From NCBI RefSeq assembly GCF_965229075.1, contig NZ_CBDDIO010000001.1, positions 1,104,674 through 1,168,673 on the forward strand: a stretch of 64,000 bases of DNA, read 5' to 3'. Under the pieces are notes generated by a model. The model saw nothing but the letters and a program-made list of their open reading frames with translations, was not told where the DNA came from and did not search any database. The position numbers were made by a program, and so were the translations under genes. Numbering within the stretch: the first letter of the stretch is position 1; every line of letters begins with the position of its first letter. The stretch comes from Ancylobacter sp. Its GTDB lineage: Bacteria; Pseudomonadota; Alphaproteobacteria; Rhizobiales; Xanthobacteraceae. This document shows positions 1 to 64,000 of this stretch, in pieces.

Positions 1-23
1 GTTGGAGCCTCATCCCCTAGTCA

Positions 24-2105
24 TTACCCCGCGCTCAGCAGCTTCACCGCCACGTCGCGCTCAAACACATGTAGCAACAGCCGCAGGGCCGCGCCACGTG
101 GGCCCCGAAGATCAGAATCGTTCTTGACGATCTCCAGCGCCTCGGCCCGCGCCGCGACGAGAAGATCGCCATGCACCTCAAGCCGCGCCAGCTTGAAGCC
201 GGGAAAGCCGCTCTGCCGCGTGCCGAGCACGTCGCCCTCGCCGCGCAGCTTCAGATCCTGCTCGGCGAGGAAGAACCCGTCCTCGGAAGAGCGCAGCGCC
301 TCCAGCCGCTGGCGGGCGATCTCCCCCAGCGGGCGGCGGTAGAGCAGCACGCAGGTGGAGGCCTCCGAACCGCGTCCGACGCGGCCACGCAGCTGATGAA
401 GCTGCGCGAGGCCGAAACGTTCCGCATGTTCGATCACGATGATGCTGGCCTCGGGCACATCGACGCCCACCTCGACCACGGTGGTGGCGACGAGAAGCTG
501 CGTTTCCCCAGCGGCGAAGGCGGCCATGGCGGCGTCTTTCTCCGCCCCCTTCATCTTGCCGTGGACGAGGCCGACACGGGCGCCGAAATGCGCCGCGAGA
601 TCGGCAAAGCGCGCCTCGGCGGCGGCGAGGTCGGAGGTTTCCGACTCTTCCACCAGCGGGCAGATCCAGTAGGCGCGCCGTCCTTCCGCCAGCGCGCGGC
701 CGAGCCGGGCGACGATCTCGTCGATGCGGTCGGAGGGAATGGCGCGGGTGTCGATGGGCTGGCGGCCGGCAGGCTTCTCGCGCAATTCGCTGGAATCCAT
801 GTCGCCGAAATAGGTCAGCACCAGCGTGCGCGGGATCGGCGTCGCGGTCATAACAAGCACATCCACCGCCTCGCCCTTGGCGGCGAGGGCGAGGCGCTGA
901 TGCACGCCGAAGCGGTGCTGCTCATCGACGATGGCGAGCGCGAGGTCGTGGAAATCCACCCCCTCCTGAAACAGCGCATGGGTGCCGATGACGAGGTCGA
1001 TCTCGCCGGCCGCGAGCCGGGCCAGCAGCTCCGCCCGCCCGCGCCCTTTCTCCCGCCCGGTGAGCAGGGCAACGCGAAGCCCCGCCGCTTCCGCCAGCGG
1101 GGCGATGGTCTTCATGTGCTGGCGGGCGAGGATTTCCGTCGGCGCCATCAATGCCGCCTGCCGGCCGGCCTCGATGACGGTCGCCGCCGCGAGCAGCGCC
1201 ACCACGGTTTTCCCTGAGCCGACATCGCCCTGCAGCAGGCGCAGCATGCGGTCCCGCGAGCCGAGATCGGCGCGGATGGCTTTGAGCGCCTCGGTCTGCG
1301 ACCCCGTGAGCGAGAAGGGCAGGGCCCTGAGAATGCGCGCCGAAAACCGTCCATCGCCAACGCTCGGCCGCCCGGCCTGCTTCACCGTGCTCGCCCGCAG
1401 CAGAGCGAGGGCGAGCTGGCCGGCGAGCAGTTCGTCATAGGCAAGGCGCTGCCAGGCGGGACCTTGCGGGCTCGCATCCAGCGTCTCGCGCGGCTGGTGC
1501 ACTTTGCGCAGCGCATCGAGAAAGCCGATGCCGGGCGGGTCGGCGCGCCATTCCGGCAGCTCCGACACCTGGGTGAACGCGGCTTCGATGGCGCGGCGCA
1601 GATGGCCCTGGCCCAGCCCCTCGACGAGGGGATAGAGCGGCTCGATCGGCGGCAGCTTGGCGAGGCCGGCGGCGTCGACCACCCGGTCGGGGTGAACCAT
1701 CTGCGCCATGCCGTCGTAGAGCGTGACGGTGCCCGAGACCCAGCGCGTCTCGCCGACGGGCAGCAGCCGCTCCATCCAGCTGCGCTCGGCCTTGAAGAAG
1801 GCCAGCGTCAGGTCGCCGGTGGCGTCGTGGCCATAGACACGGTAGGGGGCGCGCGAGCCGCGCGGGGTGGGGACATGGCGGTCGACATGGATTTCCACCG
1901 TCACCACCGTGTCGGGCACGATTTCCGCCAGTGTCGGGCGGGCGCGGCGGTCGATGGTGGAGGCGGGCAGGTGCAGCAGGAGATCGAGCACGCGCGCGCC
2001 CTCCTCCCGCCCCAGCAAGCGGTTGAAGGGCCGGGCCAGCTTCGGGCCGATGCCGGGAAGGCCGGTGATTTCGGCGAAATAGGGATTGAGAAGGTCGGGC
2101 CGCAT
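24..2105 (-). CDS. recG: ATP-dependent DNA helicase RecG
   Basis: 693-aa ORF with SF2 helicase motifs GDVGSGKT (Walker A), VDEQHRFG (DEQH box) and LRGRVGRG (motif VI). The N-terminal wedge-type region and overall layout are typical of RecG. Confidence 0.9.
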   Translation of the reverse strand: MRPDLLNPYFAEITGLPGIGPKLARPFNRLLGREEGARVLDLLLHLPASTIDRRARPTLAEIVPDTVVTVEIHVDRHVPTPRGSRAPYRVYGHDATGDLTLAFFKAERSWMERLLPVGETRWVSGTVTLYDGMAQMVHPDRVVDAAGLAKLPPIEPLYPLVEGLGQGHLRRAIEAAFTQVSELPEWRADPPGIGFLDALRKVHQPRETLDASPQGPAWQRLAYDELLAGQLALALLRASTVKQAGRPSVGDGRFSARILRALPFSLTGSQTEALKAIRADLGSRDRMLRLLQGDVGSGKTVVALLAAATVIEAGRQAALMAPTEILARQHMKTIAPLAEAAGLRVALLTGREKGRGRAELLARLAAGEIDLVIGTHALFQEGVDFHDLALAIVDEQHRFGVHQRLALAAKGEAVDVLVMTATPIPRTLVLTYFGDMDSSELREKPAGRQPIDTRAIPSDRIDEIVARLGRALAEGRRAYWICPLVEESETSDLAAAEARFADLAAHFGARVGLVHGKMKGAEKDAAMAAFAAGETQLLVATTVVEVGVDVPEASIIVIEHAERFGLAQLHQLRGRVGRGSEASTCVLLYRRPLGEIARQRLEALRSSEDGFFLAEQDLKLRGEGDVLGTRQSGFPGFKLARLEVHGDLLVAARAEALEIVKNDSDLRGPRGAALRLLLHVFERDVAVKLLSAG

Positions 2106-2264
2106 GATGCCGGGAAGGTGGACGATAGGCGCGCGGCGCGCAATCGCTTCCCGGGCGTTCTATCAGCCATGCCGACAAGCCACCTGACAGCGGGCGCCAC
2201 CCGCGCTAGAACCGGCGCCTCTTGCGCGGCCGCGCTGGCGTCACCGCGAAACCGAGACCTGGAC

Positions 2265-2561
2265 ATGACCGGAACCACGCGCTCCAGCGCGGGCCTCGAT
2301 GCCCGCCGCCGCCGCATCCTCTACCGCTCCTGGCATCGCGGCACCCGCGAGATGGACCTGCTGATGGGCCGCTTCGCCGATGCCTGCATCGGCGAATTGA
2401 GCGAGGACGAAGTGGCCGATTTCGAGAAGCTGATCGAGGTCGAGGACCCCGACCTGTTCGGCTGGCTCGGCAGCGGCGTGCCGTCGCCGGATTTCGACAC
2501 CCCCGTCTTTCACCGCTTCCGCCAGTTCCATCTGTCGGGCGAGGGCCTGCCGCCGATATGA
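2265..2561 (+). CDS. sdhE: FAD assembly factor SdhE (DUF339)
   Basis: 98-aa ORF inside the longer 1464..2561 frame. It has the RILYRSWHRGTREMDLLMGRF (RGxxE) signature of SdhE. The ATG is at 2265 and the stop overlaps the mfd ATG (ATGA at 2558-2561). Confidence 0.8.
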   Translation: MTGTTRSSAGLDARRRRILYRSWHRGTREMDLLMGRFADACIGELSEDEVADFEKLIEVEDPDLFGWLGSGVPSPDFDTPVFHRFRQFHLSGEGLPPI

Positions 2562-5500
2562 AGACCGCGTTCGCCACCCTGACCTCGAAGCTCGCGCCCG
2601 GCCGCACGGTCACGCTCGCCAATGTGCCGGGCGGGATGGAGGGCCTCGTCGTCGCCGATCTCGCCCGCGCGCTGGCGGCGCAGGACAAAGCGCCCTGGCC
2701 GACGCTGATGGTGATCTGCCGCGACAGCGAGCGCATGGCGGAGCTGGAGCGGGCGCTCGGCTTCTTCGCGCCGGGCGTGGAGGTGCTGCCCTTCCCGGCC
2801 TGGGACTGCCTGCCCTATGACCGCGCCTCCCCCAACAGCGCCATCATCGCCCGCCGCATGACCACGCTGGCGCGGCTCGCCCGGGTGAAGGGGCGCGAGG
2901 CCGGCACCATCCTGCTCACCACGGTAAATGCCGCGCTGCAGCGCGTGCCGAGCCGTGCGCTGATCGCCACCCAGTCCTTCTCCGCCGCGCCGGGCAACGC
3001 GCTCTCGCTCGACGAGGTGGTGGGCTGGGCGGAGATCAACGGCTTCCAGCGCACCTCCACCGTGCGCGACACCGGCGAATATGCGGTGCGCGGCGGCATT
3101 GTCGATCTGTTCCCGCCCGGGCTTCCGGCGCCGGTGCGGCTGGATTTCTTCGGCGACACGCTGGAATCGATCCGCTCCTTCGACCCCGAGACCCAGCGCA
3201 CTGCCATGCAGATGCGCGCGCTCGATCTGGTGCCGATGAGCGAGGTGCAGCTCACCAGCGAGACGATGAAGCGCTTCCGCATGGCCTATGTCGCCGCCTT
3301 CGGCGCGGCGCAGCGCGGCGACATGCTCTATGAGGCGGTGAGCGAGGGCCGGCGCTATCCCGGCATGGAGCACTGGCTGCCGCTGTTCCATGAGGGGCTG
3401 GACACGCTGTTCGACTACGCCCCCGACGCGCCCATCGTCATGGAAGCGCAGGACGACGAGGCCGCCGCCTCCCGCCTCGACCAGATCGCCGATTATTACG
3501 ACGCCCGCCGCCACGGCATGGAGCATGGCGGCGGCACGCCCTACAAGCCGCTGCCGCCGGAGGCGCTCTATCTGACCGCCGAGGAATGGAAGGCCCGGCG
3601 CGAGGCGGCGAAGAACGTCGCGCTCTCCGCCTACGCGCTCCCCGAATCGAAGGACGTGATTGACCTCGACGGCCGCCCGGCCCGCTCCTTCGCGCCCGAG
3701 CGCGCCGACCCCGAAGCCTCGCTGTTCGAGGTGGCGGCCGCCTATCTGCGCGACCTCGCCAAGAAAAAGCGCACCATCCTCGCCGCCTGGTCGGACGGCT
3801 CGCGCGACCGGCTGTCCACCGTGCTCGCCGATCACGGCCTCAAGGGCACGCAGACGGTGGGCTCGCGCGACGCGGCGGAGGCGCTGCCCAAGGGCACCAT
3901 CGCGCTGGCCGTGCTCGGCATCGAAAGTGGCTTCGAGACCGACAGCCTCGCCATCATCGGCGAGCAGGACATTCTCGGCGACCGGCTGGTGCGCCCGAAG
4001 CGCAAGGCGCGCCGGCCGCAGGACGTGATTGCGGAACTCGGCGCGCTCACCGCCGGCGATCTCGTCGTGCATGTCGACCACGGCATCGGCCGCTTCATCG
4101 GGCTGAAGACCATCGAGGCGATGGGCGCGCCGCACGACTGCCTCGAAATCCACTATGCGGAAGGCTCCAAGCTGTTCCTGCCGGTGGAGAACCTCGAACT
4201 CCTGTCGCGCTACGGCTCGGAGGACACCGAGGCGCAGCTCGACCGGCTGGGCGGTGGCGGCTGGCAGGCGCGCAAGGCGCGGATGAAGAGCCGCATCCGC
4301 GAGATGGCGGCCGAGCTGATCAAGGTGGCGGCGCAGCGCCAGACGCAGGAGGCGCCGCGCCTCGTGCCGGCGGCGGGCCTCTATGACGAATTCCGCGCTC
4401 GCTTCCCCTATGAGGAGACCGAGGACCAGGAAGCCGCCATCGAGGCGGTGTTCGACGATCTCGGCTCCGGCCACCCGATGGACCGGCTGGTGTGCGGCGA
4501 TGTCGGCTTCGGCAAGACCGAGGTGGCGCTGCGCGCCGCCTTCGCCGTGGCACTGAACGGCAAGCAGGTGGCGGTGGTGGTGCCGACCACGCTGCTCGCC
4601 CGTCAGCATTTCAAGACCTTCTCCGAGCGCTTCAAGGGGCTGCCCGTCGTGGTGCGGCAAGCCTCGCGGCTGGTGACGGGCAAGGAGCTTTCCGACACCA
4701 AGAAGGGGCTGGCCGACGGCACGGTGGACATCGTGGTCGGCACCCATGCGTTGCTGGGCAAGACGATTTCGTTCCGCGATCTCGGCCTCGTCATCGTCGA
4801 CGAGGAGCAGCATTTCGGCGTCGGCCACAAGGAGCGGCTGAAGCAGATGCGCGCCGAGGTGCATGTGCTGACCCTCACCGCGACGCCCATCCCGCGCACG
4901 CTGCAGCTGGCCATGACCGGGGTGCGCGAACTCTCCATCATCGCCTCGCCGCCGGTGGACCGGCTGGCGGTGCGCAGCTTCGTCACCCCGTTCGATCCCT
5001 TGATCGTGCGCGAGGCGCTGCTGCGCGAGCGCTACCGCGGCGGGCAGAGCTTCTATGTCTGCCCGCGCATCGAGGACCTCGCCGAGGTGAAGGACTTCCT
5101 CGACAAGAGCGTGCCGGAGGTGAAGGTCGCGGTGGCGCATGGCCAGATGGCGGCGACGCAGCTCGAAGAGATCATGTCCGCCTTCTATGACGGGCAGTTC
5201 GACGTGCTGCTCTCCACCACCATCGTCGAATCCGGCCTCGATATTCCCACCGCCAACACGCTGATCATACACCGCGCCGACATGTTCGGCCTCGCCCAGC
5301 TCTACCAGCTGCGCGGGCGCGTCGGCCGCTCCAAGACGCGCGCCTATGCCATCTTCACCCTGCCGGCGGAAAAGCAGGTGACGGCGCAGGCGGACCGGCG
5401 GCTCAAGGTTCTGCAATCGCTCGACACGCTGGGGGCGGGCTTCCAGCTCGCCAGCCACGACCTCGACATTCGCGGCGCCGGCAATCTGCTCGGCGACGAG

Positions 5501-6070
5501 CAGTCCGGCCATATCAAGGAAGTGGGCTACGAGCTGTATCAGGAGATGCTGGAGGAGGCGATCGCCAACCTCAAGGCCGGCATCACCGCGCCGGCGGCGG
5601 ACAAGTGGTCGCCCACCATCTCCATCGGCACGCCGGTGCTGATCCCCGAGGACTATGTGACCGACCTGCATGTCCGCCTCAGCCTCTATCGCCGGCTCGC
5701 CGACATGGAGACCGACGCCGAGATCGAATCCATGGGCGCGGAAATGGTCGACCGCTTCGGCACGCTGCCGGAAGAGGTGGAGCAGTTGCTCAAGCTGGTG
5801 GCGATCAAGGCGCTGTGCCGCCGCGCCAATGTGGAAAAGGTGGATGCCGGCCCGCGCGGCATGGTGCTGACCTTCCGCGACGGGCGCTTCCCCAACCCGG
5901 CCGGTTTCATCACCTATGTCGGCAAGCCGCATGTGGTGGCGAAGATGCGCCCGGACGGCAAGGTGGTGTTCTCGGAGGACTGGCCGAGCGCCAATGCGCG
6001 GCTGAAGGGCAGCGCCGGTATTCTGAAAGAGCTGGCGAAGATTGCGGAGCAGGGGGCGAAGGCCGCCTGA
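2558..6070 (+). CDS. mfd: transcription-repair coupling factor Mfd
   Basis: About 1170 aa starting at MKTAFATLTS. It has a UvrB-homology N-terminus, a CarD/RID-like block (DLVVHVDHGIGRF) and SF2 motifs GDVGFGKTEVA, VDEEQHFGV and LRGRVGRS. Confidence 0.9.
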   Translation: MKTAFATLTSKLAPGRTVTLANVPGGMEGLVVADLARALAAQDKAPWPTLMVICRDSERMAELERALGFFAPGVEVLPFPAWDCLPYDRASPNSAIIARRMTTLARLARVKGREAGTILLTTVNAALQRVPSRALIATQSFSAAPGNALSLDEVVGWAEINGFQRTSTVRDTGEYAVRGGIVDLFPPGLPAPVRLDFFGDTLESIRSFDPETQRTAMQMRALDLVPMSEVQLTSETMKRFRMAYVAAFGAAQRGDMLYEAVSEGRRYPGMEHWLPLFHEGLDTLFDYAPDAPIVMEAQDDEAAASRLDQIADYYDARRHGMEHGGGTPYKPLPPEALYLTAEEWKARREAAKNVALSAYALPESKDVIDLDGRPARSFAPERADPEASLFEVAAAYLRDLAKKKRTILAAWSDGSRDRLSTVLADHGLKGTQTVGSRDAAEALPKGTIALAVLGIESGFETDSLAIIGEQDILGDRLVRPKRKARRPQDVIAELGALTAGDLVVHVDHGIGRFIGLKTIEAMGAPHDCLEIHYAEGSKLFLPVENLELLSRYGSEDTEAQLDRLGGGGWQARKARMKSRIREMAAELIKVAAQRQTQEAPRLVPAAGLYDEFRARFPYEETEDQEAAIEAVFDDLGSGHPMDRLVCGDVGFGKTEVALRAAFAVALNGKQVAVVVPTTLLARQHFKTFSERFKGLPVVVRQASRLVTGKELSDTKKGLADGTVDIVVGTHALLGKTISFRDLGLVIVDEEQHFGVGHKERLKQMRAEVHVLTLTATPIPRTLQLAMTGVRELSIIASPPVDRLAVRSFVTPFDPLIVREALLRERYRGGQSFYVCPRIEDLAEVKDFLDKSVPEVKVAVAHGQMAATQLEEIMSAFYDGQFDVLLSTTIVESGLDIPTANTLIIHRADMFGLAQLYQLRGRVGRSKTRAYAIFTLPAEKQVTAQADRRLKVLQSLDTLGAGFQLASHDLDIRGAGNLLGDEQSGHIKEVGYELYQEMLEEAIANLKAGITAPAADKWSPTISIGTPVLIPEDYVTDLHVRLSLYRRLADMETDAEIESMGAEMVDRFGTLPEEVEQLLKLVAIKALCRRANVEKVDAGPRGMVLTFRDGRFPNPAGFITYVGKPHVVAKMRPDGKVVFSEDWPSANARLKGSAGILKELAKIAEQGAKAA

Positions 6071-6124
6071 GAGCGGCCTCGCGGCGAAGGCGGCGTGACG
6101 GCCGCCTCGCGCTCACGCCGCGCG

Positions 6125-6220
6125 CGTCATCCCGGAAGGACCGCGGGTCCTATCCGGGATCGTGGCGGCATTCCGGACGACGATCCCGGCTCTCCGCCTG
6201 CGGCTGCGGCCGGGATGACG
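6125..6220. repeat. REP/MITE-like nested inverted-repeat element in a convergent intergenic region
   Basis: Outer 11-bp inverted repeat CGTCATCCCGG (6125-6135) / CCGGGATGACG (6210-6220). Inner 10-bp inverted repeat CCGGGATCGT (6154-6163) / ACGATCCCGG (6180-6189). There is also a GGACC-gcg-GGTCC hairpin at 6138-6150. Confidence 0.45.
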
Positions 6221-6239
6221 GTGTTACCCGGCGCGCGGC

Positions 6240-6551
6240 TTATTCCAGCGGGCTTTCATAGGCGCCGTCGGTGTCGGGCATCACATCGGCATCGACATCC
6301 GAGCCCGGGCCGCTGAGGTTTTCATAATTGCCGCCGGCCTGGTCCATATAGTCCTGGCTCTTGTCGGAGCCCGGCTTGTCCGGCAGCGGGCCGTAATCGA
6401 GATAATTCGGGTCGTTGATCGGCGGAATGGTGATCTCCAGCCCGCCCTGCGCCGGCTGGTTCGGGTGCACCTCGATCGGCTGCTGCGCCCCGGCGGACAG
6501 GGTGCCCGCCACGAGCAGGGCGGCGGAGAGGACGGCGTAACGCATGGACAT
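6240..6551 (-). CDS. small exported acidic protein (hypothetical)
   Basis: 103 aa with an N-terminal signal peptide (MSMRYAVLSAALLVAGTLSAGAQQ). The rest is a Pro/Asp/Gly-rich, low-complexity region. Confidence 0.5.
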   Translation of the reverse strand: MSMRYAVLSAALLVAGTLSAGAQQPIEVHPNQPAQGGLEITIPPINDPNYLDYGPLPDKPGSDKSQDYMDQAGGNYENLSGPGSDVDADVMPDTDGAYESPLE

Positions 6552-6723
6552 GGCTCCAGCACTTCATTCCTTCGCGGGTCAACCGGTTCAAGCCGGCCCG
6601 CCGCGCGCATTCCGCCCCTAAGGAACAGGTGACGGCCCGGCTGTCCAGCGGTTCATGCGCCGGGCGACGCGGAATTGACCATGCGACAGCGGGCGTCTGG
6701 CCGGTTTTCGCTGCCCGGTTCCG

Positions 6724-8559
6724 CTAGCCCTTGGCCTGCCACCAGCTTTCGGCCAGCGTGCCCTGCAGGGCCAGCGTCTGCGGCCGTTCCACCTTGCGCC
6801 AGCGCGCCACCCATTGCCCCGGCGTGTAGAACAGCGGCACGGAGAACTGCGCGGAAATCAGCACCCGGTCGAGCGCGCGCACGGCAGAGACGAAATCCTC
6901 CTTGCCCTGGGCCGCCAGCAGCGCCTCGATCATCGCGTCCGCCGCCGGGCTCTTCAGCCCCATGAAGTTGCGCGTGCCGGGCGTGTCGGCGGCGGCGGAG
7001 CCGAAATAGAACGCCTGCTCATTGCCGGGGGAGAGCGACTGGTCCCAGATATAGGGCACCATGTCGTAGTCGTAAGTCTGCTTGCGCGCCTCGAACTGCA
7101 CATTGTCGACGAGGCGGATGTCGAGCCGGACCCCGGCGCGGCGCAGCATGTTCTGATAGGCAAGCGCCAGCCGTTCCTGGTCCTTGGAGCCGACGAGCAG
7201 CTCCGGCGCGAAGGGCTGGCCGGTGCTGCGGTTGCTGAGCGTGCCGGCCTTCAAATCCCAGCCCGCGGCGGCGAACAGGTCCAGCGCCTCGCGCAGCCTT
7301 GTGCGGTCGCGGCCCGTGCCGTCGGAACGCGGCGCCTGCCAGGTGCCGTCCATGACCGCCGGGAGCACCGCGTCGCCATAGGGGGCGAGCAGCGCCCGCT
7401 CGCGCGCATCGGCGGGGCGGCCGAGCGAGGACAGTTCGGAATCGTCGTAGAAGCTGCCATTGCGGCGATAGAGGCCGAAATAGAGGTTCTGATTCGCCCA
7501 TTCGAAATCGAACAGCGCCACCATCGCCTGCCGCACCCGCAAGTCGGAGAACAGCGGGCGGCGCATGTTGAAGATCAGCGCCGAATAGGGCTTGGGCGTG
7601 CCGGTGGCGATCTCTTCGGTAACGATGCGGCCGTCGCGCACGGCGGGAAAATCATAGCCGGTCTTCCAGCGGCCGGGATCGGTTTCGAAGCGTATGTCGT
7701 AGAGGCCGCGCTTGAAGGCTTCAAACTGCGCATTCACATCGCGGTAGAAGTCGTAGCGCAGGCTGTCGAAATTGAAATTGCCGCGATTGACCGGCAGCTC
7801 CGCGCCCCAATAGGCGGGCGCGCGGGTGAGCAGCACGCTCTCGCCCGGCTTCACCTCGCTGGCGATGTAGGGCCCGCTGCCGAGCGGGGCCTTGAAGCTG
7901 GTCTGTTCGAAGGTCGCGGGATCGGTGGCGTGGCGGGCGAGCACCGGCATCAGCGCGAGGATGAGCGGCAATTCGCGGTCGACCACAGCGAAGGTGAAGC
8001 GGATGGCGAGCGGGCCGGTGACCTCGGCCTTCGCCACCTTGCCGTAATAGGTGCGGTGGTTCGGCCGCCCCTTCGCGCGCAGCAATTCGTAGGAGAACAG
8101 CACGTCGTCGGCCGTCACCGGCGTGCCGTCGGAAAAGCGGGCGCGCGGGTCGATCTCGAAGGCAACATAGGAGCGGGCGGCGTCGGTTTCCACGCTGCGG
8201 GCGAGCAGGGCGTAGCAGGTGAACGCCTCGTCCGGGCTGCGCGCCATCAGGCTTTCGACGATATTCCAGCGCACGAAGGGCGGCGCCGTGCCGCGCACAA
8301 TGAACGGGTTCAGGCTGTCGAAGGCGCCGACCGCGCCCTGCACCAGCCGCCCGCCCTTGGGGGCGTCGGGATTGACGCAGCGGTAATGGGCGAAGCCGGG
8401 CGGATAGAGCGGGTCGCCATGCATGGCGAGTCCGTGCCGGGGGCCGGGCGGCGGGGCGCTCTCCTGCGCGCGGGCCGGTACCGCATAGGGGTAGCCCAAG
8501 GCCGCGCCGCCGGCGATTAAGACGTTGCGCGCAAAGGCCCGCCGGGTGATACCGCTCAC
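6724..8559 (-). CDS. ABC transporter substrate-binding protein, family 5 (peptide/YejA-like)
   Basis: Large periplasmic SBP_bac_5-type sequence with a twin-arginine-like leader (SGITRRAFARNVLIAGGAALG). I prefer the GTG at 8559 because AGGAG lies 7 nt upstream. The longest ORF would start at 8604. Confidence 0.8.
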   Translation of the reverse strand: MSGITRRAFARNVLIAGGAALGYPYAVPARAQESAPPPGPRHGLAMHGDPLYPPGFAHYRCVNPDAPKGGRLVQGAVGAFDSLNPFIVRGTAPPFVRWNIVESLMARSPDEAFTCYALLARSVETDAARSYVAFEIDPRARFSDGTPVTADDVLFSYELLRAKGRPNHRTYYGKVAKAEVTGPLAIRFTFAVVDRELPLILALMPVLARHATDPATFEQTSFKAPLGSGPYIASEVKPGESVLLTRAPAYWGAELPVNRGNFNFDSLRYDFYRDVNAQFEAFKRGLYDIRFETDPGRWKTGYDFPAVRDGRIVTEEIATGTPKPYSALIFNMRRPLFSDLRVRQAMVALFDFEWANQNLYFGLYRRNGSFYDDSELSSLGRPADARERALLAPYGDAVLPAVMDGTWQAPRSDGTGRDRTRLREALDLFAAAGWDLKAGTLSNRSTGQPFAPELLVGSKDQERLALAYQNMLRRAGVRLDIRLVDNVQFEARKQTYDYDMVPYIWDQSLSPGNEQAFYFGSAAADTPGTRNFMGLKSPAADAMIEALLAAQGKEDFVSAVRALDRVLISAQFSVPLFYTPGQWVARWRKVERPQTLALQGTLAESWWQAKG

Positions 8560-8740
8560 GCATCGGCTCCTGTTCGAGATTCGGGGCGTAGTCGCCCCCC
8601 ACATCTAGCATGAACCGGACACCGATATGTCCCGGGGTCACTCTGTCGCCTCAATTGCGCTTGAGACAGCCCCACGATCGCGTTATGGCGGCGAGGCGTC
8701 CGCTGTTGTCTCTACCCGGTTCGCTCGACAGGAACTCGAC

Positions 8741-9496
8741 ATGATCCACCGCTCCACTCTCGCGCGCAGCCTGGTTGGCGCCGCCCTGGCGCTGGCCTTC
8801 GCCAGCGGCGCCGCGCTCGCCCAGACGGCGCCGGCCAAGCCGGCTGCCAAGCAGCCGGCCGCTCCCGCCGCCCAGCCCGCCGCGCCGGCCAATGGCCAGC
8901 AGGCCGCTGGCGCGCAGCAGATCCCGGCGATTCCGATTCCGTGGATGAAGCGCTGCCGGCAGGAGCCGTCGATCAACAAGGAGGTCTGCGAAATGGAGCA
9001 GACCATCATCACCGACACCGGGCAGTTCCTCGTCCGCTTCGGCGTGTTCGAGGTGCAGGACGACCCGAAGAAGGCGTTCACCGTCGCCTTCCCGACCGGC
9101 CTGCTGCTGCGCAATGGCTTCCGCGTCGCCCTCGCCAACGAGCAGCCGATCCTCGGCACCTTCGTGATGTGCGACGAGCGCTTCTGCCGCGGCGACATCC
9201 AGGTCGACCAGGGCTTCATCGACCGCATGAAGAAGGCCCCGGGCCTGACGCTGCAGGTCGCCAATGCGGTCGGCCGGCTGATTTCCTACCCGATCGGGCT
9301 CGGCGATTTCGCCAAGGTCTATGACGGCCCGCAGACCGACCCGAAGGTGTTCGAGGCGCAGATCAACAAGATCCAGGAGCAGGTGAAGGCCCGCCAGGAT
9401 CAGCTGAAGGCCGAGGCCGACCAGCGCGAGCAGCAGACCAAGGCCGGTCTCGAAAAGCTCGGCGCCGAAAAGCTGAAGACCGCGCCGGCCCAGTAA
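8741..9496 (+). CDS. invasion-associated locus B (IalB) family periplasmic protein
   Basis: It has a signal peptide, an Ala/Pro-rich linker and an IalB-like core with conserved W/Cys pairs (WMKRCRQEP...VCEMEQ, FVMCDERFCRGD). The C-terminus is a Lys/Gln/Glu-rich tail. Confidence 0.7.
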   Translation: MIHRSTLARSLVGAALALAFASGAALAQTAPAKPAAKQPAAPAAQPAAPANGQQAAGAQQIPAIPIPWMKRCRQEPSINKEVCEMEQTIITDTGQFLVRFGVFEVQDDPKKAFTVAFPTGLLLRNGFRVALANEQPILGTFVMCDERFCRGDIQVDQGFIDRMKKAPGLTLQVANAVGRLISYPIGLGDFAKVYDGPQTDPKVFEAQINKIQEQVKARQDQLKAEADQREQQTKAGLEKLGAEKLKTAPAQ

Positions 9497-9520
9497 GGCC
9501 CGCATTCCTCCCGATACAGA

Positions 9521-9552
9521 AACGCCCGGCGATGAGCCGGGCGTTTTCGTTT
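9521..9552 (+). terminator. rho-independent terminator between convergent genes
   Basis: AACGCCCGGC-gatga-GCCGGGCGTT 10-bp stem followed by TTTCGTTT. It lies between the IalB-family gene and hspQ and may act in both directions. Confidence 0.6.
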
Positions 9553-9577
9553 GGGGCAGGTGGGCAACAGCCGCGAG

Positions 9578-9925
9578 CTATTGCAGCCTCTCGCTGCGCA
9601 CGCGCCAGCCGCCGTCACCATCGGCCGCCAGCATTTCCGGCAGCTGCGGGTGGCGCAGCGGTTCGCCCGTGGTGTCGAGTTCCAGATTCTGCTCCGAGAC
9701 ATAGGCGACGTATTCCGTCTCCGCGTTCTCGGCCAGCAGATGATAGAAGGGCTGGTCCTTGGTCGGGCGGATATGTTCGGGGATCGATTCCCACCACTCA
9801 TCGGTGTTGGAGAATTCCGGGTCCACGTCGAACACAACGCCCCGGAACGGGTAGTGCCTGTGCCGCACGACCTCGCCGATCCGGTATTTGGCGTTGCGCT
9901 CTTTCATCCTGGACCCGTCCGCCAT
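9578..9925 (-). CDS. hspQ: heat shock protein HspQ (hemimethylated DNA-binding, YccV family)
   Basis: KYRIGEVVRHRHYPFRGVVFDVDPEF...PFYHLLAEN is the YccV/HspQ domain. The ATG at 9925 (MADGSRMKERN) gives the usual ~115-aa size. Confidence 0.8.
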   Translation of the reverse strand: MADGSRMKERNAKYRIGEVVRHRHYPFRGVVFDVDPEFSNTDEWWESIPEHIRPTKDQPFYHLLAENAETEYVAYVSEQNLELDTTGEPLRHPQLPEMLAADGDGGWRVRSERLQ

Positions 9926-10077
9926 ACTGAAATGTCCGCCATAGGAGTGGCGCCCCCGTAGCGGGCGAGGCCGGCGCCTGTCAACGCCGCTCATGCAACC
10001 CGTATGCCTGACCGCGCCCGGCGCGGGCACGCCACGTCGCCATTGACCGGGGCGCGGCGAGCCGGTAGCGAGCGCTT

Positions 10078-11040
10078 ATGGACGAGGTCCTCGCGCTCGC
10101 GCTTCCCTTCTTCGGCGTCATTTTCCTGGGGCTGGGATGCGGCCGGCTGGCGCGCATCCCGGAAAGCGGCCTCGCCTGGCTGAGCTTCTTCATCATCTAT
10201 GTCGCCCTGCCGGCTTTGTTCTATTCGCTGGTGGCGCGCACGCCGTTCCACGAACTGACCAATGGCCGATTCATCCTCGCCACCACGGCGACGACGGCGG
10301 TGTGCTTCACCCTGTCGCTGCTGGTCGGGCTGTGGCTGCGGCGCGGCAATTTGCCGGAAGCCTCCATCGCCGCCATTGTCGGCTCCTATTCCAATGTCGG
10401 CTATATGGGGCCGGGGCTGACGCTGGGCGCGCTCGGCGCGGCCGCCTCGGTGCCGACGGCGCTGATCTTCGTCTTCGACAGCCTGTTCTTCTTCACCATC
10501 GTGCCGGTGCTGATGGCGATCGGCGGGCGCGACCGGCGCGGGCTCGGCCACACGCTGCTGCTCGTGGTGCGCCGCGTGGTCACGCACCCCTTCAATGTCG
10601 CGACCTTCCTCGGCGTGCTCTCGGCCTATGCCGAATTCCATCCGCCCGCCGCGATGGAAAAGACCATGGAGTTCCTGCGCAACGCCGCCGCGCCCTGCGC
10701 GCTGTTCACGCTCGGCGTCTCGGTGGCGCTGCGGCCCATGGGCAAGATGCAGAGCGAGGTGCCGTGGCTGCTGGCAATCAAGCTCGTCATCCACCCGGCG
10801 CTGGTGTGGCTGGTGCTGAGCCTCGTCGGCGGGTTCGATCCGGTGTGGATCGCCACCGCCGTGCTGATGGCGAGCCTGCCGCCGGCGCTGAACGCCTTCA
10901 TCATGGCCAAGCAGTACGACACCTATGTCGCCGGCGCGTCCGGTGGCGTGCTGGTCGGCACGGTGGTCTCGGTGGCGACCGTCACCGCCATGCTCTATGC
11001 CCTGCAGCACGACATGCTACCGCACGGGCTGCTGCAATAG
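10078..11040 (+). CDS. AEC (auxin efflux carrier) family transporter
   Basis: 320-aa polytopic membrane protein with about 10 hydrophobic segments and a two-halves AEC-type organisation. Confidence 0.7.
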   Translation: MDEVLALALPFFGVIFLGLGCGRLARIPESGLAWLSFFIIYVALPALFYSLVARTPFHELTNGRFILATTATTAVCFTLSLLVGLWLRRGNLPEASIAAIVGSYSNVGYMGPGLTLGALGAAASVPTALIFVFDSLFFFTIVPVLMAIGGRDRRGLGHTLLLVVRRVVTHPFNVATFLGVLSAYAEFHPPAAMEKTMEFLRNAAAPCALFTLGVSVALRPMGKMQSEVPWLLAIKLVIHPALVWLVLSLVGGFDPVWIATAVLMASLPPALNAFIMAKQYDTYVAGASGGVLVGTVVSVATVTAMLYALQHDMLPHGLLQ

Positions 11041-11071
11041 CCGAGAGGGCGACTGACCGATCTGCGCGGCT

Positions 11072-12283
11072 TTAAAGCGGCGCCCCGGCCAGCAGGCGCG
11101 GCACGTCGCTGGTCGGCCCCACCCCCTCGCGCATCACCAGCCGCCGCAGGCCCGGCGAGCGGCCGAGCATATAGAGGCCGAGCCCGCGCAGGCCGGCGAC
11201 GGGGAGAAGATCGGTGAGCAGCGAGCGGTTGAACAGATCGATGGCAAAGCCGCGCGCGGCGACATCGCGGCGGCGGCGGCGCTCATAGGCCTCCGTCACT
11301 TCGGCGCCGCCAATGTCGCGCCCGGCGCGCACCGCGTCGCTGGCGATCTCGGCGAGGGTGGCGGCGTCGCGGACGCCGAGATTGAGCCCCTGCGCGCCGA
11401 TGGGAGGAATGATGTGGGCGGCTTCGCCAATCAGCGCGATGCGGCCACGGGCGAAATGCGTCGCGGTGCGCTGGCTGAGCGGGAAACTGCCGCGGGGCGA
11501 ATCGAGCCGCATCGTCCCGAGCAGCGAATGCGCCTTGCGCTCCATCTCACGCGCGAAGGCGGCCTCATCGAGCGCCGCCAGCGCTTCCGCCTCCGCCGCC
11601 GAAACGACGCAGACGACGCTGGAGCGATTCCCGGGCAGGGGCACGAGGGTGAACGGGCCGGTGCGGGTGTGGAATTCGGTGGAAATGTCGCAATGCGGGC
11701 GGCTATGGGCGAGGGTGGCGGTGACGGCGACCTGGGGATAGGCGCGCGTGGTCACCTCGATGCCGGCGGCCTGCCGGCAGGGGGAATTGCGCCCATCCGC
11801 CGCCGCCACCAGCGCGGCGTCGACCGGTTCGCCGCTGTCCAGTTCCAGCGTCGCATGGGTGGGGGTCTCGGTGACGGCGGAGACGGCGGCCTCACGCCGT
11901 GTGATGCCGGGCGTCGCCGCGACGGCGGCGTCGAGCGCGGCGAGCAGCGCCTCGTTCTCGACATTCCAGGCGAAGCCGTCGAGCCCCAGCTCGCCGGCGC
12001 GGAATTCGACCTCGGGGGCGCGGATCAGCCGGCCGGTATCGTCCACCAGCCGCATGACCCGCAGCGGCGAGGCGCTCGGGCGCAGGCGCGGCCACACGCC
12101 GAGCGCTTCCAGCGCCTTTACCGAGCCGTCCATCAGCGCCGTGGCGCGCGGATCGACCGCGCGGGGCGGGGCGATGAGGGTGACAGGGATGCCGCCCGCC
12201 GCCAGCGCCAGCGCGGCGATAAGGCCGCTGGCACCGCCGCCGACCACCGCCGCCCGCTGTCCTGTGTGCAGTTCGGATGACAT
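11072..12283 (-). CDS. UbiH/UbiF/VisC/COQ6-family FAD-dependent hydroxylase
   Basis: It has the GxGxxG motif (AAVVGGGASGL), ADGRNS, and the GEAAHIIPPIGAQGLNLGVRD fingerprint. The ATG at 12283 is preceded by GGAGG. Confidence 0.8.
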   Translation of the reverse strand: MSSELHTGQRAAVVGGGASGLIAALALAAGGIPVTLIAPPRAVDPRATALMDGSVKALEALGVWPRLRPSASPLRVMRLVDDTGRLIRAPEVEFRAGELGLDGFAWNVENEALLAALDAAVAATPGITRREAAVSAVTETPTHATLELDSGEPVDAALVAAADGRNSPCRQAAGIEVTTRAYPQVAVTATLAHSRPHCDISTEFHTRTGPFTLVPLPGNRSSVVCVVSAAEAEALAALDEAAFAREMERKAHSLLGTMRLDSPRGSFPLSQRTATHFARGRIALIGEAAHIIPPIGAQGLNLGVRDAATLAEIASDAVRAGRDIGGAEVTEAYERRRRRDVAARGFAIDLFNRSLLTDLLPVAGLRGLGLYMLGRSPGLRRLVMREGVGPTSDVPRLLAGAPL

Positions 12284-12455
12284 GTGAACCTCCATGTGCA
12301 TCACCGGGACTATAAGCCGGACCTGGAGTGTGGGATAAGCAGCCCGGCGTGGTCTGGCAATGCGGATCGCGGCGGGCGCATGTTATATGTCAGATGTTGA
12401 AGAGGCAGGCGGCGATCCCACGGGTCGCACGGTCGGGGGAGGAGAGCCGGTGGCG

Positions 12456-13187
12456 ATGACAACCAAGTCGCTCAGTGCGGGGCCGGCCGGACGACGCACG
12501 CTTGCCTTCGCCGTCCACATCTTCACCGCCTCCGGGGCGGTGTGCGGCCTTATGGCGCTGATGGCGGCGGTGGAAGGCCATTGGGCGATCATGTTCGCCT
12601 GGCTCGGCATCGCGCTGTTCGTCGACGGCATTGACGGCACCATGGCCCGGCGGGCGAAGGTGGGCGAGGTGCTGCCGCGCTGGTCGGGCGACACGCTGGA
12701 CCTCGTGGTCGACTACCTCACCTATTGCCTTGTGCCGGCCTTCGCGGTGGCGAGCGGCGGGCTGATGCCGTTCTGGCTGGCGGTGGCGGCGAGCGCCACC
12801 ATCCTGCTCACCAGCGCGCTCTATTTCGCCGACACCTCGATGAAGACCGACGACCTGTATTTCCAGGGCTTTCCGGCGGTGTGGAACGTGGTGGTGTTCT
12901 ATTTCTTCCTGGTGCCGCTGAACCCGTTCGTGATCGCCGGCATCATCGCGCTGCTCGCCGTGCTGACCTTCCTGCCGATCAAGTTCGTGCATCCTTTCCG
13001 CGTCGTGCGGCTGCGGCTCGTCACCCTCGCGCTGCTGGCGCTGTGGGCGGTGCTAGCGGTGATCGCGGTGCTTGAGGACATGCGGCCGGATGTGTGGGTG
13101 ACGGTGGGGCTGTGCGCCTGCGCGGTCTATTTCGCGCTGTTCGGGGTGATTCCGGTGCGCAAGCGCGCGGCCGGCCCGCAGAGCTGA
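12456..13187 (+). CDS. pcs: phosphatidylcholine synthase (CDP-alcohol phosphatidyltransferase family)
   Basis: It has the DGIDGTMARRAKV...GDTLDLVVDY CDP-alcohol motif and several TM segments. The sequence pattern (HIFTASGAVCGL...) is as in bacterial Pcs. Confidence 0.75.
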   Translation: MTTKSLSAGPAGRRTLAFAVHIFTASGAVCGLMALMAAVEGHWAIMFAWLGIALFVDGIDGTMARRAKVGEVLPRWSGDTLDLVVDYLTYCLVPAFAVASGGLMPFWLAVAASATILLTSALYFADTSMKTDDLYFQGFPAVWNVVVFYFFLVPLNPFVIAGIIALLAVLTFLPIKFVHPFRVVRLRLVTLALLALWAVLAVIAVLEDMRPDVWVTVGLCACAVYFALFGVIPVRKRAAGPQS

Positions 13188-13230
13188 GCCCCGGCGGCCT
13201 TCCCCTTTCCCTTCTCGTCAGGAGAGCACG

Positions 13231-14208
13231 ATGGTCGTGGCGATTCGCATCCATGAAACCGGTGGACCCGAGGTCCTCCGGCTGGAAGAGGTGACGCTCG
13301 GCATGCCCGACCCGGGCGAGGTGCGCCTGCGCCACACCGCCATCGGGCTCAATTTCATCGACACCTATTTCCGCAGCGGCCTCTACCCGGCGCCGGGCGG
13401 GCTGCCCTTCACCCCCGGCAATGAGGCGGCCGGCATCGTGCTGCAGGTCGGCGAGGGGGTGAGCGGGTTCAAGCCGGGCGACCGCGTCGCCTATGGCTCC
13501 TCGCTCGGCGCCTATTGCAGCGAGCGCATCATCTCCGCCGCGCCGCTGGTGAAGCTGCCCGATTCCATCGCCGACGAGACCGCCGCCGCGATGATGCTGA
13601 AGGGCATGACGGCGCGCTATCTGCTGCGGCAGACGCACAAGGTGAAGGCGGGCGACACGCTGCTCGTGCATGCGGCCGCGGGCGGCGTGGGGCAGATCCT
13701 GTGCCAGTGGGCGACGCATCTCGGCGCCACCGTCATCGCCACGGTGGGCTCGGCGGCGAAGGCGGAGATCGCCAAGGAATGCGGCGCCGCCTATGTCATC
13801 AACTATTCCGAAGAGGATTTCGTCGCGCGGGTGAAGGACATCACCGAAGGCGCGCTGTGCGATGTCGTCTATGACGGGGTGGGGCAGGCGACCTACCCGG
13901 CCTCGCTCGACTGCATCAAGCCGCGCGGCCTGTTCGCCAGCTTCGGCAATGCCTCCGGTGCGATCACCAATTTCAGCCTGCTGGCGCTGTCGCAGAAGGG
14001 CTCGCTCTACGCGACGCGGCCGACCCTCGCCACCCATGTCGCCACGCGCGAAGACCTGCTCGCCAATGTCGCCGACCTGTTCGAGGTCGTGTCGTCCGGC
14101 GTGGTGAAGATCCCGGTCAATCAGCGCTACCCGCTCGCCGATGCCGCCGATGCGCATCGGGACCTGGAGGCGCGGCGCACCACCGGATCGACCGTGCTGC
14201 TGCCGTGA
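13231..14208 (+). CDS. qor: NADPH:quinone oxidoreductase (MDR superfamily)
   Basis: 325 aa with a GroES-like N-terminus, the AAGGVG nucleotide motif and the typical Qor layout. AGGAGAG lies upstream of the ATG. Confidence 0.85.
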   Translation: MVVAIRIHETGGPEVLRLEEVTLGMPDPGEVRLRHTAIGLNFIDTYFRSGLYPAPGGLPFTPGNEAAGIVLQVGEGVSGFKPGDRVAYGSSLGAYCSERIISAAPLVKLPDSIADETAAAMMLKGMTARYLLRQTHKVKAGDTLLVHAAAGGVGQILCQWATHLGATVIATVGSAAKAEIAKECGAAYVINYSEEDFVARVKDITEGALCDVVYDGVGQATYPASLDCIKPRGLFASFGNASGAITNFSLLALSQKGSLYATRPTLATHVATREDLLANVADLFEVVSSGVVKIPVNQRYPLADAADAHRDLEARRTTGSTVLLP

Positions 14209-14425
14209 CGGTATCTCGATCCGGCAGACTGACGCAAAACGCGCCAGTTTTCGAAATTTTCGGACCAGACTTTAGGCTTGCCCCGCGTGCCCGCCATGCC
14301 ATGCTGCCGGCTCGTAACCCCTACAGCGTGCTGCGCATGACACTTTCACGCCGCCTCGTTTCCCCGACGTCATGCCCGCGCGGTGCCCGGCACCGCGGCT
14401 GCGGCCGCTAGAACGGGGCGCGGGG

Positions 14426-15991
14426 ATGGGGGAGGCGCCGCACCAGCCGGAATCGCTTCTTGAAGCGGTGGAACTCACCAAGCGCTTCGGCGCGCTGGTG
14501 GCCAATGATCATGTGAGCCTCGCCATCCGCGCCGGCGAGACGCATGCGCTGCTCGGCGAAAACGGCGCCGGCAAGTCCACACTGGTGAAGATGATGTGCG
14601 GCCTGCTGCAGGCCGATTCGGGCGAGCTGCTCTATGAGGGCACGCCGATCGTCTTCCCCGACCCGGCGAGTTCCCGCGCCAAGGGCGTCGGCGTCGTGTT
14701 CCAGCATTTCGCGCTGTTCGACGCGATGACCGTGGTGGAGAACGTCGCGCTGGGGCTGCCCGGCCACCAGCCGCTTTCCGTGCTCGCGGCCCGCATCGAC
14801 GATTGCGTGCGCCGCTATGGCCTTGCCGTCGAGCCCTATCGCCGCGTCGGCGAACTCTCCGTCGGCGAGCGCCAGCGGGTGGAAATCGTCCGCTGCCTGC
14901 TCGGCGACCCGCGTGTGCTGATCCTCGACGAACCGACCTCGGTGCTCACCCCGGACGAATCGGAAAATTTGTTCCGCACCGTCGATGTGCTCACCGGCGA
15001 GGGACGGGCGGTGCTGTTCATCAGCCACAAGCTGGACGAGGTGCGCCGGCTCTGCCACCGCGCCACCGTGCTGCGGGGCGGCAAGTTCATCGCCGAGGTC
15101 GATCCCAAGCGCGAATCCTCCGCCAGTCTCGCCCGGCTGATGGTGGGGGCGGAAGTGCCGCGCACGCCGCGCGTGACGACCCACGCGCTGGGCGAGCCGC
15201 GCCTCTTGGTGCGCCACCTCAACCTTCCCGGCGACGGGTCGCGCGGTTCGGCCCTGCACGACATCAATATCGAGGTGCGTGCGGGCGAGATCGTCGGCAT
15301 CGCCGGCGTGGCGGGCAATGGCCAGACGGCGCTGTTCAACGTGCTCTCGGGCGAAACCCTGGTCGAGGACCAGGAGAGCATCGTCATCGACAAGGTGGCT
15401 GCCGGCGGGCTCGGCCCCACCGAGCGCCGGGCGCTCGGCGCCGGCTTCGTGCCGGAGGAGCGACTGGGCCATGCCGCCGCTCCCGATATGCGCCTGTCCG
15501 ACAATGTGCTGCTGACCACCCATGGCGACGGCGAGATCGTCACGGCGGATGTCATTCGCCGCACCACCCTGTTCGGCCGCTTCCAGAAGATCGTGAAGGG
15601 CTTCGACGTGCGCTTCGGCGGCAAGGACCCGAAGGCGCGGCGGCTGTCCGGCGGCAATCTGCAGAAATTCGTCATCGGGCGCGAAGTGCTGCGCAACCCG
15701 GTCCTCATCGTCGTCGACCAGCCGACCTGGGGTGTGGATGCCGCGGCCGCCGGCTTCATCCGCACCACGCTGCGCGAGCGCGCGGCGCAGGGCTGCGCCG
15801 TGCTGGTGGTGAGCCAGGATCTCGACGAGCTGCTGGAATTCACCGACCGCATCGCCGTGATGAGCGAGGGGCGTCTCACCGCCCCGGTGCCGGTGGAAGA
15901 AACCTCGCGCGAGGCGATCGGCCTCGCCATGGGCGGCGCTCATGGCGCGCATGATGCCGACGCGGAGGGGGAGGGCCACCATGCCGCTTAG
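14426..15991 (+). CDS. ABC transporter ATP-binding protein (double cassette; BMP/nucleoside-sugar type)
   Basis: It has two ABC cassettes: GENGAGKST / LSVGERQRVEI / LILDEPTS, and a second with LSGGNLQKFVIGRE / VVDQPTWGVD. Confidence 0.85.
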   Translation: MGEAPHQPESLLEAVELTKRFGALVANDHVSLAIRAGETHALLGENGAGKSTLVKMMCGLLQADSGELLYEGTPIVFPDPASSRAKGVGVVFQHFALFDAMTVVENVALGLPGHQPLSVLAARIDDCVRRYGLAVEPYRRVGELSVGERQRVEIVRCLLGDPRVLILDEPTSVLTPDESENLFRTVDVLTGEGRAVLFISHKLDEVRRLCHRATVLRGGKFIAEVDPKRESSASLARLMVGAEVPRTPRVTTHALGEPRLLVRHLNLPGDGSRGSALHDINIEVRAGEIVGIAGVAGNGQTALFNVLSGETLVEDQESIVIDKVAAGGLGPTERRALGAGFVPEERLGHAAAPDMRLSDNVLLTTHGDGEIVTADVIRRTTLFGRFQKIVKGFDVRFGGKDPKARRLSGGNLQKFVIGREVLRNPVLIVVDQPTWGVDAAAAGFIRTTLRERAAQGCAVLVVSQDLDELLEFTDRIAVMSEGRLTAPVPVEETSREAIGLAMGGAHGAHDADAEGEGHHAA

Positions 15992-17057
15992 GCTTGAACG
16001 GCAGGAGAACATCTCTCCCCTGCGCCACGCGCTGGCGCCGCTGGTGGCGCTCCTCGTCACGCTGGTGGTCGGGGCCTTCATGTTCGTCGTGCTCGGCCAC
16101 GATCCGGTACGCGCCTTCGCCATCTATTTCATCGAGCCGCTGGGCGACCCCTACACGCTGCAGGAGCTGGTGGTGAAGGCGGCGCCGCTGCTGCTGATCG
16201 GCGTCGGCCTCGCCTTCTGCTACCGCGCCAATCGCTGGAACATCGGCGCCGAGGGCCAGTATGTCGCCGGCGCCGTGCTCGGCTCCTGGCTGGCGCTGGC
16301 GACCAATGGCACTGAGGCCGGGCCGTGGGTGCTGCCGGCCATGCTGGTGCTGGGCGCCATTGGCGGGGCGCTGTGGGGGCTGATCCCCGCCTTTCTGCGG
16401 GTGCGCTTCGGCTCCAGCGAAATCCTCACCAGCCTGATGCTGGTCTATGTGGCGCAGCTCGGGCTGGATTATCTCGTGCGCGGCCCCTGGCGCGACCCGC
16501 AGGGCTTCAACTTCCCGCAAAGCGTCACCTTCGACGATGTGGCGCTGATGCCGCTGCTGATAGGCGAGGGGCGGCTGCATGCCGGCATCGTCATCGCGCT
16601 GCTGGCGGTGATCGCCGCCACCTTCGTGCTCGGGCGCACGCTGGTGGGCTTTTCCATCGAACTGGCCGGCTCGGCGCCGCGCGCCGCCGCCTTCGCCGGT
16701 TTCGACGAGAAGCGTGTGACCTATGGCGTGTTCGCGGTGTCCGGCGCGCTGGCGGGGCTGGCCGGCATCATCGAGGTGGCCGGGCCCATCGGCCAGCTGC
16801 AACCGACGATCTCGCCCGGCTATGGCTTCACCGCCATCATCGCCGCCATGCTCGGCCGGCTGCACCCGGTGGGCATCCTCATCGCCAGCCTCGTGCTCGC
16901 CCTGACCTATATTGGCGGCGAGGCGGCGCAGATCAGCATGCGCCTGCCCTTCGACGTGACCCGGGTGTTTCAGGGCACGCTGCTGATCGCCATTCTCGCG
17001 GCCGATGTGCTGGTGCGCTACCGCATCCGCCGGGTGGAGGGAGCGACCCATGCTTGA
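15981..17057 (+). CDS. ABC transporter permease
   Basis: Polytopic BPD_transp_2-type permease. The ATG at 15981 overlaps the upstream stop. Confidence 0.8.
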   Translation: MPLRLERQENISPLRHALAPLVALLVTLVVGAFMFVVLGHDPVRAFAIYFIEPLGDPYTLQELVVKAAPLLLIGVGLAFCYRANRWNIGAEGQYVAGAVLGSWLALATNGTEAGPWVLPAMLVLGAIGGALWGLIPAFLRVRFGSSEILTSLMLVYVAQLGLDYLVRGPWRDPQGFNFPQSVTFDDVALMPLLIGEGRLHAGIVIALLAVIAATFVLGRTLVGFSIELAGSAPRAAAFAGFDEKRVTYGVFAVSGALAGLAGIIEVAGPIGQLQPTISPGYGFTAIIAAMLGRLHPVGILIASLVLALTYIGGEAAQISMRLPFDVTRVFQGTLLIAILAADVLVRYRIRRVEGATHA

Positions 17058-17973
17058 CGTGGCCATCCTCGGCGCGGTGCTCGCCAGCATCGTGGCGGCG
17101 GCGACGACGCTGCTCATCGCCTCGCTCGGCGAACTGGTGGCGGAACGCGCCGGCACGCTCAATCTCGGCGTCGAGGGCATGATGATCGTCGGTGCCGCCG
17201 TCGGCTATGCCACCGCCTATGGATCGGGCAGCCTGCTGCTCGGCACGCTGGCGGCGGTGCTGGCCGGGGTGCTGCTTTCCCTCGTCTTTGCCGGCCTTGC
17301 CATCTGGCTGGCGACCAACCAGGTCGCCTCCGGTCTCGCCACCACCATTCTCGGCCTCGGCGTCGCCGGGCTGATCGGCTCCAATTTCGTCGGCACACGG
17401 CTCGACGGCGCGCCGGAACTGGTGATCCCCGGTCTGACCGACCTGCCGATCATCGGCGAGGCGGTGTTCGGGCAGAATGCCTATGTCTACGCCTCGCTGG
17501 TGCTGCTCGCGGCGGTGACCTACACGCTGGCGCGCACCCGCATCGGCCTCGTGCTGCGGGCGGTGGGCGAGAACCACGCGGCGGCGCATGCGCTCGGCCA
17601 CCCCGTGCGCGGCATCCGCACGCTGGCGGTGATGTTCGGCGGCGCCTGCGCCGGGCTCGCCGGGGCGCATCTCTCCCTCGCCTATACGCCGTTCTGGGCC
17701 AGCGACATGACCGCCGGGCGCGGCTGGATCGCGCTAGCGCTGGTGGTATTCTCCGCCTGGCGGCCGCTCTGGCTGCTGGGCGGCGCCTATCTGTTCGGCG
17801 CGGTCTCGATCTTGCAGCTGCATGCGCAGGGGTTCGGGCTGGGCATTCCCTCGCAGCTCTTGTCGTCGCTGCCTTATCTCGCGACGATCGCGGCGCTGGT
17901 GGTGATCTCGGCGCTGAAGCACGGGCAGGGGGCGCCGGCCTCGCTGGGCGTGCCCTTCGTGCCGGACCGCTGA
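17050..17973 (+). CDS. ABC transporter permease
   Basis: Second polytopic permease. The ATG at 17050 (MLDVAILGAV) overlaps the end of the previous gene. Confidence 0.8.
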   Translation: MLDVAILGAVLASIVAAATTLLIASLGELVAERAGTLNLGVEGMMIVGAAVGYATAYGSGSLLLGTLAAVLAGVLLSLVFAGLAIWLATNQVASGLATTILGLGVAGLIGSNFVGTRLDGAPELVIPGLTDLPIIGEAVFGQNAYVYASLVLLAAVTYTLARTRIGLVLRAVGENHAAAHALGHPVRGIRTLAVMFGGACAGLAGAHLSLAYTPFWASDMTAGRGWIALALVVFSAWRPLWLLGGAYLFGAVSILQLHAQGFGLGIPSQLLSSLPYLATIAALVVISALKHGQGAPASLGVPFVPDR

Positions 17974-18072
17974 CGACGACAGACCCGGCCGCGCCACGCG
18001 GCCTCCCGGCGCGCGAAGCGGTCGCGCGTGCCGGTGATCCCTCCGGCCGCGACTGACGGAGCGGAGACGTTC

Positions 18073-19155
18073 ATGCGCAAGATTCTCTCCATGGCGGTGG
18101 CCATCGCCTCGGGCCTCGCCCTCGCCGGGGCGGCGGCGCCGGCCAAGGCGGCGGAGAAACTGAAGGCGGCCTGGGTCTATGTCGGACCGGTCGGCGATTT
18201 CGGCTGGTCCTACCAGCACGACCAGGGCCGGCTCGCGGTCGAGAAGAAGTTCGGCGACAAGGTGGAGACCACCTTTGTCGAGAACGTCTCCGAGGGGCCG
18301 GACGCCGAGCGCGTGATCGAGCAGCTGGCGCGCGCCGGCAACAAGATCATCTTTACCACCTCCTTCGGCTTCATGGAGCCGACGCTGAAGGTGGCCAAGC
18401 GCCACCCCAACGTCTATTTCGAGCACGCCACCGGCTTCAAGCGGGCCAAGAACGTCTCGACCTATGCCGCCAAGTTCCATGAGGGCCGCTATGTCCTCGG
18501 CCAGATCGCGGCCAAGATGTCGAAGACCGGCACGGTGGGCTACATCGCCTCCTTCCCGATCCCGGAAGTGATCTCCGGTATCAATTCGCTGATGCTGGGC
18601 GCGCAGTCGGTCAATCCCGACATGAAGATCAAGATCGTCTGGGTGAATTCCTGGTTCGACCCGGCCAAGGAAGCCGACGCCGCCAAGGCACTGATCGACC
18701 AGGGCGCGGACATCATTTCCCAGCACACCGACAGCCCGGCCGCCATGCAGGCCGCCGAGTCGCGCGGCGCCAAGGCGTTCGGCCAGGCCTCGGACATGAT
18801 CAAGTTCGGCCCGAACGCGCAGCTCACCGCCATCGTCGACGACTGGGCGCCCTATTACATCGAGCGCGTGCAGGCCGCCCTCGACGGCACCTGGACCTCC
18901 ACCGACACCTGGGGCGGCATGAAGGATGGCGAGGTGGTGATGGCCCCCTACACCAACATGCCCGACGACGTGAAGAAGATGGCCGAGGCCACCCAGGCCG
19001 CCATCACCTCCGGCGCGCTGCACCCCTTCAAGGGCCCGATCCTCAACCAGAAGGGCGAGGTCGTGGTGAAGGAGGGCGAGGTTCTCGCCGACAAGGACAT
19101 CCTGTCGATGAACTGGTACGTGAAGGGCATCGACGACACCGTGCCGGGCAAGTAG
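18073..19155 (+). CDS. BMP-family ABC transporter substrate-binding protein (purine nucleoside-type)
   Basis: It has a signal peptide (MRKILSMAVAIASGLALAGAAAPAKA) and Bmp/PnrA-like PBP1 sequence (VGPVGDFGWSYQHDQG..., FPIPEVISGIN). Confidence 0.85.
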   Translation: MRKILSMAVAIASGLALAGAAAPAKAAEKLKAAWVYVGPVGDFGWSYQHDQGRLAVEKKFGDKVETTFVENVSEGPDAERVIEQLARAGNKIIFTTSFGFMEPTLKVAKRHPNVYFEHATGFKRAKNVSTYAAKFHEGRYVLGQIAAKMSKTGTVGYIASFPIPEVISGINSLMLGAQSVNPDMKIKIVWVNSWFDPAKEADAAKALIDQGADIISQHTDSPAAMQAAESRGAKAFGQASDMIKFGPNAQLTAIVDDWAPYYIERVQAALDGTWTSTDTWGGMKDGEVVMAPYTNMPDDVKKMAEATQAAITSGALHPFKGPILNQKGEVVVKEGEVLADKDILSMNWYVKGIDDTVPGK

Positions 19156-19408
19156 CCCCGCGCCGCCCATTGTGCGGAGCCTTTGGCGGCGCGGCTCCGG
19201 CCGTGCCGCCGCAAGGACCGAACCCGGCGGCACCGGCGATGGCGTTTCCCGTGGACAGCGCCGACGCCGGCGCCTTCCCTTTTCCCCCGCTTTTTCCCGA
19301 TCTTCGCGCCGCCGCGCCCGGACGCTATGCTGTGGCACCGGCGCTCTCTCGGCGCGCGGTTTCAAAGGCCTCCGACAGTGGCGGCCCAGACGGAGCGGTG
19401 AGGTGAGC

Positions 19409-20638
19409 ATGTCCGGCGACGATGACGGGCTGGCGCGCGAGGTCGAATTCCTCAAGGCGCTGGTGCGGGTTCCCAGCGACAACCCGCCGGGCGACTGCGC
19501 CCCGCATGCGGAAGTGGCGGCGCGGCTGCTGGAAGAACTCGGCTTCACCGTCGAGCGCCACGCGGTGCCGGAGCCTTTTGTGCGCGCGCACGGCATGAAA
19601 TCCGTGGTCAACCTCATCGTCCGCGAGCGTTTCGGCAGCGGCGGCGGCCCGGTGATCGCCCTCAACGCCCATGGCGACGTGGTGCCTCCCGGCGAGGGCT
19701 GGACCTATGACCCCTATGGCGCCGTCGAAAAGGGCGAGGCGATCTATGGGCGCGGGGCGGCGGTGTCGAAATCCGATTTCGCCACCTATGCCTTCGCGCT
19801 GCTGGCACTGAAGCAGCGGCCGGAAGGGCTCGACGGCACGGTCGAACTGCATTTCACCTATGATGAGGAGGCCGGCGGCTTTGTCGGGCCGCAATGGCTG
19901 CTGGGGCAGGGGATCAGCGCGCCCGACCTCGCCATCTCCGCCGGCTTCTCCTATGCCGTTGTCGTGGCGCATAATGGCTGCCTGCACATGGAAATCGTGG
20001 TGCGCGGCCGGCAGGCGCATGCGGCGATGCCGGAAACCGGCGCCGACGCGCTGGAAGCCGCCACCGCCATCCTCAGCGCGATCTATGCCGAGCGCCGGCG
20101 GCTCAGCAGCCGCATCAGCGCCACGCCGGGCATCGGCTCGCCGAAGATCACCGTCGGCCTCATCTCCGGCGGCATCAATACCAATGTGGTGCCCGACCGC
20201 ATCGTGCTGCGGGTCGACCGGCGGCTGACGCCGGAAGAGCATGGCGAGAGCGTCGAGGCGGAACTGCATGCGCTGGTGGAGGGCGCCGTAGCGGGGCAGG
20301 CGGGCATCGAGATCGAATGCCGCCGCCTCATCCTCGCCGAGCCGCTGCGCACCTTGCCGGGCACGGAGCGGCTGGTGGAGACGATCCAGCGCCACGCGAC
20401 CGAAGTGCTGGGCGAAACCCCGCCCGCCACCGCCGTGCCGCTCTACACCGATGCCCGCCACTACACGGCGGCGGGCGTGCCCACCGTGCTCTACGGCGCC
20501 GGGCCGCGCTCCATTCTGGAAGCCAACGCCCATGCCGCCGACGAGCATGTGCGCATCCGCGACCTCAAGGCGGCGACGCAGGTGATCGAAGCCGCGCTAC
20601 GCGACCTCTTGAAACCCCAAGCCGGAGCCGCCGCGTGA
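19409..20638 (+). CDS. M20 family metallohydrolase (ArgE/DapE-type deacylase)
   Basis: It has M20 motifs (NAHGDVVPPGEGW, GRGAAVSKSD, the dimerisation-domain block, and DEHVRI near the C-terminus). The ATG at 19409 is preceded by GAGGTGAG. Confidence 0.8.
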   Translation: MSGDDDGLAREVEFLKALVRVPSDNPPGDCAPHAEVAARLLEELGFTVERHAVPEPFVRAHGMKSVVNLIVRERFGSGGGPVIALNAHGDVVPPGEGWTYDPYGAVEKGEAIYGRGAAVSKSDFATYAFALLALKQRPEGLDGTVELHFTYDEEAGGFVGPQWLLGQGISAPDLAISAGFSYAVVVAHNGCLHMEIVVRGRQAHAAMPETGADALEAATAILSAIYAERRRLSSRISATPGIGSPKITVGLISGGINTNVVPDRIVLRVDRRLTPEEHGESVEAELHALVEGAVAGQAGIEIECRRLILAEPLRTLPGTERLVETIQRHATEVLGETPPATAVPLYTDARHYTAAGVPTVLYGAGPRSILEANAHAADEHVRIRDLKAATQVIEAALRDLLKPQAGAAA

Positions 20639-21399
20639 CGTGGACCCGCCTCTTCGTCAGCGACTATTTCCCGCTGTTCGTGGCCTTCGTCGCCATCGTG
20701 CCGCTGCTGGCGGGATGGGCCTGCTACCGCGTCGCGATGCACCCGCGTCTCGTCGCGGTGTTCGTGCCGCGCGACCTGCAGACCTCCTATCTCGGCGCGC
20801 TCACCCTGCCTTTCGCGCTGTTCCTCGCCTTCATGGTCAGCGATATCTGGAACCGCGAAACGCTCTACGCCAAGACCGTGCTGCAGGAAGTGCAGAAGCT
20901 CGACGCCATGCTCGACGTCGCGCGCGTGTGCGGTCCGGTCTGCGCACCGATCGACGACGCGGTCGGCGTCTATGCCCGCGCGCTCGCGCGCTATGAATGG
21001 GACGAGGGGTGGGTGCGCCCGCAGGCGGAGGTGTCAGCCACCTTCGAGGCGCTGGTCGATGCCATCGGCCGGGCCGAGGCGGATTCCGCCATTCCAACCT
21101 ATATCCGCTCGGTGCTGCTGGCCGGCCAGATCGAGCTGCGCCGGCTGCGCACGGATCGCTACTTCATTCTGCATGCGGATCTGGCGCCGCATCGCTGGAT
21201 CGTGGTGATGGTGCTGGGCCTGCTGTCGCTGGTCGGGCTGGCGGCGCTGCATGTGGGCAAGCCCTACCAGCTCATCCTCGGCCTCTCGACCTTCGCCATC
21301 GCCTTCTCGATGACGCTCGCCTACACGGTGGTGCTGGCCTGGCCGACGGTGGACGAGAGCATCATTCCTTCCGAACAGCTGCGCCGGGTGCTGGAATAG
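20635..21399 (+). CDS. membrane protein, DUF4239-like (2+2 TM with a central soluble region)
   Basis: The in-frame GTG at 20635 overlaps the upstream TGA (GTGA). There are two N-terminal and two C-terminal hydrophobic helices flanking a helical soluble segment. The family assignment is from memory of that architecture only. Confidence 0.5.
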   Translation: MTWTRLFVSDYFPLFVAFVAIVPLLAGWACYRVAMHPRLVAVFVPRDLQTSYLGALTLPFALFLAFMVSDIWNRETLYAKTVLQEVQKLDAMLDVARVCGPVCAPIDDAVGVYARALARYEWDEGWVRPQAEVSATFEALVDAIGRAEADSAIPTYIRSVLLAGQIELRRLRTDRYFILHADLAPHRWIVVMVLGLLSLVGLAALHVGKPYQLILGLSTFAIAFSMTLAYTVVLAWPTVDESIIPSEQLRRVLE

Positions 21400-21426
21400 C
21401 GCCGCCCGGCGCCACGCGGGCGGGTC

Positions 21427-22809
21427 TCAGTACCCGACCGCCGTGCCGTGCAGGTCATAGGCGTCGGCGCGCTCGATCTTGACGGTGACGATCTCGCCGA
21501 CGCGCAGCGGACGGCGGGCGGCGACATGCACCACGCCGTCGATTTCCGGCGCGTCCGCCTTGGAGCGGCCGATGGCGACGGTGGGGCCGACGCTGTCGAT
21601 GATCACCTGCTGGCGGGTGCCGACCTTGCGCTTGAGGCGGCGGGCGCTGACGCGCTGCTGCACCTCCATGAAACGCTTCCAGCGCTCCTCCTTCACCTCG
21701 TCCGGCACCATCTCGGCGCCGAGCGCATTGGCCGGGGCGCCGTCCACCGGCTCATATTTGAAGCAGCCGACACGGTCGAGTTCCGCCTCTTCGAGGAAGG
21801 CGATGAGTTCCTCGAACTCCGCCTCGGTCTCGCCGGGGAAGCCGACGATGAAGGTGGAACGCAAAGTGAGGTCCGGGCAGGCGGCGCGCCAGGCCTGCAC
21901 GCGGGCGAGCGTCTTCTCATTGGAGGCCGGGCGCTTCATACGCTTGAGCACGGTGGGGGAGGCGTGCTGGAACGGGATGTCGAGATAGGGAAGGATCACG
22001 CCATCCGCCATCAGGCCGATCACCTCGTCGACATGGGGGTAGGGGTAGACATAGTGCATGCGCACCCAGGCGCCGAGGCCGCCAAGTTCGCGTGCGAGAT
22101 CGAAGAAGCGGGCGCGCACCTCGCGGTCCTTCCACTGGCTCGGCGCGTAGCGCAGATCGATGCCGTAAGCGGAGGTGTCCTGCGAGATGACGAGAAGTTC
22201 CTTCACCCCGGCATTCACCAGCCGTTCCGCCTCGCGCAGCACATCCGCCGCCGGCCGGCTGACGAGATCGCCGCGCAGCTTGGGGATGATGCAGAAGGTG
22301 CAGCGGTTGCTGCAGCCCTCGGAAATCTTGAGATAGGCGTAATGGCGCGGGGTGAGCTTGATGCCCTGCGGCGGCACCAGATCGACGAAGGGATCGTGCT
22401 GCGGCGGAACCGCCTGATGCACGGCGGCCAGCACGCTTTCATATTGCTGCGGGCCGGTGACGGCGAGCACGCCGGGATGCACGTCGCGAATCTGCTCGGG
22501 CTCGGCGCCCATGCAGCCGGTGACGATGACCTTGCCGTTCTCCTTCAGCGCGTCGCCGATGGCGGCGAGGCTTTCGGCCTTGGCGCTGTCGAGAAAGCCG
22601 CAGGTGTTGACGATGACGAGATCGGCGCCCTCGTGATGGCGCGACAGCTCATAGCCTTCCGAGCGCAGGCTGGTGATGATCCGTTCGCTGTCGACCAGCG
22701 CCTTCGGGCAGCCGAGCGAAACGAAGGAGATGCGCGGCGCCTCACCGCGCGCGGGGGAGAAGGCGTCGGAGGACGCGATGTCGGCCATGATCGTGGGGGT
22801 ACCCGGCAT
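21427..22809 (-). CDS. rimO: ribosomal protein S12 methylthiotransferase RimO
   Basis: It has the MTTase N-domain ([16 protein letters not shown]), the radical-SAM motif [11 protein letters not shown], and a C-terminal TRAM domain. The start is uncertain (ATG 22809 or 22788). Confidence 0.9.
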
Positions 22810-22913
22810 TTCAGGATCGCGAGGCGTTACGGCACGCCGCCCGATCCGTCAACTGCGCTGGGCGCGGCCCCGCCATGCCGAGCTCCCTCTCATCGGCGTC
22901 CCCGACGCGGCTC

Positions 22914-23243
22914 TCAGGCCGCCTGGTCTTCCACCGACTGGGCGAGCACGCTCTCAAACAGCTCGACCTCGGGATGGCCGAGATAAAGCGGCTTGTTGGC
23001 GCCGGCGCTGCCATGCGCCTTGCGGAAGGCTTCCGAGCGCGTCCACGCCTCGAAATCCGCCCGCGACGCCCATTCCGAATGGGAGGCGTAGAGGGTGTGG
23101 TCGTCCTTGGTGGGGCCGCGCAGCAGATGGAACGACTTGAAGCCCGGGACGGTGCGCAGATGGCTGTCGCGCTCGCGCCAGACTGTCTCGAAATCGGCTT
23201 CCGAGCCGAGCTTTACCTTGAATCGGTTCATTGCGAGGAACAT
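22914..23243 (-). CDS. antibiotic biosynthesis monooxygenase (ABM) domain protein
   Basis: 109 aa with a ferredoxin-like ABM pattern (MNRFKV...FETVW...VPGFKSFHLLRG...Y.SHSEW.SRADFEAW). AGGAGAG lies upstream of the ATG. Confidence 0.7.
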   Translation of the reverse strand: MFLAMNRFKVKLGSEADFETVWRERDSHLRTVPGFKSFHLLRGPTKDDHTLYASHSEWASRADFEAWTRSEAFRKAHGSAGANKPLYLGHPEVELFESVLAQSVEDQAA

Positions 23244-23330
23244 GGCGCTCTCCTGTGTTTGACCCGGCAGGGCACACTTAACCCAAGGTCGCGCCTAGGT
23301 CGATGCGGCGCGCGGCCCCGGAGACCGCGC

Positions 23331-23356
23331 AAAAAGAAGGGCGGCTCGCGCCGCCC
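23331..23356 (-). terminator. rho-independent terminator (minus strand)
   Basis: On the minus strand it reads GGGCGGC-gcga-GCCGCCC followed by TTCTTTTT. It lies just downstream of the 23392..23961 gene. Confidence 0.5.
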
Positions 23357-23391
23357 GCCAATATCCGGGAGAGACACATCCGGAACTGGGC

Positions 23392-23961
23392 TTACTTCAG
23401 CTTGTCGACATCGATGCCGAAGGTGACGGCGCCGATGGCCACGTCCTTGTCGGAAATGGTGACGCTGACCTGGGCGATCTTCTTGCCGTCCTCTTCCTCG
23501 ACCTTGTCGACGAAGATGGTGCCGGGCCCGACCGCATAGGTCTTCTGCCACTTCGCCTCATCGGCCTGCCAGAGGTCCGAGGTGCCGTCGGTCTGGCCCA
23601 CATTCAGACCGCGATTATCCATGACGAAGGCCTCGGTGATCACGCCACCGGAGGCATCCTTCTTCTGGATCAGGAATTCGGACAGCTTGTTCTTGCGAAC
23701 CGGATCGACCACCGCCGGGTCCTTGGCGACCCACGCCTTGTCGAGGGCGATGATGTCTTCCTGCATGAGGCGCTTATGCGCCTTGTTCGACTCGATGATG
23801 GCGGTGATGACCACCGGATCGTTGAGCCACGGGGTGATCTTCTCCTGCACATAGGCCGTCGCCGGCTTCACATGCGCCGCCTGTTCCTGCGCGAAGGCGG
23901 GGGCGACGGCGAAAAGGCTCGTCGCCGCGGCGAGGGCGGCGAAGGTGCTGCGGATCTTCAT
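23392..23961 (-). CDS. periplasmic protein, function unknown
   Basis: The ATG at 23961 gives MKIRSTFAALAAATSLFAVAPAFAQE, a signal peptide. It is a soluble ~165-aa mature domain and I recognised no motif. Confidence 0.6.
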   Translation of the reverse strand: MKIRSTFAALAAATSLFAVAPAFAQEQAAHVKPATAYVQEKITPWLNDPVVITAIIESNKAHKRLMQEDIIALDKAWVAKDPAVVDPVRKNKLSEFLIQKKDASGGVITEAFVMDNRGLNVGQTDGTSDLWQADEAKWQKTYAVGPGTIFVDKVEEEDGKKIAQVSVTISDKDVAIGAVTFGIDVDKLK

Positions 23962-24526
23962 TGGCGTTTCCTCCTCAGGACGGTCTTCTGCCGTCCATCC
24001 GCAGCGTAGCATGATGTATCGGCGGGCATGCAAGAGGTATTCGACGCTGCATGGCAGCATGAATAATGCCGTATATTCGCATAAGCGAAATATTTCAGGC
24101 ACGAATAGTATAATTTTTACTTATCCGGCCACAATGGCAACAGTTCGACCCCGCACGGCGCTGGAAAAACGCCGCGCAGCCTCGACAGAAGGTCGCGACA
24201 GCTGACCAAGGGGAACAAGCACGCTCGCGACGCTTTTCTATTGGCTCGCGCACCGCCGGTGCCCACGCACTAACCATGAGCCATCGTCTGGAATGCCGCA
24301 TTACATGTACGATGTTCGGTATTCTTCATGGGGGACATCACCATTTCACGCAAAAGTGTGAACGCCCTCGCGCCCTAATTCGCGCGATCCGCCATGGTCG
24401 TGCCCCGATACTTCTTGACTGCGTCATTTGGGTGCCAAGATCGTAAGCCTAGGATGTGCCTGCCCGTCGAGGGTCACGGCCCCACCTCCGACGGGTTTCA
24501 CAAAAGGCCGAAAACGGGAGGTTCAC

Positions 24527-24802
24527 ATGACCAACATTGTTGAAGGCCCCGCCTTTCGCCCCGACCCGCTGCACCTGCTCATCGGGCAGGAGGACCTGAC
24601 CGTCGCCTCGCTGGACGAGGCCATCGGATTCATCCGTTCGCTGCGTCACGACCGGCTCGGCCGTTTCGCGGAAATGCTGCTCACCCAGCTGGAATCGGCC
24701 CGCCTGCCGCAGCAGAAGAGCGACGCCTGGGTCGCCTTCGCCACTTGGACGCAGGCCTGCCAGCTGCGCAACGACGCGCACCACTGGAGCCGCGCCGCCT
24801 AG
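24527..24802 (+). CDS. small hypothetical protein (possibly DUF982-like)
   Basis: 91 aa, with the ATG at 24527 preceded by GGGAGG. It has a weak resemblance to rhizobial DUF982 proteins (LLIGQ...SLDEAIGFI...AWVAFATW). Confidence 0.4.
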   Translation: MTNIVEGPAFRPDPLHLLIGQEDLTVASLDEAIGFIRSLRHDRLGRFAEMLLTQLESARLPQQKSDAWVAFATWTQACQLRNDAHHWSRAA

Positions 24803-24899
24803 GCGGCGGTATCCCGTTGGCGCGCGGAAAGACATATGCACTTCCCGCGCGCGAGCATCCCGGCAAAGCGATGGCGGCGACCGCGCGCTTGGGGTAACG

Positions 24900-25703
24900 G
24901 TGGCGATGGGGGAAGAGCGATCCGTTAGTCGAGCAACCGATTTGAAGCCTGTCACTGCCACCGTCGCCGCGCTCGCCGTCGGCGCTGCCCTCATCGCCCC
25001 ACCGGCCGCGCTGGCCCAAACCAGCCGGCGGACCCAGGAACCGGAACCGGCCTCGCCTGCGGCGGCCTCTCCGCCTGTCGTCCTGCTTCTGGACGGTCTC
25101 GGGGTCTATGTCGAAAACGACTATATCGGCGTCTCCGCTCTGACCCGGCCGCTGGCCCGGCAGGGCTTCCAGACCCGCACCGATTCGCATCTGATGATGA
25201 AGTCCAAGGGCATGGTGCCCGATGTCATCATCGGCCATTCCATGGGCGGGGAGAGCGCCCTGCGCTACGCCAGCGAACTGGCGCGCGCCGGCTACAAGCC
25301 GCCTCTGGTCATCACCATCGACGCCGCGCCGGCCCCGCCGGCCTGCACCGTGCCGCGCTGCATCAACATTGCCGGCCCCGGCTTCGCCGATGTGCGCGGC
25401 GCCCGCAACATCAGCGCCTGGGACGCCGGTGCGCGCTTCGTCAACCACGCCCAGCTGCCGACCCACGCCGCCGTGCAGGAGCTGATCCTGCGGGAGACCG
25501 GCGCCTTCATGGCCGCGTGGAAGGCCGGCCAGCCCAAGGTCGCGCGCAGCGCCAAGCCGGCCGCGCGGCCGAGCGGGGCGGAAGCCGCCGCGTCGGCCGA
25601 GCCGGTTCCGCCGCCGGCCGCGCCGAAAATGTGGACCATGCCGGGATGGACCGTGCCCGATTGGGCGACGCCGAGCGGAACCGGCACCCGCCAAGGCGGC
25701 TGA
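24900..25703 (+). CDS. secreted alpha/beta-hydrolase-like protein
   Basis: It has an N-terminal signal-like segment, a GHSMGG nucleophile elbow and an Ala/Pro-rich C-terminal tail. The start is GTG 24900 or ATG 24906. Confidence 0.5.
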   Translation: MAMGEERSVSRATDLKPVTATVAALAVGAALIAPPAALAQTSRRTQEPEPASPAAASPPVVLLLDGLGVYVENDYIGVSALTRPLARQGFQTRTDSHLMMKSKGMVPDVIIGHSMGGESALRYASELARAGYKPPLVITIDAAPAPPACTVPRCINIAGPGFADVRGARNISAWDAGARFVNHAQLPTHAAVQELILRETGAFMAAWKAGQPKVARSAKPAARPSGAEAAASAEPVPPPAAPKMWTMPGWTVPDWATPSGTGTRQGG

Positions 25704-25732
25704 ACGGCGCCAGGGGCCGGGCAGGGCGCGCG

Positions 25733-26626
25733 TCAGCCCTTGCCGTAGCGCAGATGGTCGATCAGCGCCCGCAGCTTGGGCGCGAGATTGCGCCGGCTCG
25801 GATAGTAGAGATAGAACCCCGCAAAGGGCGGGCAATACGCCTCCAGCAACGGCACCAGCTCGCCGCCGGCGATGTACGGCCGGAAGGTCTCCTCCATACC
25901 GAAGGTGAGACCGCCCCCGGCCAAGGCGAGCTTGATCATCAGCGCCATGTCATTGGTGGTGATCTCCGGCGCCACCGCGACGGTGAAATCCCGGCCGTCT
26001 TCCGTGAACTCCCAGCGATAGGGCGCCCTCTGCGGCGCCGCCCGCCAGCCGATGCAGCGAAATCCGGCCAGCTCGCGCGGATGCGACGGCGCACCGGCGC
26101 GCGCGAGATAGGCCGGTGCGGCAACCACGATCTGCCGCTGTTCGGCGGAGACCGGCACGGCGATCATGTCCTGCTCGATCACCTCGCCGAGCCGCACGCC
26201 AGCGTCGAAGCCTTCGGCAACGATGTCGAACTCCTCATCCGTCACCGTCACATCGAGCTGCACCGCGGGATGGGCATCGGCGAAACCCGCCAGCAGCGGG
26301 CCGGCGAGAAAGCGCTCGGCGATGGAGGAGACGGCAAGGCGGAGCTGGCCGCGCGGCCCGGCCGCGTGATCGCCCGTGCTCTCGACCGCCGCCTCGATCT
26401 CCGCCAGCGCCGGGGCCAGCGCGGCATGCAGCCGCTCGCCGGCCTCGGTGAGGCTGACGCTGCGCGTGGTGCGGCGCACCAGAGCGAGCCCCATCGCCGC
26501 CTCCAGCCGGCTGATGGTCTGGCTCACCGCCGAGCGGGTGACGCCGAGACAGTCGGCGGCGGCACGGAAGCTGCGCTGCTGCGCCACCAGCGTGAACACG
26601 GCGAGGGCGTTGAGATCGGTCGGCAT
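25733..26626 (-). CDS. LysR family transcriptional regulator
   Basis: It has an N-terminal HTH (FRAAADCLGVTRSAVSQTISRLE) and a LysR substrate-binding domain. It is divergent from the SDR gene. Confidence 0.85.
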   Translation of the reverse strand: MPTDLNALAVFTLVAQQRSFRAAADCLGVTRSAVSQTISRLEAAMGLALVRRTTRSVSLTEAGERLHAALAPALAEIEAAVESTGDHAAGPRGQLRLAVSSIAERFLAGPLLAGFADAHPAVQLDVTVTDEEFDIVAEGFDAGVRLGEVIEQDMIAVPVSAEQRQIVVAAPAYLARAGAPSHPRELAGFRCIGWRAAPQRAPYRWEFTEDGRDFTVAVAPEITTNDMALMIKLALAGGGLTFGMEETFRPYIAGGELVPLLEAYCPPFAGFYLYYPSRRNLAPKLRALIDHLRYGKG

Positions 26627-26730
26627 TGGTAAGCTGCGCTTTCCTCTGTGTCGCCCGATGGGCGGCTACTGGCGACAATGCCTTCTCGCTACCTTCCTGC
26701 CAACGCCAAACGCACGGAAGGAACAGCAAC

Positions 26731-27474
26731 ATGGCTTTGGAAAAAACGACTTTCGACAAGGTGGTCCTGATCACCGGCGCCTCCAGCGGCATCGGTGCCG
26801 GCATCGCCCGCGAGCTCGGCCGCGCCGGCGCCCACCTCGCGCTGGGCGCGCGCCGCACCGATCGCCTCGACGCGCTGGCGGAAGAGATCGCCGCGGCGAC
26901 CGGCACTGAGGTGATGACCCGCCGGCTCGACGTGACCGACCGCGCCGATGTCGCCGCCTTCGCCGAGGCCGCGCGGGCGCGCTTCGGCAAGATCGATGTG
27001 CTGATCAACAATGCCGGCATCATGCCGCTCTCGCTCATGGCCTCGCTGAAGGTGGAGGAGTGGGACCGCATGATCGACGTCAACATCAAGGGCGTGCTCA
27101 ACGGTATCGCTGCCGTGCTGCCGGAGATGACGGCGCGCGGCGCCGGCCACATCGTCAACATCGCCTCCATCGGCGCGCTGTCGGTGGTGCCGACGGCGGC
27201 GGTCTATTGCGCCACCAAATTCGCCGTCCGCGCGATTTCGGAGGGGCTGCGGCAGGAGAACCGCCAGTTGCGCGTCACCTGCATCCATCCCGGCGTGGTG
27301 GAGAGCGAACTCGCCGACACCATCACCGACCCGGTCGCCGCCGAGGCGATGAAGAGCTATCGCGCCATCGCCCTGACGCCCGACGCCATCGGCCGCGCGG
27401 TGCGCTTCGCCCTCGAACAGCCCGCCGATGTCGATGTGAGCGAGATCGTCATCCGCCCCACCGCCAGCACGTGA
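26731..27474 (+). CDS. SDR family oxidoreductase
   Basis: It has TGASSGIG, NNAG and the YCATK (YxxxK) catalytic motif. The ATG at 26731 is preceded by GGAAGGAA. Confidence 0.85.
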   Translation: MALEKTTFDKVVLITGASSGIGAGIARELGRAGAHLALGARRTDRLDALAEEIAAATGTEVMTRRLDVTDRADVAAFAEAARARFGKIDVLINNAGIMPLSLMASLKVEEWDRMIDVNIKGVLNGIAAVLPEMTARGAGHIVNIASIGALSVVPTAAVYCATKFAVRAISEGLRQENRQLRVTCIHPGVVESELADTITDPVAAEAMKSYRAIALTPDAIGRAVRFALEQPADVDVSEIVIRPTAST

Positions 27475-27483
27475 GGGGCGGGC

Positions 27484-27858
27484 ATGTCCGACACCGTTCG
27501 TTTCCTGACACGCCGCGCCGCCGTGAGTGCGGCGCTCCTCCTCACCCTCGCCGGAGCCTTTCCTGCCATGACCCAACCCGCGCCCACACCGCCCACCGTC
27601 CGCCACACCGCACCCGACCGAGATCACCCCTATGTCGGGCTGTGGGTCACCGCCGATCGCTATGTCAGGCACGAATTGCTGCCCAATGGCCGCTATGACG
27701 AAGCGCGGGGTCAGCGCGAGAGCGCCTATCGCGGCCGCTACGAGGTGCGGGGGACGCAGATCGATTATTGGGACGACACCGGCTTCACCGCCGACGGCGT
27801 CTTCGTCGATGAGAACACGCTGCACCATGGCGGCATGGTGTTCCGCCGGGTGAGGTGA
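27484..27858 (+). CDS. small secreted protein, Atu4866-like (tentative)
   Basis: It has a Tat/Sec-like leader (RRAAVSAALLLTLAGAFPAMT) and a beta-rich C-terminal domain (YVGLWVT...G.Y...RG.Y.V.G..I.YWDD.GF). The family call is from memory only. Confidence 0.45.
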   Translation: MSDTVRFLTRRAAVSAALLLTLAGAFPAMTQPAPTPPTVRHTAPDRDHPYVGLWVTADRYVRHELLPNGRYDEARGQRESAYRGRYEVRGTQIDYWDDTGFTADGVFVDENTLHHGGMVFRRVR

Positions 27859-28138
27859 ACCCCGCGGACCTTGCCGCAACTTCTATCCGACGGTGAGTTC
27901 GTTGGGGCGGATGGATGTGCCCTTCGGACGAGCGAAGCGGCGGGGGCAGGCGCGGCGGCGCGCCCGCCACACCGCCCGCCATGCCGATCTGCCGGGGGAA
28001 CAGCTTGACGAGCAGGCACCGGCTGGGGCATGGCTCGCCGGCGATCACGACCGGCATGCCGGGCACCCGATCCCGACGCCTGACGGGCGGCGTGCCTGGC
28101 GGGGTGTCTACTGGCGTGTCTGTCTCTGGCGAAGCTGC

Positions 28139-28202
28139 GTCATCGGGACGGACGGAGCGCGGTGCCGATCCGGCGCCAGGTTCGGAACGGATCGCCGATG
28201 AT
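28139..28202. repeat. degenerate nested inverted-repeat element (same style as 6125..6220)
   Basis: Outer inverted repeat TCATCGG (28140-28146) / CCGATGA (28195-28201). Inner inverted repeat CGATCCG (28166-28172) / CGGATCG (28188-28194). It lies immediately upstream of tRNA-Ser. Confidence 0.3.
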
Positions 28203-28225
28203 GTCTGCCGCAACGGCCGATGTCG

Positions 28226-29923
28226 TCACGGGGAAGGGTGGCCGAGTGGTTTAAGGCAGCGGTCTTGAAAACCGCCGTGGGTGCAAGCCCACCGTGGGTT
28301 CGAATCCCACCCCTTCCGCCATTTCAGTCCCAAACTGGGCACGCCAAGCGTAGCCGATTTCCCTCCTGAGACGGCAGCCAGCGTTCGGAGCAGGTCTCCC
28401 TTTGATCCGATGATGCGGACTTCCTTGGCTCCGACTTCCACGCGCTGAGCCAAGGCGCGCAAATGGTCGCGCCGGTAGCCGCCGCCTTCGATGCGCATGC
28501 GCTTGCGAGCGATGTCGGCGAAACGCGCCACCATGGCCGGCGTGACGGCATCTTCGCCTGAGGTGGCAAGCGAGGTCTGCGCTCGGGCAGCATCGGCCTG
28601 TGCGTGATCGCGGATCGCCTTGAGCCCGTCGATCCGCTCTTTCAGCGCCGGATCGGTGATGTCTGCCACGCCTGATTCGATGGCGTCATACAGCCGGCGC
28701 AGCCGCTGATCGGCTTCGCTAGCGCGCTTGGTGAGTTCAGCAATGTGCTCGCGGCGGCGCTCAAGACGCTCCTGACGGTGGTCGAGCATGGAAGCGAGGA
28801 TCTCCTGCAGCCGCTCGGGCTGAAGAAGCCGCTGCTCGATGTGGCTCGCCACCAGCGTGTCGAGCGTCTCCATCGGTATGGCGCGGCCGGCACAGCCGGT
28901 CTCGCCCTGCCGCGCCTTAATCGAGCAGGCATAGTAGCGGTAGCGCCCGCTCTTACCGGTGCGGATGGTCATGGCCCCGCCGCACTGCGCGCAATAGCAG
29001 ATGCCGGTGAGCAGCGTCGGGCCACTCACCACCCGCGGCGGGACGATTTTGGGGTTGCGCGCCTGAAGCTGCTCCTGCACGGCGTCGAAGACCTTGGTGT
29101 CGATGAGCGGCGGCACGGCGACCACCACCACCTCGCTCTCGGGCTTCTTCTGCTTGGTTTTGGAGCGGCTGTTGAACTGATGCTCGCCCATATAGGTGCG
29201 GCGGGTCAGCACCCGGTGAAGCTGCCCGATACCCCAACGCCCGCCCTCGCGGGTGTAGATCCGGTTGCGGTTGAGATGACTGACGATGGCCTTCACGCCC
29301 ATCGGACCGGAGCGGCCATCGCCATTGAGGGCGAGATCGAAGATGAGCCGCACCGTGTCGGCGTGAAGCGGATCGATCTCCAGCTTCTTCTTCACCTTGG
29401 CACCGCGTTGCTCGGCTTCAACGACGCGATAGCCGATCGGCGGACGGGCGCCATTCCAGAAGCCTTGCCTGGCATTCTCTTTCTGCGCCCGCAGGACGTG
29501 CTTGGCGTTCTCCTTCGACTGGTACTCGTCGAACAGCGCCATGATCTGACGCATCATGACGTGCATCGGGTCGTCGCCCATCTCCTGGGTGATCGACACC
29601 AGCCGCACGCCATTGCGGGCGAGCTTCCTGACATAGAACTCAAGCTCAAAGTGATCGCGGAAGAAGCGCGAGAAGCTGTGCACCACCACGACATCGAAGG
29701 GCGCCGGCTTCAGCGTGCCAGCTTCGATCATCCGCTGGAATTCGGGCCGACGATCATTGGTCGCCGAGGCGCCCGGTTCGACATAAGTTTCGACCAGTTG
29801 ATAGCCGCGAGCTTGGCAGTACGCCTCGCCCTGCCGGCGCTGATCGGGAATTGAGACATCGTGCTCGGCTTGCCGGGCTGTGGAGACGCGCAGATACAAA
29901 GCGGCACGCAGCGGAGCGGTCAT
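28226..29923 (-). CDS. large serine recombinase (resolvase/invertase catalytic domain + recombinase + zinc-ribbon + coiled coil)
   Basis: It has the catalytic-Ser motif AALYLRVSTARQ, a recombinase domain, the zinc-ribbon CYCAQCGGAM...YYACS and a coiled-coil C-terminus. The ORF has no stop until it has run antisense across the whole tRNA-Ser gene. Confidence 0.9.
   Translation of the reverse strand: MTAPLRAALYLRVSTARQAEHDVSIPDQRRQGEAYCQARGYQLVETYVEPGASATNDRRPEFQRMIEAGTLKPAPFDVVVVHSFSRFFRDHFELEFYVRKLARNGVRLVSITQEMGDDPMHVMMRQIMALFDEYQSKENAKHVLRAQKENARQGFWNGARPPIGYRVVEAEQRGAKVKKKLEIDPLHADTVRLIFDLALNGDGRSGPMGVKAIVSHLNRNRIYTREGGRWGIGQLHRVLTRRTYMGEHQFNSRSKTKQKKPESEVVVVAVPPLIDTKVFDAVQEQLQARNPKIVPPRVVSGPTLLTGICYCAQCGGAMTIRTGKSGRYRYYACSIKARQGETGCAGRAIPMETLDTLVASHIEQRLLQPERLQEILASMLDHRQERLERRREHIAELTKRASEADQRLRRLYDAIESGVADITDPALKERIDGLKAIRDHAQADAARAQTSLATSGEDAVTPAMVARFADIARKRMRIEGGGYRRDHLRALAQRVEVGAKEVRIIGSKGDLLRTLAAVSGGKSATLGVPSLGLKWRKGWDSNPRWACTHGGFQDRCLKPLGHPSP
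28232..28321 (+). tRNA. tRNA-Ser (anticodon UGA)
   Basis: 90-nt cloverleaf. Acceptor GGAAGGG/CCCTTCC; D-arm GCCGAGTGGTTTAAGGC; anticodon stem GCGGT/ACCGC with loop CTTGAAA (anticodon TGA). It has a long type-II variable arm, T-arm GTGGG-TTCGAAT-CCCAC, and an encoded CCA. Confidence 0.9.
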
Positions 29924-29947
29924 GGCGAAGCCTTTCGTGTCAGGCGG

Positions 29948-30229
29948 TCATTCCCCTTGGATCAACTCCTCCAGAATATCCCCGAACCACGCCTCGAAGA
30001 CAGCAATCTCCGCCTCTGTCACCGGAATGTATTCCGGCCAGTCGTCGGTGATGGTCAGGGGGGCGGAGGCTGGGGGCGACCGTGTCCGGCGGCGGGGCGG
30101 CGGCGTCTCCGCGTAGGTGTAGAGATTGTCGGGCAAGCGGCCGGTCGGGAGGCGGCGCGTGGAGTCGAAAGTGGGTGGACGCTCGTATCTGGTCATCCCA
30201 TAGATTGCGATGACAAGGGGCAAGGCCAC
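29948..30229 (-). CDS. small hypothetical protein upstream of the recombinase
   Basis: 93-aa ORF (or 82 aa from ATG 30196) on the same strand, 25 nt upstream of the recombinase. It has no clear RBS and no recognised motif. Confidence 0.3.
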   Translation of the reverse strand: MALPLVIAIYGMTRYERPPTFDSTRRLPTGRLPDNLYTYAETPPPRRRTRSPPASAPLTITDDWPEYIPVTEAEIAVFEAWFGDILEELIQGE

Positions 30230-30508
30230 ATAACCGCTCTGTATCCGGCGATACGCAGCGCTTCTAAGGCCTCTATGGAAGGCCCGAGATATTGCCCTTA
30301 CACTGCGAGGTTAAGAGTCTTGGGAGCCCTGATGGCACTTGAGGAGGCAGGACGTAGGGACTTTCGCTAACGGTCCGAGACCGATCGAACGGTGGTAATG
30401 CTGCCTTAGACAGTCTCTGAAGGGCTGCGTGATTAAGACTTCCGCTCCCCCCGTCATTTCGCCGCACTCGCCGGTGCGGTACCAAAATAGCGCGGCCCTA
30501 GCGGCGCA

Positions 30509-30537
30509 TTGAAACACCTAAGTGCAATAGCTAAATC
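30509..30537 (+). promoter_or_regulatory. candidate sigma70-type promoter for the nuclease-NTPase gene
   Basis: TTGAAA (30509-30514), a 17-nt spacer, then TAAATC (30532-30537), about 100 nt upstream of ATG 30635. Called by eye only. Confidence 0.3.
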
Positions 30538-30634
30538 ACTATCGTACCCAATCTTTTCCATCCTGGGTACGATTGACATTGCACCCCAATGGCCAGCATT
30601 TTTGCCCTACGTTTGTTTGGGGGTGATATCTGGA

Positions 30635-33136
30635 ATGGCCCATGGCGATGACGTTCTGGTGCGGCTGCGCGAAATAATCGATGACGTCAAAGACCGCTCT
30701 CTTAACGAAGCTGATACCCGGCACCGGGTAATCGACTTCGTTTTGCATGACGTTCTCGCGTGGCCGCGCAATCGAACGGCTGTGGAGGAGTATGTCGCCC
30801 CGGGTTATGCCGATTTCGTATTGAAGCGCGCAGATGGGGACCCACTGATTCTCGTAGAGGCCAAACGGGATGGCTCGTATTTCAATCTTCCAAATCCCGT
30901 GAACCAATCCGAAACGTCCGGATATATTTCTATAAAAAAGTTACTAACAGATAACAATATCAAATCTGCGATGCAGCAAGTTCGATTTTACTGTCAAGAT
31001 CTTGGCTGCGAATTCGCGGCCATAACCAATGGGCACGAATGGATATTTTTTAAAACGTTCGAGCGTGGAAAAAAATGGGAAACGTTGCAAGCTTTTGTAG
31101 CGCGAAGCGTGTCTTTCTTTGATATTGAATATACGCGCGCCTATAATTCATTTTCATATACAGCTATTTCAGAAAGCTTTTCACTTCAAACCGTCCTAAA
31201 TAGCTCTCCCCCGCGAGATAGGACAATCTACTACGCGAAAGATCGTATTCCCTCATATTCGCATCCAATTACGGCGAACAAATTAGCTTCTGCTCTACGA
31301 CCTATTGTTAATCATTATTTTGGTGTTATTGAGGATAGCGATACGGAATTTATGGATCGCTGCTATGTATCTCATAGAGACTATCATCATACATTTGATG
31401 GGATGAGGACTTTAATTGAAGACTCCCTTTCACCTTACTTGAAATCGTATGGTGTCCGGCCCTTAGACGAAACCGGAAAGGGCGGGCAACTTGGAGGGCG
31501 TCTGACTAAAAACATCAAACGAGGACGCAAGGGAGAGGTTCTCGTCCTGTTTGGTGGCAAGGGGGCCGGAAAGTCGACATTTATCAAGCGCCTCCTGCAC
31601 CACACGCCTCCGCGCTGGTTGCGCGACCACTCGGTGATTGCGATCGTCGACCTTCTTAAGGTGCCAGAAGAGCCCGAAGTAATTCGTCGAGCGATCTGGG
31701 ACGGGCTCGTCGCCGGCCTTGACACAGAAGGGCTCTTGGCCGCCGACCGAAGCGCTTTGCTGGACAAGCTTTTTACAGATCGCTTCGAGATTGCGTCGCG
31801 CCAGGAACTGTCAGGGCTTTCAAGGGCATCGGACGCGTACAATGCACGCCTTAATGAACTTGTTTCAGGCTGGAAAGCTGATAAAAAATATTGCGCCAAA
31901 CGTCTAATGAATTATTGGAAATGTCAAGACGTTGGACTTATAGTTGTAATCGATAATACTGATCAATATTCTGGCCCAAATCAGGATTTTTGTTTTACTT
32001 CGGCTCAAGAGATTGCTGACGAACTTGAATGCGTCACCTTAATCTCAATGAGAGAAGAGCGGTTTCATAATTCGAAAATCCATGGCCTGCTGGACGCGTT
32101 CCAGAACGCGGGCTTCCACATAAGCTCCCCGAAGCCCGCAGAGGTATTCCGAAAGCGACTGGAGTACGTTGTGTCACTCCTATCGAATTCATCGAGGAAC
32201 GAGGATCTGACAAATGGAGCTCCTGAGGAACTCGTCAATGACTGCATAAAATATCTGAGCATCATTAATCGGGATTTTCATAACGAAAAATCACCTTTGA
32301 ATAATTTTCTTACAGCGTGCGCTCACGGAGATATAAGACTATCTCTTGATCTTTTCAGAGCATTCCTTCTATCAGGGTACACCAATGTCGAAGAAATGCT
32401 CGCCGCTGGAAAATGGAACTTCCTGATACATCAGGTCATAAAACCTGTAATGATACCTACTAGGTATTATTATGACGAAATGTTAAGCGACATACCAAAT
32501 ATATATCAACTACGAGATAACCGCAGAAGTTCACATTTTACCTCAATGCGCATTCTTAGAAAACTCGCGCACAATGTGGAAAGCGGCGTGGCGACGTACC
32601 TATCAATGGCTGAACTGAAGTCGTACTTCTCAGAAACGTTCGCCATGATAGATGACTTCACAAAGAACGTTGATGTTTTGCTGAAACACGGATTCGTAGA
32701 GGCCGACAATCGGCTCGATGTATATTCGACAGATGTCGACCGCATAAAAATAACGGGATACGGCCTGTATATGATAAGTGAACTGGCTTACTCGTTCACG
32801 TATCTTGATCTTATCTGTACGGATTGCGGCGTCTATGACGAGCCTGTCAGTAATTATCTGGTTGAGGCTGCGAAATCTGAGTATGGACTATTTAATCAGA
32901 ATGAGAGATTTGAGCGTGTTAAGTTGCGCCTTGAGAGAGTTGATAGATTCCTGCAGTATCTTGAGAAGGAGGAACGCGAGGAGCGCACCTTTTTTGGATT
33001 GCGCTTTCCGGACGAAGAGCTTTTTACGTTCAAATGTCGTGAGGCATTTAAAGTTGAAAGTGCGCGTGTCGTTGCTAGCGCTACCAAAAATCGCGCAGTC
33101 AATCGACCGCGTAGTCGTCGCGCTCCTGGCCGCTGA
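30635..33136 (+). CDS. PD-(D/E)xK nuclease (HsdR-N/Mrr-like) fused to a P-loop (STAND-like) NTPase with a helical C-terminal domain
   Basis: The N-terminus reads NEADTRHRVIDFVL...YADFVL...LILVEAKRDG...FAAITNGHEWIFF, which is the HSDR_N-type D...ExK nuclease core (D codon 30812, E 30857, K 30863). Walker A is FGGKGAGKST (31553-31579), Walker B is LIVVIDNTDQ (31937-31966), followed by TLISMRE. About 330 aa of C-terminal helical region follow. I prefer ATG 30635 (GGGGGTGA upstream) over the ORF start at 30509. Confidence 0.7.
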   Translation: MAHGDDVLVRLREIIDDVKDRSLNEADTRHRVIDFVLHDVLAWPRNRTAVEEYVAPGYADFVLKRADGDPLILVEAKRDGSYFNLPNPVNQSETSGYISIKKLLTDNNIKSAMQQVRFYCQDLGCEFAAITNGHEWIFFKTFERGKKWETLQAFVARSVSFFDIEYTRAYNSFSYTAISESFSLQTVLNSSPPRDRTIYYAKDRIPSYSHPITANKLASALRPIVNHYFGVIEDSDTEFMDRCYVSHRDYHHTFDGMRTLIEDSLSPYLKSYGVRPLDETGKGGQLGGRLTKNIKRGRKGEVLVLFGGKGAGKSTFIKRLLHHTPPRWLRDHSVIAIVDLLKVPEEPEVIRRAIWDGLVAGLDTEGLLAADRSALLDKLFTDRFEIASRQELSGLSRASDAYNARLNELVSGWKADKKYCAKRLMNYWKCQDVGLIVVIDNTDQYSGPNQDFCFTSAQEIADELECVTLISMREERFHNSKIHGLLDAFQNAGFHISSPKPAEVFRKRLEYVVSLLSNSSRNEDLTNGAPEELVNDCIKYLSIINRDFHNEKSPLNNFLTACAHGDIRLSLDLFRAFLLSGYTNVEEMLAAGKWNFLIHQVIKPVMIPTRYYYDEMLSDIPNIYQLRDNRRSSHFTSMRILRKLAHNVESGVATYLSMAELKSYFSETFAMIDDFTKNVDVLLKHGFVEADNRLDVYSTDVDRIKITGYGLYMISELAYSFTYLDLICTDCGVYDEPVSNYLVEAAKSEYGLFNQNERFERVKLRLERVDRFLQYLEKEEREERTFFGLRFPDEELFTFKCREAFKVESARVVASATKNRAVNRPRSRRAPGR

Positions 33137-33252
33137 TTGTCGAAGCAGTTGCGCCAAAGTATGCTTAAGACTATGATGGCAAGAGCGTTGAGCGGAGCAG
33201 CCGTATTAGATATGGCGCCGGCGGTCCGACTTTTTGCAACGGCTGATTTTGA

Positions 33253-35313
33253 TTATAACCCCAGCCCTCGCGATCTTCCGAGATCCCACTCGATACCGCC
33301 ATCTCCACGCATGACACCGGAAAGGTGGCGGCCGATCTGCTTGTCGAGCACAGGCTGCCAGGGCACCAGCTGGAAGCCGAGCCCGTCTTCCAGCATGGCG
33401 AAGCGACCGGAGACGAGTTGTAGCTGGCGGGTGACAGTGCCGGAGACATATTCGCCGCGACCGGACGGCCGGTAAGTCAAGCCTGTGGACCTGGCGAGGT
33501 CGGCGGCGACGCGCTCCACCTCGCGGCGCTGAAGCCGGTTGAGGAGGTCGGGCGCCTCGATGCCACCGCCCGGCTGCCGCGTGGCGAGTCCCATGTCGAC
33601 GAGTGTGTTACGGCGCTGGTCGACGGCAAGGCTGACATCCAGGCCAAAGCCGTCGGTAGAGCGGGGCGTGGGTGAGATGATCTCCTGATCGAGCCAGGTG
33701 GCGCCCTCGACACCAATCTGCCGGTCGAGCGAGAGCTGCGAGGCGATCCGAATGTTGGGGCCTTCGCCCGCCAGCGCGCGGTCATAGGCGAGGCCGCGCT
33801 CGGGGAGGTTCTTCGGGATGGTCCAGTGCTCCGCATGAACCCGCTCGACATGACCGGCGCGCCGCAGTGCTTCCAGTCGCCGGACATGCGAGCGGATATA
33901 GGCCTCAGCGTCCTTGCCCTGTTCTGTGAAGCGGTCGCGGATGTGGGCGAGGTGCGTGCTCGGGCTATAAATGCCATCCGCGTCCGCGTTTTGTTGGATG
34001 TTCAGATCGACCGCGCGGGGCTGAGTGATCGGCGGCGTCACCTCGACGATCATGCCGCGCTGGAGACCTTCGAGCCTGGCGGCGTCCGGGAACTCGACAT
34101 GGTGGACGCGAGCGTCGATGCCATCGACCACGAGATAGGTAGTCTCGTTCAGGCCGTCTCCGGCCAGTCCCTTGCCCAGCACCCGGCCGGTGAGTGTCTG
34201 CTCCGGCGCGTGCCCATGGCGGACAAATTGGCTGGTGCCGCGCTCGTCGCCGAGGCCATTGTCTTCGATGGCCTGGTGCATGGAGCGGATGACGTCGTTG
34301 CGGGCTTCGATCTCGTTGAGAATCGCTTCCGTGCGTGGCGCGAGGATCCACTCGCCGGGGAGGTCCTCGGTGGCGAGGCCATAACCCTCCAGCTTGCGAA
34401 GCCGGCCGATGAGGAGGTTCTGGTTCTCCCGGATCAGCCGGTTGCCGCTGGTGAAGAGGTCGACGACGCCCTCGCGCTCCTGTTCCTGGATCAAGATACG
34501 ATCCAGCCGGGTAAGGCGCTCTGCCTCGACCTCGGAGGCGAGCTTCTGCTGCAGCTCCACCTCGCTCTGCGGGCCGAGTTCACGGGTGATGATGTCGCTG
34601 GCGCGGTGGCGTATCCCATGGGCGATGTAGTCGCCCGCTATGGTGAGGGTACGTCCCTCATCGGTGACGCCGCGCACCAGCACATGGGTGTGGGGATGGC
34701 CAGTGTTGTGATGATCGACCGCGATCCAGTCGAGCTTGGTACCGAGATCATTCTCCATCTGCCCCATGAGCTCACGCGTGAAGCCTCTGAGGTCGCCGAG
34801 CTCCAGCCCATCTTCCGGCGCGACGATGAAGCGGAACTGGTGGCGGTCCTCGCGTCCGCGCTCCAGGAAAGCTTTGCCATCGGCCACATCCTCGAACGCC
34901 GAATAGCAGCGACCCTTCTGCCGGTCGGGCGTCACACCGTCGCGCTGGAGATAGCGCAGATGGGCGTCGACCGCCTTGGCGGAAGTGCCGACCGTCTTGC
35001 GACCGCCGCGCCCCCGCACGACGCCGAGTTTCACCACCCGCGCCTTAACCACCACGCGGCGAGAGCGGTGTCGTCCACCGGCATCGACCTTCCAGCCGCG
35101 GTCAACACCGGAAAGCGCGCCCGCTGCCCGGACGCCGCGACCGCGGGCGTTGTAACGCCCGCTTCCTTTCCGGCCTGACCAGCCGCCGGCCTCGCGCGCG
35201 GCAATCTCGACCTGGCGCCGGAACGGTAGCGTCGCAAGGCTGCTCTGTCGCATGCCGCGCTGACGAATCCGGCCGGGGCGGACCCTGAACCTGTCGCTGT
35301 TGTCCTGTGCCAT
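33253..35313 (-). CDS. MOB relaxase / mobilization nuclease with DUF3363-like C-terminal domain
   Basis: It has an Arg-rich N-terminus, the relaxase His-triad motif WIAVDHHNTGHPHTHVLVRG, and a long C-terminal extension as in alphaproteobacterial relaxase/DUF3363 proteins. Confidence 0.8.
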   Translation of the reverse strand: MAQDNSDRFRVRPGRIRQRGMRQSSLATLPFRRQVEIAAREAGGWSGRKGSGRYNARGRGVRAAGALSGVDRGWKVDAGGRHRSRRVVVKARVVKLGVVRGRGGRKTVGTSAKAVDAHLRYLQRDGVTPDRQKGRCYSAFEDVADGKAFLERGREDRHQFRFIVAPEDGLELGDLRGFTRELMGQMENDLGTKLDWIAVDHHNTGHPHTHVLVRGVTDEGRTLTIAGDYIAHGIRHRASDIITRELGPQSEVELQQKLASEVEAERLTRLDRILIQEQEREGVVDLFTSGNRLIRENQNLLIGRLRKLEGYGLATEDLPGEWILAPRTEAILNEIEARNDVIRSMHQAIEDNGLGDERGTSQFVRHGHAPEQTLTGRVLGKGLAGDGLNETTYLVVDGIDARVHHVEFPDAARLEGLQRGMIVEVTPPITQPRAVDLNIQQNADADGIYSPSTHLAHIRDRFTEQGKDAEAYIRSHVRRLEALRRAGHVERVHAEHWTIPKNLPERGLAYDRALAGEGPNIRIASQLSLDRQIGVEGATWLDQEIISPTPRSTDGFGLDVSLAVDQRRNTLVDMGLATRQPGGGIEAPDLLNRLQRREVERVAADLARSTGLTYRPSGRGEYVSGTVTRQLQLVSGRFAMLEDGLGFQLVPWQPVLDKQIGRHLSGVMRGDGGIEWDLGRSRGLGL

Positions 35314-35549
35314 GCCGGCACGATGAGGGGCATCACCTTAGAGTATCAAGCGTAGAAAAGGCGAGTTCGCAAAGCAGCGTGAAAAGACCTGCCATGGCGG
35401 GCTAAGGGCGGAGCGCACATTGCGGTTTAGGTCAATCAACCCCAGTCCGATCAGAGCCTTAGATCAACCGACCGGCTTGCCAGCACCCTGCGATTCACGC
35501 TGGGCACCGTACCTCAACCTGCTGAAACCAATGTGCAGACAAACATATA

Positions 35550-35580
35550 ATGTCGCCAGACATTGCGATCGGCAGATCGC
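35550..35580. promoter_or_regulatory. tandem short hairpins in the AT-rich region upstream of the relaxase (candidate oriT or operator)
   Basis: ATGTC-gcca-GACAT (35550-35563) is followed immediately by GCGATC-ggca-GATCGC (35565-35580). They sit in a 650-bp non-coding, AT-richer stretch between the relaxase and RHH genes. Confidence 0.25.
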
Positions 35581-35970
35581 TTTATCTTGCCCTCAATTTC
35601 CTAAGCCTCACTGTCAATAATCTAATTCCGACAATACCCGCCGAATATACTAATAGGTAATGACCGAGAAGACCACGTTCTGGCCAGCGGGAGCCGCTGA
35701 TACGCTGCCGGCACCGAGGCTACCACGACCGCCGTCGGATGCGAGATCAGCGATGCAGTGGATTGACGGTCAAACGCCATTCAAGCGGCAGCCCAACCCG
35801 CGCCGAGGTCTGCACTGGTGATGCCAATGGATGTCCATCGCCGTGCAGAAACCTTGCAGAGAAACCGTCGTCGAACTGCACAGAGGTAGCGGCCTTTTGT
35901 GCACGCGAGCAGCAATGCTGGGAAGCATGAGGTGCTGGCGGTTGATCGTAGAAGTTCGCCGATCTCGGTA

Positions 35971-36159
35971 TCATTTGCCGCGCTTAGGCTCGGTAACCTC
36001 TTGCGATTTTTCGGCGACGGAGATGCCGCGACGCTCGGCATATTCGAGCAACGCAACTTCAATCAAAGCCGTAATGGATCGCCGCTCCGCGTCAGCAAGC
36101 TGGCGCGCCAGCGCGAGTACGTCAGCATCAATGCGGGTAGTGAAGGGCTGTTTCGTCAT
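35971..36159 (-). CDS. ribbon-helix-helix (CopG/Arc/MetJ-type) protein
   Basis: 62 aa from ATG 36159. MTKQPFTTRIDADVLALARQLADAERRSITALIEVALLEYAERR shows a beta-strand followed by two helices. It could be a relaxosome accessory protein or an antitoxin-type regulator. Confidence 0.65.
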   Translation of the reverse strand: MTKQPFTTRIDADVLALARQLADAERRSITALIEVALLEYAERRGISVAEKSQEVTEPKRGK

Positions 36160-36291
36160 CGGCCTTATTGCTTGCGATCCGGCATAGTTCGAGGCAGAGT
36201 CATGCACGTGCAGTGCACGTACAACGGCCGGGGTGAGTGCGCGAACACCCAACCCGGCCTGACCACAACCAAGCTGATTGGAGCTCGGATC

Positions 36292-36957
36292 ATGGCTGAT
36301 TCTGAGATTAGCACGAGTCTGTCCCGGCCATCCCGGAGGGGCGTTCTCTATGCCGTCCTGCTGACGATCGGCGGCACGTCATTCAACAGTTCGTCTGCGG
36401 CGACGCCGCAAGATGACAGCGCAACGGATGCCGCCGTCCTCGCGTGGAAAGGGTGGCGCGCCGCGCATAGGCGCACGCTTGCCCTGTGTCGGAAACAGCA
36501 ACGTCTGGAGTCCGAACTCGTGCGGAAGATCGGCTTTCCACAGGCGGTTCTGGCTGCAGCCGAACTACCGTCACCGGTGCGGATCGCCTCCTTGCGCCAG
36601 TTCGATGAGCTTGCGGGCAATGTTCCGTCGCTTTGCGCGCGGCGCGCCGAAGTCGCGGAGGCGCTGCGCGCACATCAGCAGCGCTGGGACGACGCAGATC
36701 GTGCCATCGGCTACTCCGTCACCCGGCAGGAAGAGGCGGCGGCATCCGCCGATGAAGAGCGCCTGATCGCGGGGCTTTTTGCGGCAAACGCGACGTCTCT
36801 GCGCGGCCTCTCCGCAAAGCTCGACGTGCTGATCGCCGTCGGCGCGGATGGCGCCGAGGGGCGGCATTTCCCGTGGCCCGAACTACGGCGCATCCGCCGG
36901 GATGTTACGCGCTTGATGCAGCTGCAGCGTCACGATGCAGTCGGCTTCACTGCTTGA
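36292..36957 (+). CDS. hypothetical protein with RR-containing leader
   Basis: 221 aa from ATG 36292. It has the N-terminus SRPSRRGVLYAVLLTIGG, then an Ala/Arg-rich helical sequence with no recognised domain. Its 3' end overlaps the convergent HNH gene by 11 nt. Confidence 0.4.
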   Translation: MADSEISTSLSRPSRRGVLYAVLLTIGGTSFNSSSAATPQDDSATDAAVLAWKGWRAAHRRTLALCRKQQRLESELVRKIGFPQAVLAAAELPSPVRIASLRQFDELAGNVPSLCARRAEVAEALRAHQQRWDDADRAIGYSVTRQEEAAASADEERLIAGLFAANATSLRGLSAKLDVLIAVGADGAEGRHFPWPELRRIRRDVTRLMQLQRHDAVGFTA

Positions 36958-37846
36958 AGCAGTGCTCGCGATGCCAGCGCAGGAAGTGGGGATGCGGACG
37001 CTCGAACGCCCGTTGCGGGGCAATTGCGCGCCCGCTCCGATTGATGAAGGCGCGCACGCCGTCGGGATCGTTGGCGTGCCGGGAGATCAGCACGTCGAGA
37101 TCGTCCGTCAGACTGATCAGCCCCCGGTCAAACATCCAGTGTGCCGTACCTGACAAAGCCAATCCATTGCTGACGATATCCGGACCGTTCGCCTGAACCG
37201 GCTGAATATGCGCCGCCGCGACCTCGGCCCGCCCGCCGCCATTGATGAGTTTCAAGCCACTGATGGCGCACCGCTCATCATAGGCGCGCAGCACGATGCG
37301 GCGGAAGACACGATCCCGCACCATCCGCGACGAAAGATAGCTGACGCGCTCCCTGCTCTCCTCGTACGCGAACGGAGCCTGTTCTTCGCTGAATCCGTTC
37401 GGACGCACATCGGTATCCGTGCGCGGAAGCAGCGGCTCGCGGTCATCGAGGCCTCGCGCGACGATGCGGTCGAAATCACCCGCGGAGAGCGGTCGAACCG
37501 CAGCCTGGGCACGGCCGGAAATCCGCCCATCTTCGTTCAGAACGCCACGCTCAATGACGCCACCATCACCGCCAAAGGGCACCGGGCTGACGAAGTCGAG
37601 ATAACTACCCGGCTCGATCAGCGCGAGAAACATGCCCGGCGCCGTCGGATCGGGAACAACGCGCTCCACCTTCGCGATGGCGAAGTAACCCCGCGTGTCC
37701 GCCACCTTCCGCGGCTCGTAATAGACGATCCAATCGCCAACGCAGGCCTCGACGCGGCCGAGATACTGCCGAGGGAACTGGTACCGCTCAGCCGGGCTAT
37801 CGTCATAGATCGAGTCTGTACGATGGATGAAAACGCCGAATCCCAT
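36947..37846 (-). CDS. HNH endonuclease (HNH_2-type) with an N-terminal PUA-like reader domain; likely modification-dependent restriction enzyme
   Basis: The C-terminus reads CAISGLKL......AAHIQPV...GPD.VSNGLALSGTAHWMFDRGLISL, an HNH_2 core. The N-terminal ~130 aa (GDWIVYYEPRK...RGYFAIAKVERVVPDP) looks like a small beta-barrel. Confidence 0.75.
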   Translation of the reverse strand: MGFGVFIHRTDSIYDDSPAERYQFPRQYLGRVEACVGDWIVYYEPRKVADTRGYFAIAKVERVVPDPTAPGMFLALIEPGSYLDFVSPVPFGGDGGVIERGVLNEDGRISGRAQAAVRPLSAGDFDRIVARGLDDREPLLPRTDTDVRPNGFSEEQAPFAYEESRERVSYLSSRMVRDRVFRRIVLRAYDERCAISGLKLINGGGRAEVAAAHIQPVQANGPDIVSNGLALSGTAHWMFDRGLISLTDDLDVLISRHANDPDGVRAFINRSGRAIAPQRAFERPHPHFLRWHREHCFKQ

Positions 37847-38283
37847 GACACGATCTTACCGCGCTATCCCGCGCTGGCGAGCGCGTAAGGAGCCGTTCGC
37901 TCCAGGAGACAGTACGCTGTGGCGAGGACGAATGCCCGGTTTGGGGCCGGTAGCCGACTGTCCGCTATTGGGGATCTCAAACGAGAAGCGGACATATCGC
38001 CAAATAATACCCGAGGCCGGAGCTGACCCTTTGCTGACATTGGGAGAGTCCGCTCTGCGTACATAAGCCTATCCTCAAGTGTAGTTTCAAGTTGTGGCTC
38101 CACCCCTCAAAACCCGCCTGCAGTCTTGAAAGTAACCTTAGTCTGGCTATCTCTGCTTCCACCTCAGTCCTGGCCGTTCGTAGTTCGGACAAGCGAGTTT
38201 GCAACAGCCTGAGCTGATCCGGCCACTTCTTGGTTTCGAAGGGAGTGTGGCGGCGACTGAAGTTGGATGGGCGTCGCGTGACG

Positions 38284-39441
38284 CTATCGGTTCCAATCGA
38301 CGGCGTTTAGCTGCCGGTACAGGGTTGCCCCGTAGTCCTTGTCTACCTGATGGGCGAAAGCGATTAGCCCCTCGATATGGCGCCGCATGCCAATGGTCGA
38401 GGCGAACCCCCGCTTCGCTCTGTGGGCGGCGGCGCCGACCTTCGGGTTCGCGAGCGCGAAAAGATGAGTTTCGACGTTGTTGCGGAACTCGCGCGTCAGC
38501 CTCGGCTGCTCCCGGTCGACCAGCACGCCGAGCAGAACCTTTCGGGCACCCGGCGGGACGATCGTCGTCTTTTCGCGATTGTTGATCAGCCCGAACTTCA
38601 CCAGCTCATGCTCCACCGCCTTCGCCAGATGCATTGCCTCTCCCCTGGCCGAGGCGTTGCGGCGGGAAAAGGCGAGATCGTCTGCGTACCGCGTGTAGGT
38701 CCAACCGCCCCGCGCTGCCAAGGCTTCGATGCGGCGATCCAGCGGCCACATAACGAGGTTCGCGAGCATTGGGCTCGTCGGAGCGCCCTGCGGCAGATGC
38801 CCTTGCCGATGTCGCCGGTATGGGAGACCCGTGTCCCCGCGCCCTTCCTGCAGCCTGACGTCACTGGTCTGATGTTGCGCCAGGCGCGTGCAGACACGCG
38901 CCATCTGGAATGAAAGCAACGCCCCGTAACCGAGCGACCGGAACACCCGATAAACCCGACGCTCGGGGATGGACTCGAAAAAGTGGCGGACATCCATCTT
39001 CACCAACCACTTCGCTTCGACATGCCGCTTCGCTGCACCGACCAAGTCGCGACCAGGCGCGAACGCGTAGCTTGCGGGGTGCGGCGGGACGGCGTTCAGG
39101 ATGTTCTGTGCGATCCAGCGCTGCGCCCGCATGAGGTCCTGGTGGGGCACGCATATCGTCCGGTAGCGCCGTGGTGGCGCCGCCACGCCGTTGGGCGTAC
39201 CGCGCTTCTTCACCCGGAACACGCGGTATGAGTCCTCCTTGCGGAAGGCGACGGCCTGCAAGGCCTCGATCGGTACTCCGGCCAAATGTGCGAGGTGTCC
39301 TAGGGTCAGGATAACTGGAAGGTCGGGATTGGTCCGCTTGATCGCGTCTGCAGCGGCTTCGGCGGCGGCGATCAGACCCTCGCTTCGCCCTTCAGCGCGC
39401 GCCCCCTCGCGGAACCGTTGAGAACTCCACGGGTGCTTCAT
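38284..39441 (-). CDS. reverse transcriptase, retron-type
   Basis: It has the RT motifs LPQGAPTSPMLANL and WTYTRYADDLAFS (YADD codons at 38677-38688). It also has YRVFRVKKRG...RYRTICVPHQDLMRAQRWI and GLINNREKT...ARKVLLGVLV, which are collinear with retron RTs such as Ec86. Confidence 0.8.
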   Translation of the reverse strand: MKHPWSSQRFREGARAEGRSEGLIAAAEAAADAIKRTNPDLPVILTLGHLAHLAGVPIEALQAVAFRKEDSYRVFRVKKRGTPNGVAAPPRRYRTICVPHQDLMRAQRWIAQNILNAVPPHPASYAFAPGRDLVGAAKRHVEAKWLVKMDVRHFFESIPERRVYRVFRSLGYGALLSFQMARVCTRLAQHQTSDVRLQEGRGDTGLPYRRHRQGHLPQGAPTSPMLANLVMWPLDRRIEALAARGGWTYTRYADDLAFSRRNASARGEAMHLAKAVEHELVKFGLINNREKTTIVPPGARKVLLGVLVDREQPRLTREFRNNVETHLFALANPKVGAAAHRAKRGFASTIGMRRHIEGLIAFAHQVDKDYGATLYRQLNAVDWNR

Positions 39442-39607
39442 CTACTTGAGTCCAGCCCTGGTGGGCGTCGCTTCCACCATCGAACCGAGCCCCCGAGGAG
39501 GTTCCCGATAGGGAACGATGGCGGAAGCGACGTGGACCTGCGATCAGCAGCTCTAACAGTGGCGACCGGAAGCCCGGTCCCCCTCGACAATGAGTTCGTA
39601 CCCATCA
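39442..39607 (-). ncRNA. candidate retron msr-msd non-coding RNA (structured spacer upstream of the RT)
   Basis: On the minus-strand transcript there is a short hairpin GACCGG-GCUU-CCGGUC (39579-39564). It is followed by a 17-bp stem (39532-39516 pairing with 39482-39466) that encloses a GUUCCC-UAUC-GGGAAC hairpin. The single non-Watson-Crick pair is G-U only in the minus-strand sense. I did not identify a1/a2 repeats or the branching G. Confidence 0.35.
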
Positions 39608-40894
39608 TCACGGCCGCCCAAAAGGACGGCGGGTGCTAGACGAAGCCCGCGGAGTTCTCAGTTCGGACGGATAATATGGAACGGTAGAGGTTGCAATACT
39701 CGGCCGTTTTCGCTCAAGCCGCCGCGCAGCTTCCAGCATTTGATGCCCGGCGTCTGTGAGGCGCCCTTGTTTGGTGATCAACTTTGCGCGCAGCGCTCTC
39801 AGCACGATCTCCATCACGTCCGGCGTGGTCATTCCGGTCCGCTCAGAGAGCGCGATTTCCTTTCCGCGCCACCAGCGTCCACGCATGGCGGACAAGACGA
39901 GAACCGTCGCAGCATCCGCCTCAGCCAACCCCGGCGTGATCCGAATGCCCATGCTGGCCGCCGCGGAGGTGATGACGTCGCTCATCCGACGGAGGCCGAA
40001 TGCCGGGCGCAGGTCGTCGGGCGCCGGCCCGTCGTAGAGCGCGCGCCAGGTGCTAGTCGACTTATGGAGCAGCGCCGGCGTGTTATTGGGGAGGCGGTAG
40101 TTGAATGCCGCCAGGGCGGAGGTGTTTCCGAAGCCCCACCGGCTCGCACCGCGTCCCGTATCCGGGCCGTAGCGGTTAATCAGTGAAAACCAGCGGTCCG
40201 CTTGGCGCCAGTCGCCTGCCTTTACGATGGTCGGTGCGACGTGCTCGACACGCACATCCGGCCGCAGGCGGTGGCGCCGAACGCTCGTGATGCCGGCGTC
40301 TGTCCCTGCCGCGGCCACAACGCAAAAATCAATCCATCCTCGGGAGCGCCACGCACGGATGGTGGGGACCGCCCACAAGGCGTCGAGCATCGACCTCACC
40401 CGGCTGCCGGATCCGATGAAGTCCGTGACCAGCGCTATAGTCCCTGCGGGCGCGGTCTTGCCGCGCAGCAGGTTGGGCCCTGGGTGGTTCATAAAGATGG
40501 CCGGCCGCGCCTCCTTAGCCTGAGAGATGACAAAGCCGACGAGGCCCTCGCTGCCGACCCGCGTCCCGCCACGAAGGGGTTTGACTGCCGGAGGTCCAGC
40601 CCGACCAACGGCGCGGTAATGGCGTCGGCCCTTCGCATCTAAAGTTACGGTGCTCTGGAAGAAGGCTGCTTGCCCCATCTCGCGCTCGGCGTAGAGCGCG
40701 ACCCGACGTCGGAAACCGGAGCGACCGTCCGCCAGCGCGTAGAGTTGAGAGCGGATCGCTGCGCTGACCTGCTCTTCGTTTAGCAAGAGCATGGCGTCCA
40801 GCAACGCCGCAGCGTCGACCGCGTCGGCCGCCAGGAACTGCCGTAGCCATTGCTGCGACGTCTCGTAAGACGACAGCGGCGCTCGCGAGCTCAA
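39608..40894 (-). CDS. phosphoribosyltransferase-like protein with C-terminal winged-helix domain
   Basis: It has a PRPP-loop-like motif GTIALVTDFIGSGSRVRSMLDAL and a C-terminal wHTH-like segment MTTPDVMEIVLRALRAKLITKQGRLTDAGHQMLE. The preferred start is TTG 40894 (AAGGGA 7 nt upstream), which overlaps the helicase TGA. An alternative ATG is at 40792. Confidence 0.5.
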   Translation of the reverse strand: MSSRAPLSSYETSQQWLRQFLAADAVDAAALLDAMLLLNEEQVSAAIRSQLYALADGRSGFRRRVALYAEREMGQAAFFQSTVTLDAKGRRHYRAVGRAGPPAVKPLRGGTRVGSEGLVGFVISQAKEARPAIFMNHPGPNLLRGKTAPAGTIALVTDFIGSGSRVRSMLDALWAVPTIRAWRSRGWIDFCVVAAAGTDAGITSVRRHRLRPDVRVEHVAPTIVKAGDWRQADRWFSLINRYGPDTGRGASRWGFGNTSALAAFNYRLPNNTPALLHKSTSTWRALYDGPAPDDLRPAFGLRRMSDVITSAAASMGIRITPGLAEADAATVLVLSAMRGRWWRGKEIALSERTGMTTPDVMEIVLRALRAKLITKQGRLTDAGHQMLEAARRLERKRPSIATSTVPYYPSELRTPRASSSTRRPFGRP

Positions 40895-42642
40895 ATGGCA
40901 ATCCCTTCTACGATAGCTTCGCCGAACCACGCCTGGACCTTGCCCATCGCCACGGGCGAAAGCTGCTGGGTGAACAGCAGCGCCAACCGCTTCTTCGGCC
41001 TGGAGCACGCCACGTAGAAGAGATTGCGGTTGCGCTCGAACATCTCTGCGCGGGCCGCCGGCACGCCATTGACCGCCAGCTCCAGCATCTCCCCAAAATT
41101 GTACTGGTTCCACCCGCGTCCGATCACGACGAGCACATTCTCAAATTCCTGTCCCTTGACCCCGTGCTTCGTCTCGAACGGCGAGTGTCCGCAGAGATAG
41201 GCGCGAAGGGCTTTGATCTCGGCATACTGCACGCCATGCAGGGCCTCTGTCTCCGTTAGGTAGCGCGGCATGGGTTCGCCAGCGTCCGGATCAAAGGCGC
41301 GCAGGTCGCGCTCACGGTCTGCGACGGCATCGGGGGGCCGCGGGCGCCGGGTCTGCATCAGGTGACCGATAACCTCCCCGACGGTCCCGTTGGCCCTCAG
41401 CTGATCCAGCGCCTGAAAGGACGCCCCCCACGCCGCCTTGTCCGCCGTTCGACGCAGGTGCGGGGCGGTGCCCAGGACATCGAACATCTCGCCAAACCGC
41501 CGGGCCGCAAATGCATCGCAAGCGGGCTCCAGCACATCGACCAGGTAGGCGATGTGTGGATTCTCCTTCTTGGTGAAGGCGTCATTGAACTGGAAGACGC
41601 CTGGGAGGCTGGCGTAGCCCTGCTCAGCCGCCAACACCCGGTGGGTCAGCATCAGGACCTTGGTCCGGCTGGCGTCGAAGTCCCAACCATCCGCGACCAG
41701 CCGGGTTTTGACCCGGTCCAACGCCTGGTGAGCCACGGGCCCAGGCAGATCGCCACCCCAGTGGGCGCCGCCCTGTCGCTGTCCCACCCAACCGTTGGAA
41801 TGGAACACCCTGACCGAACCAGCCACAGTCGGATCGTCCACGAACTGCGGCAGCTCGGGTCGCATCCGGTTCAAGCAATCCACTACGACCTGCACAGACC
41901 GGAAATTGGCCTCCTTGCCGATCTCCTTGACCGCGGGATGTTCAAGCTTCCCGCATCCACCGTAGATTTTCTGCCAGTGGTCGCCGAAGAAGCCAAACTG
42001 CGGCGCGCCCGCCACGCCGAGGAAGTGGGCCTTGATCGCCTCCACCCAATCGGCGTCAGTATCCTGATACTCGTCGACCAGAATGACCGGATAGAGTTCC
42101 GACATCCGCTTCCGGAACTTGGCGTTCTCCATGAAGCGGATGGTCAGTGGCAGGATGTCGTCGTGGTGCAGGGACAGAACCCCGTCCCTGATGGACCGAT
42201 GGCCAAGGGTATACTCCACCGTGCGACCACCGATGCCGCCGACTTCGGCCAGACGGTCCTGCCATGTCGGGAGTTCGCTGACATAGGTGCGCAGATGCGC
42301 CTGCAGACCGTTGATTAGCGACCAACAGAACGCGTGATTGGTCTCGCAAAACACCGCCGGGTGGCGGTCGGTTCGCGCCTCGATCTCATCCTTGGCCACG
42401 TTGGTGAAGGTGATGCAGGCAACCTTCTGACTGCGGCGAACGAAAACCCGGCTCCGCTTCTCGATCAGCCAACCCAGCGCTTTCACGAGCGTGTAGGTCT
42501 TACCGGCGCCGGCGCCGGCTTCCAGTCTGAAGCTCTCGCCGTTTTCCAAACAGCCATAGACGGCTTCAAGGGCGACGCGGCTTGCCCTCTGTGCAGGAGT
42601 CTCGCCATCAGGCACCGGTCTGCTCCTCAGCCGTTGCCTCAT
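40891..42642 (-). CDS. UvrD/PcrA-like SF1 helicase (GajB-like)
   Basis: It has Walker A EAGAGAGKTYTL, motif II ILVDEYQDTD, then VKGQEFENVLVV and NLFYVACSRPKKRLALL. Its start overlaps the end of the OLD gene by 35 nt. Confidence 0.85.
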   Translation of the reverse strand: MRQRLRSRPVPDGETPAQRASRVALEAVYGCLENGESFRLEAGAGAGKTYTLVKALGWLIEKRSRVFVRRSQKVACITFTNVAKDEIEARTDRHPAVFCETNHAFCWSLINGLQAHLRTYVSELPTWQDRLAEVGGIGGRTVEYTLGHRSIRDGVLSLHHDDILPLTIRFMENAKFRKRMSELYPVILVDEYQDTDADWVEAIKAHFLGVAGAPQFGFFGDHWQKIYGGCGKLEHPAVKEIGKEANFRSVQVVVDCLNRMRPELPQFVDDPTVAGSVRVFHSNGWVGQRQGGAHWGGDLPGPVAHQALDRVKTRLVADGWDFDASRTKVLMLTHRVLAAEQGYASLPGVFQFNDAFTKKENPHIAYLVDVLEPACDAFAARRFGEMFDVLGTAPHLRRTADKAAWGASFQALDQLRANGTVGEVIGHLMQTRRPRPPDAVADRERDLRAFDPDAGEPMPRYLTETEALHGVQYAEIKALRAYLCGHSPFETKHGVKGQEFENVLVVIGRGWNQYNFGEMLELAVNGVPAARAEMFERNRNLFYVACSRPKKRLALLFTQQLSPVAMGKVQAWFGEAIVEGIAI

Positions 42643-44677
42643 CGACCGCCGCCATTACGACGGCCAATGCCTGGTCTGGCACAATGGCGTCGCTCGCCGC
42701 CAACCATCGAATGCCCTCCACGAGGTATCGAGGTGCCGTCCAGTTCGTGTCGGCGATCGAGAATTCGATGGCAAAGTCGGACTTCTTATAGCCGCCAGCC
42801 AGCGTCCTGGCTTCGAGTTCGCGGGCCGGGGCGTCGGCGCCCACCAAGCCGAACTTTTCGCCGTTGGCCAAGATAAACGCATCTTCAAGTGTGCGTCCAC
42901 AGGGGCCGTTGGCGGCCTCGGGACATTGGTAAGCCAGACGTTTCAGGCCTTTAATCTTGTCGACGTCGGTCTTACCGGCGAAGCCGGCCAGGGGATAAGG
43001 CGCGTCGCCAGCGAACCAGGATTTCAAGCACACATTGCTGGTGGTCACGCCCTGGTGCACCGCGCAGGCGGTGCCGCCTGCCGCGACCACGGCGTCGAGG
43101 TCGGTGACGATCAAGGTCCGCAATTCTAGGAAGTCCAGGAGATCCACGAAGATGTGGGCGTAGGCGCCGCCGACCTCCAGAGTGGTGATGAACTGGCTCG
43201 ACAGTTTCGGCGCCTCCGGCTCCATAGCCTCCAGCTTGCTGACCACCACTGGTAGGATCATCCGTTCGCCGAGACCTTCGACCAGTATCGCCTTGTCCGC
43301 GAAGAATAGGTCGCAACGGGTCAGCGTCAGATATTTGTGTAGGAATTGGCGGTCGGGCGCGGGCTTGTCGGCCATGCCCTTGCTTAGGTCCTTGACGCGG
43401 GTCATCCGGACGCCCGGAGCCGCACCTGGCGTGTCGACCGACAGGAAGTACCTGATGGCCTCGAACCCTGCCTCGTTCGCGACATGCGACGAGTGGGTGG
43501 AGACCACGAATTGCACTGGCCACGGGATGCCGTCCTCGGCGCCCTGGACCAACTGCTGGGCGATCTTCGCAAGCTGACGAATGAAGACCTCCTGCATCTG
43601 GGGATGCAAGTGGGCCTCCGGCTCCTCTATGAAGATCAGGTGTACTCCAGCCGCGGTCGAGTCCGCCCGGAAGGATTTGTAGAAACCGACCAGTTGCAGG
43701 AGGATGAAGATCAGGTTCCTGATCCCCAGCCCGTTGTAGGACTCGGGAAGGGAAACTCCGCTGTTGCCAGCGTAGCGAACGCGCGTGAAGTTGGACAGCA
43801 GGCGCCGGACGTCCAGCGTCGTTTCCGTGTGCAGTTCCTGTCCGCCAAGACCGGGGTATCCGAAGCTCTGCAAGGTCGGCATCAGCTTCTTCAGTTCGGA
43901 GCCGACGTTGGCGTCGATCTGCTGCTGAATGTCCTGTACCGCGGCTCCCAGGGCATCGGCCACAAGCTTGTCGCCGTGGTCAGCCTGATCCGAACTCGCG
44001 GTGGAGAACAGGTTCTCCAGAACCTTAGCCAGCACGTCGGACTCGCGAGACGTCACGTCGTCGAGGCCGCGTTGGGCGTTGATGAAGCCCGGTTTCACGA
44101 GATGGCGCAGCGCGGCGTTCGTCAGCTCGCGACGGTTAGCCGGGTCGGTGGGGTCTTGCGCCCAGATCTTCGCTGTGAACATCTTCGGCACGCGTTCGCG
44201 CAAAACCTTGAAGACCGCTATGCGGGCTGCGTCGTCCAACTCTCCGGCGGGCTGATCAGCGAAGAAGGCGGCGACGGCGCCATCCTTCAACTCGTAGCGA
44301 ATGGCTGCTATCGCAGTGGTGCACGCTGGGTCGAGGTCGATGACGAATGGGCTGAGCGGCCCCAGCTCCGGGTCGGCCGCGTCGTATTCAAAATGGACAT
44401 CTAGTTCGATCGACGGAAGCAATGCGCGAACGGCTTGGTCTCCAGCCCCGTCACCATGCGCTCTCAGGGACGCGCAAAACCCATCGTAGCTCGCGCTCGA
44501 GAAGTCCTCGATCTGGAAGATGGGCGTACCCTCGCCGAGCAAGCGCCGCATGATTTCCGACAGAGAGGTCTTGCCGCTGTTGTTGCGTCCCACGATCAGG
44601 GTGGTTTTGGGATCGAGCGCAAGGGTGACGTCAGCAAGCAGCCGGAAGTTTTTGATCCTGACCTGGCTAATGTGCAC
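42608..44677 (-). CDS. OLD-family ATP-dependent endonuclease (ABC-type ATPase + Toprim; GajA-like)
   Basis: It has Walker A GRNNSGKTS, Walker B/D-loop LIFIEEPEAHLHPQ, a Toprim Glu in AILVEGLGERMILP and the DxD in LIVTDLDAV. The GTG start at 44677 is preceded by GAGGGGA. Confidence 0.85.
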   Translation of the reverse strand: MHISQVRIKNFRLLADVTLALDPKTTLIVGRNNSGKTSLSEIMRRLLGEGTPIFQIEDFSSASYDGFCASLRAHGDGAGDQAVRALLPSIELDVHFEYDAADPELGPLSPFVIDLDPACTTAIAAIRYELKDGAVAAFFADQPAGELDDAARIAVFKVLRERVPKMFTAKIWAQDPTDPANRRELTNAALRHLVKPGFINAQRGLDDVTSRESDVLAKVLENLFSTASSDQADHGDKLVADALGAAVQDIQQQIDANVGSELKKLMPTLQSFGYPGLGGQELHTETTLDVRRLLSNFTRVRYAGNSGVSLPESYNGLGIRNLIFILLQLVGFYKSFRADSTAAGVHLIFIEEPEAHLHPQMQEVFIRQLAKIAQQLVQGAEDGIPWPVQFVVSTHSSHVANEAGFEAIRYFLSVDTPGAAPGVRMTRVKDLSKGMADKPAPDRQFLHKYLTLTRCDLFFADKAILVEGLGERMILPVVVSKLEAMEPEAPKLSSQFITTLEVGGAYAHIFVDLLDFLELRTLIVTDLDAVVAAGGTACAVHQGVTTSNVCLKSWFAGDAPYPLAGFAGKTDVDKIKGLKRLAYQCPEAANGPCGRTLEDAFILANGEKFGLVGADAPARELEARTLAGGYKKSDFAIEFSIADTNWTAPRYLVEGIRWLAASDAIVPDQALAVVMAAVDEATAEEQTGA

Positions 44678-44715
44678 GGCGTCCCCTCTAAGCAGCGGAC
44701 GTCTCTGCGTCCTAT

Positions 44716-44731
44716 TAGTGTGCCGACACTA
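44716..44731. promoter_or_regulatory. perfect 6-4-6 palindrome upstream of the OLD gene (candidate operator)
   Basis: TAGTGT-gccg-ACACTA lies 39-54 nt upstream of the GTG start of the first gene of the cluster. Confidence 0.3.
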
Positions 44732-45397
44732 CCTGAAAGAGTGCTGTGGTGCAGCTTGCGTCTCGGGGGAAATTCAACGATCACGTTCCGGCCACAGCAC
44801 GACCTTCGCCGATACCGGCATCGGGCCGCTGCAGCGTGGCGTTAGCAGCCTGTAGTTCTCGCGCGAGTGCCACCGGCTGTTCGGCTGCGGCATCCCATTC
44901 ACGAGCCCCTCTTGGCCTGGTCGGCCGGGTCAGACGGCCGCTGTAGAGTTACGGATGGTCGGCGTCGATGTGTGTCGCGAAGACGTGATCAAACCGGTCG
45001 GCGAAAATCTCTTGGACGACGCGTCGCGCGGGACGGCGCGAATAACGATTTTTTGCAGGTCACGACGGGCGGCGCAGGGATTGGCTCAACGTCCGCATTC
45101 TGCCCCTAAGCCAATGTCTTTTCATGGCGCAACCATGACCTCCAAGGCGGAAAGAACCCACGTCTGCTCTCAGGAATCTGCAAATCCGATTTCTACGGCC
45201 GAGATGGCGGCGCAAAGCGGATATCCCTGAAAGGCGGCGAGGGACAGGGACGGGCCAATGCGCGTCATAGGGTTATAGCGAACACATAGTTCTCTTCTTG
45301 GTCGCTCGCGGCCCGCCACTTTCACCCCGCCCGCCTTCAACCCTGGCACAATGCTGCGCCTCGTCGGACGGGCCGGTCCTGCCATTCTCGCAAACAG

Positions 45398-45429
45398 AAA
45401 GCCCGGAACCGTCTCCGGTACCGGGCTTT
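45398..45429 (-). terminator. rho-independent terminator downstream of minE
   Basis: AAAGCCCGG...CCGGGCTTT stem with T-rich runs on both strands, 54 nt downstream of the minE stop. Confidence 0.6.
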
Positions 45430-45482
45430 GATTTTCTCGGTGACAGGATTGGTCGCTGACGGGCGCTGCCGTCCCTGCCGCG

Positions 45483-45755
45483 TCAGGCGGCGCGGCTGAT
45501 CGCGAGATTGAGCTCGCCGCGCACCTCGACCTCGATTTCGAGGATCGACATCGGCGTCCCGCGCTCGAGGCGGACCTTCACATTGTCCTGCTCGCAGGGC
45601 ACATGCCGGGCCACGACGGCGAGGATATCCTCGCGCAGACGCGACAGCAGGTCGTCCCCGCCCACCACCTGGCGCTCATGGGACAGCAGAATCTGCAGCC
45701 GTTCCCGCGCCTGCGGGGCGGTACCCTGCGAGAAAAGGCGCTTCCACAAGGTCAT
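45483..45755 (-). CDS. minE: cell division topological specificity factor MinE
   Basis: 90 aa with the typical MinE sequence (ARERLQILLSHER...LREDILAVVARHV...). The start overlaps the minD stop. Confidence 0.9.
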   Translation of the reverse strand: MTLWKRLFSQGTAPQARERLQILLSHERQVVGGDDLLSRLREDILAVVARHVPCEQDNVKVRLERGTPMSILEIEVEVRGELNLAISRAA

Positions 45756-46564
45756 GCCGCCCTCCGCAGGAGCTTGCTGAACAGGCCGCCACGCGCACGC
45801 GGCGTTTCCATGGCGATGTTCTCGCCCTTCAGACGCAGCGCCGCGTCGTGATAGGCGCGGGCCGGGGCGCTGTTGGGGTCGTGGATCGAGACCGGAACGC
45901 CCATATTCGACGCCTTCAGCACGTCCGGGCTCTCCGGCACGATGCCGAGCAGCGGCAGCGACAGGATTTCCAGCACGTCCTCGGTCTTCAGCATGTCGCC
46001 ACGCGCCGCGCGGACGGGATCGTAGCGGGTGAGCAGAAGGCGCTTGTCCACCGTCTCGCCGCGCTCGGCCCGCAGCGTCTTGGCGTCGAGAATGCCGACG
46101 ATGCGGTCGCTGTCGCGCACCGAGGAGACTTCCGGGTTGGTGACGACGATGGCGATCTCGGCGTGACGCATGGCCAGCGTCGCGCCGCGCTCGATACCGG
46201 CGGGACTGTCGCAGATCACCCAGTCGAAATGCTGCGACAGCATGCCGATGACGCGGTCGACGCCTTCCTCGGTCAGGGCGTCCTTGTCGCGGGTCTGCGA
46301 GGCCGGCAGCAGGAACAGCGATTCCAGCCGCTTGTCCTTGATCAGCGCCTGCGGCAGGCGGGCATCGCCCTGGATGACGTTGACGAAATCGTACACGACC
46401 CGCCGCTCCGCCCCCATGATGAGGTCGAGATTGCGCAGCCCCACGTCGAAATCGACGACGACGACCTTATCGCCGGTGCGGGCCAGGGCCGCGCCGATGG
46501 CGGCGGTCGTCGTCGTCTTGCCGACCCCGCCCTTTCCCGACGTGACGGTGATGATCTTGGCCAT
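45752..46564 (-). CDS. minD: septum site-determining ATPase MinD
   Basis: It has the deviant Walker A (TSGKGGVGKTTTTA) and is a full-length, 270-aa MinD-type sequence. Confidence 0.95.
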   Translation of the reverse strand: MAKIITVTSGKGGVGKTTTTAAIGAALARTGDKVVVVDFDVGLRNLDLIMGAERRVVYDFVNVIQGDARLPQALIKDKRLESLFLLPASQTRDKDALTEEGVDRVIGMLSQHFDWVICDSPAGIERGATLAMRHAEIAIVVTNPEVSSVRDSDRIVGILDAKTLRAERGETVDKRLLLTRYDPVRAARGDMLKTEDVLEILSLPLLGIVPESPDVLKASNMGVPVSIHDPNSAPARAYHDAALRLKGENIAMETPRARGGLFSKLLRRAA

Positions 46565-46578
46565 GACTTGCTTCGCTC

Positions 46579-47283
46579 CTAAAGCGCGGTAATTCGCAGG
46601 GTCTCGTCTTCGGTCGACACGCGCACCGCCGTGCCGCGAAAGGCGTCGTCAATGTCCTCGGCCGTGCGGTAGATGCCGTCCACGGCGAGCAGTTCGGCTT
46701 CCAGCTTGCTGCAGAAGATCTGCGCCGAAGCGCCGAAGGTCGCGCCGGCAATCGCCCGGCCGGCCAGCGTGCCATAGACATGGATCGAGCCGCCGGCGAT
46801 GATCTCCGCCCCGGCACCGACCGAGCCGATGATCGTCACGTCGCCTTCCAGGCAGACGATGGACTGGCCGGAGCGCACGCGCCGCTCGACGATCAGGTTC
46901 ACCGGCTCGACCGGCTTGCGCGGCTCGGGCGCCGGCTCCGGCGCGGCCACGTCGTTGATGGCGAGCGTGGCGTCGCGCCCGCCGCGCAGGATGGGCGGCA
47001 TGGCGGCGTCGACGAGGCTGGGGCGCACGCCCTCCAGCCCGACCAGCCGGACGCCGCGTGTGGCGAGTTCGCTGATCCAGCCTTCGACCTCGGCCTTGCT
47101 CTGCGCCGTGCCGGCGAGATCGAGCACGACGGTGCGGCCGGTGAAGAAGCCGGGGGAACGCTGCAGCCAGACATCGAAATCGGCCAGCCAGGCCGACAGC
47201 GGCACGTCGGCCACCAGCGTCATCGCCATGAACGAGCGTCCACGGAAACGGATGGAGGGGCCGGTCTGACTGACTGCGTTCAC
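46579..47283 (-). CDS. minC: septum site-determining protein MinC
   Basis: 234 aa with the C-terminal beta-helix repeat RSGQSIVCLEGDVTIIGSVGAGAEIIAGGSIHVYG. It lies upstream of minD. Confidence 0.9.
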   Translation of the reverse strand: MNAVSQTGPSIRFRGRSFMAMTLVADVPLSAWLADFDVWLQRSPGFFTGRTVVLDLAGTAQSKAEVEGWISELATRGVRLVGLEGVRPSLVDAAMPPILRGGRDATLAINDVAAPEPAPEPRKPVEPVNLIVERRVRSGQSIVCLEGDVTIIGSVGAGAEIIAGGSIHVYGTLAGRAIAGATFGASAQIFCSKLEAELLAVDGIYRTAEDIDDAFRGTAVRVSTEDETLRITAL

Positions 47284-47327
47284 GGGTCGAATCTCCCTAA
47301 GTGATGGATAGATTCAGTTAATTTTGG

Positions 47328-47342
47328 TTAACGAGTGGTTAA
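47328..47342. promoter_or_regulatory. CtrA-type box (TTAA-N7-TTAA) upstream of minC
   Basis: TTAACGAGTGGTTAA lies at 47328-47342, 45-59 nt upstream of the minC start. A third TTAA at 47318-47321 gives three roughly helically phased half-sites. Confidence 0.4.
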
Positions 47343-47457
47343 TTCCGGGACGTTTGGCGCCGCCCGCGGGCGCCTTGTCCCCGGCGATGCCCGCGCACCG
47401 GCGACGCGCGCCGAAGGGGCGCGCCGGTGTCGCTTGGGGCTTCGCGCCGTTGCGGTA

Positions 47458-48483
47458 TCAGAGACTGGTGAGGAAGGCCGGCAGCAGCTCGCGCTCGCTG
47501 GTGATGTCCAGCTTGTCGTAGATGCGCAGCTTGTGATTCTTCACCCCGCCGACGGTGATATCGAGCTGGCGGGCGATGGAGGCGTTGTGGTGTCCATCGA
47601 GGGACAGCCGCACGATCTGCTTCTGACGCTCGGTCAGCCCGTAGAGCCGGGCCAGCCGGTCGAGGCGGCTGGCGAAGTCCTGTGCCTCTTTTCGCAGCAC
47701 GAACACCTGTGCGTCGCGCAGAAGCGGGTCCGTGCCCTCGCTTGCCGGCCGCAGCAGGCACCAGCCGCCATTGCCGAGAATGACCCGGCGGTCGCCCCGC
47801 AGCACATGGTCGGGCACGCCCGGCCGGTCGAAGGCCTGACGCGCCGCCTCTCCCCAACCTTCGGACTGGAACAGGCGAGCGCCATCGGCGCTGAGGATCA
47901 GGATTTCCGCCGGCGCGTCACCCGCCAGGCTCGACGTGCGCGTGACCTGCCGCTCCACCGTGAGGGTCACGTGCTGGCGGTGCATTTCCAAGAGGATGTC
48001 GAGCATTTCCGAGGCGAGGCGCAGTTCCCCGTCGTCGAACGCCTCCCGGTGCCGGTCGAGGCATAGGGCGAGGAAGCTGCGCTCGTTCAGCGGCAGGAGC
48101 AGCGCCAGTTCGTCGGCGATGCCGAGATCGACATCGAGATAGCGGGCATAGCTGCGGTCGAGCGGGCCATGGGCGCACAGGTTGCGCAGGCTGACGGCGC
48201 GATGACCGTCAGCGGCGAGCGGGGCGGAGGCCAGCGGATCGAACCGCCACAGCCGGTCCGCATAAGCGGATTTGGCGCGCGCGGCCATGCCGGAGTCGGA
48301 GATGATGCAGGGCTTCGCCGCCTCCTCATAGCGGGCCATGATCCAGAAATCGCACGGGATCAGCGGGGCGATAGCGTCGATGACGGTCTCATAGAAATCG
48401 TCGCGCCCCATGCGCGACAGCACGCGCGCCATGGTCTTGCCGAAGCCGGCCGGCAGATCGTGAACCCGTTCGTGGCGACCCAT
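47458..48483 (-). CDS. LuxR/FixJ-type HTH transcriptional regulator
   Basis: It has a C-terminal LuxR HTH (LTERQKQIVRLSLDGHHNASIARQLDITVGGVKNHKLRIYDKL). The ~270-aa N-terminal domain is of unknown type. Confidence 0.75.
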   Translation of the reverse strand: MGRHERVHDLPAGFGKTMARVLSRMGRDDFYETVIDAIAPLIPCDFWIMARYEEAAKPCIISDSGMAARAKSAYADRLWRFDPLASAPLAADGHRAVSLRNLCAHGPLDRSYARYLDVDLGIADELALLLPLNERSFLALCLDRHREAFDDGELRLASEMLDILLEMHRQHVTLTVERQVTRTSSLAGDAPAEILILSADGARLFQSEGWGEAARQAFDRPGVPDHVLRGDRRVILGNGGWCLLRPASEGTDPLLRDAQVFVLRKEAQDFASRLDRLARLYGLTERQKQIVRLSLDGHHNASIARQLDITVGGVKNHKLRIYDKLDITSERELLPAFLTSL

Positions 48484-48660
48484 GCCGGCCGTGCTTTCCT
48501 GCTGTTCAAGACGCGGTTACAGGCAAGATTCATGCCCTGCGCGCCCCACGCAGCGGCGGAGCGGTGACTGCAGTCACTATCGGAGGACCGTCCCGCGCGG
48601 GGATATACATTCTGGCATAAACAGCGGTGGTCGTCCTCCGCGCCAAGAGGGAATGGTCGC

Positions 48661-49788
48661 ATGTCCGGATCGCGTTTTCTTACCCCGCCCCACCCCAGCC
48701 GCCGCGACGTGCTGCGCTTCGGCGCGCAGGCGGCGATGTTCGCGACCATTGCCAGCCAGGTCGATTTCACGCGGCCCGCCTATGCGGGCGAGGCCAAGCT
48801 CACCGGGCCGCTCAATGTGCTGGCCTGGGCCGGCTATAACGACCCGGAGCTGATGCGCGGCTTCACCGAGCTCACCGGCGTCGAGCTCAACATCAAGGAA
48901 GCCGAGAGCAACGGCGCGCAGCTGAGCCTCGTCCAGGCCGGCACCACCAAGTTCGACGTGATCAACCCCGACGCGGTGTGGACCTCGAAATTCGCCGCCG
49001 CCGGCCTCACCTTGCCAATCGACACCGCCAAGCTGCCCTCGCTCGAGGACACGCTGCCGGCGTTCCGCAACCGGCCGGAGACGATGTTCGACGGCAAGGT
49101 CTACGCCATCCCGACCCGCTTCGGTGTCAACGGCTTCGTCTACTGGCCGGACAAGATTTCCGCCGAAGCCGCTTCCAATGCCGAACTCGCCTGGGACCCG
49201 GCGCTGAAGAACCGGGTCGAGATCATCGACTGGCCGGAGCTCTACCTCTGGATGACCGGCAAGTGGATCGGCCAAGCAAAGCCGGAGGAAGCGACCGGCG
49301 AGGCGCTGCAGAAGATCCTCGACAAGATGATGGCCTTCCGTCCCAACATGCGGGCGCTGCAGGCCGATATGGGCACGGTGAAATCCGACCTCACCAACCG
49401 CGAGGCGTGGATGGTGTGGGGCTCGTCCAGCGACAATGTCCGCACCACGGCCCGTCTCGCCGGCGCCGATGTCGAATTGTCCATTCCCAAGCAGGGCGGC
49501 GCCATGTGGATGGAGACGCTGCAGATCGTGCGCGGCACCGAGCATCTCGCCTCCGCCATGGCCTATATCGACTACATGACCAGCGCCAAGGCGATGAAGC
49601 AGATGGCCTGGGGCGCGGACAAGTTCGCCGTCACCAATGCCAAGGTGAAGGACCTCCTCACGCCTGAACAGGTCAAGGCGCTCGGCCTCGACAAGATGGA
49701 AGAATGGGTCGCCAACTGCCAGATGAGCCTGGCGCCGTTCGATGAGAACGCCTGGGCCGACGCCTGGCAAACCTTCAAGATGGGCTGA
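48661..49788 (+). CDS. ABC transporter substrate-binding protein (PotD/PotF-like)
   Basis: It has a twin-arginine leader (PSRRDVLRFGAQAAMF) and PBP2 polyamine-type sequence. Confidence 0.8.
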   Translation: MSGSRFLTPPHPSRRDVLRFGAQAAMFATIASQVDFTRPAYAGEAKLTGPLNVLAWAGYNDPELMRGFTELTGVELNIKEAESNGAQLSLVQAGTTKFDVINPDAVWTSKFAAAGLTLPIDTAKLPSLEDTLPAFRNRPETMFDGKVYAIPTRFGVNGFVYWPDKISAEAASNAELAWDPALKNRVEIIDWPELYLWMTGKWIGQAKPEEATGEALQKILDKMMAFRPNMRALQADMGTVKSDLTNREAWMVWGSSSDNVRTTARLAGADVELSIPKQGGAMWMETLQIVRGTEHLASAMAYIDYMTSAKAMKQMAWGADKFAVTNAKVKDLLTPEQVKALGLDKMEEWVANCQMSLAPFDENAWADAWQTFKMG

Positions 49789-49799
49789 GGCGCGGGTCG

Positions 49800-50534
49800 A
49801 TGCATATACGCGTGATCGTGCCGGTGCTGGATTCCAAGGAGCTGGTGGGCAAGGCCGAGGCCGAGTACCGCTCCTTCGCCGGCGAAGGCGTCGAAATTTC
49901 CGCCGTGCCGCTGGGGCGCGGCACCAACTCCATCGAGGCGGAATTCGACTCCGCACTCGCCGCGCCCGAAGTGATGCGCCTCGCCCGCGAGGCCGAGGCG
50001 GATGGGGTGGATGCCTGCACCATCGCCTGTTTCACCGATCCGGGGCTGGCGGGCGCGCGCGAGCTGGTCTCCATCCCCATCGTCGGGGAAGGCGAGGCGG
50101 CGCTGCACATGGCAGCGATGCTGTCGAACCGCTTCACCGTGTTCATCACCGAGAAGCCGCTGTTCCCGCTCATCCGCCGGGTGGTCGGGCGCTACGGGCT
50201 GGAGCGCCATCTCGCCTCGGTGCGGGCGGCGGGCGCCAGCGTGCTGGCACTGGACGAGACGTGCCTCGCCCACATCATCGCCGAGAGCATCGACGCGGTG
50301 GAGCGCGACGGGGCGGAAGCCTTCGTGATGGGCTGCACCGGCACCGGCTTCGACATGGCGCAGGCGGTGGAAGAAGCGCTGCACCGGCATTTCGGCGTCT
50401 CCATTCCGGTGATCGACCCCGGCAAGGTGGCGCTGCACTTTGCCCGCGCCATGGTGGCGACGGGGCTGCGGCCGTCGAAGCTCGCCTATCCCACGCCGGC
50501 CTTCGCCCGCGACGAATACGCCTTCGCTTCATGA
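49800..50534 (+). CDS. Asp/Glu/hydantoin racemase family protein
   Basis: It has the paired catalytic-Cys blocks TIACFTDPGL and VMGCTGTG at the typical ~240-aa size. Confidence 0.8.
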   Translation: MHIRVIVPVLDSKELVGKAEAEYRSFAGEGVEISAVPLGRGTNSIEAEFDSALAAPEVMRLAREAEADGVDACTIACFTDPGLAGARELVSIPIVGEGEAALHMAAMLSNRFTVFITEKPLFPLIRRVVGRYGLERHLASVRAAGASVLALDETCLAHIIAESIDAVERDGAEAFVMGCTGTGFDMAQAVEEALHRHFGVSIPVIDPGKVALHFARAMVATGLRPSKLAYPTPAFARDEYAFAS

Positions 50535-51421
50535 GCGCGGCGCGTGACATCCCGCGGCGCCGGTCGCTTCTGAGGGCGGCGCTGCCGGCGGCCGGGCTGC
50601 TGCCGCTGGTGCTGTGGCAGATCGTGTTCTTCGTCGTGCCGGTGGCGCTGATCCTGGGGCTCAGTGTCTGGCGGACCCAGAGCTACCGCCTGATCCCCGC
50701 CTTCACCTTCGACAACTACATCGCCATCTTCGCCCGCCCGGCGATCTGGCGCGCGCTGCTGCTGTCGGTGGAGACGGCGGCCTTCGTCACGGTGGCCTGC
50801 GCGGTGCTCGCCTTTCCCGTCGCCTATTTCATCGCCAAGAAGGCGGGTCGCTGGCGCGGGCTGCTGCTGGTGGCGGTGATCGCGCCGTTCTGGATCAGCA
50901 TCGTCATGCGGGTGGCCGCGTGGCGGCTGCTGCTGGGCGAACGCGGTGTCATCAACCAGCTGGCGATGACGCTCGGCCTGACCGACGCGCCGATGAGCTT
51001 CCTGCTCTATTCGCCGGTCTCGACCGCCATCGGGCTGATCTACGCCTATCTGCCGCTCTATGTCCTGCCGCTCTACGCCGCCATCAGCAACATCCACGAC
51101 AACTGGATCGAGGCGGCAATGGACCTCAACGCCAGCCCCACGCGCACCTTCTTCGAGGTGATCCTGCCGTTGTCGGCGCCCGGGCTGGTGGTAGGGGCGG
51201 TGTTCTGCTTCGTGTTCGGGCTCGGCGAATTCGTCACGCCGGCGCTGCTCGGCGGCGGCAAGCAGCTGATGTTCTCGCAGGTGATCCAGGACGAGTTCCA
51301 GCGCCGGCTGGACTGGCCGAGCGGGGCGGCGATGGCCGTGGTGCTGCTGGCCCTCGTCTTCGCCGCGCTGGCGCTGTCGATGAAATGGATCCGCCGCGCC
51401 AGCGGGGAGACGGGCCTATGA
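50531..51421 (+). CDS. ABC transporter permease (PotB-like)
   Basis: The ATG at 50531 overlaps the racemase stop (ATGA). It is a 6-TM BPD_transp_1-type permease. Confidence 0.8.
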   Translation: MSAARDIPRRRSLLRAALPAAGLLPLVLWQIVFFVVPVALILGLSVWRTQSYRLIPAFTFDNYIAIFARPAIWRALLLSVETAAFVTVACAVLAFPVAYFIAKKAGRWRGLLLVAVIAPFWISIVMRVAAWRLLLGERGVINQLAMTLGLTDAPMSFLLYSPVSTAIGLIYAYLPLYVLPLYAAISNIHDNWIEAAMDLNASPTRTFFEVILPLSAPGLVVGAVFCFVFGLGEFVTPALLGGGKQLMFSQVIQDEFQRRLDWPSGAAMAVVLLALVFAALALSMKWIRRASGETGL

Positions 51422-52215
51422 ACCGCCTCTCCTTCGGCTGGACGCTGCCGGCCTATTCGGTGCTGCTCTACGCCTTCCTCTACCTGCCCATCGTGGTGAT
51501 CGTGCTGTTCGCCTTCGACGCCAAGGCGATTCCGGGCCTGCCGATCGACGCCTTCACCACCGACTGGTTTGGCGCCAGCCTCGGCGATACGCGCCTCGTC
51601 GGTTCGCTTTTCACCAGCATCCGCCTCGCCTTGATGGCGGCGGTGCTCTCCACGGCGCTCGCCATGCCGGCGGCGATGGTGCTGGCATGGCGGCCGGTGC
51701 GGATGAAATCGCTGCTGCTCTGCCTGGTGCTCGGCCCCGTCGTGCTGCCGCAGCTTGTGCTGGGGCTGGGGCTCATCGTGCTGTTCCGCGCCGCGCCGGA
51801 TCTGATCGGACCACCCGCCATCGTGCTGGCGCACACGACGATGACGTCGAGCTACGCGACGCTGATGCTCTATTCGCGCTTTCTCGGTTTCCGGCGCAGC
51901 TATATCGAAGCGGCGATGAATCTCGGGGCGGACGAGTTCACCACTTTCCGCGAGGTGGTGCTGCCGCTGGTCGCGCCGTCGCTGATCGCGGTGCTGCTGC
52001 TGGCCTTCACCGATGCGTTCGGCGAGTTCGTCGTGGCGTGGTTCCTCGCCGGCTTCACCGAGACCCTGCCCATCGCCATCTGGACCTCGCTGCGGCAGGT
52101 CATCTCGCCCAAAATCTACGCGCTCTCCGCCCTGGTGATCCTGGTCACGCTGTTCGTCAGCGTTTCGGCGCAGGTCTGGATCCTCGGCCAGAGCCGCCTC
52201 GAACGTGAGTGCTGA
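51418..52215 (+). CDS. ABC transporter permease (PotC-like)
   Basis: The ATG at 51418 overlaps the upstream stop. It is a 6-TM permease. Confidence 0.8.
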   Translation: MNRLSFGWTLPAYSVLLYAFLYLPIVVIVLFAFDAKAIPGLPIDAFTTDWFGASLGDTRLVGSLFTSIRLALMAAVLSTALAMPAAMVLAWRPVRMKSLLLCLVLGPVVLPQLVLGLGLIVLFRAAPDLIGPPAIVLAHTTMTSSYATLMLYSRFLGFRRSYIEAAMNLGADEFTTFREVVLPLVAPSLIAVLLLAFTDAFGEFVVAWFLAGFTETLPIAIWTSLRQVISPKIYALSALVILVTLFVSVSAQVWILGQSRLEREC

Positions 52216-53301
52216 GTGATGACCGAGCTTTCCCCCAATGCCGTCGAACTGCGGGCCGTCAGCAAGGTCTATGGCGCGTCGGCGGCCGTGCGCGACGTGT
52301 CGATGGACATTCCGCGCGGAGCCTTCGTTACCATTCTCGGGCCGTCCGGCTGCGGCAAGTCCACCCTACTGCGGATGATCTCGGGCTTCGTCACGCCCTC
52401 CTCGGGCGATGTGCGCATCGACGGCGTCTCGGTCCTCGGCGCCGCGCCCTATGAACGCGACACCGCCATGGTGTTCCAGGACTACGCGCTGTTCCCCCAC
52501 CGCACCGTGGCGCAGAACCTCGCCTTCGGACTGCGCATGCGCAGGATAGCGAAGGACGAAATCGCCCGGCGGGTCGAGGCGATGCTGGAGCTGGTGAACC
52601 TCAAGGGCTTCGGCGACCGCCGGGTGAGCCAGATGTCGGGCGGGCAGGCGCAGCGTGTGGCGCTCGGCCGGGCGCTGATCGTGCGGCCGGCGGTGCTGCT
52701 GCTGGACGAACCGTTGGGCGCCCTCGACCTCAAGCTGCGCAAGCAGATGCAGGCGGAGCTGAAGACCCTGCACCGCGACCTCGGCCTGACCTTCGTGGCG
52801 GTGACGCATGATCAGGAAGAGGCGCTGACGCTCTCCGACCGGATCGCCGTGATGAATGGCGGGGCGCTGGAGCAGTTCGACACACCGGAAAACCTCTACC
52901 GTCGGCCGGCGACGCGCTTCGTCGCGGATTTCGTCGGCAACGCCAATCTGTTCGACGGGCGCCTCAGTGCCGGGGGAAGCGTAGTGGCAACTTCGCTGCC
53001 GCTCACGCTGGACCTCAGCGCCGCGCAGCGCGGCGGGCGGGGCGAGGGGGCGCGGGTGGCGCTGGTTGTTCGCCCGGAAACCATCGCCGTGGGCGCGGTC
53101 GCGCCCGCGCACCATGACTGCCGCGTCGAGGCGCGGGTGGATGAAATCATGTTCTCCGGCGCGGTGCAGCAGATCACCGGCCACCTGCCGGACGGCACGC
53201 GCCTCACCGCGCATCAGAGCGCGGCGCTGCCGGCGCCGGAGCGCGGCGCCACCGCCATTTTCTCCTGGCCGGGCCAGTCGGTCTGGCTGGTCGACGGCTG
53301 A
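52216..53301 (+). CDS. ABC transporter ATP-binding protein (PotA-like)
   Basis: It has GPSGCGKST, MSGGQAQRVALGRAL, LLLDEPLGALD and a C-terminal TOBE-like domain. Confidence 0.9.
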   Translation: MMTELSPNAVELRAVSKVYGASAAVRDVSMDIPRGAFVTILGPSGCGKSTLLRMISGFVTPSSGDVRIDGVSVLGAAPYERDTAMVFQDYALFPHRTVAQNLAFGLRMRRIAKDEIARRVEAMLELVNLKGFGDRRVSQMSGGQAQRVALGRALIVRPAVLLLDEPLGALDLKLRKQMQAELKTLHRDLGLTFVAVTHDQEEALTLSDRIAVMNGGALEQFDTPENLYRRPATRFVADFVGNANLFDGRLSAGGSVVATSLPLTLDLSAAQRGGRGEGARVALVVRPETIAVGAVAPAHHDCRVEARVDEIMFSGAVQQITGHLPDGTRLTAHQSAALPAPERGATAIFSWPGQSVWLVDG

Positions 53302-53321
53302 GGCCGTTCAAGGGCATTTCC

Positions 53322-54404
53322 ATGCGTGAACTCGACTATGACGAACTGGAGGCGCTCGCCATCGGCGCGGGCGTGCTCGGCACGGGCGGGGGCAACCATC
53401 CCCATCTCGAACTCATGTGCGCGCAGGCGGAGTACCGGCGCGGCCGGCGCATTCGCCTGATCGACCCGGACGAACTCGCGGACGATGCCCGCGTCGCCGT
53501 GGTGTGCATCATGGGCGCGCCGCTGGTGACCAAGGAGCGGCTGCCGGAGCCGCAATCCATCTGCCGCGCCGTGCGCCGCATGGAGGCGCATACCGGCCAG
53601 CGTTTCGACGCCATCATGTCGATCGAGATCGGCGGGGAGAACGCCTTCTTCGCCATGCTGGTGGGCATGGAACTCGGCCTGCCGGTGGTGGATGCCGACA
53701 CGATGGGCCGCGCCTTCCCGGAAGCGCAGATGGCGAGCTTCGCCATTCGCGGGCTGGAGGTCGCCCCCTTCGCCATCGCCGACATACGCGACAATGAAAT
53801 TCTCATCGCTCGCGCCGAGAGCCCGACACGGGTGGAGCGGATCGGCCGCCGCATCGTGGTCGAGCTTGGTTCCATCGCCGGCACTTGCACCGCCCCGCGC
53901 TCGGGCGCGGAGGTGAAGGCGCACGCGATCCTGCGCTCGGTCTCGCGCGCCATCGCCATCGGACGCTCGATCCAGGCCGCCAAGGCCGCCGGCCGCGATC
54001 CCGTCGCCGCCGTGGTCGAGGGCGCGCTGGCGCGGCTGGTGTTCACCGGCAAGGTGGACGACGTGTCGCGCCGCACCGAAGGCGGCTTCGTGCGCGGCAC
54101 CGTCCGTCTCACCGGCACGGGCGCCTGGCAGGGGCGGGAACTTTCCATCGCGTTTCAGAACGAGTTCGCGGTCGCCCACCGGGACGGGGCCCTCGTCGCC
54201 AGCGTGCCGGACCTTATCACCGTGCTCGACGAGGAAAGCGCCGAGGCCATCGGCGCCGAGGTCATCCGCTACGGCCAGCGCGTGGCGGTGATCGTGCTCG
54301 GCGCCGACCCGATCATGCGCAGCACTGAGGGGCTCGCCGTCGTGGGGCCGCGCGCCTTCGGCTACGATTTCGACTACCGCCCCTTCGAGGAGCTGACCCC
54401 ATGA
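53322..54404 (+). CDS. DUF917 family protein
   Basis: The 360-aa sequence begins LEALAIGAGVLGTGGGNHP... and contains SIEIGGENA... and VVDADTMGRAFPE, as in DUF917 proteins that accompany hydantoinase-like genes. Confidence 0.7.
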   Translation: MRELDYDELEALAIGAGVLGTGGGNHPHLELMCAQAEYRRGRRIRLIDPDELADDARVAVVCIMGAPLVTKERLPEPQSICRAVRRMEAHTGQRFDAIMSIEIGGENAFFAMLVGMELGLPVVDADTMGRAFPEAQMASFAIRGLEVAPFAIADIRDNEILIARAESPTRVERIGRRIVVELGSIAGTCTAPRSGAEVKAHAILRSVSRAIAIGRSIQAAKAAGRDPVAAVVEGALARLVFTGKVDDVSRRTEGGFVRGTVRLTGTGAWQGRELSIAFQNEFAVAHRDGALVASVPDLITVLDEESAEAIGAEVIRYGQRVAVIVLGADPIMRSTEGLAVVGPRAFGYDFDYRPFEELTP

Positions 54405-55936
54405 AGCGCATCGGCATCGATGTCGGCGGCACCAATACGGACGCGGTTCTGCTCGACGGCAGCCGCATCCTGCGCGCGATCAAGAGCCCGACCACGGCGG
54501 ATGTGACCAGCGGGGTGCGGGCCGCGCTCGCCCATGTGCTGGCCGACACCGACGGCACGACGCCCGATGTGCGCGCGGTGATGATCGGCACGACCCATTT
54601 CACCAATGCGGTGATCGAACGGCGCGGGCTGTCCAAGGTCGCCGTCATCCGCATCGGCCTTCCCGCCGCATCCTCCATCGAACCCATGGCCGACTGGCCA
54701 CAGGACCTGCACCGCGCAGTGGCCGGCCCCGTTTTCCTGCTGCAGGGCGGGCATGAATTCGACGGAAGGCCCATCGTCGCCTTCGACCGCGACGGCATGC
54801 GCCGGGCGGCAGAGGTGATCCGCGACAGCGGCATCGCGGCGGCCGCCATCACCGCCGTGTTCTCCCCGCTCATCGCCGATTGTGAGCGGGAAGCCGCCGC
54901 CATCCTCGCCGAGGTGGCGCCGGACGTGTCGATCACCCTCTCCAGCGATCTCGGCCGCATCGGGCTGATCGAGCGCGAGAACGCGACGATCCTCAACAGC
55001 GCCCTGCACGGGCTGGCGCGGCGCACGGTCGCCGCCTTCCGCCAGGCGATCACGGAGACGGGCCTCACCGGCCCGCTCTACCTCACCCAGAATGACGGCA
55101 CGGTGATGCGGGCCGAGGAGGCCGAGCGCTTCCCGGTGCTGTGCTTCGCCTCCGGCCCGACCAACAGCATGCGCGGGGCGCATCTTCTGTCCGGTCTCAG
55201 CGACGCCGTCGTGCTCGATGTCGGCGGCACCACGACCGATGCCGGCATGCTGCAGGCCGGCTTCCCCCGGCAAGCCAACACGCAGGTGGATATTGGCGGG
55301 GTGCGCACCTTCTTCCGCATGCCGGACGTCGTGGCCATCGCGCTCGGCGGCGGCACCGTGGTGCGGGAGGCGCCGTTCACCGTCGGGCCGGACAGCGTCG
55401 GCTTCCGGCTGCTGGAGAAGGCGCGCATCGCCGGTGGCGACACGCTGACCCTCACCGATGTCGGCGTGCGGCTGGGCCTGCTGGAACTGGGAGACGCGGA
55501 GCGGCGGAGCGACATCCCGCTCGACCTCTCCGAGGCGGCGCAGATCTGGATCGGGCGCCGGCTCGCCGATCTCGTCGACCGGATGAAGACCAGCGGCGCC
55601 GATCTGCCCGTCATCGCCGTCGGCGGCGGGGCGTTTCTCGTGCCGGATCATTTGCCCGGCGTCTCGCAGGTCATCAAGGTGGAGAATGCCGGCGTCGCCA
55701 ATGCGGTGGGCGCTGCCATGTCGCAGGTCAGCGGCGAGAGCGACCGTATCTTCTATGGCGTCCCCCGCGACGAGGCGATCGCCGAGACGCTGCGCGCGGC
55801 GCGCGAGCAGGCGGTTGCCGCCGGCGCGGCACCGGATACGCTCGCCGTGCTGGATGTCGACGACACGCCCATGTCCTACATTCCCGGCGATCCGCTGCGG
55901 GTGAGGGTGCGGGTGATCGGCGATCTCGCGGGCTAG
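54401..55936 (+). CDS. hydantoinase/oxoprolinase family protein (HyuA-like)
   Basis: It has an actin-fold ATPase start MKRIGIDVGGTNTDAVL and a second phosphate motif VLDVGGTTTD. Its start overlaps the DUF917 stop. Confidence 0.8.
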   Translation: MKRIGIDVGGTNTDAVLLDGSRILRAIKSPTTADVTSGVRAALAHVLADTDGTTPDVRAVMIGTTHFTNAVIERRGLSKVAVIRIGLPAASSIEPMADWPQDLHRAVAGPVFLLQGGHEFDGRPIVAFDRDGMRRAAEVIRDSGIAAAAITAVFSPLIADCEREAAAILAEVAPDVSITLSSDLGRIGLIERENATILNSALHGLARRTVAAFRQAITETGLTGPLYLTQNDGTVMRAEEAERFPVLCFASGPTNSMRGAHLLSGLSDAVVLDVGGTTTDAGMLQAGFPRQANTQVDIGGVRTFFRMPDVVAIALGGGTVVREAPFTVGPDSVGFRLLEKARIAGGDTLTLTDVGVRLGLLELGDAERRSDIPLDLSEAAQIWIGRRLADLVDRMKTSGADLPVIAVGGGAFLVPDHLPGVSQVIKVENAGVANAVGAAMSQVSGESDRIFYGVPRDEAIAETLRAAREQAVAAGAAPDTLAVLDVDDTPMSYIPGDPLRVRVRVIGDLAG

Positions 55937-55977
55937 CTACGGCCGCAGCACTCCACAGACCTATCGGGGGAAGGCGC

Positions 55978-57039
55978 ATGGCCATCTCGGCGCAGCAATT
56001 CGCGAGCGACAATTATGCCGGCATCTGCCCGGAAGCCTGGGCGGCGATGGCGCGCGCCAATGACGGCTCCTGCGTCGCCTATGGCGACGACGAATGGACC
56101 GCCCGCGCCGCCAACGCGTTTCGCGACCTGTTCGAGACCGATTGCGAGGTGTTCTTCGTCTTCAACGGCACGGCGGCGAACTCGCTGGCGCTGGCCTCGC
56201 TCTGCCAGTCCTATCACAGCGTGATCTGCGCGGCCTCCGCCCATGTCGAGACGGATGAATGCGGGGCGCCGGAATTCTTCTCCAACGGCTCGAAGCTGCT
56301 GGTGGCCCCGTCGAGTTCGACCAAGCTGACGCCGCAGACCATCCGCGCGCTGGCGACCAGCCGCTCCGACATCCACTTTCCCAAGGCGCGGGTGGTCACG
56401 CTCACCCAGCCGACCGAGACCGGGCTCGTCTATAGCCTGGACGAGATCACCGCGATCTCGGCGCTGTGCCGCGAACTCGGGCTCAAGCTGCACATGGACG
56501 GCGCCCGCTTCGCTCATGCCTGCGCCAGCCTGGGCTGCACACCGGCGGAAATGACATGGAAAAGCGGCGTGGACGTTCTGTGCTTCGGCGGCACCAAGAA
56601 CGGCATGGCGGTGGGGGAGGCGGTGATCTTCTTCGACCACGCGCTGGCGGCGGATTTCGACTATCGCTGCAAGCAGGCGGGCCAGCTCGCCTCCAAGATG
56701 CGCTTTCTCTCCGCCCCCTGGGTGGGGCTGCTGGAAAGCGGCGCCTGGCTCGCCAATGCCCGCCATGGCAATGGCTGCGCGGCGCGGCTCGCCAATGCCC
56801 TCAGCGGCTGCCCGGGCGTGGAGCTGCTGTTCCCGGTCGAGGCCAATTCCGTGTTTCTGAAGGCGCCAGAGCCGGTGCTGGAGGCGTTGCGGCAGCGCGG
56901 CTGGCGCTTCTACACCTTCATCGGCGGCGGTGCCCGGTTCATGTTCGCCTGGGACGCGCGGCTCGACCGGGTGGATGAACTCGCCGCCGACATCCGCGCG
57001 GCGGCGGCGCGTCACGTCGGGGCGAACGAGGCCCGCTAA
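55978..57039 (+). CDS. low-specificity threonine aldolase / beta-eliminating lyase family PLP enzyme
   Basis: It has FASDNYAG, FNGTAANSLA, HMDGARF and the FGGTKNG PLP-Lys block. Confidence 0.8.
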   Translation: MAISAQQFASDNYAGICPEAWAAMARANDGSCVAYGDDEWTARAANAFRDLFETDCEVFFVFNGTAANSLALASLCQSYHSVICAASAHVETDECGAPEFFSNGSKLLVAPSSSTKLTPQTIRALATSRSDIHFPKARVVTLTQPTETGLVYSLDEITAISALCRELGLKLHMDGARFAHACASLGCTPAEMTWKSGVDVLCFGGTKNGMAVGEAVIFFDHALAADFDYRCKQAGQLASKMRFLSAPWVGLLESGAWLANARHGNGCAARLANALSGCPGVELLFPVEANSVFLKAPEPVLEALRQRGWRFYTFIGGGARFMFAWDARLDRVDELAADIRAAAARHVGANEAR

Positions 57040-58355
57040 AGCAGCGGCTCTAGCCGGCGGGCGAGCGCGAGGAGTGCCGCGTCCGCGCCGGGCTTGCCCG
57101 TGAGCTGAAGCCCGACGGGCAGCCCGCTCTCGCGGCCGCAGGGCAAAGAGAGGCTGGGCGCGCCGGTGAGATTGGCATGGGTGAGGGTGAGGATTTCATC
57201 GTCGCCCTCGGCGCTGAGGGCGGGATCGGTGTCCGGCGCGACGAAGGGCACGGTCGGGCTGATGATGGCGTCGACCGCGTCGAACAGCGTCCCCAGCTCG
57301 GCAGTCCACTGCTCTTGCTGCCGCTTCGCATCGAGATAGCGCACGGCCGGCAGGACAAGCCCTGCCTCGATCTGCGCGGCGGTTCCCGGCGCATAGCCGG
57401 AGGCGGCGTCCCGGTAGGTCTGCGCATGCACCAGCGCCGCCTCGGGCAGCAGAATATCGAGCAGGGCGGCTGCCATTCGCTCCGGCGAGGGCAGGGCGAT
57501 ATCCACCATCGCCACGCCGGCACTTTTGAGCCGACCAAGGGCGGCATTGCCGGCCAGCCGCACCTGCGGACGCAGCGCCGGCGAATCCCATTGGCTGCGG
57601 CAGACGCCGAGACGAACCGGCGTCACCTCGCCGACGACGGCGGCTGGCGCGGGCGCCAGCGCGGCAAGGCCGAGCGCCACATCGGCGACGCTGCGGCCGA
57701 GCAGTCCGAGATGATCGAGGCTCGGCGACAGCGGATAGACGCCCTCCAGCGACAGCAGGCCGAAGCTCGGCTTCAACCCCACGATGCCGCAATAGGCCGC
57801 CGGCGCGCGCACCGAACCGCCCGTATCGGTTCCCAGCGCCAGAGGCACGATGCCGGCCGCGACCGCCGCCGCCGAGCCGCCGCTGGAGCCACCGGCGGTG
57901 CGGGAGGGATCGCACGGATTGTTGGTCTGGCCGAATGCCGGATGGGCGATGCCATAGGCGAATTCCAGGAGATTGGTCTTGCCGAAGAGGATCGCCCCCG
58001 CCTCCCGCAGGCGCCGCACGCAGTCCGCATCCCGGGCGGCGCGGCGCGGGGGCAGCGCCCGTGTGGCACAGCTCGTCTCCACCCCGGCCACGTCGATGAT
58101 GTCCTTGATGGCGACGGGAATGCCGTGAAGCGGGCCCTTGTCCTCACCCCGCGCCAGCGCGCGGCTGGCCTCGTCGGCCTGCCGCATCACCTCGTCGGTC
58201 ATCGGGTCGATGAAGGCGTTCAGCTTCGGCTCCCACTCGCTCAGCCGCGCCAATGCCTGCGCGCAGATATCGCGGGGGGTGAAGCGGCCGGCACGGTAGC
58301 CATCCGCCAGAGCGGTGACAGACAGGAGGGATAAGGGGTCGGCCATGTCGGGCAC
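57036..58355 (-). CDS. amidase (amidase-signature family)
   Basis: It has the amidase signature [14 protein letters not shown] and the KD..D block ([10 protein letters not shown]). 439 aa. Confidence 0.85.
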
Positions 58356-58553
58356 TCCGGCTGAATGCCGCCACAGCTAGGACCGTCCCTACAGGCGCGC
58401 AATGAGGACCGCAGTCACCAGGGACCGGCCCGGGTCCGGGGCAGCGGGGCGCCCGGTCACGGACGGACGGCGTCGCGCCGACATTGCTTAATGTCGCTAG
58501 GTCCATCAGCATCGACACATGGATCAACATGAGGCCCCGCAGGCTTCGCCGCC

Positions 58554-59381
58554 ATGGATGTCATCGTTTATCACAACCCGGAATGCGACACGTCGCGCAA
58601 CACGCTGGCGCTGATCCGCCATGCCGGCATCGAGCCGCATGTGATCGAGTACCTGAAATCGCCGCCGGCCTCCGCCCTGCTGGCGCAGCTGGCGGAGCGC
58701 ATGGGCTGGACGCTGCAGGCGCTGCTCCGCGAGCGGGGGACGCCCTTCCGGGACCTCGGGCTGGACGCGCCTGACGTAGACGACGCCGGGCGGCTCGCGG
58801 CCATCGCCGCCCATCCGATCCTGCTCAACCGGCCGATCGTGGTGACGCCGCTCGGCGTGAAGCTGTGCCGCCCGTCCGAGACGGTGCTGGACCTGCTGCC
58901 CATCGTCCCGCGCGCCGACCTCGACAAGGAGGATGGCAGCCCCTTCCTGCGCGACGAGCAGGTCGCTGCCGCAGAGCCGCGCCTTGCCAAGGCGCTGCGC
59001 CAAGCCGGCCTGCCGACCCAAGACCTGAGAGGCTCCCCCGGCCGCTTCTTCAGCTACCGGACCCTCGGCGGCTCGCTGGTGGGCTATGGCGGCTTCGAAT
59101 TGTATGGGGACGACGTGCTGCTGCGCTCGCTGCTGGTCACACCTGCCGCGCGCGGCAGGGGTGTGGGGCGCAGCATCGCCCTGCTGCTGATGAGCCGGGC
59201 CTTCGACATGGGCGCACGGCAGGCGTGGCTGCTGACCGACGGCGCCTCCGCCTTTTTCGAGCGCATCGGCTTCGCCGCCACGCCGCGCGCGCAGGCGCCA
59301 GAGGCCATCCGTCAGTCGCCGCAGGCGACGGCGCTTTGCCCCGCCTCAGCGCCGCTTCTCACCCGGCGAATCCAGCTCTGA
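58554..59381 (+). CDS. arsC: arsenate reductase (glutaredoxin-type ArsC) fused to a GNAT acetyltransferase (ArsN2-like)
   Basis: The N-terminal ~115 aa read MDVIVYHNPECDTSRNTL...ILLNRPIV, which is ArsC/Spx-fold arsenate reductase. The C-terminal ~150 aa carry a GNAT acetyl-CoA motif (LLVTPAARGRGVGRSI). Confidence 0.65.
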   Translation: MDVIVYHNPECDTSRNTLALIRHAGIEPHVIEYLKSPPASALLAQLAERMGWTLQALLRERGTPFRDLGLDAPDVDDAGRLAAIAAHPILLNRPIVVTPLGVKLCRPSETVLDLLPIVPRADLDKEDGSPFLRDEQVAAAEPRLAKALRQAGLPTQDLRGSPGRFFSYRTLGGSLVGYGGFELYGDDVLLRSLLVTPAARGRGVGRSIALLLMSRAFDMGARQAWLLTDGASAFFERIGFAATPRAQAPEAIRQSPQATALCPASAPLLTRRIQL

Positions 59382-59411
59382 GGCACCCGTTCGAACGGGA
59401 CGGGCGGCGCC

Positions 59412-60335
59412 TTAGGCCTTGCGCGGAAAGCGCGTGCGGAAATCGGCGGCGGTGGCGTAGGAGCGCTGCGTGCCGCGCCGCGTGATCGAATCCGCCGCAT
59501 AGGTCGCCGCCTCGCCCAGCGCCTCGAACACCGGCAGGCCCTGGGTGTGGAAATGGGCGAAGGCGCCGATGAAGGCGTCGCCAGCGCCGGTCGTGTCGAC
59601 CGGCTCCACCTTGACCGGGGCGACGCGGCGCACCTCGTCGCCCGACACCAGCAGCGCGCCGCGCCCGCCCATGGTCACCACCACCGTGCCGATGCCGCGC
59701 GCGGTGAGGGACTTCGCCGCCGCCTCCACCTGCGCCTCGGTCTCGACCGGCAGGCCGGTGAGAGTGGCGAGTTCGGTCTCATTCGGGGTGAGGAAGGCGA
59801 GGTCCGCCAGCCGCGTGACATCGAGATCCGGCAGGGCCGGCGCCGGGACCAGCAGGGTCGGCACGCCCCATTCCTTCGCCCGCCTCACCGTGTGGTAGAC
59901 GGTCTCGACCGGGATTTCGAGCTGCATCAGGATCAGCGCGCAGCCCGTGAGCAGATCGGCGGCGGCGTCAACATCGGCAGGCGCGAGGTGCGCATTGGCG
60001 CCCTTGACGATGAGGATCGAGTTCTCGCCCGAGGGCTCGACGAAGATCGGCGCCACGCCCGAGGGCGCGCCCGGCGTGCGCAGCACATGGGTGGTGTCGA
60101 TGCCGTTGCGGGTGAAATTGGCGAGGGTGGCGTCGGCGAAGGCGTCCTCGCCCACCCGCGTGACCATGACGACGGGGGAGCCCAGCCGCGCGGCGGCAAT
60201 GGCCTGGTTGGCCCCCTTGCCGCCATGGCCCATCTCGAAGCTCGGCGCCTCGACCGTCTCGCCGCGCAGCGGCATGTGGTCGACATAGGTGACGAGGTCC
60301 ATCATGTTGGACCCGACGACGGCGATCTTCGACAT
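59412..60335 (-). CDS. rbsK: ribokinase (PfkB family)
   Basis: It has GGKGANQA, the DTTGAGDAF ATP-binding motif, and a 307-aa ribokinase layout. Confidence 0.85.
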   Translation of the reverse strand: MSKIAVVGSNMMDLVTYVDHMPLRGETVEAPSFEMGHGGKGANQAIAAARLGSPVVMVTRVGEDAFADATLANFTRNGIDTTHVLRTPGAPSGVAPIFVEPSGENSILIVKGANAHLAPADVDAAADLLTGCALILMQLEIPVETVYHTVRRAKEWGVPTLLVPAPALPDLDVTRLADLAFLTPNETELATLTGLPVETEAQVEAAAKSLTARGIGTVVVTMGGRGALLVSGDEVRRVAPVKVEPVDTTGAGDAFIGAFAHFHTQGLPVFEALGEAATYAADSITRRGTQRSYATAADFRTRFPRKA

Positions 60336-60379
60336 CTCAACCTCTCCCGCCGTCCCCTGCCGGGACGGTCATTTCCGTT

Positions 60380-61456
60380 TCAACCGCCGAGCCCCGGCGC
60401 GAGCGCGGCGCATTCGGCCGCGTCGAGATGGCCAAGCTCGACGCTGTAGCGCGCCGTGGCACCGGCCTTCAGGCGGATGACATTGCCCTTGGCGGCCTCC
60501 GCCGCGTAGCCCTCGGGCTCGCAGGTGGCGGGGAGGGCGAACGCGCAGACCGACTGGTCGTGCCCGGCCAGAATCCAGCGCACGGTCTTGGGGAAGTCCG
60601 CCGCCCGGTAGCGGGCGAGGAAGGCGTCACCCTCCGGGCGGCGCAGCAGCATCGTCGTCGCGCCCTGCGCATCGGTGGCGAGACCGTTGAGATAGAACAC
60701 CTGCTCCGGGTCGAAGCCGTCCGCCTGGCGGATCACGCGGCTGCCGGAGGGGGCCGCCGCCAGCGCCTCGATGCGGGCGAGATAGGCCGGGTTCGGCGTG
60801 ACATGGGCCGGAACCGCCCGCCGGACGACGGTGTGCGCGGCGTCGAAGGGCGCCTGCTGCAGGATTTCGCCGCCCTCGACGAAGGCGTAGTTCACATGCG
60901 CCATATACATGAGGTCCATCGCGTCGCCGGCGGAGAGGTTGGTCACCTCCATCGCCATGTCGAAGCGGGCGTCAGCGGCGTGCAGCGTCACGCTCGGCCG
61001 GGCCATGTAATGGGCGCCGAAGCCCATCGCGTATTCATAGGCGCCGAACAGCCGCATCCACGGCCCGCGCGCGCCCGTGCCCACCTCGATGCCGGCACGG
61101 TCCATCGGCGCGCACGGCATCTCGCCATGGGCGGGATGGGTGTCGGTCGGGCCGGGCACGCCGTTGCGCAGCAGGCCGGAATGGAAGGCGAAGCAGCCAT
61201 AGGTTTCGGCGATGGTGCGCGCCGGGCGCGGCGCCCTGAACATGCTGCGCATGGTCAGGTCGACGCCGTCGAAAGCGGCGGACCAGATCATCTGCCCGAG
61301 ATAGGGCAGCACCACCAGCGCGCCACGTGCATTGGCGAGCCGGACCGCCTCCACCCCGGTTGGGTAGCGGAACAGGCTGGCGGTCAGGCCCTCATGCTCG
61401 ACAGCGAGCCGTTCCGTGTCGCCGAAGCTGCGGCGGTCGAGATGGATGCGGGTCAT
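60380..61456 (-). CDS. aldose-1-epimerase-like protein (DUF4432-type)
   Basis: The ATG at 61456 (MTRIHLDRRSF) overlaps the upstream permease stop (ATGA). It is a beta-sandwich mutarotase-like sequence with conserved His/Glu blocks. The family call is tentative. Confidence 0.5.
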   Translation of the reverse strand: MTRIHLDRRSFGDTERLAVEHEGLTASLFRYPTGVEAVRLANARGALVVLPYLGQMIWSAAFDGVDLTMRSMFRAPRPARTIAETYGCFAFHSGLLRNGVPGPTDTHPAHGEMPCAPMDRAGIEVGTGARGPWMRLFGAYEYAMGFGAHYMARPSVTLHAADARFDMAMEVTNLSAGDAMDLMYMAHVNYAFVEGGEILQQAPFDAAHTVVRRAVPAHVTPNPAYLARIEALAAAPSGSRVIRQADGFDPEQVFYLNGLATDAQGATTMLLRRPEGDAFLARYRAADFPKTVRWILAGHDQSVCAFALPATCEPEGYAAEAAKGNVIRLKAGATARYSVELGHLDAAECAALAPGLGG

Positions 61457-62466
61457 GCGCGGTTCCTGAAAGCGTTCAGCACCATGACGAGCAGCAGGAA
61501 GCCGCCCCAGATGAAGTCGATCAGATGGTTGGAGAAGCGCATCATCTGGAAGCCGGAGGCCAGCAGCATCAGCGCGATGACCGCGATGGAAATGCCGAGC
61601 ACCGTGCCCTTGCCGCCGGCGGGATTGGTGCCGCCGAGCACGCAGATGAGCACCGCCTGCAGCAGATACGACGTGCCGTAATCCGACTTCGCCGCATTGG
61701 TGCGGCCCGAGAGCATGATGCCCGCCAGCGCCGCCAGCGTGCCGCTCAGCATGTAGGAGGCCAGCACCATGCGGTCGCTCTTCAGCCCTGCGAACACCGC
61801 CGCGCGCGGGTTCGTGCCGATGAGAAACAGGTTGAGGCCGAAGGAGGTGCGCGTCAGCATCACCGCGATCACCATGGCGACGGCGACGAAGATCAGCAGC
61901 GGCACCGCGACGCCGAACAGCTTGCCATTGCCGATCAGCCCCCAATAGGCGGGGAAGCCGACAATGGCCGGCCCGCCGGTCAGCACCATGCACAGGCCGG
62001 TGAACACCTGGCCGGTGCCCAGCGTGGCGAGGATGGGGGTGATCTTTGCCCGCGTGATCAGCAACCCGTTCAGCGCGCCGGCGATCAGCCCGACGCCGAG
62101 CGCCAGCATCACCCCGGCGGCGACACGGGCGATCTCGCCCGCCGCGCCGGCCGTGGGATCTCCAGGGAACAGCTTGGTGAAGAACACCCCGGCGAGGATG
62201 CCGGCGAGATTGGCGATGCCGATCACCGACAGGTCGATGCCCCCGGTGAGCATGGCCAGCATCATGGCGATGGCGACGATGCCGAGCTCGGGGAAGATGA
62301 AGCTGATCGACTCGAAATTGTAGTAGCGCAGGAACTTTGTGGGTTCGAGCCAGCTCATCACCGCGAAGATGACGACCGTGATCAGAACCAGTTGTAGGAT
62401 GTTGTTGTCGCGGTTGATGAAGCGCGAAAGGTCGAGACGCTTTTCCATGGTGCCCATTCCCCTCAC
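61453..62466 (-). CDS. sugar ABC transporter permease (RbsC-type)
   Basis: 337-aa polytopic BPD_transp_2-type permease. Confidence 0.8.
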   Translation of the reverse strand: MRGMGTMEKRLDLSRFINRDNNILQLVLITVVIFAVMSWLEPTKFLRYYNFESISFIFPELGIVAIAMMLAMLTGGIDLSVIGIANLAGILAGVFFTKLFPGDPTAGAAGEIARVAAGVMLALGVGLIAGALNGLLITRAKITPILATLGTGQVFTGLCMVLTGGPAIVGFPAYWGLIGNGKLFGVAVPLLIFVAVAMVIAVMLTRTSFGLNLFLIGTNPRAAVFAGLKSDRMVLASYMLSGTLAALAGIMLSGRTNAAKSDYGTSYLLQAVLICVLGGTNPAGGKGTVLGISIAVIALMLLASGFQMMRFSNHLIDFIWGGFLLLVMVLNAFRNRA

Positions 62467-63434
62467 GCCAGCGTCTTGCGGTCGCGCCAGGCGGTGAGCG
62501 CGGTGGCGACGACGATGACGCCGCCGACGACCACGCCCTGCCAGGTATTGTCCACGCGCATGATGATGAGGCTGTTCTTGATCAGGACCAGCAGAAACAC
62601 GCCGAGCAGCGTGCCGAGCACCGAGCCGCGCCCGCCGAAGATCGACGCCCCGCCCAGCACGACGGCGGCGATCACGTCGAGCTCATAGCCGACGAAGTCG
62701 CGCGGATTGGCCAGCCAGATCATCGAGGCGTGCAGCAGGCCGGCGAAACCCGCCAGCGCGCCGGCGAGGCCATAGGCGACATAGACCGTGCGCCGGGTGT
62801 TGAAGCCGACGCGCTTGGCCGATTCCGCATCGTCGCCATAGGCGAAGATCGAGCGGCCGGTCATGGTGCGGCTGAGGAACCACCAGACCGCGCCGGCGAT
62901 GGCGAGATAGACGAACACCATCACCGAGAGCTTGGCGCCGCCAATCTCAACGCTGGACCGGCCGAAGGCGATCAGCGCCGGCGGCATGCGGTCGATATTG
63001 ACGATCGACGTGCCGACCAGCCCCAGCAGCAGGCCGCGAACCACCGAGGCGGAACCGAGCGTCACGATCAGCGGGATCATGCGGAAGGTGTGAATGAAGA
63101 AGGCGTTGGCGAGGCCGCAGATGAGCCCGATCAGCGTCGCACCGATGAAGGGCAGCAGCACACCCTCATGGCCATAGGCGTTCATCGCCAGCACGGTGAG
63201 ATACATGGCGGCGGCGGCGAAGGCCGGGAACGACACGTCGATGCCTCCGGAGATCATCACCACCAGCACGCTGAGCGCCATGATGCCGATGATGACATTG
63301 GCGCGCAGCAGGTTGAACAGATTGTCCGCCTGCCAGAAGGCGGGATTGATCAGCCCGATCACCACCATGATCGCGGCGACGATGAGGAAAACCGCCGTCT
63401 CGGAGCGGCGCATCAGCTTGGCGAGGGTCATCAT
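62463..63434 (-). CDS. sugar ABC transporter permease (RbsC-type)
   Basis: 323-aa polytopic permease whose start overlaps the ATPase stop. Confidence 0.8.
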   Translation of the reverse strand: MMTLAKLMRRSETAVFLIVAAIMVVIGLINPAFWQADNLFNLLRANVIIGIMALSVLVVMISGGIDVSFPAFAAAAMYLTVLAMNAYGHEGVLLPFIGATLIGLICGLANAFFIHTFRMIPLIVTLGSASVVRGLLLGLVGTSIVNIDRMPPALIAFGRSSVEIGGAKLSVMVFVYLAIAGAVWWFLSRTMTGRSIFAYGDDAESAKRVGFNTRRTVYVAYGLAGALAGFAGLLHASMIWLANPRDFVGYELDVIAAVVLGGASIFGGRGSVLGTLLGVFLLVLIKNSLIIMRVDNTWQGVVVGGVIVVATALTAWRDRKTLA

Positions 63435-64000
63435 CAGCGCAGCGTCTTCAAGCGGGAATGGATGTCGTCCTCCTCAAGGCCGCGCGGGTCGAGATCGTCG
63501 AGGATCGCGCCGCGGTGCATGAGGAGGATGCGGTTGCAATTGTGCAGAAGCTCCGGCACGTCGTCCGAGATCATCAGCACCGCCAGCCCGTCCTTGACCG
63601 CGAGTTCGCGGATGCGCCGGTGGATTTCGGCCTTGGAGCCGACATCGACGCCGACGGTGGGGCCGTTCAGGATCAGCACGCGCGGCCCGGTGAGCAGCCA
63701 GCGCCCGATGATGACGCGCTGCTGGTTGCCGCCGGAGAGCTTGCCGACCTCCTTCTCCACATCGGTGGTGGCGATCTTCATGTCGGCGACGGTGCGCTCG
63801 GCCAGCGCGGTCATGGCGTCGTCGGAGAGGAACGGCCCGCGCGTCGCCCGCTCGATGGCGCTCGCCACCACATTGCGGGCGATGGACTGACTCATGAACA
63901 GGCCTTCGGACAGCCGGTCCTCCGGCACATAGGCGATGCCGGCCTCCACCGCTTCCGGCACGCTGGCGAGGCGGAGCGGCCTGCCGTCGAGCAGCACCGT
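63434..64000 (-). CDS. sugar ABC transporter ATP-binding protein (C-terminal part; gene runs off the window)
   Basis: It shows the second cassette signature LSGGNQQRVIIGRWL and Walker B VLILNGPTVGVD. The ORF is still open at the window end. Confidence 0.8.
   Translation of the reverse strand, partial: TVLLDGRPLRLASVPEAVEAGIAYVPEDRLSEGLFMSQSIARNVVASAIERATRGPFLSDDAMTALAERTVADMKIATTDVEKEVGKLSGGNQQRVIIGRWLLTGPRVLILNGPTVGVDVGSKAEIHRRIRELAVKDGLAVLMISDDVPELLHNCNRILLMHRGAILDDLDPRGLEEDDIHSRLKTLR

Follow-up and report, generated by a model that had tools for sequence, protein, structure and literature searches.

In the window, namely the whole stretch of 64,000 nucleotides of Ancylobacter sp. DNA that was analysed, a gene encoding a protein of 833 amino acid residues stands alone between a large serine recombinase gene and a relaxase/DUF3363 gene (Table 1). 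The original prediction had placed here an open reading frame (ORF) for an 833-aa protein, isolated between a recombinase and a convergent relaxase, and the coordinates of all three genes agree with that description; the strings then quoted from the translation (NEADTRHRVIDFVL, YADFVL, LILVEAKRDG, FAAITNGHEWIFF, FGGKGAGKST, LIVVIDNTDQ, and TLISMRE) were also all found in it. The gene is part of a tRNA-Ser-adjacent, integrative mobilizable island, which carries the serine recombinase, the relaxase, Gabija (GajA, 6e-275; GajB, 1e-250), a type III-A retron composed of RT and PRTase, and an HNH gene. Around the island, no att-type direct repeats of at least 16 nt were found, and a search of Rfam over the island returned only the tRNA. 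A sub-threshold symR-like match in the same Rfam search was regarded as chance.

Table 1. Features of the 833-aa gene and its neighbours, with positions counted along the window
Feature	Position	Strand	Residues	Remarks
Large serine recombinase gene	28226-29923	-		flanks the 833-aa gene
Shine-Dalgarno-like GGGGGTGA	30619..30626	+		8 nt 5' of the ATG; read from the sequence
833-aa ORF	30635-33136	+	1-833	ATG at 30635, stop at 33134-33136; complete; GC 46.4%
HsdR-N-type PD-(D/E)xK nuclease domain	30692..31114	+	~20-160	Pfam, profile alignment, Foldseek, model
Helical linker	31115..31483	+	~161-283	model secondary structure, conservation profile
AAA+/STAND-like NTPase base	31484..32134	+	~284-500	Pfam, Foldseek, conservation, model
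Walker A	31553-31579	+	G307-T315	invariant in alignments
Walker B, hhhhD-N-x-D-Q	31937-31966	+	D440 and D443 included	invariant in alignments
R473/E474	32051-32056	+	473-474	immediately past beta-4; R473 invariant or nearly so
AAA+ lid, helical bundle	32135..32374	+	~501-580	alignments, model, Foldseek
Highly conserved connector	32375..32539	+	~581-635	S580-G581, invariant H599 and N622, S633-H634
Winged-helix-like domain (predicted)	32540..32824	+	~636-730	three helices and a beta-hairpin; C-terminal model, Foldseek
Three long C-terminal helices (predicted)	32825..33100	+	~731-822	models
Disordered Lys/Arg-rich tail	33101..33133	+		alignment; pLDDT <50 at residues 826-833
Relaxase/DUF3363 gene	33253-35313	-		convergent with the 833-aa gene

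The ORF is a real, horizontally acquired gene. In the alignment, the starts of its homologues fall within a few residues of the assigned ATG, the antisense strand is crowded with stops, and an identical protein of Ancylobacter sp. is registered in RefSeq as a "hypothetical protein" (WP_421697770.1). The GC level is 46% in the ORF, 63% in the surrounding island, and 69% in the genome. Searches at E<=1e-3 matched 1,503 clusters at 50% identity, hundreds of full-length homologues were found at 60-76% identity, and the motif residues are invariant in 58-77 members sharing only 21-61% identity; the reality of the protein is thus far beyond chance. Close relatives occur patchily in just 72 of ~185,000 reference species, which nonetheless span at least seven phyla, and the GC content of the gene is 11-28 points under that of its flanks in every host examined. 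Members of the family were found on 31 plasmids, 14 of which are conjugative (with Klebsiella, Serratia, and Acinetobacter among the hosts of the conjugative ones), and also on hundreds of Pseudomonas aeruginosa contigs, and no copy was found in a phage. The architecture is uniform among the matches listed, and the atypically long relatives, when examined for extra domains, had none.

The surroundings of the gene vary from host to host. One homologue lies inside an ICE and adjoins an AAA_13 ATPase, one is the cargo of an integrase/AlpA/primase element, one adjoins a PHP-ATPase and an integrase, and another adjoins an AAA_13/SMC ATPase; the homologues in P. aeruginosa and B. cepacia are lone insertions among core genes. 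About four of the ten contexts that we inspected individually have no neighbouring defence or mobile-element gene. ATPases of the AriA/OLD/GajA/PtuA class were the nearest neighbours in at least 6 of 122 cases, a count that comes without a matched background rate. When 506 neighbour ORFs from 66 loci were clustered, no conserved partner emerged; the commonest neighbour was a tyrosine integrase (7 loci), which was found on either side and in mixed orientation, and blastn of the flanks gave no conserved flanking DNA. No partner gene, ncRNA, or terminal repeats were therefore conserved over the ten contexts, the 66 loci, and the flank comparison. A cognate methyltransferase was found at none of the loci examined, and no specificity gene lies nearby. 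The gene is a single-gene unit, as had been proposed, and its contexts make a role in defence plausible.

The N-terminal domain is homologous to the PD-(D/E)xK nuclease of the HsdR-N type, an assignment of the original prediction on which Pfam, profile alignment, and Foldseek agree. When isolated, the domain scored 27.3 bits against Pfam HSDR_N_2 (cutoff, 25), and among 33 diverse members of the family, HSDR_N_2 and HSDR_N were matched in 22 and 21, respectively. The nuclease profile was also aligned across the motifs with the HsdR structure 3h1t (E=8.6e-4), and Foldseek against viral structures hit a phage protein described as "HsdR N-terminal domain" (rmsd, 4.7 over 198 columns). The core has the order alpha-beta-beta-beta-alpha-beta in the predicted model, and E51, D60, E75-x-K77, and Q115xxxY119, i.e., the D...ExK and QxxxY motifs, are invariant in the family alignments. 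In the following linker, conservation is low except for N215 and C243-Y244, and a Pfam search of this region matched no recognisable family.

Residues ~284-580 constitute an AAA+ NTPase of the STAND/ORC-Cdc6 supergroup. The original prediction of a P-loop NTPase with STAND-like motifs was borne out in this region, but in structure it comes closest to Cdc6/ORC and not to NLR/Avs proteins. The full-length model (pLDDT 90.6) matched Cdc6 best in the PDB by Foldseek (1fnn, E=1.5e-6), and the matches to the DNA-loading AAA+ proteins Cdc6/Orc1 and ORC4/5, including 7jpo_D, 4xgc_D, and 1w5s, ranged from E=1.5e-6 to 4e-5 with a probability of 1.0 and ranked above Apaf-1; further matches were CED-4, the ZAR1 resistosome (6j5t), RuvB, RFC, RdrA, and TnsC. 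In sequence profiles, Pfam detected AAA_16 (1.9e-5) and AAA_22 (2.7e-4) in the protein, and these families were matched in 45 and 47 of the 58 members, respectively, with distant members passing the AAA_16 cutoff. STAND families were matched at sub-threshold levels (nSTAND5 in 28/58 and NACHT, with a best E of 5e-6, in 21/58), together with weak matches to NPHP3_N, KAP, and nSTAND3/6 across the family. The window protein itself gave no match to Pfam NACHT (PF05729) and a sub-threshold one to nSTAND6 (0.0098), and definitions of nSTAND5/6 were not found in two eLife papers of the Aravind laboratory. The Pfam ORC-CDC6-like profile matched only 2 of the 58 members, and a profile search of the PDB hit ORC4 (E=0.009) within the P-loop region alone. 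The Walker B pattern, hhhhDNxDQ, resembles the DGxDE of NACHT and is accompanied by an Arg past beta-4, and in the secondary structure of the model a helical insertion of ~95 residues separates beta-2 and beta-3. In the lid, R568 is invariant and R508 invariant or nearly so; R568 is located in HGDIRLSLDLF (GDxRxSL), which recalls the GDAR..L motif of Cdc6 and which we take to be sensor-2-like, of the Cdc6/clamp-loader type.

About 330 C-terminal residues had been described as having no known motif; they are instead resolved into the lid, a connector, a winged-helix-like domain, a helical bundle, and a basic tail. The connector matched no family and no structure. Foldseek matches of the C-terminal model (pLDDT 90.5) were without exception weak, the best having E=0.02 and none reaching 1e-3, but uniformly to winged helix-turn-helix (wHTH) proteins, namely PadR, TcaR/MarR, ArsR, GntR, MukF/JetA, DEP, and MUS81-WH, which suggests that residues ~636-730 form a winged helix. 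The PadR-like matches take in a C-terminal helical extension, and the helices at ~731-822 are possibly an element for oligomerisation or a coiled coil. The tail is variable in sequence, yet basic in nearly all close homologues. A profile search of PDB sequences with the C-terminal region gave nothing meaningful and no match to a solved structure. Conservation of the region past the lid ranks with the highest in the protein and equals that of the catalytic domains down to ~22% overall identity. A trigger-recognition module of the Avs kind, which the original prediction had expected here, is thus not seen: the ~250 residues past the lid are a small, well-conserved region with no repeats and no sign of fast evolution.

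Searches with the full 833-aa protein in Pfam, NCBIfam, and PADLOC gave nothing but sub-threshold or P-loop-level matches, and the models of these three collections hold no name for the family. Single-protein and full-length-profile searches of PDB sequences likewise returned only P-loop matches; those seen at this level were TsaE, ABCE1, dNK, a weak NLRP14, RdrA, and ORC4. With PADLOC-DB v2.0.0, neither the window protein nor 58 relatives matched Avs, bNACHT, or any other model beyond the P-loop. A PADLOC match to "mad8" spans just 40 residues around Walker A and was hence rejected as membership. Our full-text search of the literature found no description of a nuclease-AAA+-winged-helix architecture. 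The ORC/Cdc6-like AAA+ module with a helical bundle and wHTH is known to be joined with REase-fold domains in conflict systems, and in BrxC, DUF499, and SspC the wHTH occupies the C-terminal position canonical for DNA binding in ORC/Cdc6 (PMC10853773, PMC12839542). According to the main text of Lee et al. 2026, who described 589 STAND clades, there is no mention of an HsdR-type or wHTH-only family (PMC13581612).

The protein can be compared with several known systems. With Cdc6/Orc1 and ORC4/ORC5 it shares the order of AAA+ base, lid, and winged helix (the last weakly supported here), the invariant Arg in a GDxRxxL-type lid motif, and a helical insertion past beta-2. [quoted passage not shown] Like Avs (AVAST) and bNACHT, it places an N-terminal nuclease effector before a P-loop NTPase in one gene in defence islands, with the NACHT-type Walker B, the Arg past beta-4, the weak nSTAND5/NACHT matches, and the structural matches to Apaf-1 and CED-4, but it is devoid of a large TPR, WD40, or LRR repeat sensor and has instead a putative Cdc6-like sensor-2 Arg and a small, highly conserved region past the lid that is wHTH-like. 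The nuclease domain is homologous to that of HsdR, with the same motifs, whereas the SF2 helicase/translocase (ResIII/Helicase_C) is replaced by AAA+, and HsdM/HsdS partner genes are not near. An ORC/Cdc6-like AAA+ and an REase fold also come together in BrxC/DUF499 of BREX and BREX-related systems, SspC, the Orc/Cdc6-REase-HerA "capture" system, and CR-effector NTPase-REase fusions; there, several genes are involved or the REase is inserted or C-terminal, while here a putatively active HsdR-type REase is at the N terminus of a stand-alone protein of ~830 residues, and the PADLOC models of BrxC, PglY, and Ssp matched none of the 58 members. McrBC also couples an AAA+ NTPase functionally to a PD-(D/E)xK nuclease with no methyltransferase, but in two subunits, with McrB belonging to another AAA+ clade and having its own N-terminal DNA reader, and no profile similarity to McrBC was detected by Pfam in the window protein or the 58 members.

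Among other explanations, the protein might be an Avs/NLR-like receptor, in which the region past the NTPase would bind a conserved phage protein and so release autoinhibition, and the resulting STAND oligomer would degrade DNA indiscriminately in abortive infection. We consider this rather unlikely. The tripartite order of effector, NTPase, and C-terminal domain in the model is consistent with it, as are the STAND-like motifs, the sub-threshold profile matches (nSTAND5, NACHT, NPHP3_N, KAP, and nSTAND3/6), and the Foldseek matches to Apaf-1, CED-4, ZAR1, and RdrA; also, Avs effectors typically include Mrr/REase-type nucleases, according to the 2026 STAND catalogue (PMC13581612). Defence STAND sensors are usually large, and only those of at least 400 residues were clustered in that catalogue, whereas the predicted wHTH and helices past our lid offer no large or repeat sensor and are conserved like the catalytic domains; PADLOC Avs/bNACHT models matched 0/58 diverse members, the top structures are Cdc6/ORC, and the putative Cdc6-type sensor-2 Arg is invariant. 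An effector with an NTPase switch therefore holds as a working analogy, but membership in Avs/bNACHT, or in a compact branch of them, is not established, one of their defining features, the large repeat sensor, is missing, and the family is most likely a variation on the effector-NTPase theme outside Avs/bNACHT.

Restriction dependent on DNA modification, as in type IV systems, would be a different use of the same domains: the winged helix or connector would recognise base or backbone modifications of phage DNA, with the AAA+ module acting as McrB (a nucleotide-driven motor of assembly or translocation) and the nuclease as McrC in one chain. McrBC is a precedent for pairing AAA+ with PD-(D/E)xK, and the lack of a methyltransferase at the examined loci is in line with an enzyme whose target is modified DNA and not unmodified DNA. 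Work cited in PMC12191111 has, moreover, described winged-helix-nuclease fusions as type IV sensors dependent on m6A. Nonetheless, Pfam finds no SRA, EVE, YTH, ASCH, SBD, or DUF4268 reader, a Foldseek match to the SBD of ScoMcrA was insignificant (E=1.3), and, with no McrB or AAA_5 match, the AAA+ module falls outside the McrB type, so that this explanation appears quite unlikely. JGI and one plasmid record do label relatives as "predicted type IV restriction endonuclease," but these labels stem solely from the HsdR-N domain. A function for the mobile elements themselves, either the exclusion and destruction of rival plasmids and ICEs or a part in replication, partition, or target choice like that of ORC, TnsC, or MuB, would suit the position of the gene between the recombinase and relaxase of the island, the copies carried by conjugative plasmids and within the transfer regions of ICEs but not by phages, and the Foldseek match to TnsC, which with MuB belongs to the transposition regulators of the ORC/Cdc6 clade (PMC12839542, PMC10853773). 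Many copies are, however, lone insertions in core chromosomes with no element genes near, and the carriers (a serine recombinase IME, tyrosine-integrase elements, an ICEclc-like ICE, and an IncF plasmid) are mutually unrelated, which is the behaviour of cargo rather than of a backbone gene. An intact DNase would also be unexpected in a replication or partition factor. We thus regard such a function as very improbable. As for a housekeeping enzyme of DNA repair or recombination, the combination of a nuclease, an ATPase, and a DNA-binding domain would suit a repair enzyme as well, and one homologue adjoins uvrB and another an AlkZ-like gene, but the strongly patchy distribution over few reference species, the atypical GC in all hosts examined, the residence on mobile elements and plasmids, and the unconserved synteny leave this idea hardly tenable.

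We propose that the protein is a self-contained, horizontally mobile defence enzyme, namely a DNA-directed, nucleotide-gated nuclease, and give this explanation about an even chance of being correct. The protein is a strong candidate for a single-gene defence nuclease not previously named, which is probably DNA-directed and ATP-gated. In such an enzyme, the HsdR-type PD-(D/E)xK DNase would be tethered to a STAND/ORC-Cdc6 AAA+ switch bearing the lid and the C-terminal winged helix. The winged helix and basic tail might contact the DNA brought in by an invading element, the AAA+ modules would then be driven by ATP binding to oligomerise via the conserved R473, R508, and R568, and the oligomer would juxtapose the nuclease domains for cutting of the bound DNA. 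The identities of the domains, the conserved catalytic and nucleotide-binding residues, the single-gene status, and the location in mobile and defence islands are shown by the data; DNA binding is assumed here by analogy, and we infer the defence role, the DNA ligand, the activation driven by oligomerisation, and the sparing of self DNA. Counting against a defence nuclease, an active DNase on its own is expected to be toxic to its own cell if its gating is not tight. As no methyltransferase is adjacent, furthermore, discrimination between self and non-self must depend either on gating or on something distinctive of foreign DNA, and no discriminator was identified. The profile votes favour the STAND families nSTAND5 and NACHT, which counts against a DNA-directed enzyme; according to PMC13581612, the characterised bacterial members of nSTAND5/NACHT-type families sense proteins and not DNA. 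More tentatively, and with considerable doubt on our side, the protein might represent a new class of single-chain immune nuclease, in which an initiator-type, ORC/Cdc6-like AAA+, together with its winged helix, would be loaded on foreign DNA in the manner of replication initiators and TnsC/MuB and would then fire the HsdR-type nuclease. Replication intermediates of plasmids or phages, DNA ends, and entering conjugative DNA would be candidate targets, and the protein would amount to a restriction enzyme in which an initiator-type ATP switch replaces the SF2 motor and the marking of self by methylation.

Even if the proposal of a defence nuclease is wrong, the gene would still represent a large and well-conserved, uncharacterised family, which is overlooked by the present defence-finder models. 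If it is true, a widespread single-gene system (~1,500 clusters at 50% identity) would be added to the bacterial immune repertoire, and its sensing logic would differ from that of the protein-sensing Avs/NLR, with an ORC/Cdc6-like ATP switch, bearing a small winged helix instead of the repeat sensor, that is coupled to the nuclease domain of type I restriction. This would shed light on the divergence of STAND and ORC/Cdc6 ATPases in immunity, and, should the new class be real, the family would bridge ORC/Cdc6 and STAND immunity. In clinically relevant hosts, such a system could matter for phage therapy and for the spread of plasmids.

The gene under study encodes a protein of 833 aa in an uninterrupted reading frame, with stops throughout on the opposite strand and a GGGGGTGA motif 8 nt 5' of its ATG; the ORF itself was confirmed, and all the sequence strings quoted in the original prediction were found in its product. 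RefSeq registers the identical protein from Ancylobacter sp. under WP_421697770.1 as a "hypothetical protein." Another public call of the locus (P0001, 721 aa) begins at M113 (window position 30971) and has lost the D60/E75/K77 nuclease motifs; homologues agree with the 833-aa call, and the start at M113 is probably a mis-annotation. The GC content of the gene is 46.4%, compared with 63.3% in its host island and 68.6% in the surrounding chromosome. Within this AT-rich gene (30900-32500, both strands), nine sigma-70-like promoter matches were observed versus 3.4 +/- 2.0 expected, one of which scores 11/12 at 31119-31147. This surplus is probably a by-product of AT-richness, though xenogeneic silencers typically act on regions of this kind.

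Coordinates of the features (window positions, residues of the 833-aa protein, or positions within each homologue locus)
Feature	Position	Strand	Remark
tRNA-Ser(TGA)	28232-28321	+	left limit of island
Island	28226-45750		~17.5 kb; GC ~63% vs ~69% in chromosome
Large serine recombinase	28226-29923	-	
ORF, 169 aa	29861-30370	+	no Pfam or PADLOC match
Gene under study, 833 aa	ATG 30635, stop 33134-33136	+	
Relaxase/DUF3363 gene	33253-35313	-	convergent with gene under study
ORF, 352 aa	35899-36957	+	no Pfam or PADLOC match
HNH protein	36947-37846	-	PADLOC model match
Type III-A retron RT	38284-39441		
Type III-A retron PRTase-wHTH	39608-41113		
GajB (Gabija)	40891-42642		E=1e-250
GajA (Gabija)	42608-44677		E=6e-275
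minD/minC	from 45752		right limit of island
AAA+ lid	about aa 501-580		
Connector	aa 581-635		strongly conserved
Three-helix and beta-hairpin unit	about aa 636-730		
Three long helices	aa 731-822		
Basic tail	after aa 822		
P. aeruginosa homologue (L001-L004)	10001-12487		lone insertion among psiE fragments, core genome
ATPase beside Asticcacaulis homologue (L005)	5154-7853		PHP + AAA_15/AAA_21, 899 aa; integrase also adjoins
ATPase beside Paraburkholderia homologue (L012)	12714-14960		AAA_13, 748 aa; within ICE
ATPase beside P. tolaasii homologue (L013)	6742-9393		AAA_13/SMC_N, 883 aa

A deep-alignment AlphaFold2 model of the full protein was obtained with a pLDDT of 90.6 and a pTM of 0.79. 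The isolated N-terminal domain passed the Pfam threshold for HSDR_N_2 (27.3 bits, cutoff 25), and diverse members matched HSDR_N_2 (22/33) and HSDR_N (21/33). Its profile also matched the type I R-subunit structure 3h1t (E=8.6e-4) across the D...ExK and QxxxY motifs, and a structural match was a phage protein labeled "HsdR N-terminal domain" (198 columns, rmsd 4.7). Across 58-77 aligned members with 21-61% identity to the protein, E51, D60, E75, K77, Q115, and Y119 of the nuclease are invariant or nearly so. Because the catalytic residues are intact and invariant, the domain is likely an active DNase.

Comparable conservation extends to G310, G312, and K313 of the P-loop, to D440, N441, D443, and Q444 of Walker B, and, beyond it, to R473, E474, R508, R568, and, in the connector, N622. 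In a Foldseek search of the PDB, this module matched Cdc6 (1fnn, 1.5e-6), then ORC4, ORC5, and ORC1, and Apaf-1 (~3e-5), followed by CED-4, RuvB, RFC, ZAR1, RADAR RdrA, and TnsC. Sequence profiles also favour this supergroup, leaning towards STAND: among 58 members, Pfam matches were found to AAA_22 (47), AAA_16 (45), nSTAND5 (28), and NACHT (21), and less often to ATPase_2 (20), KAP (15), and ORC-CDC6-like (2). Reference features of STAND proteins are the "DGxDE" of NACHT and R265 of Apaf-1; the Walker B of our protein (hhhhD-N-x-D-Q) and an arginine right after beta-4 are STAND-like, whereas the invariant arginine of "GDxRxSLDLF" in the lid resembles Cdc6 and clamp loaders. Given these mixed features, we assign the module to the STAND/ORC-Cdc6 supergroup and to no particular clade within it.

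The remaining part had been described as about 330 helical residues that would form a trigger-recognition sensor, but this description did not hold; the segment instead resolves into a lid, a connector, a winged-helix-like unit, helices, and a basic tail. When residues 578-833 were modelled separately (pLDDT 90.5), the structural matches were weak (best E=0.02) yet consistently to winged-helix proteins bearing helical extensions (PadR, TcaR/MarR, ArsR, GntR, MukF/JetA, DEP, and MUS81-WH). In Cdc6/ORC, BrxC/DUF499, and SspC, a DNA-binding winged helix occupies the same position (PMC12839542, PMC10853773). Segment 576-725 is highly conserved, equally to the catalytic cores, and conservation is lowest in the linker, the beta2-beta3 helical insertion, part of the lid, and the last helices; such a pattern does not fit a fast-evolving sensor.

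Full-length homologues with 60-76% identity number in the hundreds in Alpha-, Beta-, and Gammaproteobacteria, nearly always labeled "hypothetical." Searched exhaustively, 1.84 billion representatives yielded 1,503 clusters at E<=1e-3, of which 341 reached E<=1e-30, and the layout of ~800-870 aa holds down to ~25% identity. In six hosts, the GC content of the family gene is 11-28 points under that of its flanks (40.5% vs 68.4% in P. aeruginosa). The family is borne by 31 plasmids, 14 of which are conjugative, and by 0 of 50,697 phage records. Some lineages exhibit signs of gene decay: in L070, a betaproteobacterial MAG, the match (6001-9244) is stretched to 3.2 kb versus 2.4 kb, perhaps through an interruption of the gene or an insertion in it, and L086 of Bradyrhizobium genosp. 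A retains only a 103-residue remnant (6001-6309, aa 414-516).

Gene-by-gene inspection of ten homologue contexts, including those of B. cepacia, Neptunomonas, and Devosia, revealed no shared partner gene, in agreement with the lone-gene status originally proposed. The Bradyrhizobium homologue is cargo of an integrase/AlpA/primase element, and two more, carried by plasmids of Klebsiella (IncF) and Pantoea, lie in accessory regions alongside IS elements and recombinases. For the exact P. aeruginosa protein, the assembly collection lists 415 blocks; its gene sits in a low-GC segment of ~3.5 kb bordered by two or three psiE-like ORFs (84, 157/159, and 98 aa), suggesting that it inserted within or next to a duplicated psiE locus. 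Large ABC-type ATPases directly adjoin the homologues in three genera and may be independent defence genes in a common hotspot; no family is common to all loci. When 506 ORFs from 66 further loci were clustered, the commonest neighbour was a tyrosine integrase (7 loci, side and orientation mixed), followed by an OLD/GajA-like ATPase-TOPRIM, a large serine recombinase, and an IS200-like transposase (three loci each). No flanking DNA is conserved between homologue loci, and the unit of transfer is the ORF alone. Among the 122 genes nearest to the homologues at 66 loci, at least 6 matched AriA/OLD/GajA/PtuA-class defence ATPases (E<=1e-8), a count made without background control, so that this association is treated as supportive only; others matched the mad3 and NsnB models.

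The island in Ancylobacter is an integrative mobilizable element carrying several known defence systems (Gabija, a type III-A retron, and an HNH protein), which had escaped the original prediction and by association support a defence reading of the gene. No direct repeats of >=16 nt were found bounding it. The 3' end of the recombinase ORF (stop 28226-28228) covers the entire tRNA-Ser gene; this reflects either an artefactual extension of the ORF by its last ~30 codons or integration of the element at or within the tRNA gene. Rfam detected no retron-like RNA across the island, and the msr/msd was not located. The longest retron PRTase ORF shares ~220 nt with the 3' end of gajB (40891-41113); since the PADLOC match covers this ORF only from residue 78 onward, the PRTase probably starts shortly after the gajB stop. 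A sub-threshold symR-like Rfam match inside the 352-aa ORF (36223-36297, minus strand; 34.6 bits vs gathering score 61) is probably due to chance.

The protein thus combines identified domains with conserved catalytic residues, is encoded by a single gene, and resides in mobile and defence islands, and the best-supported reading, with about an even chance, is a defence nuclease that is directed to DNA and gated by nucleotide. Foreign DNA would be bound through the winged helix and the basic tail, ATP would let the AAA+ module oligomerise, and the HsdR-type nuclease domains would then come together and cleave; its ligands, activation, and self-sparing are what we infer. An Avs-like protein sensor, as the assignment to an Avs/bNACHT branch implied, is an unlikely alternative: the NTPase is indeed STAND-like, but the protein differs from Avs in the sensor feature and in model matching. 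PADLOC v2.0.0, including its Avs, bNACHT, BrxC, Ssp, and candidate PDC models, matched nothing beyond the P-loop level in the protein and 58 diverse relatives. A modification-dependent, type IV-like enzyme is rather improbable.

There is a slim chance that the gene serves the mobile element itself. Housekeeping repair is hardly credible for a gene with close relatives found in just 72 of the ~185,000 species used as reference, dispersed among Proteobacteria, Bacteroidota, Cyanobacteriota, Verrucomicrobiota, Planctomycetota, Desulfobacterota, and Actinomycetota. Taken together, the nuclease, the STAND-like NTPase, the lone gene, and the defence candidacy stand, while the C-terminal sensor and the Avs/bNACHT branch do not.

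A 2026 catalogue of prokaryotic STAND proteins comprises 589 clades, 198 of them defence-associated, and clustered only sensors of >=400 aa (PMC13581612); the present architecture is not mentioned in the other recent discovery literature examined. The protein resembles ORC/Cdc6 in structure but not in sequence profiles, and the nuclease domain is the sole part in common with HsdR. A large family has been missed by current defence finders, in which the familiar effector-NTPase theme appears with an ORC-like twist and for which defence is a candidate role.

Follow-up and report, generated by a model that had tools for sequence, protein, structure and literature searches.

In the 64,000-nt stretch of Ancylobacter DNA analysed here (the window), a type III-A3 retron directly follows a Gabija defence system, and from the arrangement of the genes the two appear to make a single operon. 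Our preferred reading, to which we give a probability of roughly 0.65, is that these are two complete and autonomous systems fused head to tail on a mobilisable island, and that their association has been selected. We favour two systems over a composite, since either half is found and maintained in the absence of its partner.

The Gabija genes and their junctions

The cluster comprises four genes and a non-coding RNA, as follows.

42608..44677, minus strand: gajA, OLD-family ABC-ATPase/Toprim nuclease, 689 aa (PADLOC, Pfam, motifs)
40891..42615, minus strand: gajB, UvrD-like SF1 helicase, 574 aa from GTG 42615 (PADLOC, Pfam, start evidence)
40891..42642, minus strand: gajB from the alternative start ATG 42642, 583 aa (the ORF as first listed)
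40891..40894, minus strand: TTGA junction, TTG start of the PRTase gene overlapping the TGA stop of gajB
39608..40894, minus strand: retron effector, PRTase-like N-terminus fused to a C-terminal winged HTH, 428 aa (Pfam, PADLOC, motifs)
39418..39661, minus strand: msr-msd ncRNA, ~244 nt (inverted repeats, fold, covariation)
39649-39661, minus strand: a1 repeat, inside the 3′ end of the PRTase gene (inverted repeat)
39646-39648, minus strand: GGG with the candidate branching G, unpaired and directly after a1 (by analogy)
39616-39627, 39585-39610 and 39561-39582, minus strand: three msr hairpins (consensus fold)
39520-39530 with 39468-39478, minus strand: stems of the long msd hairpin (consensus fold)
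39418-39430, minus strand: a2 repeat, inside the 5′ end of the RT gene (inverted repeat)
38284..39441, minus strand: retron reverse transcriptase, YADD motif, 385 aa (PADLOC, Pfam, motif)

A sequence-only reading had described four co-directional minus-strand genes here. All four ORFs are present, and every motif that it quoted is read in the translations. It had also proposed profile searches, and the matches to Pfam and PADLOC models confirm its identification of the products as an OLD nuclease, a UvrD-like helicase, a PRTase-wHTH protein and an RT.

The first two genes have the features of a canonical two-gene Gabija system, with predicted nuclease and helicase activity. GajA matches Pfam AAA_15 (2.3e-51) and OLD-like_TOPRIM (7.6e-14), and its residues 1-670 align with positions 1-670 of the 679 in the PADLOC GajA model PDLC00063 (E = 6.4e-275). 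The Walker A sequence (GRNNSGKTS), the Toprim glutamate (ILVEGLGER) and the DxD motif (LIVTDLDA) are intact. GajB matches Pfam UvrD-helicase (2.7e-18) and AAA_19, together with the PADLOC GajB model PDLC00113 (E = 1.1e-250), and has intact helicase motifs I and II (AGAGAGKTYTL and ILVDEYQDT). Among the matches listed, its homologues of 63-70% identity include proteins named P. aeruginosa (~69%), Burkholderia, Cupriavidus and Mesorhizobium. In a search of solved structures, B. cereus GajA matches the cluster GajA in the Toprim region only (E = 3.5e-6). For each of the four proteins the activity is an extrapolation from homologues distant in sequence.

The gajB start was earlier placed 35 nt inside gajA, at ATG 42642. 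The genes do overlap, but more probably by 8 nt (GTGCCTGA), and the true start is most likely GTG 42615. This codon is preceded by a GAGGAG Shine-Dalgarno sequence; the Xanthobacter versatilis copy (L028), 96% identical, lacks an ATG at 42642 and is called from the GTG; and GajB homologues are 575-579 aa in length. The gajA product is 97% identical to that of the same locus. At the next junction the proposed TTG start of the PRTase gene, overlapping the helicase TGA, holds good. The same 4-nt TTGA overlap of gajB and the PRTase gene is called by the collection's gene caller in L028 and in two further loci, L029 and L067, and the effector aligns to the PADLOC PRTase_III-A model with residue 3 on model position 3, which supports the TTG. 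Such an overlap suggests translational coupling of the two genes. A terminator scan found no terminator-like site at the gajA/gajB or gajB/PRTase junction, and a promoter scan gave no match in the region, the stretch upstream of gajA included. Gene overlap and the lack of a terminator-like site are the two grounds on which we take the four genes to be probably co-transcribed from a gajA promoter, and coupled through the GTGCCTGA and TTGA overlaps.

The Gabija systems of B. cereus VD045 and P. aeruginosa PA14 share with the cluster the pairing of an OLD ATPase/Toprim protein with a UvrD-like protein, the overlapping genes and the intact motifs. They differ in that retron genes lie directly behind the cluster gajB, with no gap. 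B. cereus Gabija is reported to be abortive, while that of PA14 is reported to be non-abortive and end-targeting, and published Gabija work gives the target in P. aeruginosa as linear DNA ends lacking RecBCD. DNA binding by GajA is described as inhibited by NTP, and GajB as hydrolysing (d)ATP and (d)GTP (10.1101/2023.05.02.539174 and PMC8136825); in published work on other Gabija systems GajA nicks DNA, and the hydrolysis by GajB is a response to DNA termini. According to PMC10781630, slightly more than 15% of genomes carry Gabija.

The retron effector, ncRNA and reverse transcriptase

The second half has the anatomy of a type III-A3 retron, matching Retron-Eco11 (type III-A3; Garcia-Rodriguez et al. 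2025, PMC12746101) by features read from the sequence. The effector matches Pfam PRTase-CE (7e-12) and wHTH-PRTase_assc (2.8e-16) and PADLOC PRTase_III-A (2.1e-100). Its translation contains a PRPP loop (LVTDFIGSGSRV / IALVTDFIGSGSRV), the G-x14-PNNxP motif (G...YRLPNNTP) and a C-terminal YYPSELRTP; these agree with the description of Retron-Eco11 cluster 67_3 (PMC12746101), the comparison being by description and not by cluster assignment. No solved relative of the PRTase effector was found in the search of solved structures. The RT matches PADLOC RT_III-A (PDLC02944, 1.4e-166) and Pfam RVT_1 (6e-22), and contains YTRYADDLAFS. It had been called collinear with Ec86-like retron RTs, and Ec86 RT is indeed its closest solved structure (1.5e-36); this match, the PADLOC model and the YADD motif agree with the relationship to clade-9 RTs such as Ec86 that is typical of type III-A3.

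The interval between these two genes was previously read as a 166-nt structured spacer. It is structured, but it is not a mere spacer; it forms the middle of a ~244-nt RNA that reaches into both flanking genes. Fold and covariation identify it as the central part of the msr-msd ncRNA of the retron. The inverted repeats (the I1/I2 set) give an a1/a2 pairing of 13-15 bp and an msd stem of 17 bp, and the fold has a z-score of -5.2. RNAalifold applied to 35 relatives gives 43 consensus pairs, 33 of them with compensatory changes. Over these pairs the paired share of cells is 94.1%; it drops to 39-49% once the partners are slid, and the observed values were reached in 0/500 shuffles. No Rfam family matched the ncRNA. 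By analogy, the GGG at 39646-39648 is a candidate branch site for the msDNA.

The order of effector, ncRNA and RT on one strand is thus that of Retron-Eco11 (PMC12746101), and so is the ncRNA, lying between the two genes with its terminal a1 and a2 repeats overlapping the effector 3′ and RT 5′ ends, three msr hairpins and a long msd hairpin. So too are the PRTase-wHTH fusion with its PRPP loop, G-x14-PNNxP and YYPxxLRxx motifs, and the Ec86-related RT. The comparison is with published anatomy; in sequence the cluster retron is only distantly related to enterobacterial III-A retrons, the one such relative retrieved, L033, being ~25% (PRTase) and 37% (RT) identical. There are other differences. 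The cluster PRTase runs on for 13 further residues beyond the conserved C-terminal peptide, and the cluster retron is without its own intergenic region, being fused downstream of gajB.

Other retrons offer partial parallels. Retron-Eco7/Ec78 (type I-A, with the Septu-like PtuAB) is a precedent for a stand-alone ATPase-nuclease system joined to a retron RT and ncRNA. In that case the retron has no effector but PtuAB, which co-evolves with the RT (PMC7736814), whereas the cluster retron comes with a PRTase effector of its own, and the Gabija beside it is dispensable and interchangeable. In Retron-Eco8 (type I-B2) an OLD-family protein is likewise encoded beside the RT; it differs in having an RT of another clade and a single OLD-like effector, with no UvrD helicase and no PRTase. 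A type I-B retron with an OLD effector was considered and rejected, since among solved structures the Eco8 RT matches the cluster RT at 1.9e-6 only, the OLD protein finds its best matches in GajA models, and it has a UvrD partner. No I-B RT model is among the best 25 of 77 PADLOC RT matches. The likeness to Retron-Eco6/Ec48 is conceptual: there the retron serves as a backup, set off once an immunity complex that processes DNA ends, and forms the first line, has been subverted. That retron guards RecBCD (Millman et al. 2020, cited through PMC12746101), which is encoded elsewhere; guarding of Gabija by the cluster retron is an analogy only.

The two halves together and apart

How often does Gabija lie beside this kind of retron? 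After dereplication there are 30 related retron loci, and 10 of them have a Gabija pair within ~1 kb; in the core clade 9 of the 25 evaluable loci do. Apart from GajA-like and GajB-like proteins, no neighbour family occurs in more than 4 of the 30, counting defence and ICE families alike. If Gabija were placed at random, far fewer than one would be expected in the 0.85 Mb of flanks examined, as a rough estimate. The co-occurrence analysis suggested by the sequence-only reading thus gives an answer other than chance, although several of the related loci sit on ICE or plasmid backbones (VirB4, VirB11 and relaxase clusters; T4SS, ArdC) whose own relatedness could inflate the association. The pairing is confined to one retron clade: 1 of 13 distant III-A loci has a Gabija.

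The adjacent Gabija pairs represent some seven lineages that diverge from one another, spread across four retron clades, and four layouts occur (upstream co-directional, upstream divergent, downstream co-directional and downstream convergent). The best PADLOC GajB subfamily varies with the locus, being PDLC00113, 00135, 00104, 00147/00105 or 04173. At L004, where Gabija occupies the same position as in the cluster, the retrons are alike (PRTase 64% and RT 74% identical), yet the GajB proteins are 31% identical, against 63-70% between the cluster GajB and many other proteobacterial homologues. The Gabija partners are therefore non-orthologous, and tight operon fusion has involved two such types, A and B.

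Each half is also found alone. No Gabija accompanies the retron in 20 of the 30 dereplicated loci, and in many of these the retron is preceded by 150-600 nt of upstream sequence of its own or by a divergent gene. Conversely, all three type-A Gabija loci checked for the purpose lack a retron (Agrobacterium L069, Mesorhizobium L070, and L071, a contig from a Logan assembly on which one protein is named P. aeruginosa). The neighbours of stand-alone type-A Gabija include a Hachiman-like HamA and type ISP or MmeI-like restriction-modification genes. There are reciprocal remnants. In L029 (PRTase 91% identical) the type-A gajB is reduced to its last ~190 bp (57 aa at 65-70% identity, E = 5e-19), and a different, intact Gabija lies 850 bp away. 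In L067 and L068 (GajB 94% identical) the PRTase gene is cut down to a 5′ remnant, the first 57 aa of which are 88% identical.

An obligate four-gene composite is rejected on these grounds: the 20 of 30 retrons without Gabija, the three of three Gabija systems without a retron, the reciprocal remnants and the non-orthologous partners. Two alternatives had been offered from the sequence, back-to-back known systems and a composite; as functional unit the evidence favours the former, since the halves persist separately, though the RT/msDNA/PRTase half might, as had been proposed, sense infection for the OLD/UvrD half or license it. The phrase 'back to back in a defence island' nevertheless understated the case, given the fusion by stop/start overlap here and a recurrent pairing with non-orthologous Gabija that exceeds that of any other neighbour.

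Fused systems, cross-talk or accident

In the reading of two fused autonomous systems, the Gabija half would attack invading DNA, as in published work on other Gabija systems. The RT would make msDNA by copying the msd portion of its ncRNA, and this msDNA, the RT and PRTase-wHTH would associate. UvsW and D10 are phage helicases that act on the corresponding complex of Eco11; there, phage recombination helicases turn on the PRTase, PRPP is depleted and the infection is aborted (PMC12746101), and the cluster retron may work in the same way. The link between the halves would be evolutionary and regulatory rather than structural, the two moving together, and the retron clade would have gained or kept a neighbouring Gabija many times, from varied lineages and in varied orientations. 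Such repeated pairing argues for a fitness benefit in carrying both. We infer that this selective benefit is either one of layered or synergistic defence or one of mutual escape-proofing, with cross-talk between the halves possible.

A stronger form, to which we attach a distinctly lower probability, is a selected two-layer partnership with mechanistic cross-talk, in which the output of one half is the input of the other. Retron activation might lower PRPP and hence the nucleotide pools, lifting NTP inhibition of GajA and so licensing the nuclease. Alternatively the retron might guard or back up Gabija, an anti-Gabija factor or the failure of Gabija exposing or remodelling the msDNA complex and leading to abortive infection, as with Ec48 and RecBCD. 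Or GajB might act on the msDNA as UvsW and D10 do on that of Eco11, so that activation of Gabija fires the PRTase. Functional integration of this kind is consistent with recurrence across some seven Gabija lineages, four layouts and four retron clades, with the different, intact Gabija beside the deleted one of L029, and with the fusion to both types A and B. The published biochemistry makes a nucleotide link plausible (PRPP depletion by Eco11 and its triggering by helicase action on the retron complex, PMC12746101; NTP-inhibited GajA; (d)ATP/(d)GTP-hydrolysing GajB). Against it, two thirds of the related retrons have no nearby Gabija and the three Gabija relatives checked have no retron. Variable orientation and spacers of 1-3 kb in clades II-IV speak against a fixed stoichiometric complex, Gabija partners of ~25-40% identity are too divergent for one conserved interface with a conserved retron, and the host helicase RecG did not trigger Eco11 (PMC12746101).

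The last reading concerns the setting of the cluster. Judged by its gene content, this is a mobilisable genomic island.

28226..45418, no strand: island carrying the cluster, ~17 kb, tRNA-Ser to minE terminator (gene content, GC)
28226..29923, minus strand: large serine recombinase (Resolvase/Recombinase/Zn_ribbon_recom)
28232-28321, strand not given: tRNA-Ser (tRNA at island end)
30509..33136, plus strand: low-GC ATPase ORF (ORF in island)
33253..35313, minus strand: relaxase (DUF3363 + Relaxase)
36947..37846, minus strand: HNH_2 protein (HNH_2 profile)
45418-45403, strand not given: minE terminator-like hairpin (terminator scan)

The GC content is 0.44-0.55 at 30-33 kb and 0.61-0.66 across 33-45 kb, with flanks of ~0.68-0.72. 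We infer the boundaries of the island, and no att repeat was found at its ends. The HNH_2 protein and the low-GC ATPase are probably further defence genes. Adjacency could then be an accident of defence-island or ICE cargo dynamics, Gabija being common on these alphaproteobacterial elements and the fusion without selective meaning; the recombinase, the relaxase and the probable defence genes, the T4SS, relaxase or ArdC backbones of related loci, the other defence systems beside stand-alone type-A Gabija and the independent decay of both halves all fit such a view. We regard it as improbable, because every other neighbour family reaches at most 4 of the 30 loci where Gabija reaches 10, because one inherited accident is insufficient for non-orthologous partners on either side of the retron, and because exact operon fusion has occurred with two different Gabija types.

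The selected association of two autonomous systems is thus the reading that we prefer. The parts are known, while the arrangement is new and recurrent, and we found no report of a Gabija-retron pairing in the literature. The recurrent adjacency suggests an undescribed partnership between this clade of retrons and Gabija. If that partnership extends to mechanistic cross-talk, the less probable form above, the four-gene operon would represent its closest integration.

The four genes and the retron RNA

The cluster consists of four genes between 38284 and 44677. Reading of the sequence alone had placed four minus-strand genes here, and the ORF list together with Pfam and PADLOC profile matches identifies all of them clearly, as GajA, GajB, a type III-A PRTase effector and a type III-A reverse transcriptase (RT).

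The four genes of the cluster
42608..44677, minus strand: ORF 1, gajA, OLD-family ATPase/Toprim protein (Pfam AAA_15 2.3e-51, OLD-like_TOPRIM 7.6e-14)
40891..42642 (ORF list), minus strand: ORF 2, gajB, UvrD-like helicase (PADLOC GajB PDLC00113 1.1e-250)
39608..41113 (ORF list), in-frame TTG at 40894, minus strand: ORF 3, retron effector (Pfam PRTase-CE and wHTH-PRTase_assc; PADLOC PRTase_III-A 2.1e-100)
38284..39441, minus strand: ORF 4, retron RT (Pfam RVT_1; PADLOC RT_III-A 1.4e-166)

ORF 1 matches the PADLOC GajA model PDLC00063 over its full length (6.4e-275), and the closest solved structure to the RT is the Ec86 retron RT (1.5e-36). By plain sequence search this GajA (42608-44677) is nearer to the class-1 OLD nuclease of Thermus scotoductus (6p74, E=1.1e-16) than to the solved GajA of B. 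cereus (E=3.5e-6, Toprim region only). Because that match is remote, structural conclusions from the B. cereus Gabija may transfer poorly to this subfamily.

The helicase start does overlap the OLD stop, but probably not by the 35 nt first proposed. The true gajB start is probably GTG 42615, which is preceded by a GAGGAG Shine-Dalgarno sequence and gives an 8-nt overlap with the gajA stop (GTGCCTGA). The gajB copy of Xanthobacter versatilis (96% identical) lacks the upstream ATG, and the GajB homologues are 575-579 aa in length. At the next junction the start codon of the PRTase gene, TTG, shares bases with the gajB stop, TGA, to form TTGA, just as the sequence-only reading had it; the gene caller makes the same overlap in three related loci, and TTG 40894 is supported as the start because residue 3 aligns to position 3 of the PRTase_III-A model. 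A consensus scan of 37.8-45.5 kb found no promoter-like site, a result without bearing on a retron promoter inside gajB, and terminator-like sites were no more numerous there than in shuffled sequence. Since the junctions overlap and contain no terminator-like site, the simplest reading is that the gajA promoter would drive all four genes, with the overlaps coupling their translation.

The region between effector and RT had been described as a 166-nt structured spacer. Structured it is, but it is no mere spacer; covariation identifies it as the retron ncRNA (39418-39661), reaching into both genes. A 15-nt inverted repeat (39646-39660 with 39419-39433) flanks the region and extends into both genes, a 17-bp hairpin lies within it (39466-39482 with 39516-39532), and its folding is far above that of shuffled sequence (z = -5.2). 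An RNAalifold consensus of the equivalent region from 35 related loci contains five helices, namely the a1/a2 stem, three msr hairpins and the msd stem, with compensatory changes in 33 of its 43 pairs. Under the fixed structure 94.1% of cells pair; sliding the partners by 1-3 columns lowers this to 39-49%, and 0 of 500 shuffles equal the observed values. An Rfam gathering scan of the whole window returned tRNA-Ser only and no retron msr family, and thus the ncRNA is established from the repeats and the covariation.

The same organization is found in Retron-Eco11 (type III-A3), where the ncRNA overlaps the 3′ end of the effector gene and the 5′ end of the RT gene and has three msr hairpins and a long msd hairpin (PMC12746101). 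The Eco11 effector carries a PRPP loop, G-x14-PNNxP and a C-terminal YYPxxLRxx (PMC12746101); all three have counterparts in the translated effector of the window, as IALVTDFIGSGSRV, G...YRLPNNTP and YYPSELRTP. In every feature that sequence can test the retron is of type III-A3, and the OLD/UvrD pair a Gabija. A type I-B (Eco8-like) retron was considered owing to the OLD protein, and rejected: no I-B RT model is among the 25 best of 77 PADLOC matches to the RT, the Eco8 RT matches only at 1.9e-6, and the OLD protein has GajA models as its best matches and a UvrD helicase as its partner.

Gabija neighbours of related retrons

How often does a Gabija stand beside this kind of retron? We define a core clade by PRTase identity of at least 45%, of which 25 loci have adequate flanks; 9 of these carry a complete GajA and GajB pair within ~1 kb of the retron. 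For a neighbour census we took 30 dereplicated loci and clustered by all-against-all phmmer the 288 proteins that measure 150 aa or more and lie no further than 6.5 kb from the retron; GajA-like and GajB-like proteins each come up in 10 loci, while the next commonest families reach at most 4. The adjacency is therefore probably beyond chance among related retrons. PADLOC confirms the neighbouring pairs as GajA/GajB, with differing best-matching subfamilies. We distinguish about seven Gabija lineages, listed as types A to G (L-numbers denote loci compared with the window; L028 is X. versatilis).

Gabija lineages beside related retrons: loci; position relative to the retron; best PADLOC models
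Type A: window, L028; upstream, co-directional, overlapping; GajB PDLC00113, GajA PDLC00063
Type B: L004, L023, L076/77; upstream, co-directional, short gap (6 nt in L076); GajB PDLC00135, GajA PDLC00063
Type C: L029; upstream, divergent; GajB PDLC00104, GajA PDLC00086
Type D: L006; downstream, co-directional; GajB PDLC00147, GajA PDLC00096
Type E: L014, L015, L041; downstream, convergent; GajB PDLC00147, GajA PDLC00099
Type F: L008, L011, L040; downstream, convergent; GajB PDLC00147, GajA by tblastn only
Type G: L062; downstream, convergent; GajB PDLC04173, GajA PDLC04168

Neighbour joining on PRTase plus RT distributes the Gabija-linked retrons over four clades. Types A and B are placed alike relative to the retron, with only 31-33% identity between them, whereas the retrons linked to them share 64% (PRTase) and 74% (RT) identity, and type A is 63-70% identical to many Gabija homologues from other proteobacteria. 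It follows that the partners are not orthologues. On these comparisons the arrangement has been built, or its partner swapped, more than once, and we infer two independent fusions of Gabija and retron into one operon.

The most telling case for replacement of the partner is L029, whose retron is 91-94% identical to that of the window. Here a deleted type-A Gabija lies ~850 bp from an intact, divergent type-C Gabija (3905-7572). The type-A gajB is reduced to its last ~190 bp directly upstream of the PRTase gene, a 60-aa ORF (8246-8428) matching over 57 aa at 65-70% identity (E=5e-19), with a homology break in the DNA alignment. An unannotated 184-aa ORF (7695-8249, no Pfam hit) is placed between the remnant and the intact Gabija. 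Co-directional ORFs of 84-113 aa upstream of the PRTase gene in several loci were considered as further gajB remnants, and rejected; tblastn with GajB tails found a remnant in L029 only.

Beyond the core clade Gabija is rare. It is near 1 of 13 more distant III-A retrons, and a plasmid collection yielded only distant relatives (35% identity or less), of which 1 of 8 examined (L032) has a nearby pair, E-like, upstream and divergent. The association is thus specific to the clade and not general to III-A retrons. Of 5426 E. coli genomes, 1 has the enterobacterial III-A retron taken from a Shigella plasmid, which is too rare to gauge adjacency. Other neighbours include a 212-aa ORF (cluster c23 of our own ORF calls) shared by L008 and L011 of clade III, between the RT gene and the convergent gajB. 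Upstream of the L006 retron lies a 1044-aa protein with a ThsA/SIR2-like N-terminus (6521-9655, plus strand; PADLOC ThsA 1.1e-13), and near that of L080 are a second RVT_1 protein and a TIR_2 protein (1777-3087 and 6360-7745); neither the L006 nor the L080 neighbours recur across the loci.

Separability of the two halves and the surrounding element

Retron relatives were collected from one genome per species (27 loci), metagenome contigs (33 loci), and exact-protein look-ups with plasmid hits, and the four window proteins and every Gabija protein met along the way were mapped onto them. The majority have no Gabija. Many are preceded either by 150-600 nt of their own or by a divergently oriented gene, and hence such a retron is as a rule transcribed on its own. 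The Gabija, too, occurs alone. Among the candidates scored, 3474 are homologous to the window GajB at E ≤ 1e-20, and the 120 listed are 63-94% identical, including proteins named for P. aeruginosa, Burkholderia, Cupriavidus and Mesorhizobium. All three of the homologue loci inspected (L069, L070, L071) are plain two-gene Gabija without a retron, two of them adjoining Hachiman-like or restriction-modification genes.

The decay seen in L029 has its reciprocal in L067 and L068, whose GajB is 94% identical to that of the window. There gajA and gajB are followed by a truncated PRTase remnant and then thiG, and the retron has gone. The remnant is a 107-aa ORF (9725-10048 in L067, 3940-4263 in L068), a truncated and rearranged 5′ portion of the PRTase gene, the first 57 aa of which are 88% identical. 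In L067 thiG/thiS come after it. In L007 (4488-4681, minus strand) the N-terminal part of a type-D GajA, 62% identical over 42 aa to that of L006, stands isolated ~5 kb upstream of a retron otherwise without Gabija; it may be another decayed partner. The sequence-only reading had offered either two systems back to back or a composite. The first is favoured, each system persisting alone; an obligate four-gene machine finds no support, in view of the Gabija-less retrons, the retron-less Gabija and the reciprocal remnants.

The cluster is carried in a ~17-kb segment running from a tRNA-Ser gene to the minE terminator, beyond which lies minCDE.

Features of the segment outside the cluster
28232-28321, plus strand: tRNA-Ser
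28226..29923, minus strand: large serine recombinase, from its longest start abutting and slightly overlapping tRNA-Ser
30509-33136, plus strand: 875-aa ATPase ORF, GC 0.44-0.55 against ~0.68 nearby (GC dip 30000-33000)
33253..35313, minus strand: DUF3363/MobA-type relaxase
35971..36252: small RHH protein
36947..37846, minus strand: HNH_2 protein, 299 aa (C-terminal HNH_2, Pfam 2.8e-08; PADLOC 'HNH' PDLC04132 4.7e-20)

By its gene content the segment looks like an integrated mobilisable element with defence cargo. A search of the window for a second copy of the tRNA-Ser 3′ end, as an att-type direct repeat, found none, and the island boundaries, including the far one near 45.4 kb, are therefore putative. 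The 875-aa ORF, matched weakly and below threshold by Pfam AAA_16/AAA_22 and by the nuclease-like N-terminus of type I restriction HSDR_N, may be a defence gene that the island acquired separately. The HNH_2 gene, 437 nt downstream of the RT gene, is not kept beside the retron in other loci and is probably an independent restriction-like gene, making the region a multi-system defence island. The four genes have their closest relative in X. versatilis (PRTase 95%, RT 97%, GajA 97% and GajB 96% identical), where the layout is that of the window and the cluster lies downstream of a trb-type T4SS.

Probable working of the paired systems

Each half would be expected to act as its characterized relatives do, the Gabija on DNA and the retron through depletion of PRPP. 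Two accounts (PMC8136825, 10.1101/2023.05.02.539174) describe GajA as an endonuclease that nicks DNA and is kept from binding it by NTPs, and GajB as sensing DNA termini and hydrolysing (d)ATP/(d)GTP. The Gabija of P. aeruginosa stops linear DNA from circularising when phage end-binding proteins shield its ends from RecBCD (PMC12407980). In Eco11 the RT, msDNA and PRTase effector form one complex, and it is catalysis by the phage helicases UvsW and D10 that switches on the effector, which depletes PRPP so that infection is aborted (PMC12746101). By analogy, the Gabija would sense protected DNA ends and the retron branch-migration helicases. These belong to separate parts of the machinery by which phages recombine and replicate, so that escape from both may be costly to the phage.

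That the pairing recurs points to some advantage in having both systems. We favour two autonomous systems, fused here and held together by selection, at a probability of roughly two in three. A true mechanistic integration of Gabija and retron is the less probable reading, and we consider it unlikely. GajA, gated by NTPs, might be licensed when PRPP and nucleotides are depleted, the retron might stand guard over the Gabija, or GajB might act on msDNA, and the published biochemistry is compatible with such cross-talk; the interchangeable and variably placed Gabija partner argues against a fixed protein complex. Coincidence is improbable, as 13 Gabija are seen in 0.85 Mb of flanks where random placement predicts far less than one (a rough estimate, the chief weakness being that Gabija may be commoner on these particular mobile elements), for a system reported in somewhat more than 15% of genomes (PMC10781630).

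Among known systems, type I-A retrons (Ec78/Eco7), with their Septu-like PtuAB, come nearest to such a joining of a retron with a self-standing ATPase-nuclease system, but there PtuAB is the only effector of the retron. We found no report in the open-access full-text literature of Gabija paired or co-localised with a retron, PRTase or type III system, which is not proof of absence, and a systematic study of retron neighbourhoods mentions neither Gabija nor UvrD. The parts are known; we rate the recurrent, sometimes operon-fused arrangement of Gabija with a type III-A3 retron as new and worth an experiment.

Retrons and Gabija are each well studied singly, while cooperation among defence systems is an open question, and most documented synergies have come from genome-wide co-occurrence statistics in E. 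coli. A single retron clade that retains a Gabija neighbour through repeated replacement of the partner provides a concrete and cheap test case, in a 6.4-kb cassette. Annotation tools of the DefenseFinder/PADLOC kind would probably list two unrelated systems here and overlook the linkage. If the link is mechanistic, a helicase-sensing, PRPP-depleting retron tied to an NTP-gated nuclease would be a new logic of layered immunity. If it is only co-selection, the cluster would remain a clear instance of escape-proofing, since the two systems would sense different parts of the phage machinery.

Follow-up and report, generated by a model that had tools for sequence, protein, structure and literature searches.

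The 166-nt spacer between the stop codon of an effector gene (39610-39608) and the start codon of a reverse transcriptase (RT) gene is very probably the core of the ncRNA of a type III-A3-like retron, an anti-phage system made up of this ncRNA, the RT and a PRTase-wHTH effector. The locus lies on the minus strand of a 64,000-nt stretch of DNA, referred to here as the window, whose numbering is used throughout. The element is an ordinary further member of the described and experimentally characterised type III-A3 (Retron-Eco11-like), the choice of A3 over A4 or A5 resting on effector motifs and ncRNA anatomy and not on reference trees. A retron is expected cargo for a defence island, and this one implies no new mechanism. 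A preliminary description, made by a model that read the sequence without database searches, had measured the spacer at the same 166 nt and proposed that it held a retron msr-msd upstream of the RT. That identification agrees with the protein context, with the covariation of the RNA helices, with an independent covariance model (CM) and with the published anatomy of Retron-Eco11, and it indicates that a reading of raw sequence can flag a retron template RNA correctly.

Reverse transcriptase and effector genes

The genes on either side of the spacer encode the two protein components of the retron:

39441-38284, minus strand: retron RT, 385 aa, with YADD at residues 252-255 (PADLOC RT_III-A, 1.4e-166; Pfam RVT_1, 6e-22)
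40894-39608, minus strand: PRTase-wHTH effector, 428 aa from the TTG at 40894 (PADLOC PRTase_III-A, 5.3e-100)

The top PADLOC matches of the RT are retron RT models throughout, and the NCBIfam model retron_St85_RT scores it at 175 bits, under the 235-bit cutoff. The open reading frame of the effector spans 41113-39608, with TTG 40894 as its likely start; the gene calls for the effectors of relatives are 426-428 aa long. In the numbering of the long ORF, Pfam places PRTase-CE at residues 225-359 and wHTH-PRTase_assc at 405-486. The protein has the motifs IALVTDFIGSGSR (the TDFIGSG PRPP loop), G254-x14-PNNTP and YYPSELRTP, the last at residues 407-415, and these are motifs of effector cluster 67_3. 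For comparison we used 80 genome loci encoding relatives of the RT with 38-74% identity; the effector gene lies directly upstream of the RT gene in 78 of them.

Extent and fold of the ncRNA

The complete element was delimited by MFE folding, by homologous loci and by the CM:

39661-39418, minus strand: whole retron ncRNA (msr-msd with a1/a2), 244 nt

The preliminary description was right that the spacer is structured, but the limits it drew do not hold, as the element runs past the 166 nt on both sides and into both flanking genes, where it takes in the 3' end of the gene for the PRTase-wHTH effector as well as RT codons 1-8. The msr, which had been placed within the spacer, begins inside the effector gene. 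This architecture, upstream of the RT, is common to 73 distinct homologous loci.

The sense fold of the 244-nt element has a free energy of -141.1 kcal/mol (z = -8.7), a value that none of 200 shuffled sequences equalled. The antisense strand of the element folds at -118.8 kcal/mol (z = -6.1), which leaves the sense fold 22 kcal/mol the more stable. A minus-strand fold of 39720-39430 (291 nt), of the kind proposed in the preliminary description, gave z = -3.8 against dinucleotide shuffles. The first hint of a terminal a1/a2 stem came from the MFE fold, in which sequence upstream of the spacer was paired with the start of the RT gene.

The a1/a2 stem and the predicted branching G

Folding and covariation together define the two arms of the stem, and the nucleotide that follows the first arm is the predicted branch point:

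39660-39637, minus strand: a1, the 5' arm, in the last effector codons (LRTPRASS); from the MFE fold and covariation
39444-39419, minus strand: a2, the 3' arm, lying over RT codons 1-8 including the start codon; A39434 and C39433 form a 2-nt bulge
39636, minus strand: predicted branching G, nt 26 of the ncRNA, in a conserved UCUAG directly 3' of a1

In the MFE structure the outer arm of the stem has 14 bp and the inner arm 10 bp, and the 2-nt bulge lies between them. The same pairing can be followed through the homologous loci, where 12 nt starting from (C/U)UGAG, some 205-250 nt upstream of the RT, find their complement in 12 nt ending in CUCA within RT codons 5-8. The complementarity holds at 10-12 of the 12 positions in 79 of the 80 loci, and its sequence varies by locus. 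The number of sequences available for the analysis of covariation, all drawn from these 80 loci, ranged from 14 to 69 per helix. For a1/a2 we scored fixed-register extracts of 13 nt from the outer arm and 9 nt from the inner arm per side. Among 69 distinct sequences 87.8% of cells are paired, a share that drops to 34-44% in controls with the partner shifted by 1-3 columns, and compensatory changes are seen in 14 of the 22 pairs; none of 500 shuffles matched the observed values, in a control that ignores relatedness. A 6-bp pairing of CUUGAG with CUCAAG (39718-39713 and 39450-39445), offered earlier as the best candidate for a1/a2, was dropped in favour of this covarying 24-bp pairing of 39660-39637 with 39444-39419.

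Both arms fall in coding sequence, a1 at the end of the effector gene and a2 at the beginning of the RT gene. Their pairing in the RNA constrains both gene ends, the codons of which covary as a result. At the amino-acid level the effector end and RT codons 5-8 occur in the combinations R-T-P/W-S-S-Q, R-A-P/W-R-P-Q and R-I/V-P/W-D-P/S-Q.

G39636 is the predicted branching G, a prediction drawn from sequence and from analogy with known retrons. A U-A/G-G trinucleotide follows the a1 stem in all 73 loci examined, at nt 22-31 and mostly at nt 25-27 of the ncRNA.

The long-range a1/a2 pairing, which joins the ends of two genes, belongs to a multi-helix fold and covaries over 69 sequences, also argues against a generic structured intergenic element, whether a terminator or attenuator, a REP-like palindrome or a small-protein gene (57-aa ORF, 39611-39438). 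Such an element would suit a G+C-rich region with an open frame, and an antisense strand that folds well too (z = -6.1). However, the G+C content means that an open frame in the spacer carries no information, and relatives have 1-2-nt indels in the loops that would be intolerable to a coding frame. No terminator-like site was found in the element, and its linkage to a retron RT is strict. We regard the chance of a generic element as negligible.

Structure of the msr and msd

The remaining parts of the retron ncRNA, between a1 and a2, are as follows:

39630-39613, minus strand: msr stem-loop 1, GCCGUCC-UUUU-GGGCGGC; RNAalifold columns 35-41/48-54, compensatory changes in 6 of 7 pairs
39609-39586, minus strand: msr stem-loop 2, 10 bp with loop ACGA; RNAalifold columns 59-68/73-82, compensatory changes in 9 of 10 pairs
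39582-39561, minus strand: msr stem-loop 3; RNAalifold columns 87-95/100-108, compensatory changes in the six inner pairs
39554-39550, minus strand: conserved single-stranded AGAGC motif between msr and msd
39545-39445, minus strand: predicted reverse-transcribed template (msd), its extent set by analogy with the 101-nt msdDNA of Retron-Eco11
39532-39466, minus strand: long msd stem-loop, the DSLb equivalent, 67 nt, with a 17-bp basal stem (39532-39516 with 39482-39466)
39515-39502 and 39501-39490, minus strand: two inner hairpins of the long msd stem-loop
39466-39455, minus strand: short msd hairpin, the DSLa equivalent, GCCC-ACCA-GGGC, 12 nt; from the MFE fold

A MAFFT alignment of 24 sequences, analysed with RNAalifold, recovered the a1/a2 arms and the three msr stem-loops, with compensatory changes in 27 of the 43 predicted pairs. 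[quoted passage not shown] Stem-loop 3 includes the short hairpin GACCGG-GCUU-CCGGUC, which had been noticed from the sequence and does lie at 39579-39564 on the minus strand, and it forms the structured core of the independent CM. Within the AGAGC motif, GAGC is invariant both in this alignment and in an alignment of 14 sequences; reverse transcription is likely to end in the zone of this motif.

The long msd stem is formed by CGUCGCUUCCGCCAUCG (39532-39516) and CGAUGGUGGAAGCGACG (39482-39466), and its sole G.U pair is G39522-U39476; the stem thus matches the 17-bp helix of the preliminary description, and the RT ATG (39441) likewise follows 24 nt past it. The enclosed stretch is 33 nt long, as had been counted (39515-39483), but the hairpin within it is UUCCC-UAUC-GGGAA and not the GUUCCC-UAUC-GGGAAC that had been read there: the leading G of the latter is G39516, the final base of the 5' arm of the long stem. 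The full-length MAFFT alignment with RNAalifold missed the msd stem because the msd is hypervariable across clades, and the stem was recovered by a sub-clade alignment together with folds of individual sequences. Alignment of homologous loci, another check that had been suggested, gave compensatory changes at 8 of the 17 pairs and 89.5% paired cells among 14 sub-clade sequences. A long hairpin of variable sequence occupies the msd position in every locus folded, and individual folds place a short G+C hairpin before (U)CAAAG-UAG in nearly all loci.

The preliminary description had also taken the single G.U pair, which would be A.C on the other strand, as a sign that the fold is intact only in the sense orientation of the RT. 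We do not retain this argument, as the pair is neither a selected feature nor a general one. In the homologous locus L081, whose RT is 92% identical, the same position is A.C in the RNA and G.T in the cDNA; most relatives have a mismatch at the pair next to the G.U; and folding is required of the msDNA as well, whose sequence is that of the plus strand. The neighbouring tenth pair of the stem is mismatched (C.C or A.C) in 11 of 14 close relatives. It is C-G in the window, beside the G.U (39523/39475 and 39522/39476, columns 31/82 and 32/81 of the 14-sequence alignment), and the stem is unusually perfect here.

By analogy with known retrons, the msDNA is predicted to have the plus-strand sequence and to begin near 39445; the msDNA itself, its branch point and the ends of the cDNA at this locus all stand as predictions. 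When 39445-39548 of the plus strand is folded as DNA, the free energy is -26.9 kcal/mol (z = -3.6). The msDNA stem-loop of about 65-70 nt that was first proposed corresponds well to the 67-nt hairpin, but on the analogy with Retron-Eco11 the whole msDNA would be about 100 nt long and would contain the second, short hairpin, which that proposal left out.

Covariance model and database scans

An independent line of evidence comes from a CM for which 44 ncRNAs of distant relatives only (RT identity of at most 48%) were used, each represented by its first 125 nt. It has one significant match in the 64 kb of the window, a full-length match at 39661-39539 on the minus strand with 34.7 bits and E = 3.3e-8; the runner-up match, with E = 0.05, is the antisense of a2. 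Scanning with covariance models had been recommended at the outset, and the outcome differs between sources: this CM from distant family members matches, whereas an Rfam cmscan of 38000-41000 with E up to 10 returned no match inside the element. Rfam apparently has no model for this class of retron ncRNA.

Rfam matches outside the element (CRISPR-DR10 at 40551-40585, Guanidine-III and sR4) were set aside as chance matches. The CRISPR-DR10 match is on the plus strand, opposite to and within the effector gene, and its 23.4 bits (E = 0.04) fall short of the gathering score; as a repeat array is absent, it is probably due to chance. A promoter scan found no sigma-70-like site. The negative results from Rfam and from the promoter scan are uninformative for this family or this host.

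The extended C-terminus of the effector

The effector ORF adds 13 residues after YYPSELRTP, reading through a1, the branching G and stem-loop 1 (39661-39608). Its stop codon comes after stem-loop 1, 30 nt further downstream than that of Retron-Eco11. In most relatives the stop is found 2-7 residues after LR, within nt 13-30 of the ncRNA, and for most of them this is a position inside a1. The stop is a UAG that contains the predicted branching G in 13 loci, and in 24 loci it is a UGA just after the branching-G UAG.

In Retron-Eco11 the tyrosines of the C-terminal peptide are needed for defence (PMC12746101). As that peptide is terminal and required there and is extended here, effector function could be altered, and the 13 extra residues might mark a decaying or inactive copy, in which the ncRNA folds but no functional msDNA-effector complex is made. 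We consider this very improbable. The RT is full length with its YADD motif, the effector motifs are all intact, and the read-through is kept, with intact genes, in a sub-clade of relatives (L001-L004, L016-L019 and L025). The ncRNA of L081 differs from that of the window at 8 nt, and the differences are structure-neutral: they are loop positions, single positions of helical pairs, or part of an A-U pair of stem-loop 3 that is G-C in L081.

Comparison with characterised retrons

Retron-Eco11 is an experimentally characterised type III-A3 system whose ncRNA overlaps the 3' end of the effector gene and the 5' end of the RT gene (Nucleic Acids Res 2025, PMC12746101). The type III-A3-like retron in the window resembles it, as judged by that published description, in the order of effector, ncRNA and RT on one strand and in an ncRNA that overlaps both genes. 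The inverted repeat of Retron-Eco11 comprises 25 bp, 14 in the outer and 11 in the inner part, with two bulged nt (PMC12746101); the corresponding stem in the window has 14 + 10 bp, also with a 2-nt bulge. [quoted passage not shown] The branching G of Retron-Eco11 is rG28, a G-to-C change of which kills defence, and its msr has three stem-loops (PMC12746101); the predicted branching G in the window is nt 26, and the msr again has three stem-loops. The 101-nt msdDNA of Retron-Eco11 contains a DSLa of 13 nt and a DSLb of 69 nt with an 18-bp basal stem (PMC12746101), to be compared with msd hairpins of 12 and 67 nt and a 17-bp stem here.

The likeness extends to the effector. That of Retron-Eco11 carries the PRPP loop VVILTDTIGSGNQ, the motif Gx14PNNxP and a C-terminal peptide YYPxxLRxx (PMC12746101), and the protein in the window is likewise a fusion of a PRTase-like domain and a wHTH with a TDxIGSG PRPP loop, Gx14PNNxP and YYPxxLRxx, the last followed here by 13 further residues. 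The hosts differ, as Retron-Eco11 is from E. coli and the window is from a high-GC host, with its best relatives in Alphaproteobacteria.

Type III retrons are defined by a PRTase-like effector, and types A3-A5 have a fused winged helix (Mestre et al. 2020, PMC7736814). Type III-A3 combines a clade-9 RT, protein cluster 67_3 and ncRNA structure class IIIA3; A4 and A5 have fused effectors as well, and their ncRNA is given as 'nd' (PMC7736814). The locus agrees with the type III-A of that classification in its PRTase with a C-terminal winged helix, in terminal inverted repeats enclosing an msr, which has 1-3 hairpins in that type, and a long msd stem-loop, and in the fact that PADLOC III-A models are the best matches for both proteins.

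The system also has features in common with Retron-Eco1/Ec86 (type II-A3), namely an a1/a2 stem, a branching G and an msd hairpin, together with the arrangement in which an RT-msDNA complex restrains an effector of the nucleotide-metabolism type that has a C-terminal wHTH and a tail peptide. The effector of Retron-Eco1/Ec86 is NDT-like and not PRTase-like, and its gene order, a1/a2 length and msr architecture differ from those of the window. The a1/a2 stem of Ec86 is about 12 bp long.

One locus of E. coli DETEC-S792 (NZ_CP116067.1, 2118896-2121543), retrieved with a Pectobacterium relative as query, was considered as a candidate for Retron-Eco11 and rejected; it is a different III-A retron with DDSIGSG and no YYP tail. 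This PRTase-type retron lies beside a relaxase gene, and its effector is annotated merely as a hypothetical protein.

The a1/a2 stem, the branching G and the limits of msr and msd are now supplied for an alphaproteobacterial-type III-A3 retron, the branch point and the msd ends as predictions. The 73 distinct ncRNAs indicate that the Retron-Eco11 architecture holds down to 38% RT identity. The anatomy can serve for annotation of the locus, for tests of msDNA production and for turning the 67-nt msd hairpin into an editing-donor scaffold, which has a precedent in Eco11.

Proposed mechanism

Defence by Retron-Eco11 needs all three components as well as RT catalysis, the branching G and the effector motifs (PMC12746101). 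Binding of its effector needs msDNA, and its triggers are the phage helicases UvsW and D10 (PMC12746101). From general retron biochemistry, Retron-Eco11 and Ec86 we infer the following course of events for the locus in the window. The RT would bind the folded RNA and prime from the 2'-OH of G39636, and the msd would be copied from about 39445 to about 39545, yielding a branched RNA-DNA molecule (msDNA) of about 100 nt, the DNA part of which would fold into the two hairpins. The RT and msDNA would then keep the PRTase-wHTH effector inactive in a ternary complex. A phage factor, the counterpart of the DNA helicases that act on Eco11, would upset the complex and release a toxic activity, leading to abortive infection.

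The Gabija neighbour

The retron is the downstream part of a run of four co-oriented minus-strand genes encoding GajA, GajB, the effector and the RT, in which a complete Gabija system lies directly upstream of the effector:

44677-42608, minus strand: GajA, OLD-family ATPase/TOPRIM (PADLOC, 6e-275)
42642-40891, minus strand: GajB, UvrD-like helicase (PADLOC, 1e-250)

The stop codon of gajB overlaps the TTG start codon of the effector gene in the sequence TTGA (40894-40891). The identical TTGA junction recurs in L081 (L081:3-1160), where GajB is 89% identical, and in two relatives from Phenylobacterium and Caulobacter (L001 and L002) a divergent Gabija with 31-34% identity is found 6 nt upstream of the effector gene (L001:1815-5533). 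These junctions, together with the triggering of Eco11 by helicases, are what one would expect of a composite four-gene GajA-GajB-effector-ncRNA-RT operon system, in which the role of the ncRNA and msDNA would be tied to the GajB helicase. The wider distribution of the genes argues otherwise. Neither effector nor RT was found in any of 62 metagenomic loci that encode GajB relatives of 56-69% identity and extend 1.5 kb or more downstream, a complete adjacent GajA-GajB pair is present in just 2 of the 80 retron genome loci (L001 and L002), and the close relatives L082-L084 adjoin other defence genes.

As the linkage of GajB and retron is not conserved, coupling of the two systems was largely rejected. 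It is very improbable that the retron, captured into a Gabija operon, is co-regulated with Gabija or functionally coupled to it beyond co-location; if true, this would mean, for example, a helicase-sensing retron that guards or cooperates with a helicase-nuclease system. The composite four-gene system is slightly less probable still. We read Gabija as a defence-island neighbour with operon capture and not as part of the type III-A3-like retron.

Wider genomic context

Around the retron and Gabija genes the G+C content is reduced to 51-65%, compared with 68-71% in the flanks. This stretch, at about 28-46 kb of the window (about 28200-46000), also holds the following features:

28232-28321, plus strand: tRNA-Ser
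29923-28226, minus strand: large serine recombinase ORF, the 3' end of which overlaps tRNA-Ser
30509-33136, plus strand: 875-aa AAA/HSDR_N-like protein, in the part with 51% G+C
35313-33253, minus strand: relaxase
37846-36947, minus strand: HNH endonuclease, downstream of the RT (PADLOC HNH, 4.7e-20)

A megablast of 38284-44677 against plasmids gave no match. The stretch is probably a mobilisable genomic island with defence cargo that includes the retron and Gabija. The HNH endonuclease has a resemblance to phosphorothioated-DNA-binding restriction endonucleases (NCBIfam, 1.6e-29, under the cutoff), and its gene is possibly another one for defence.
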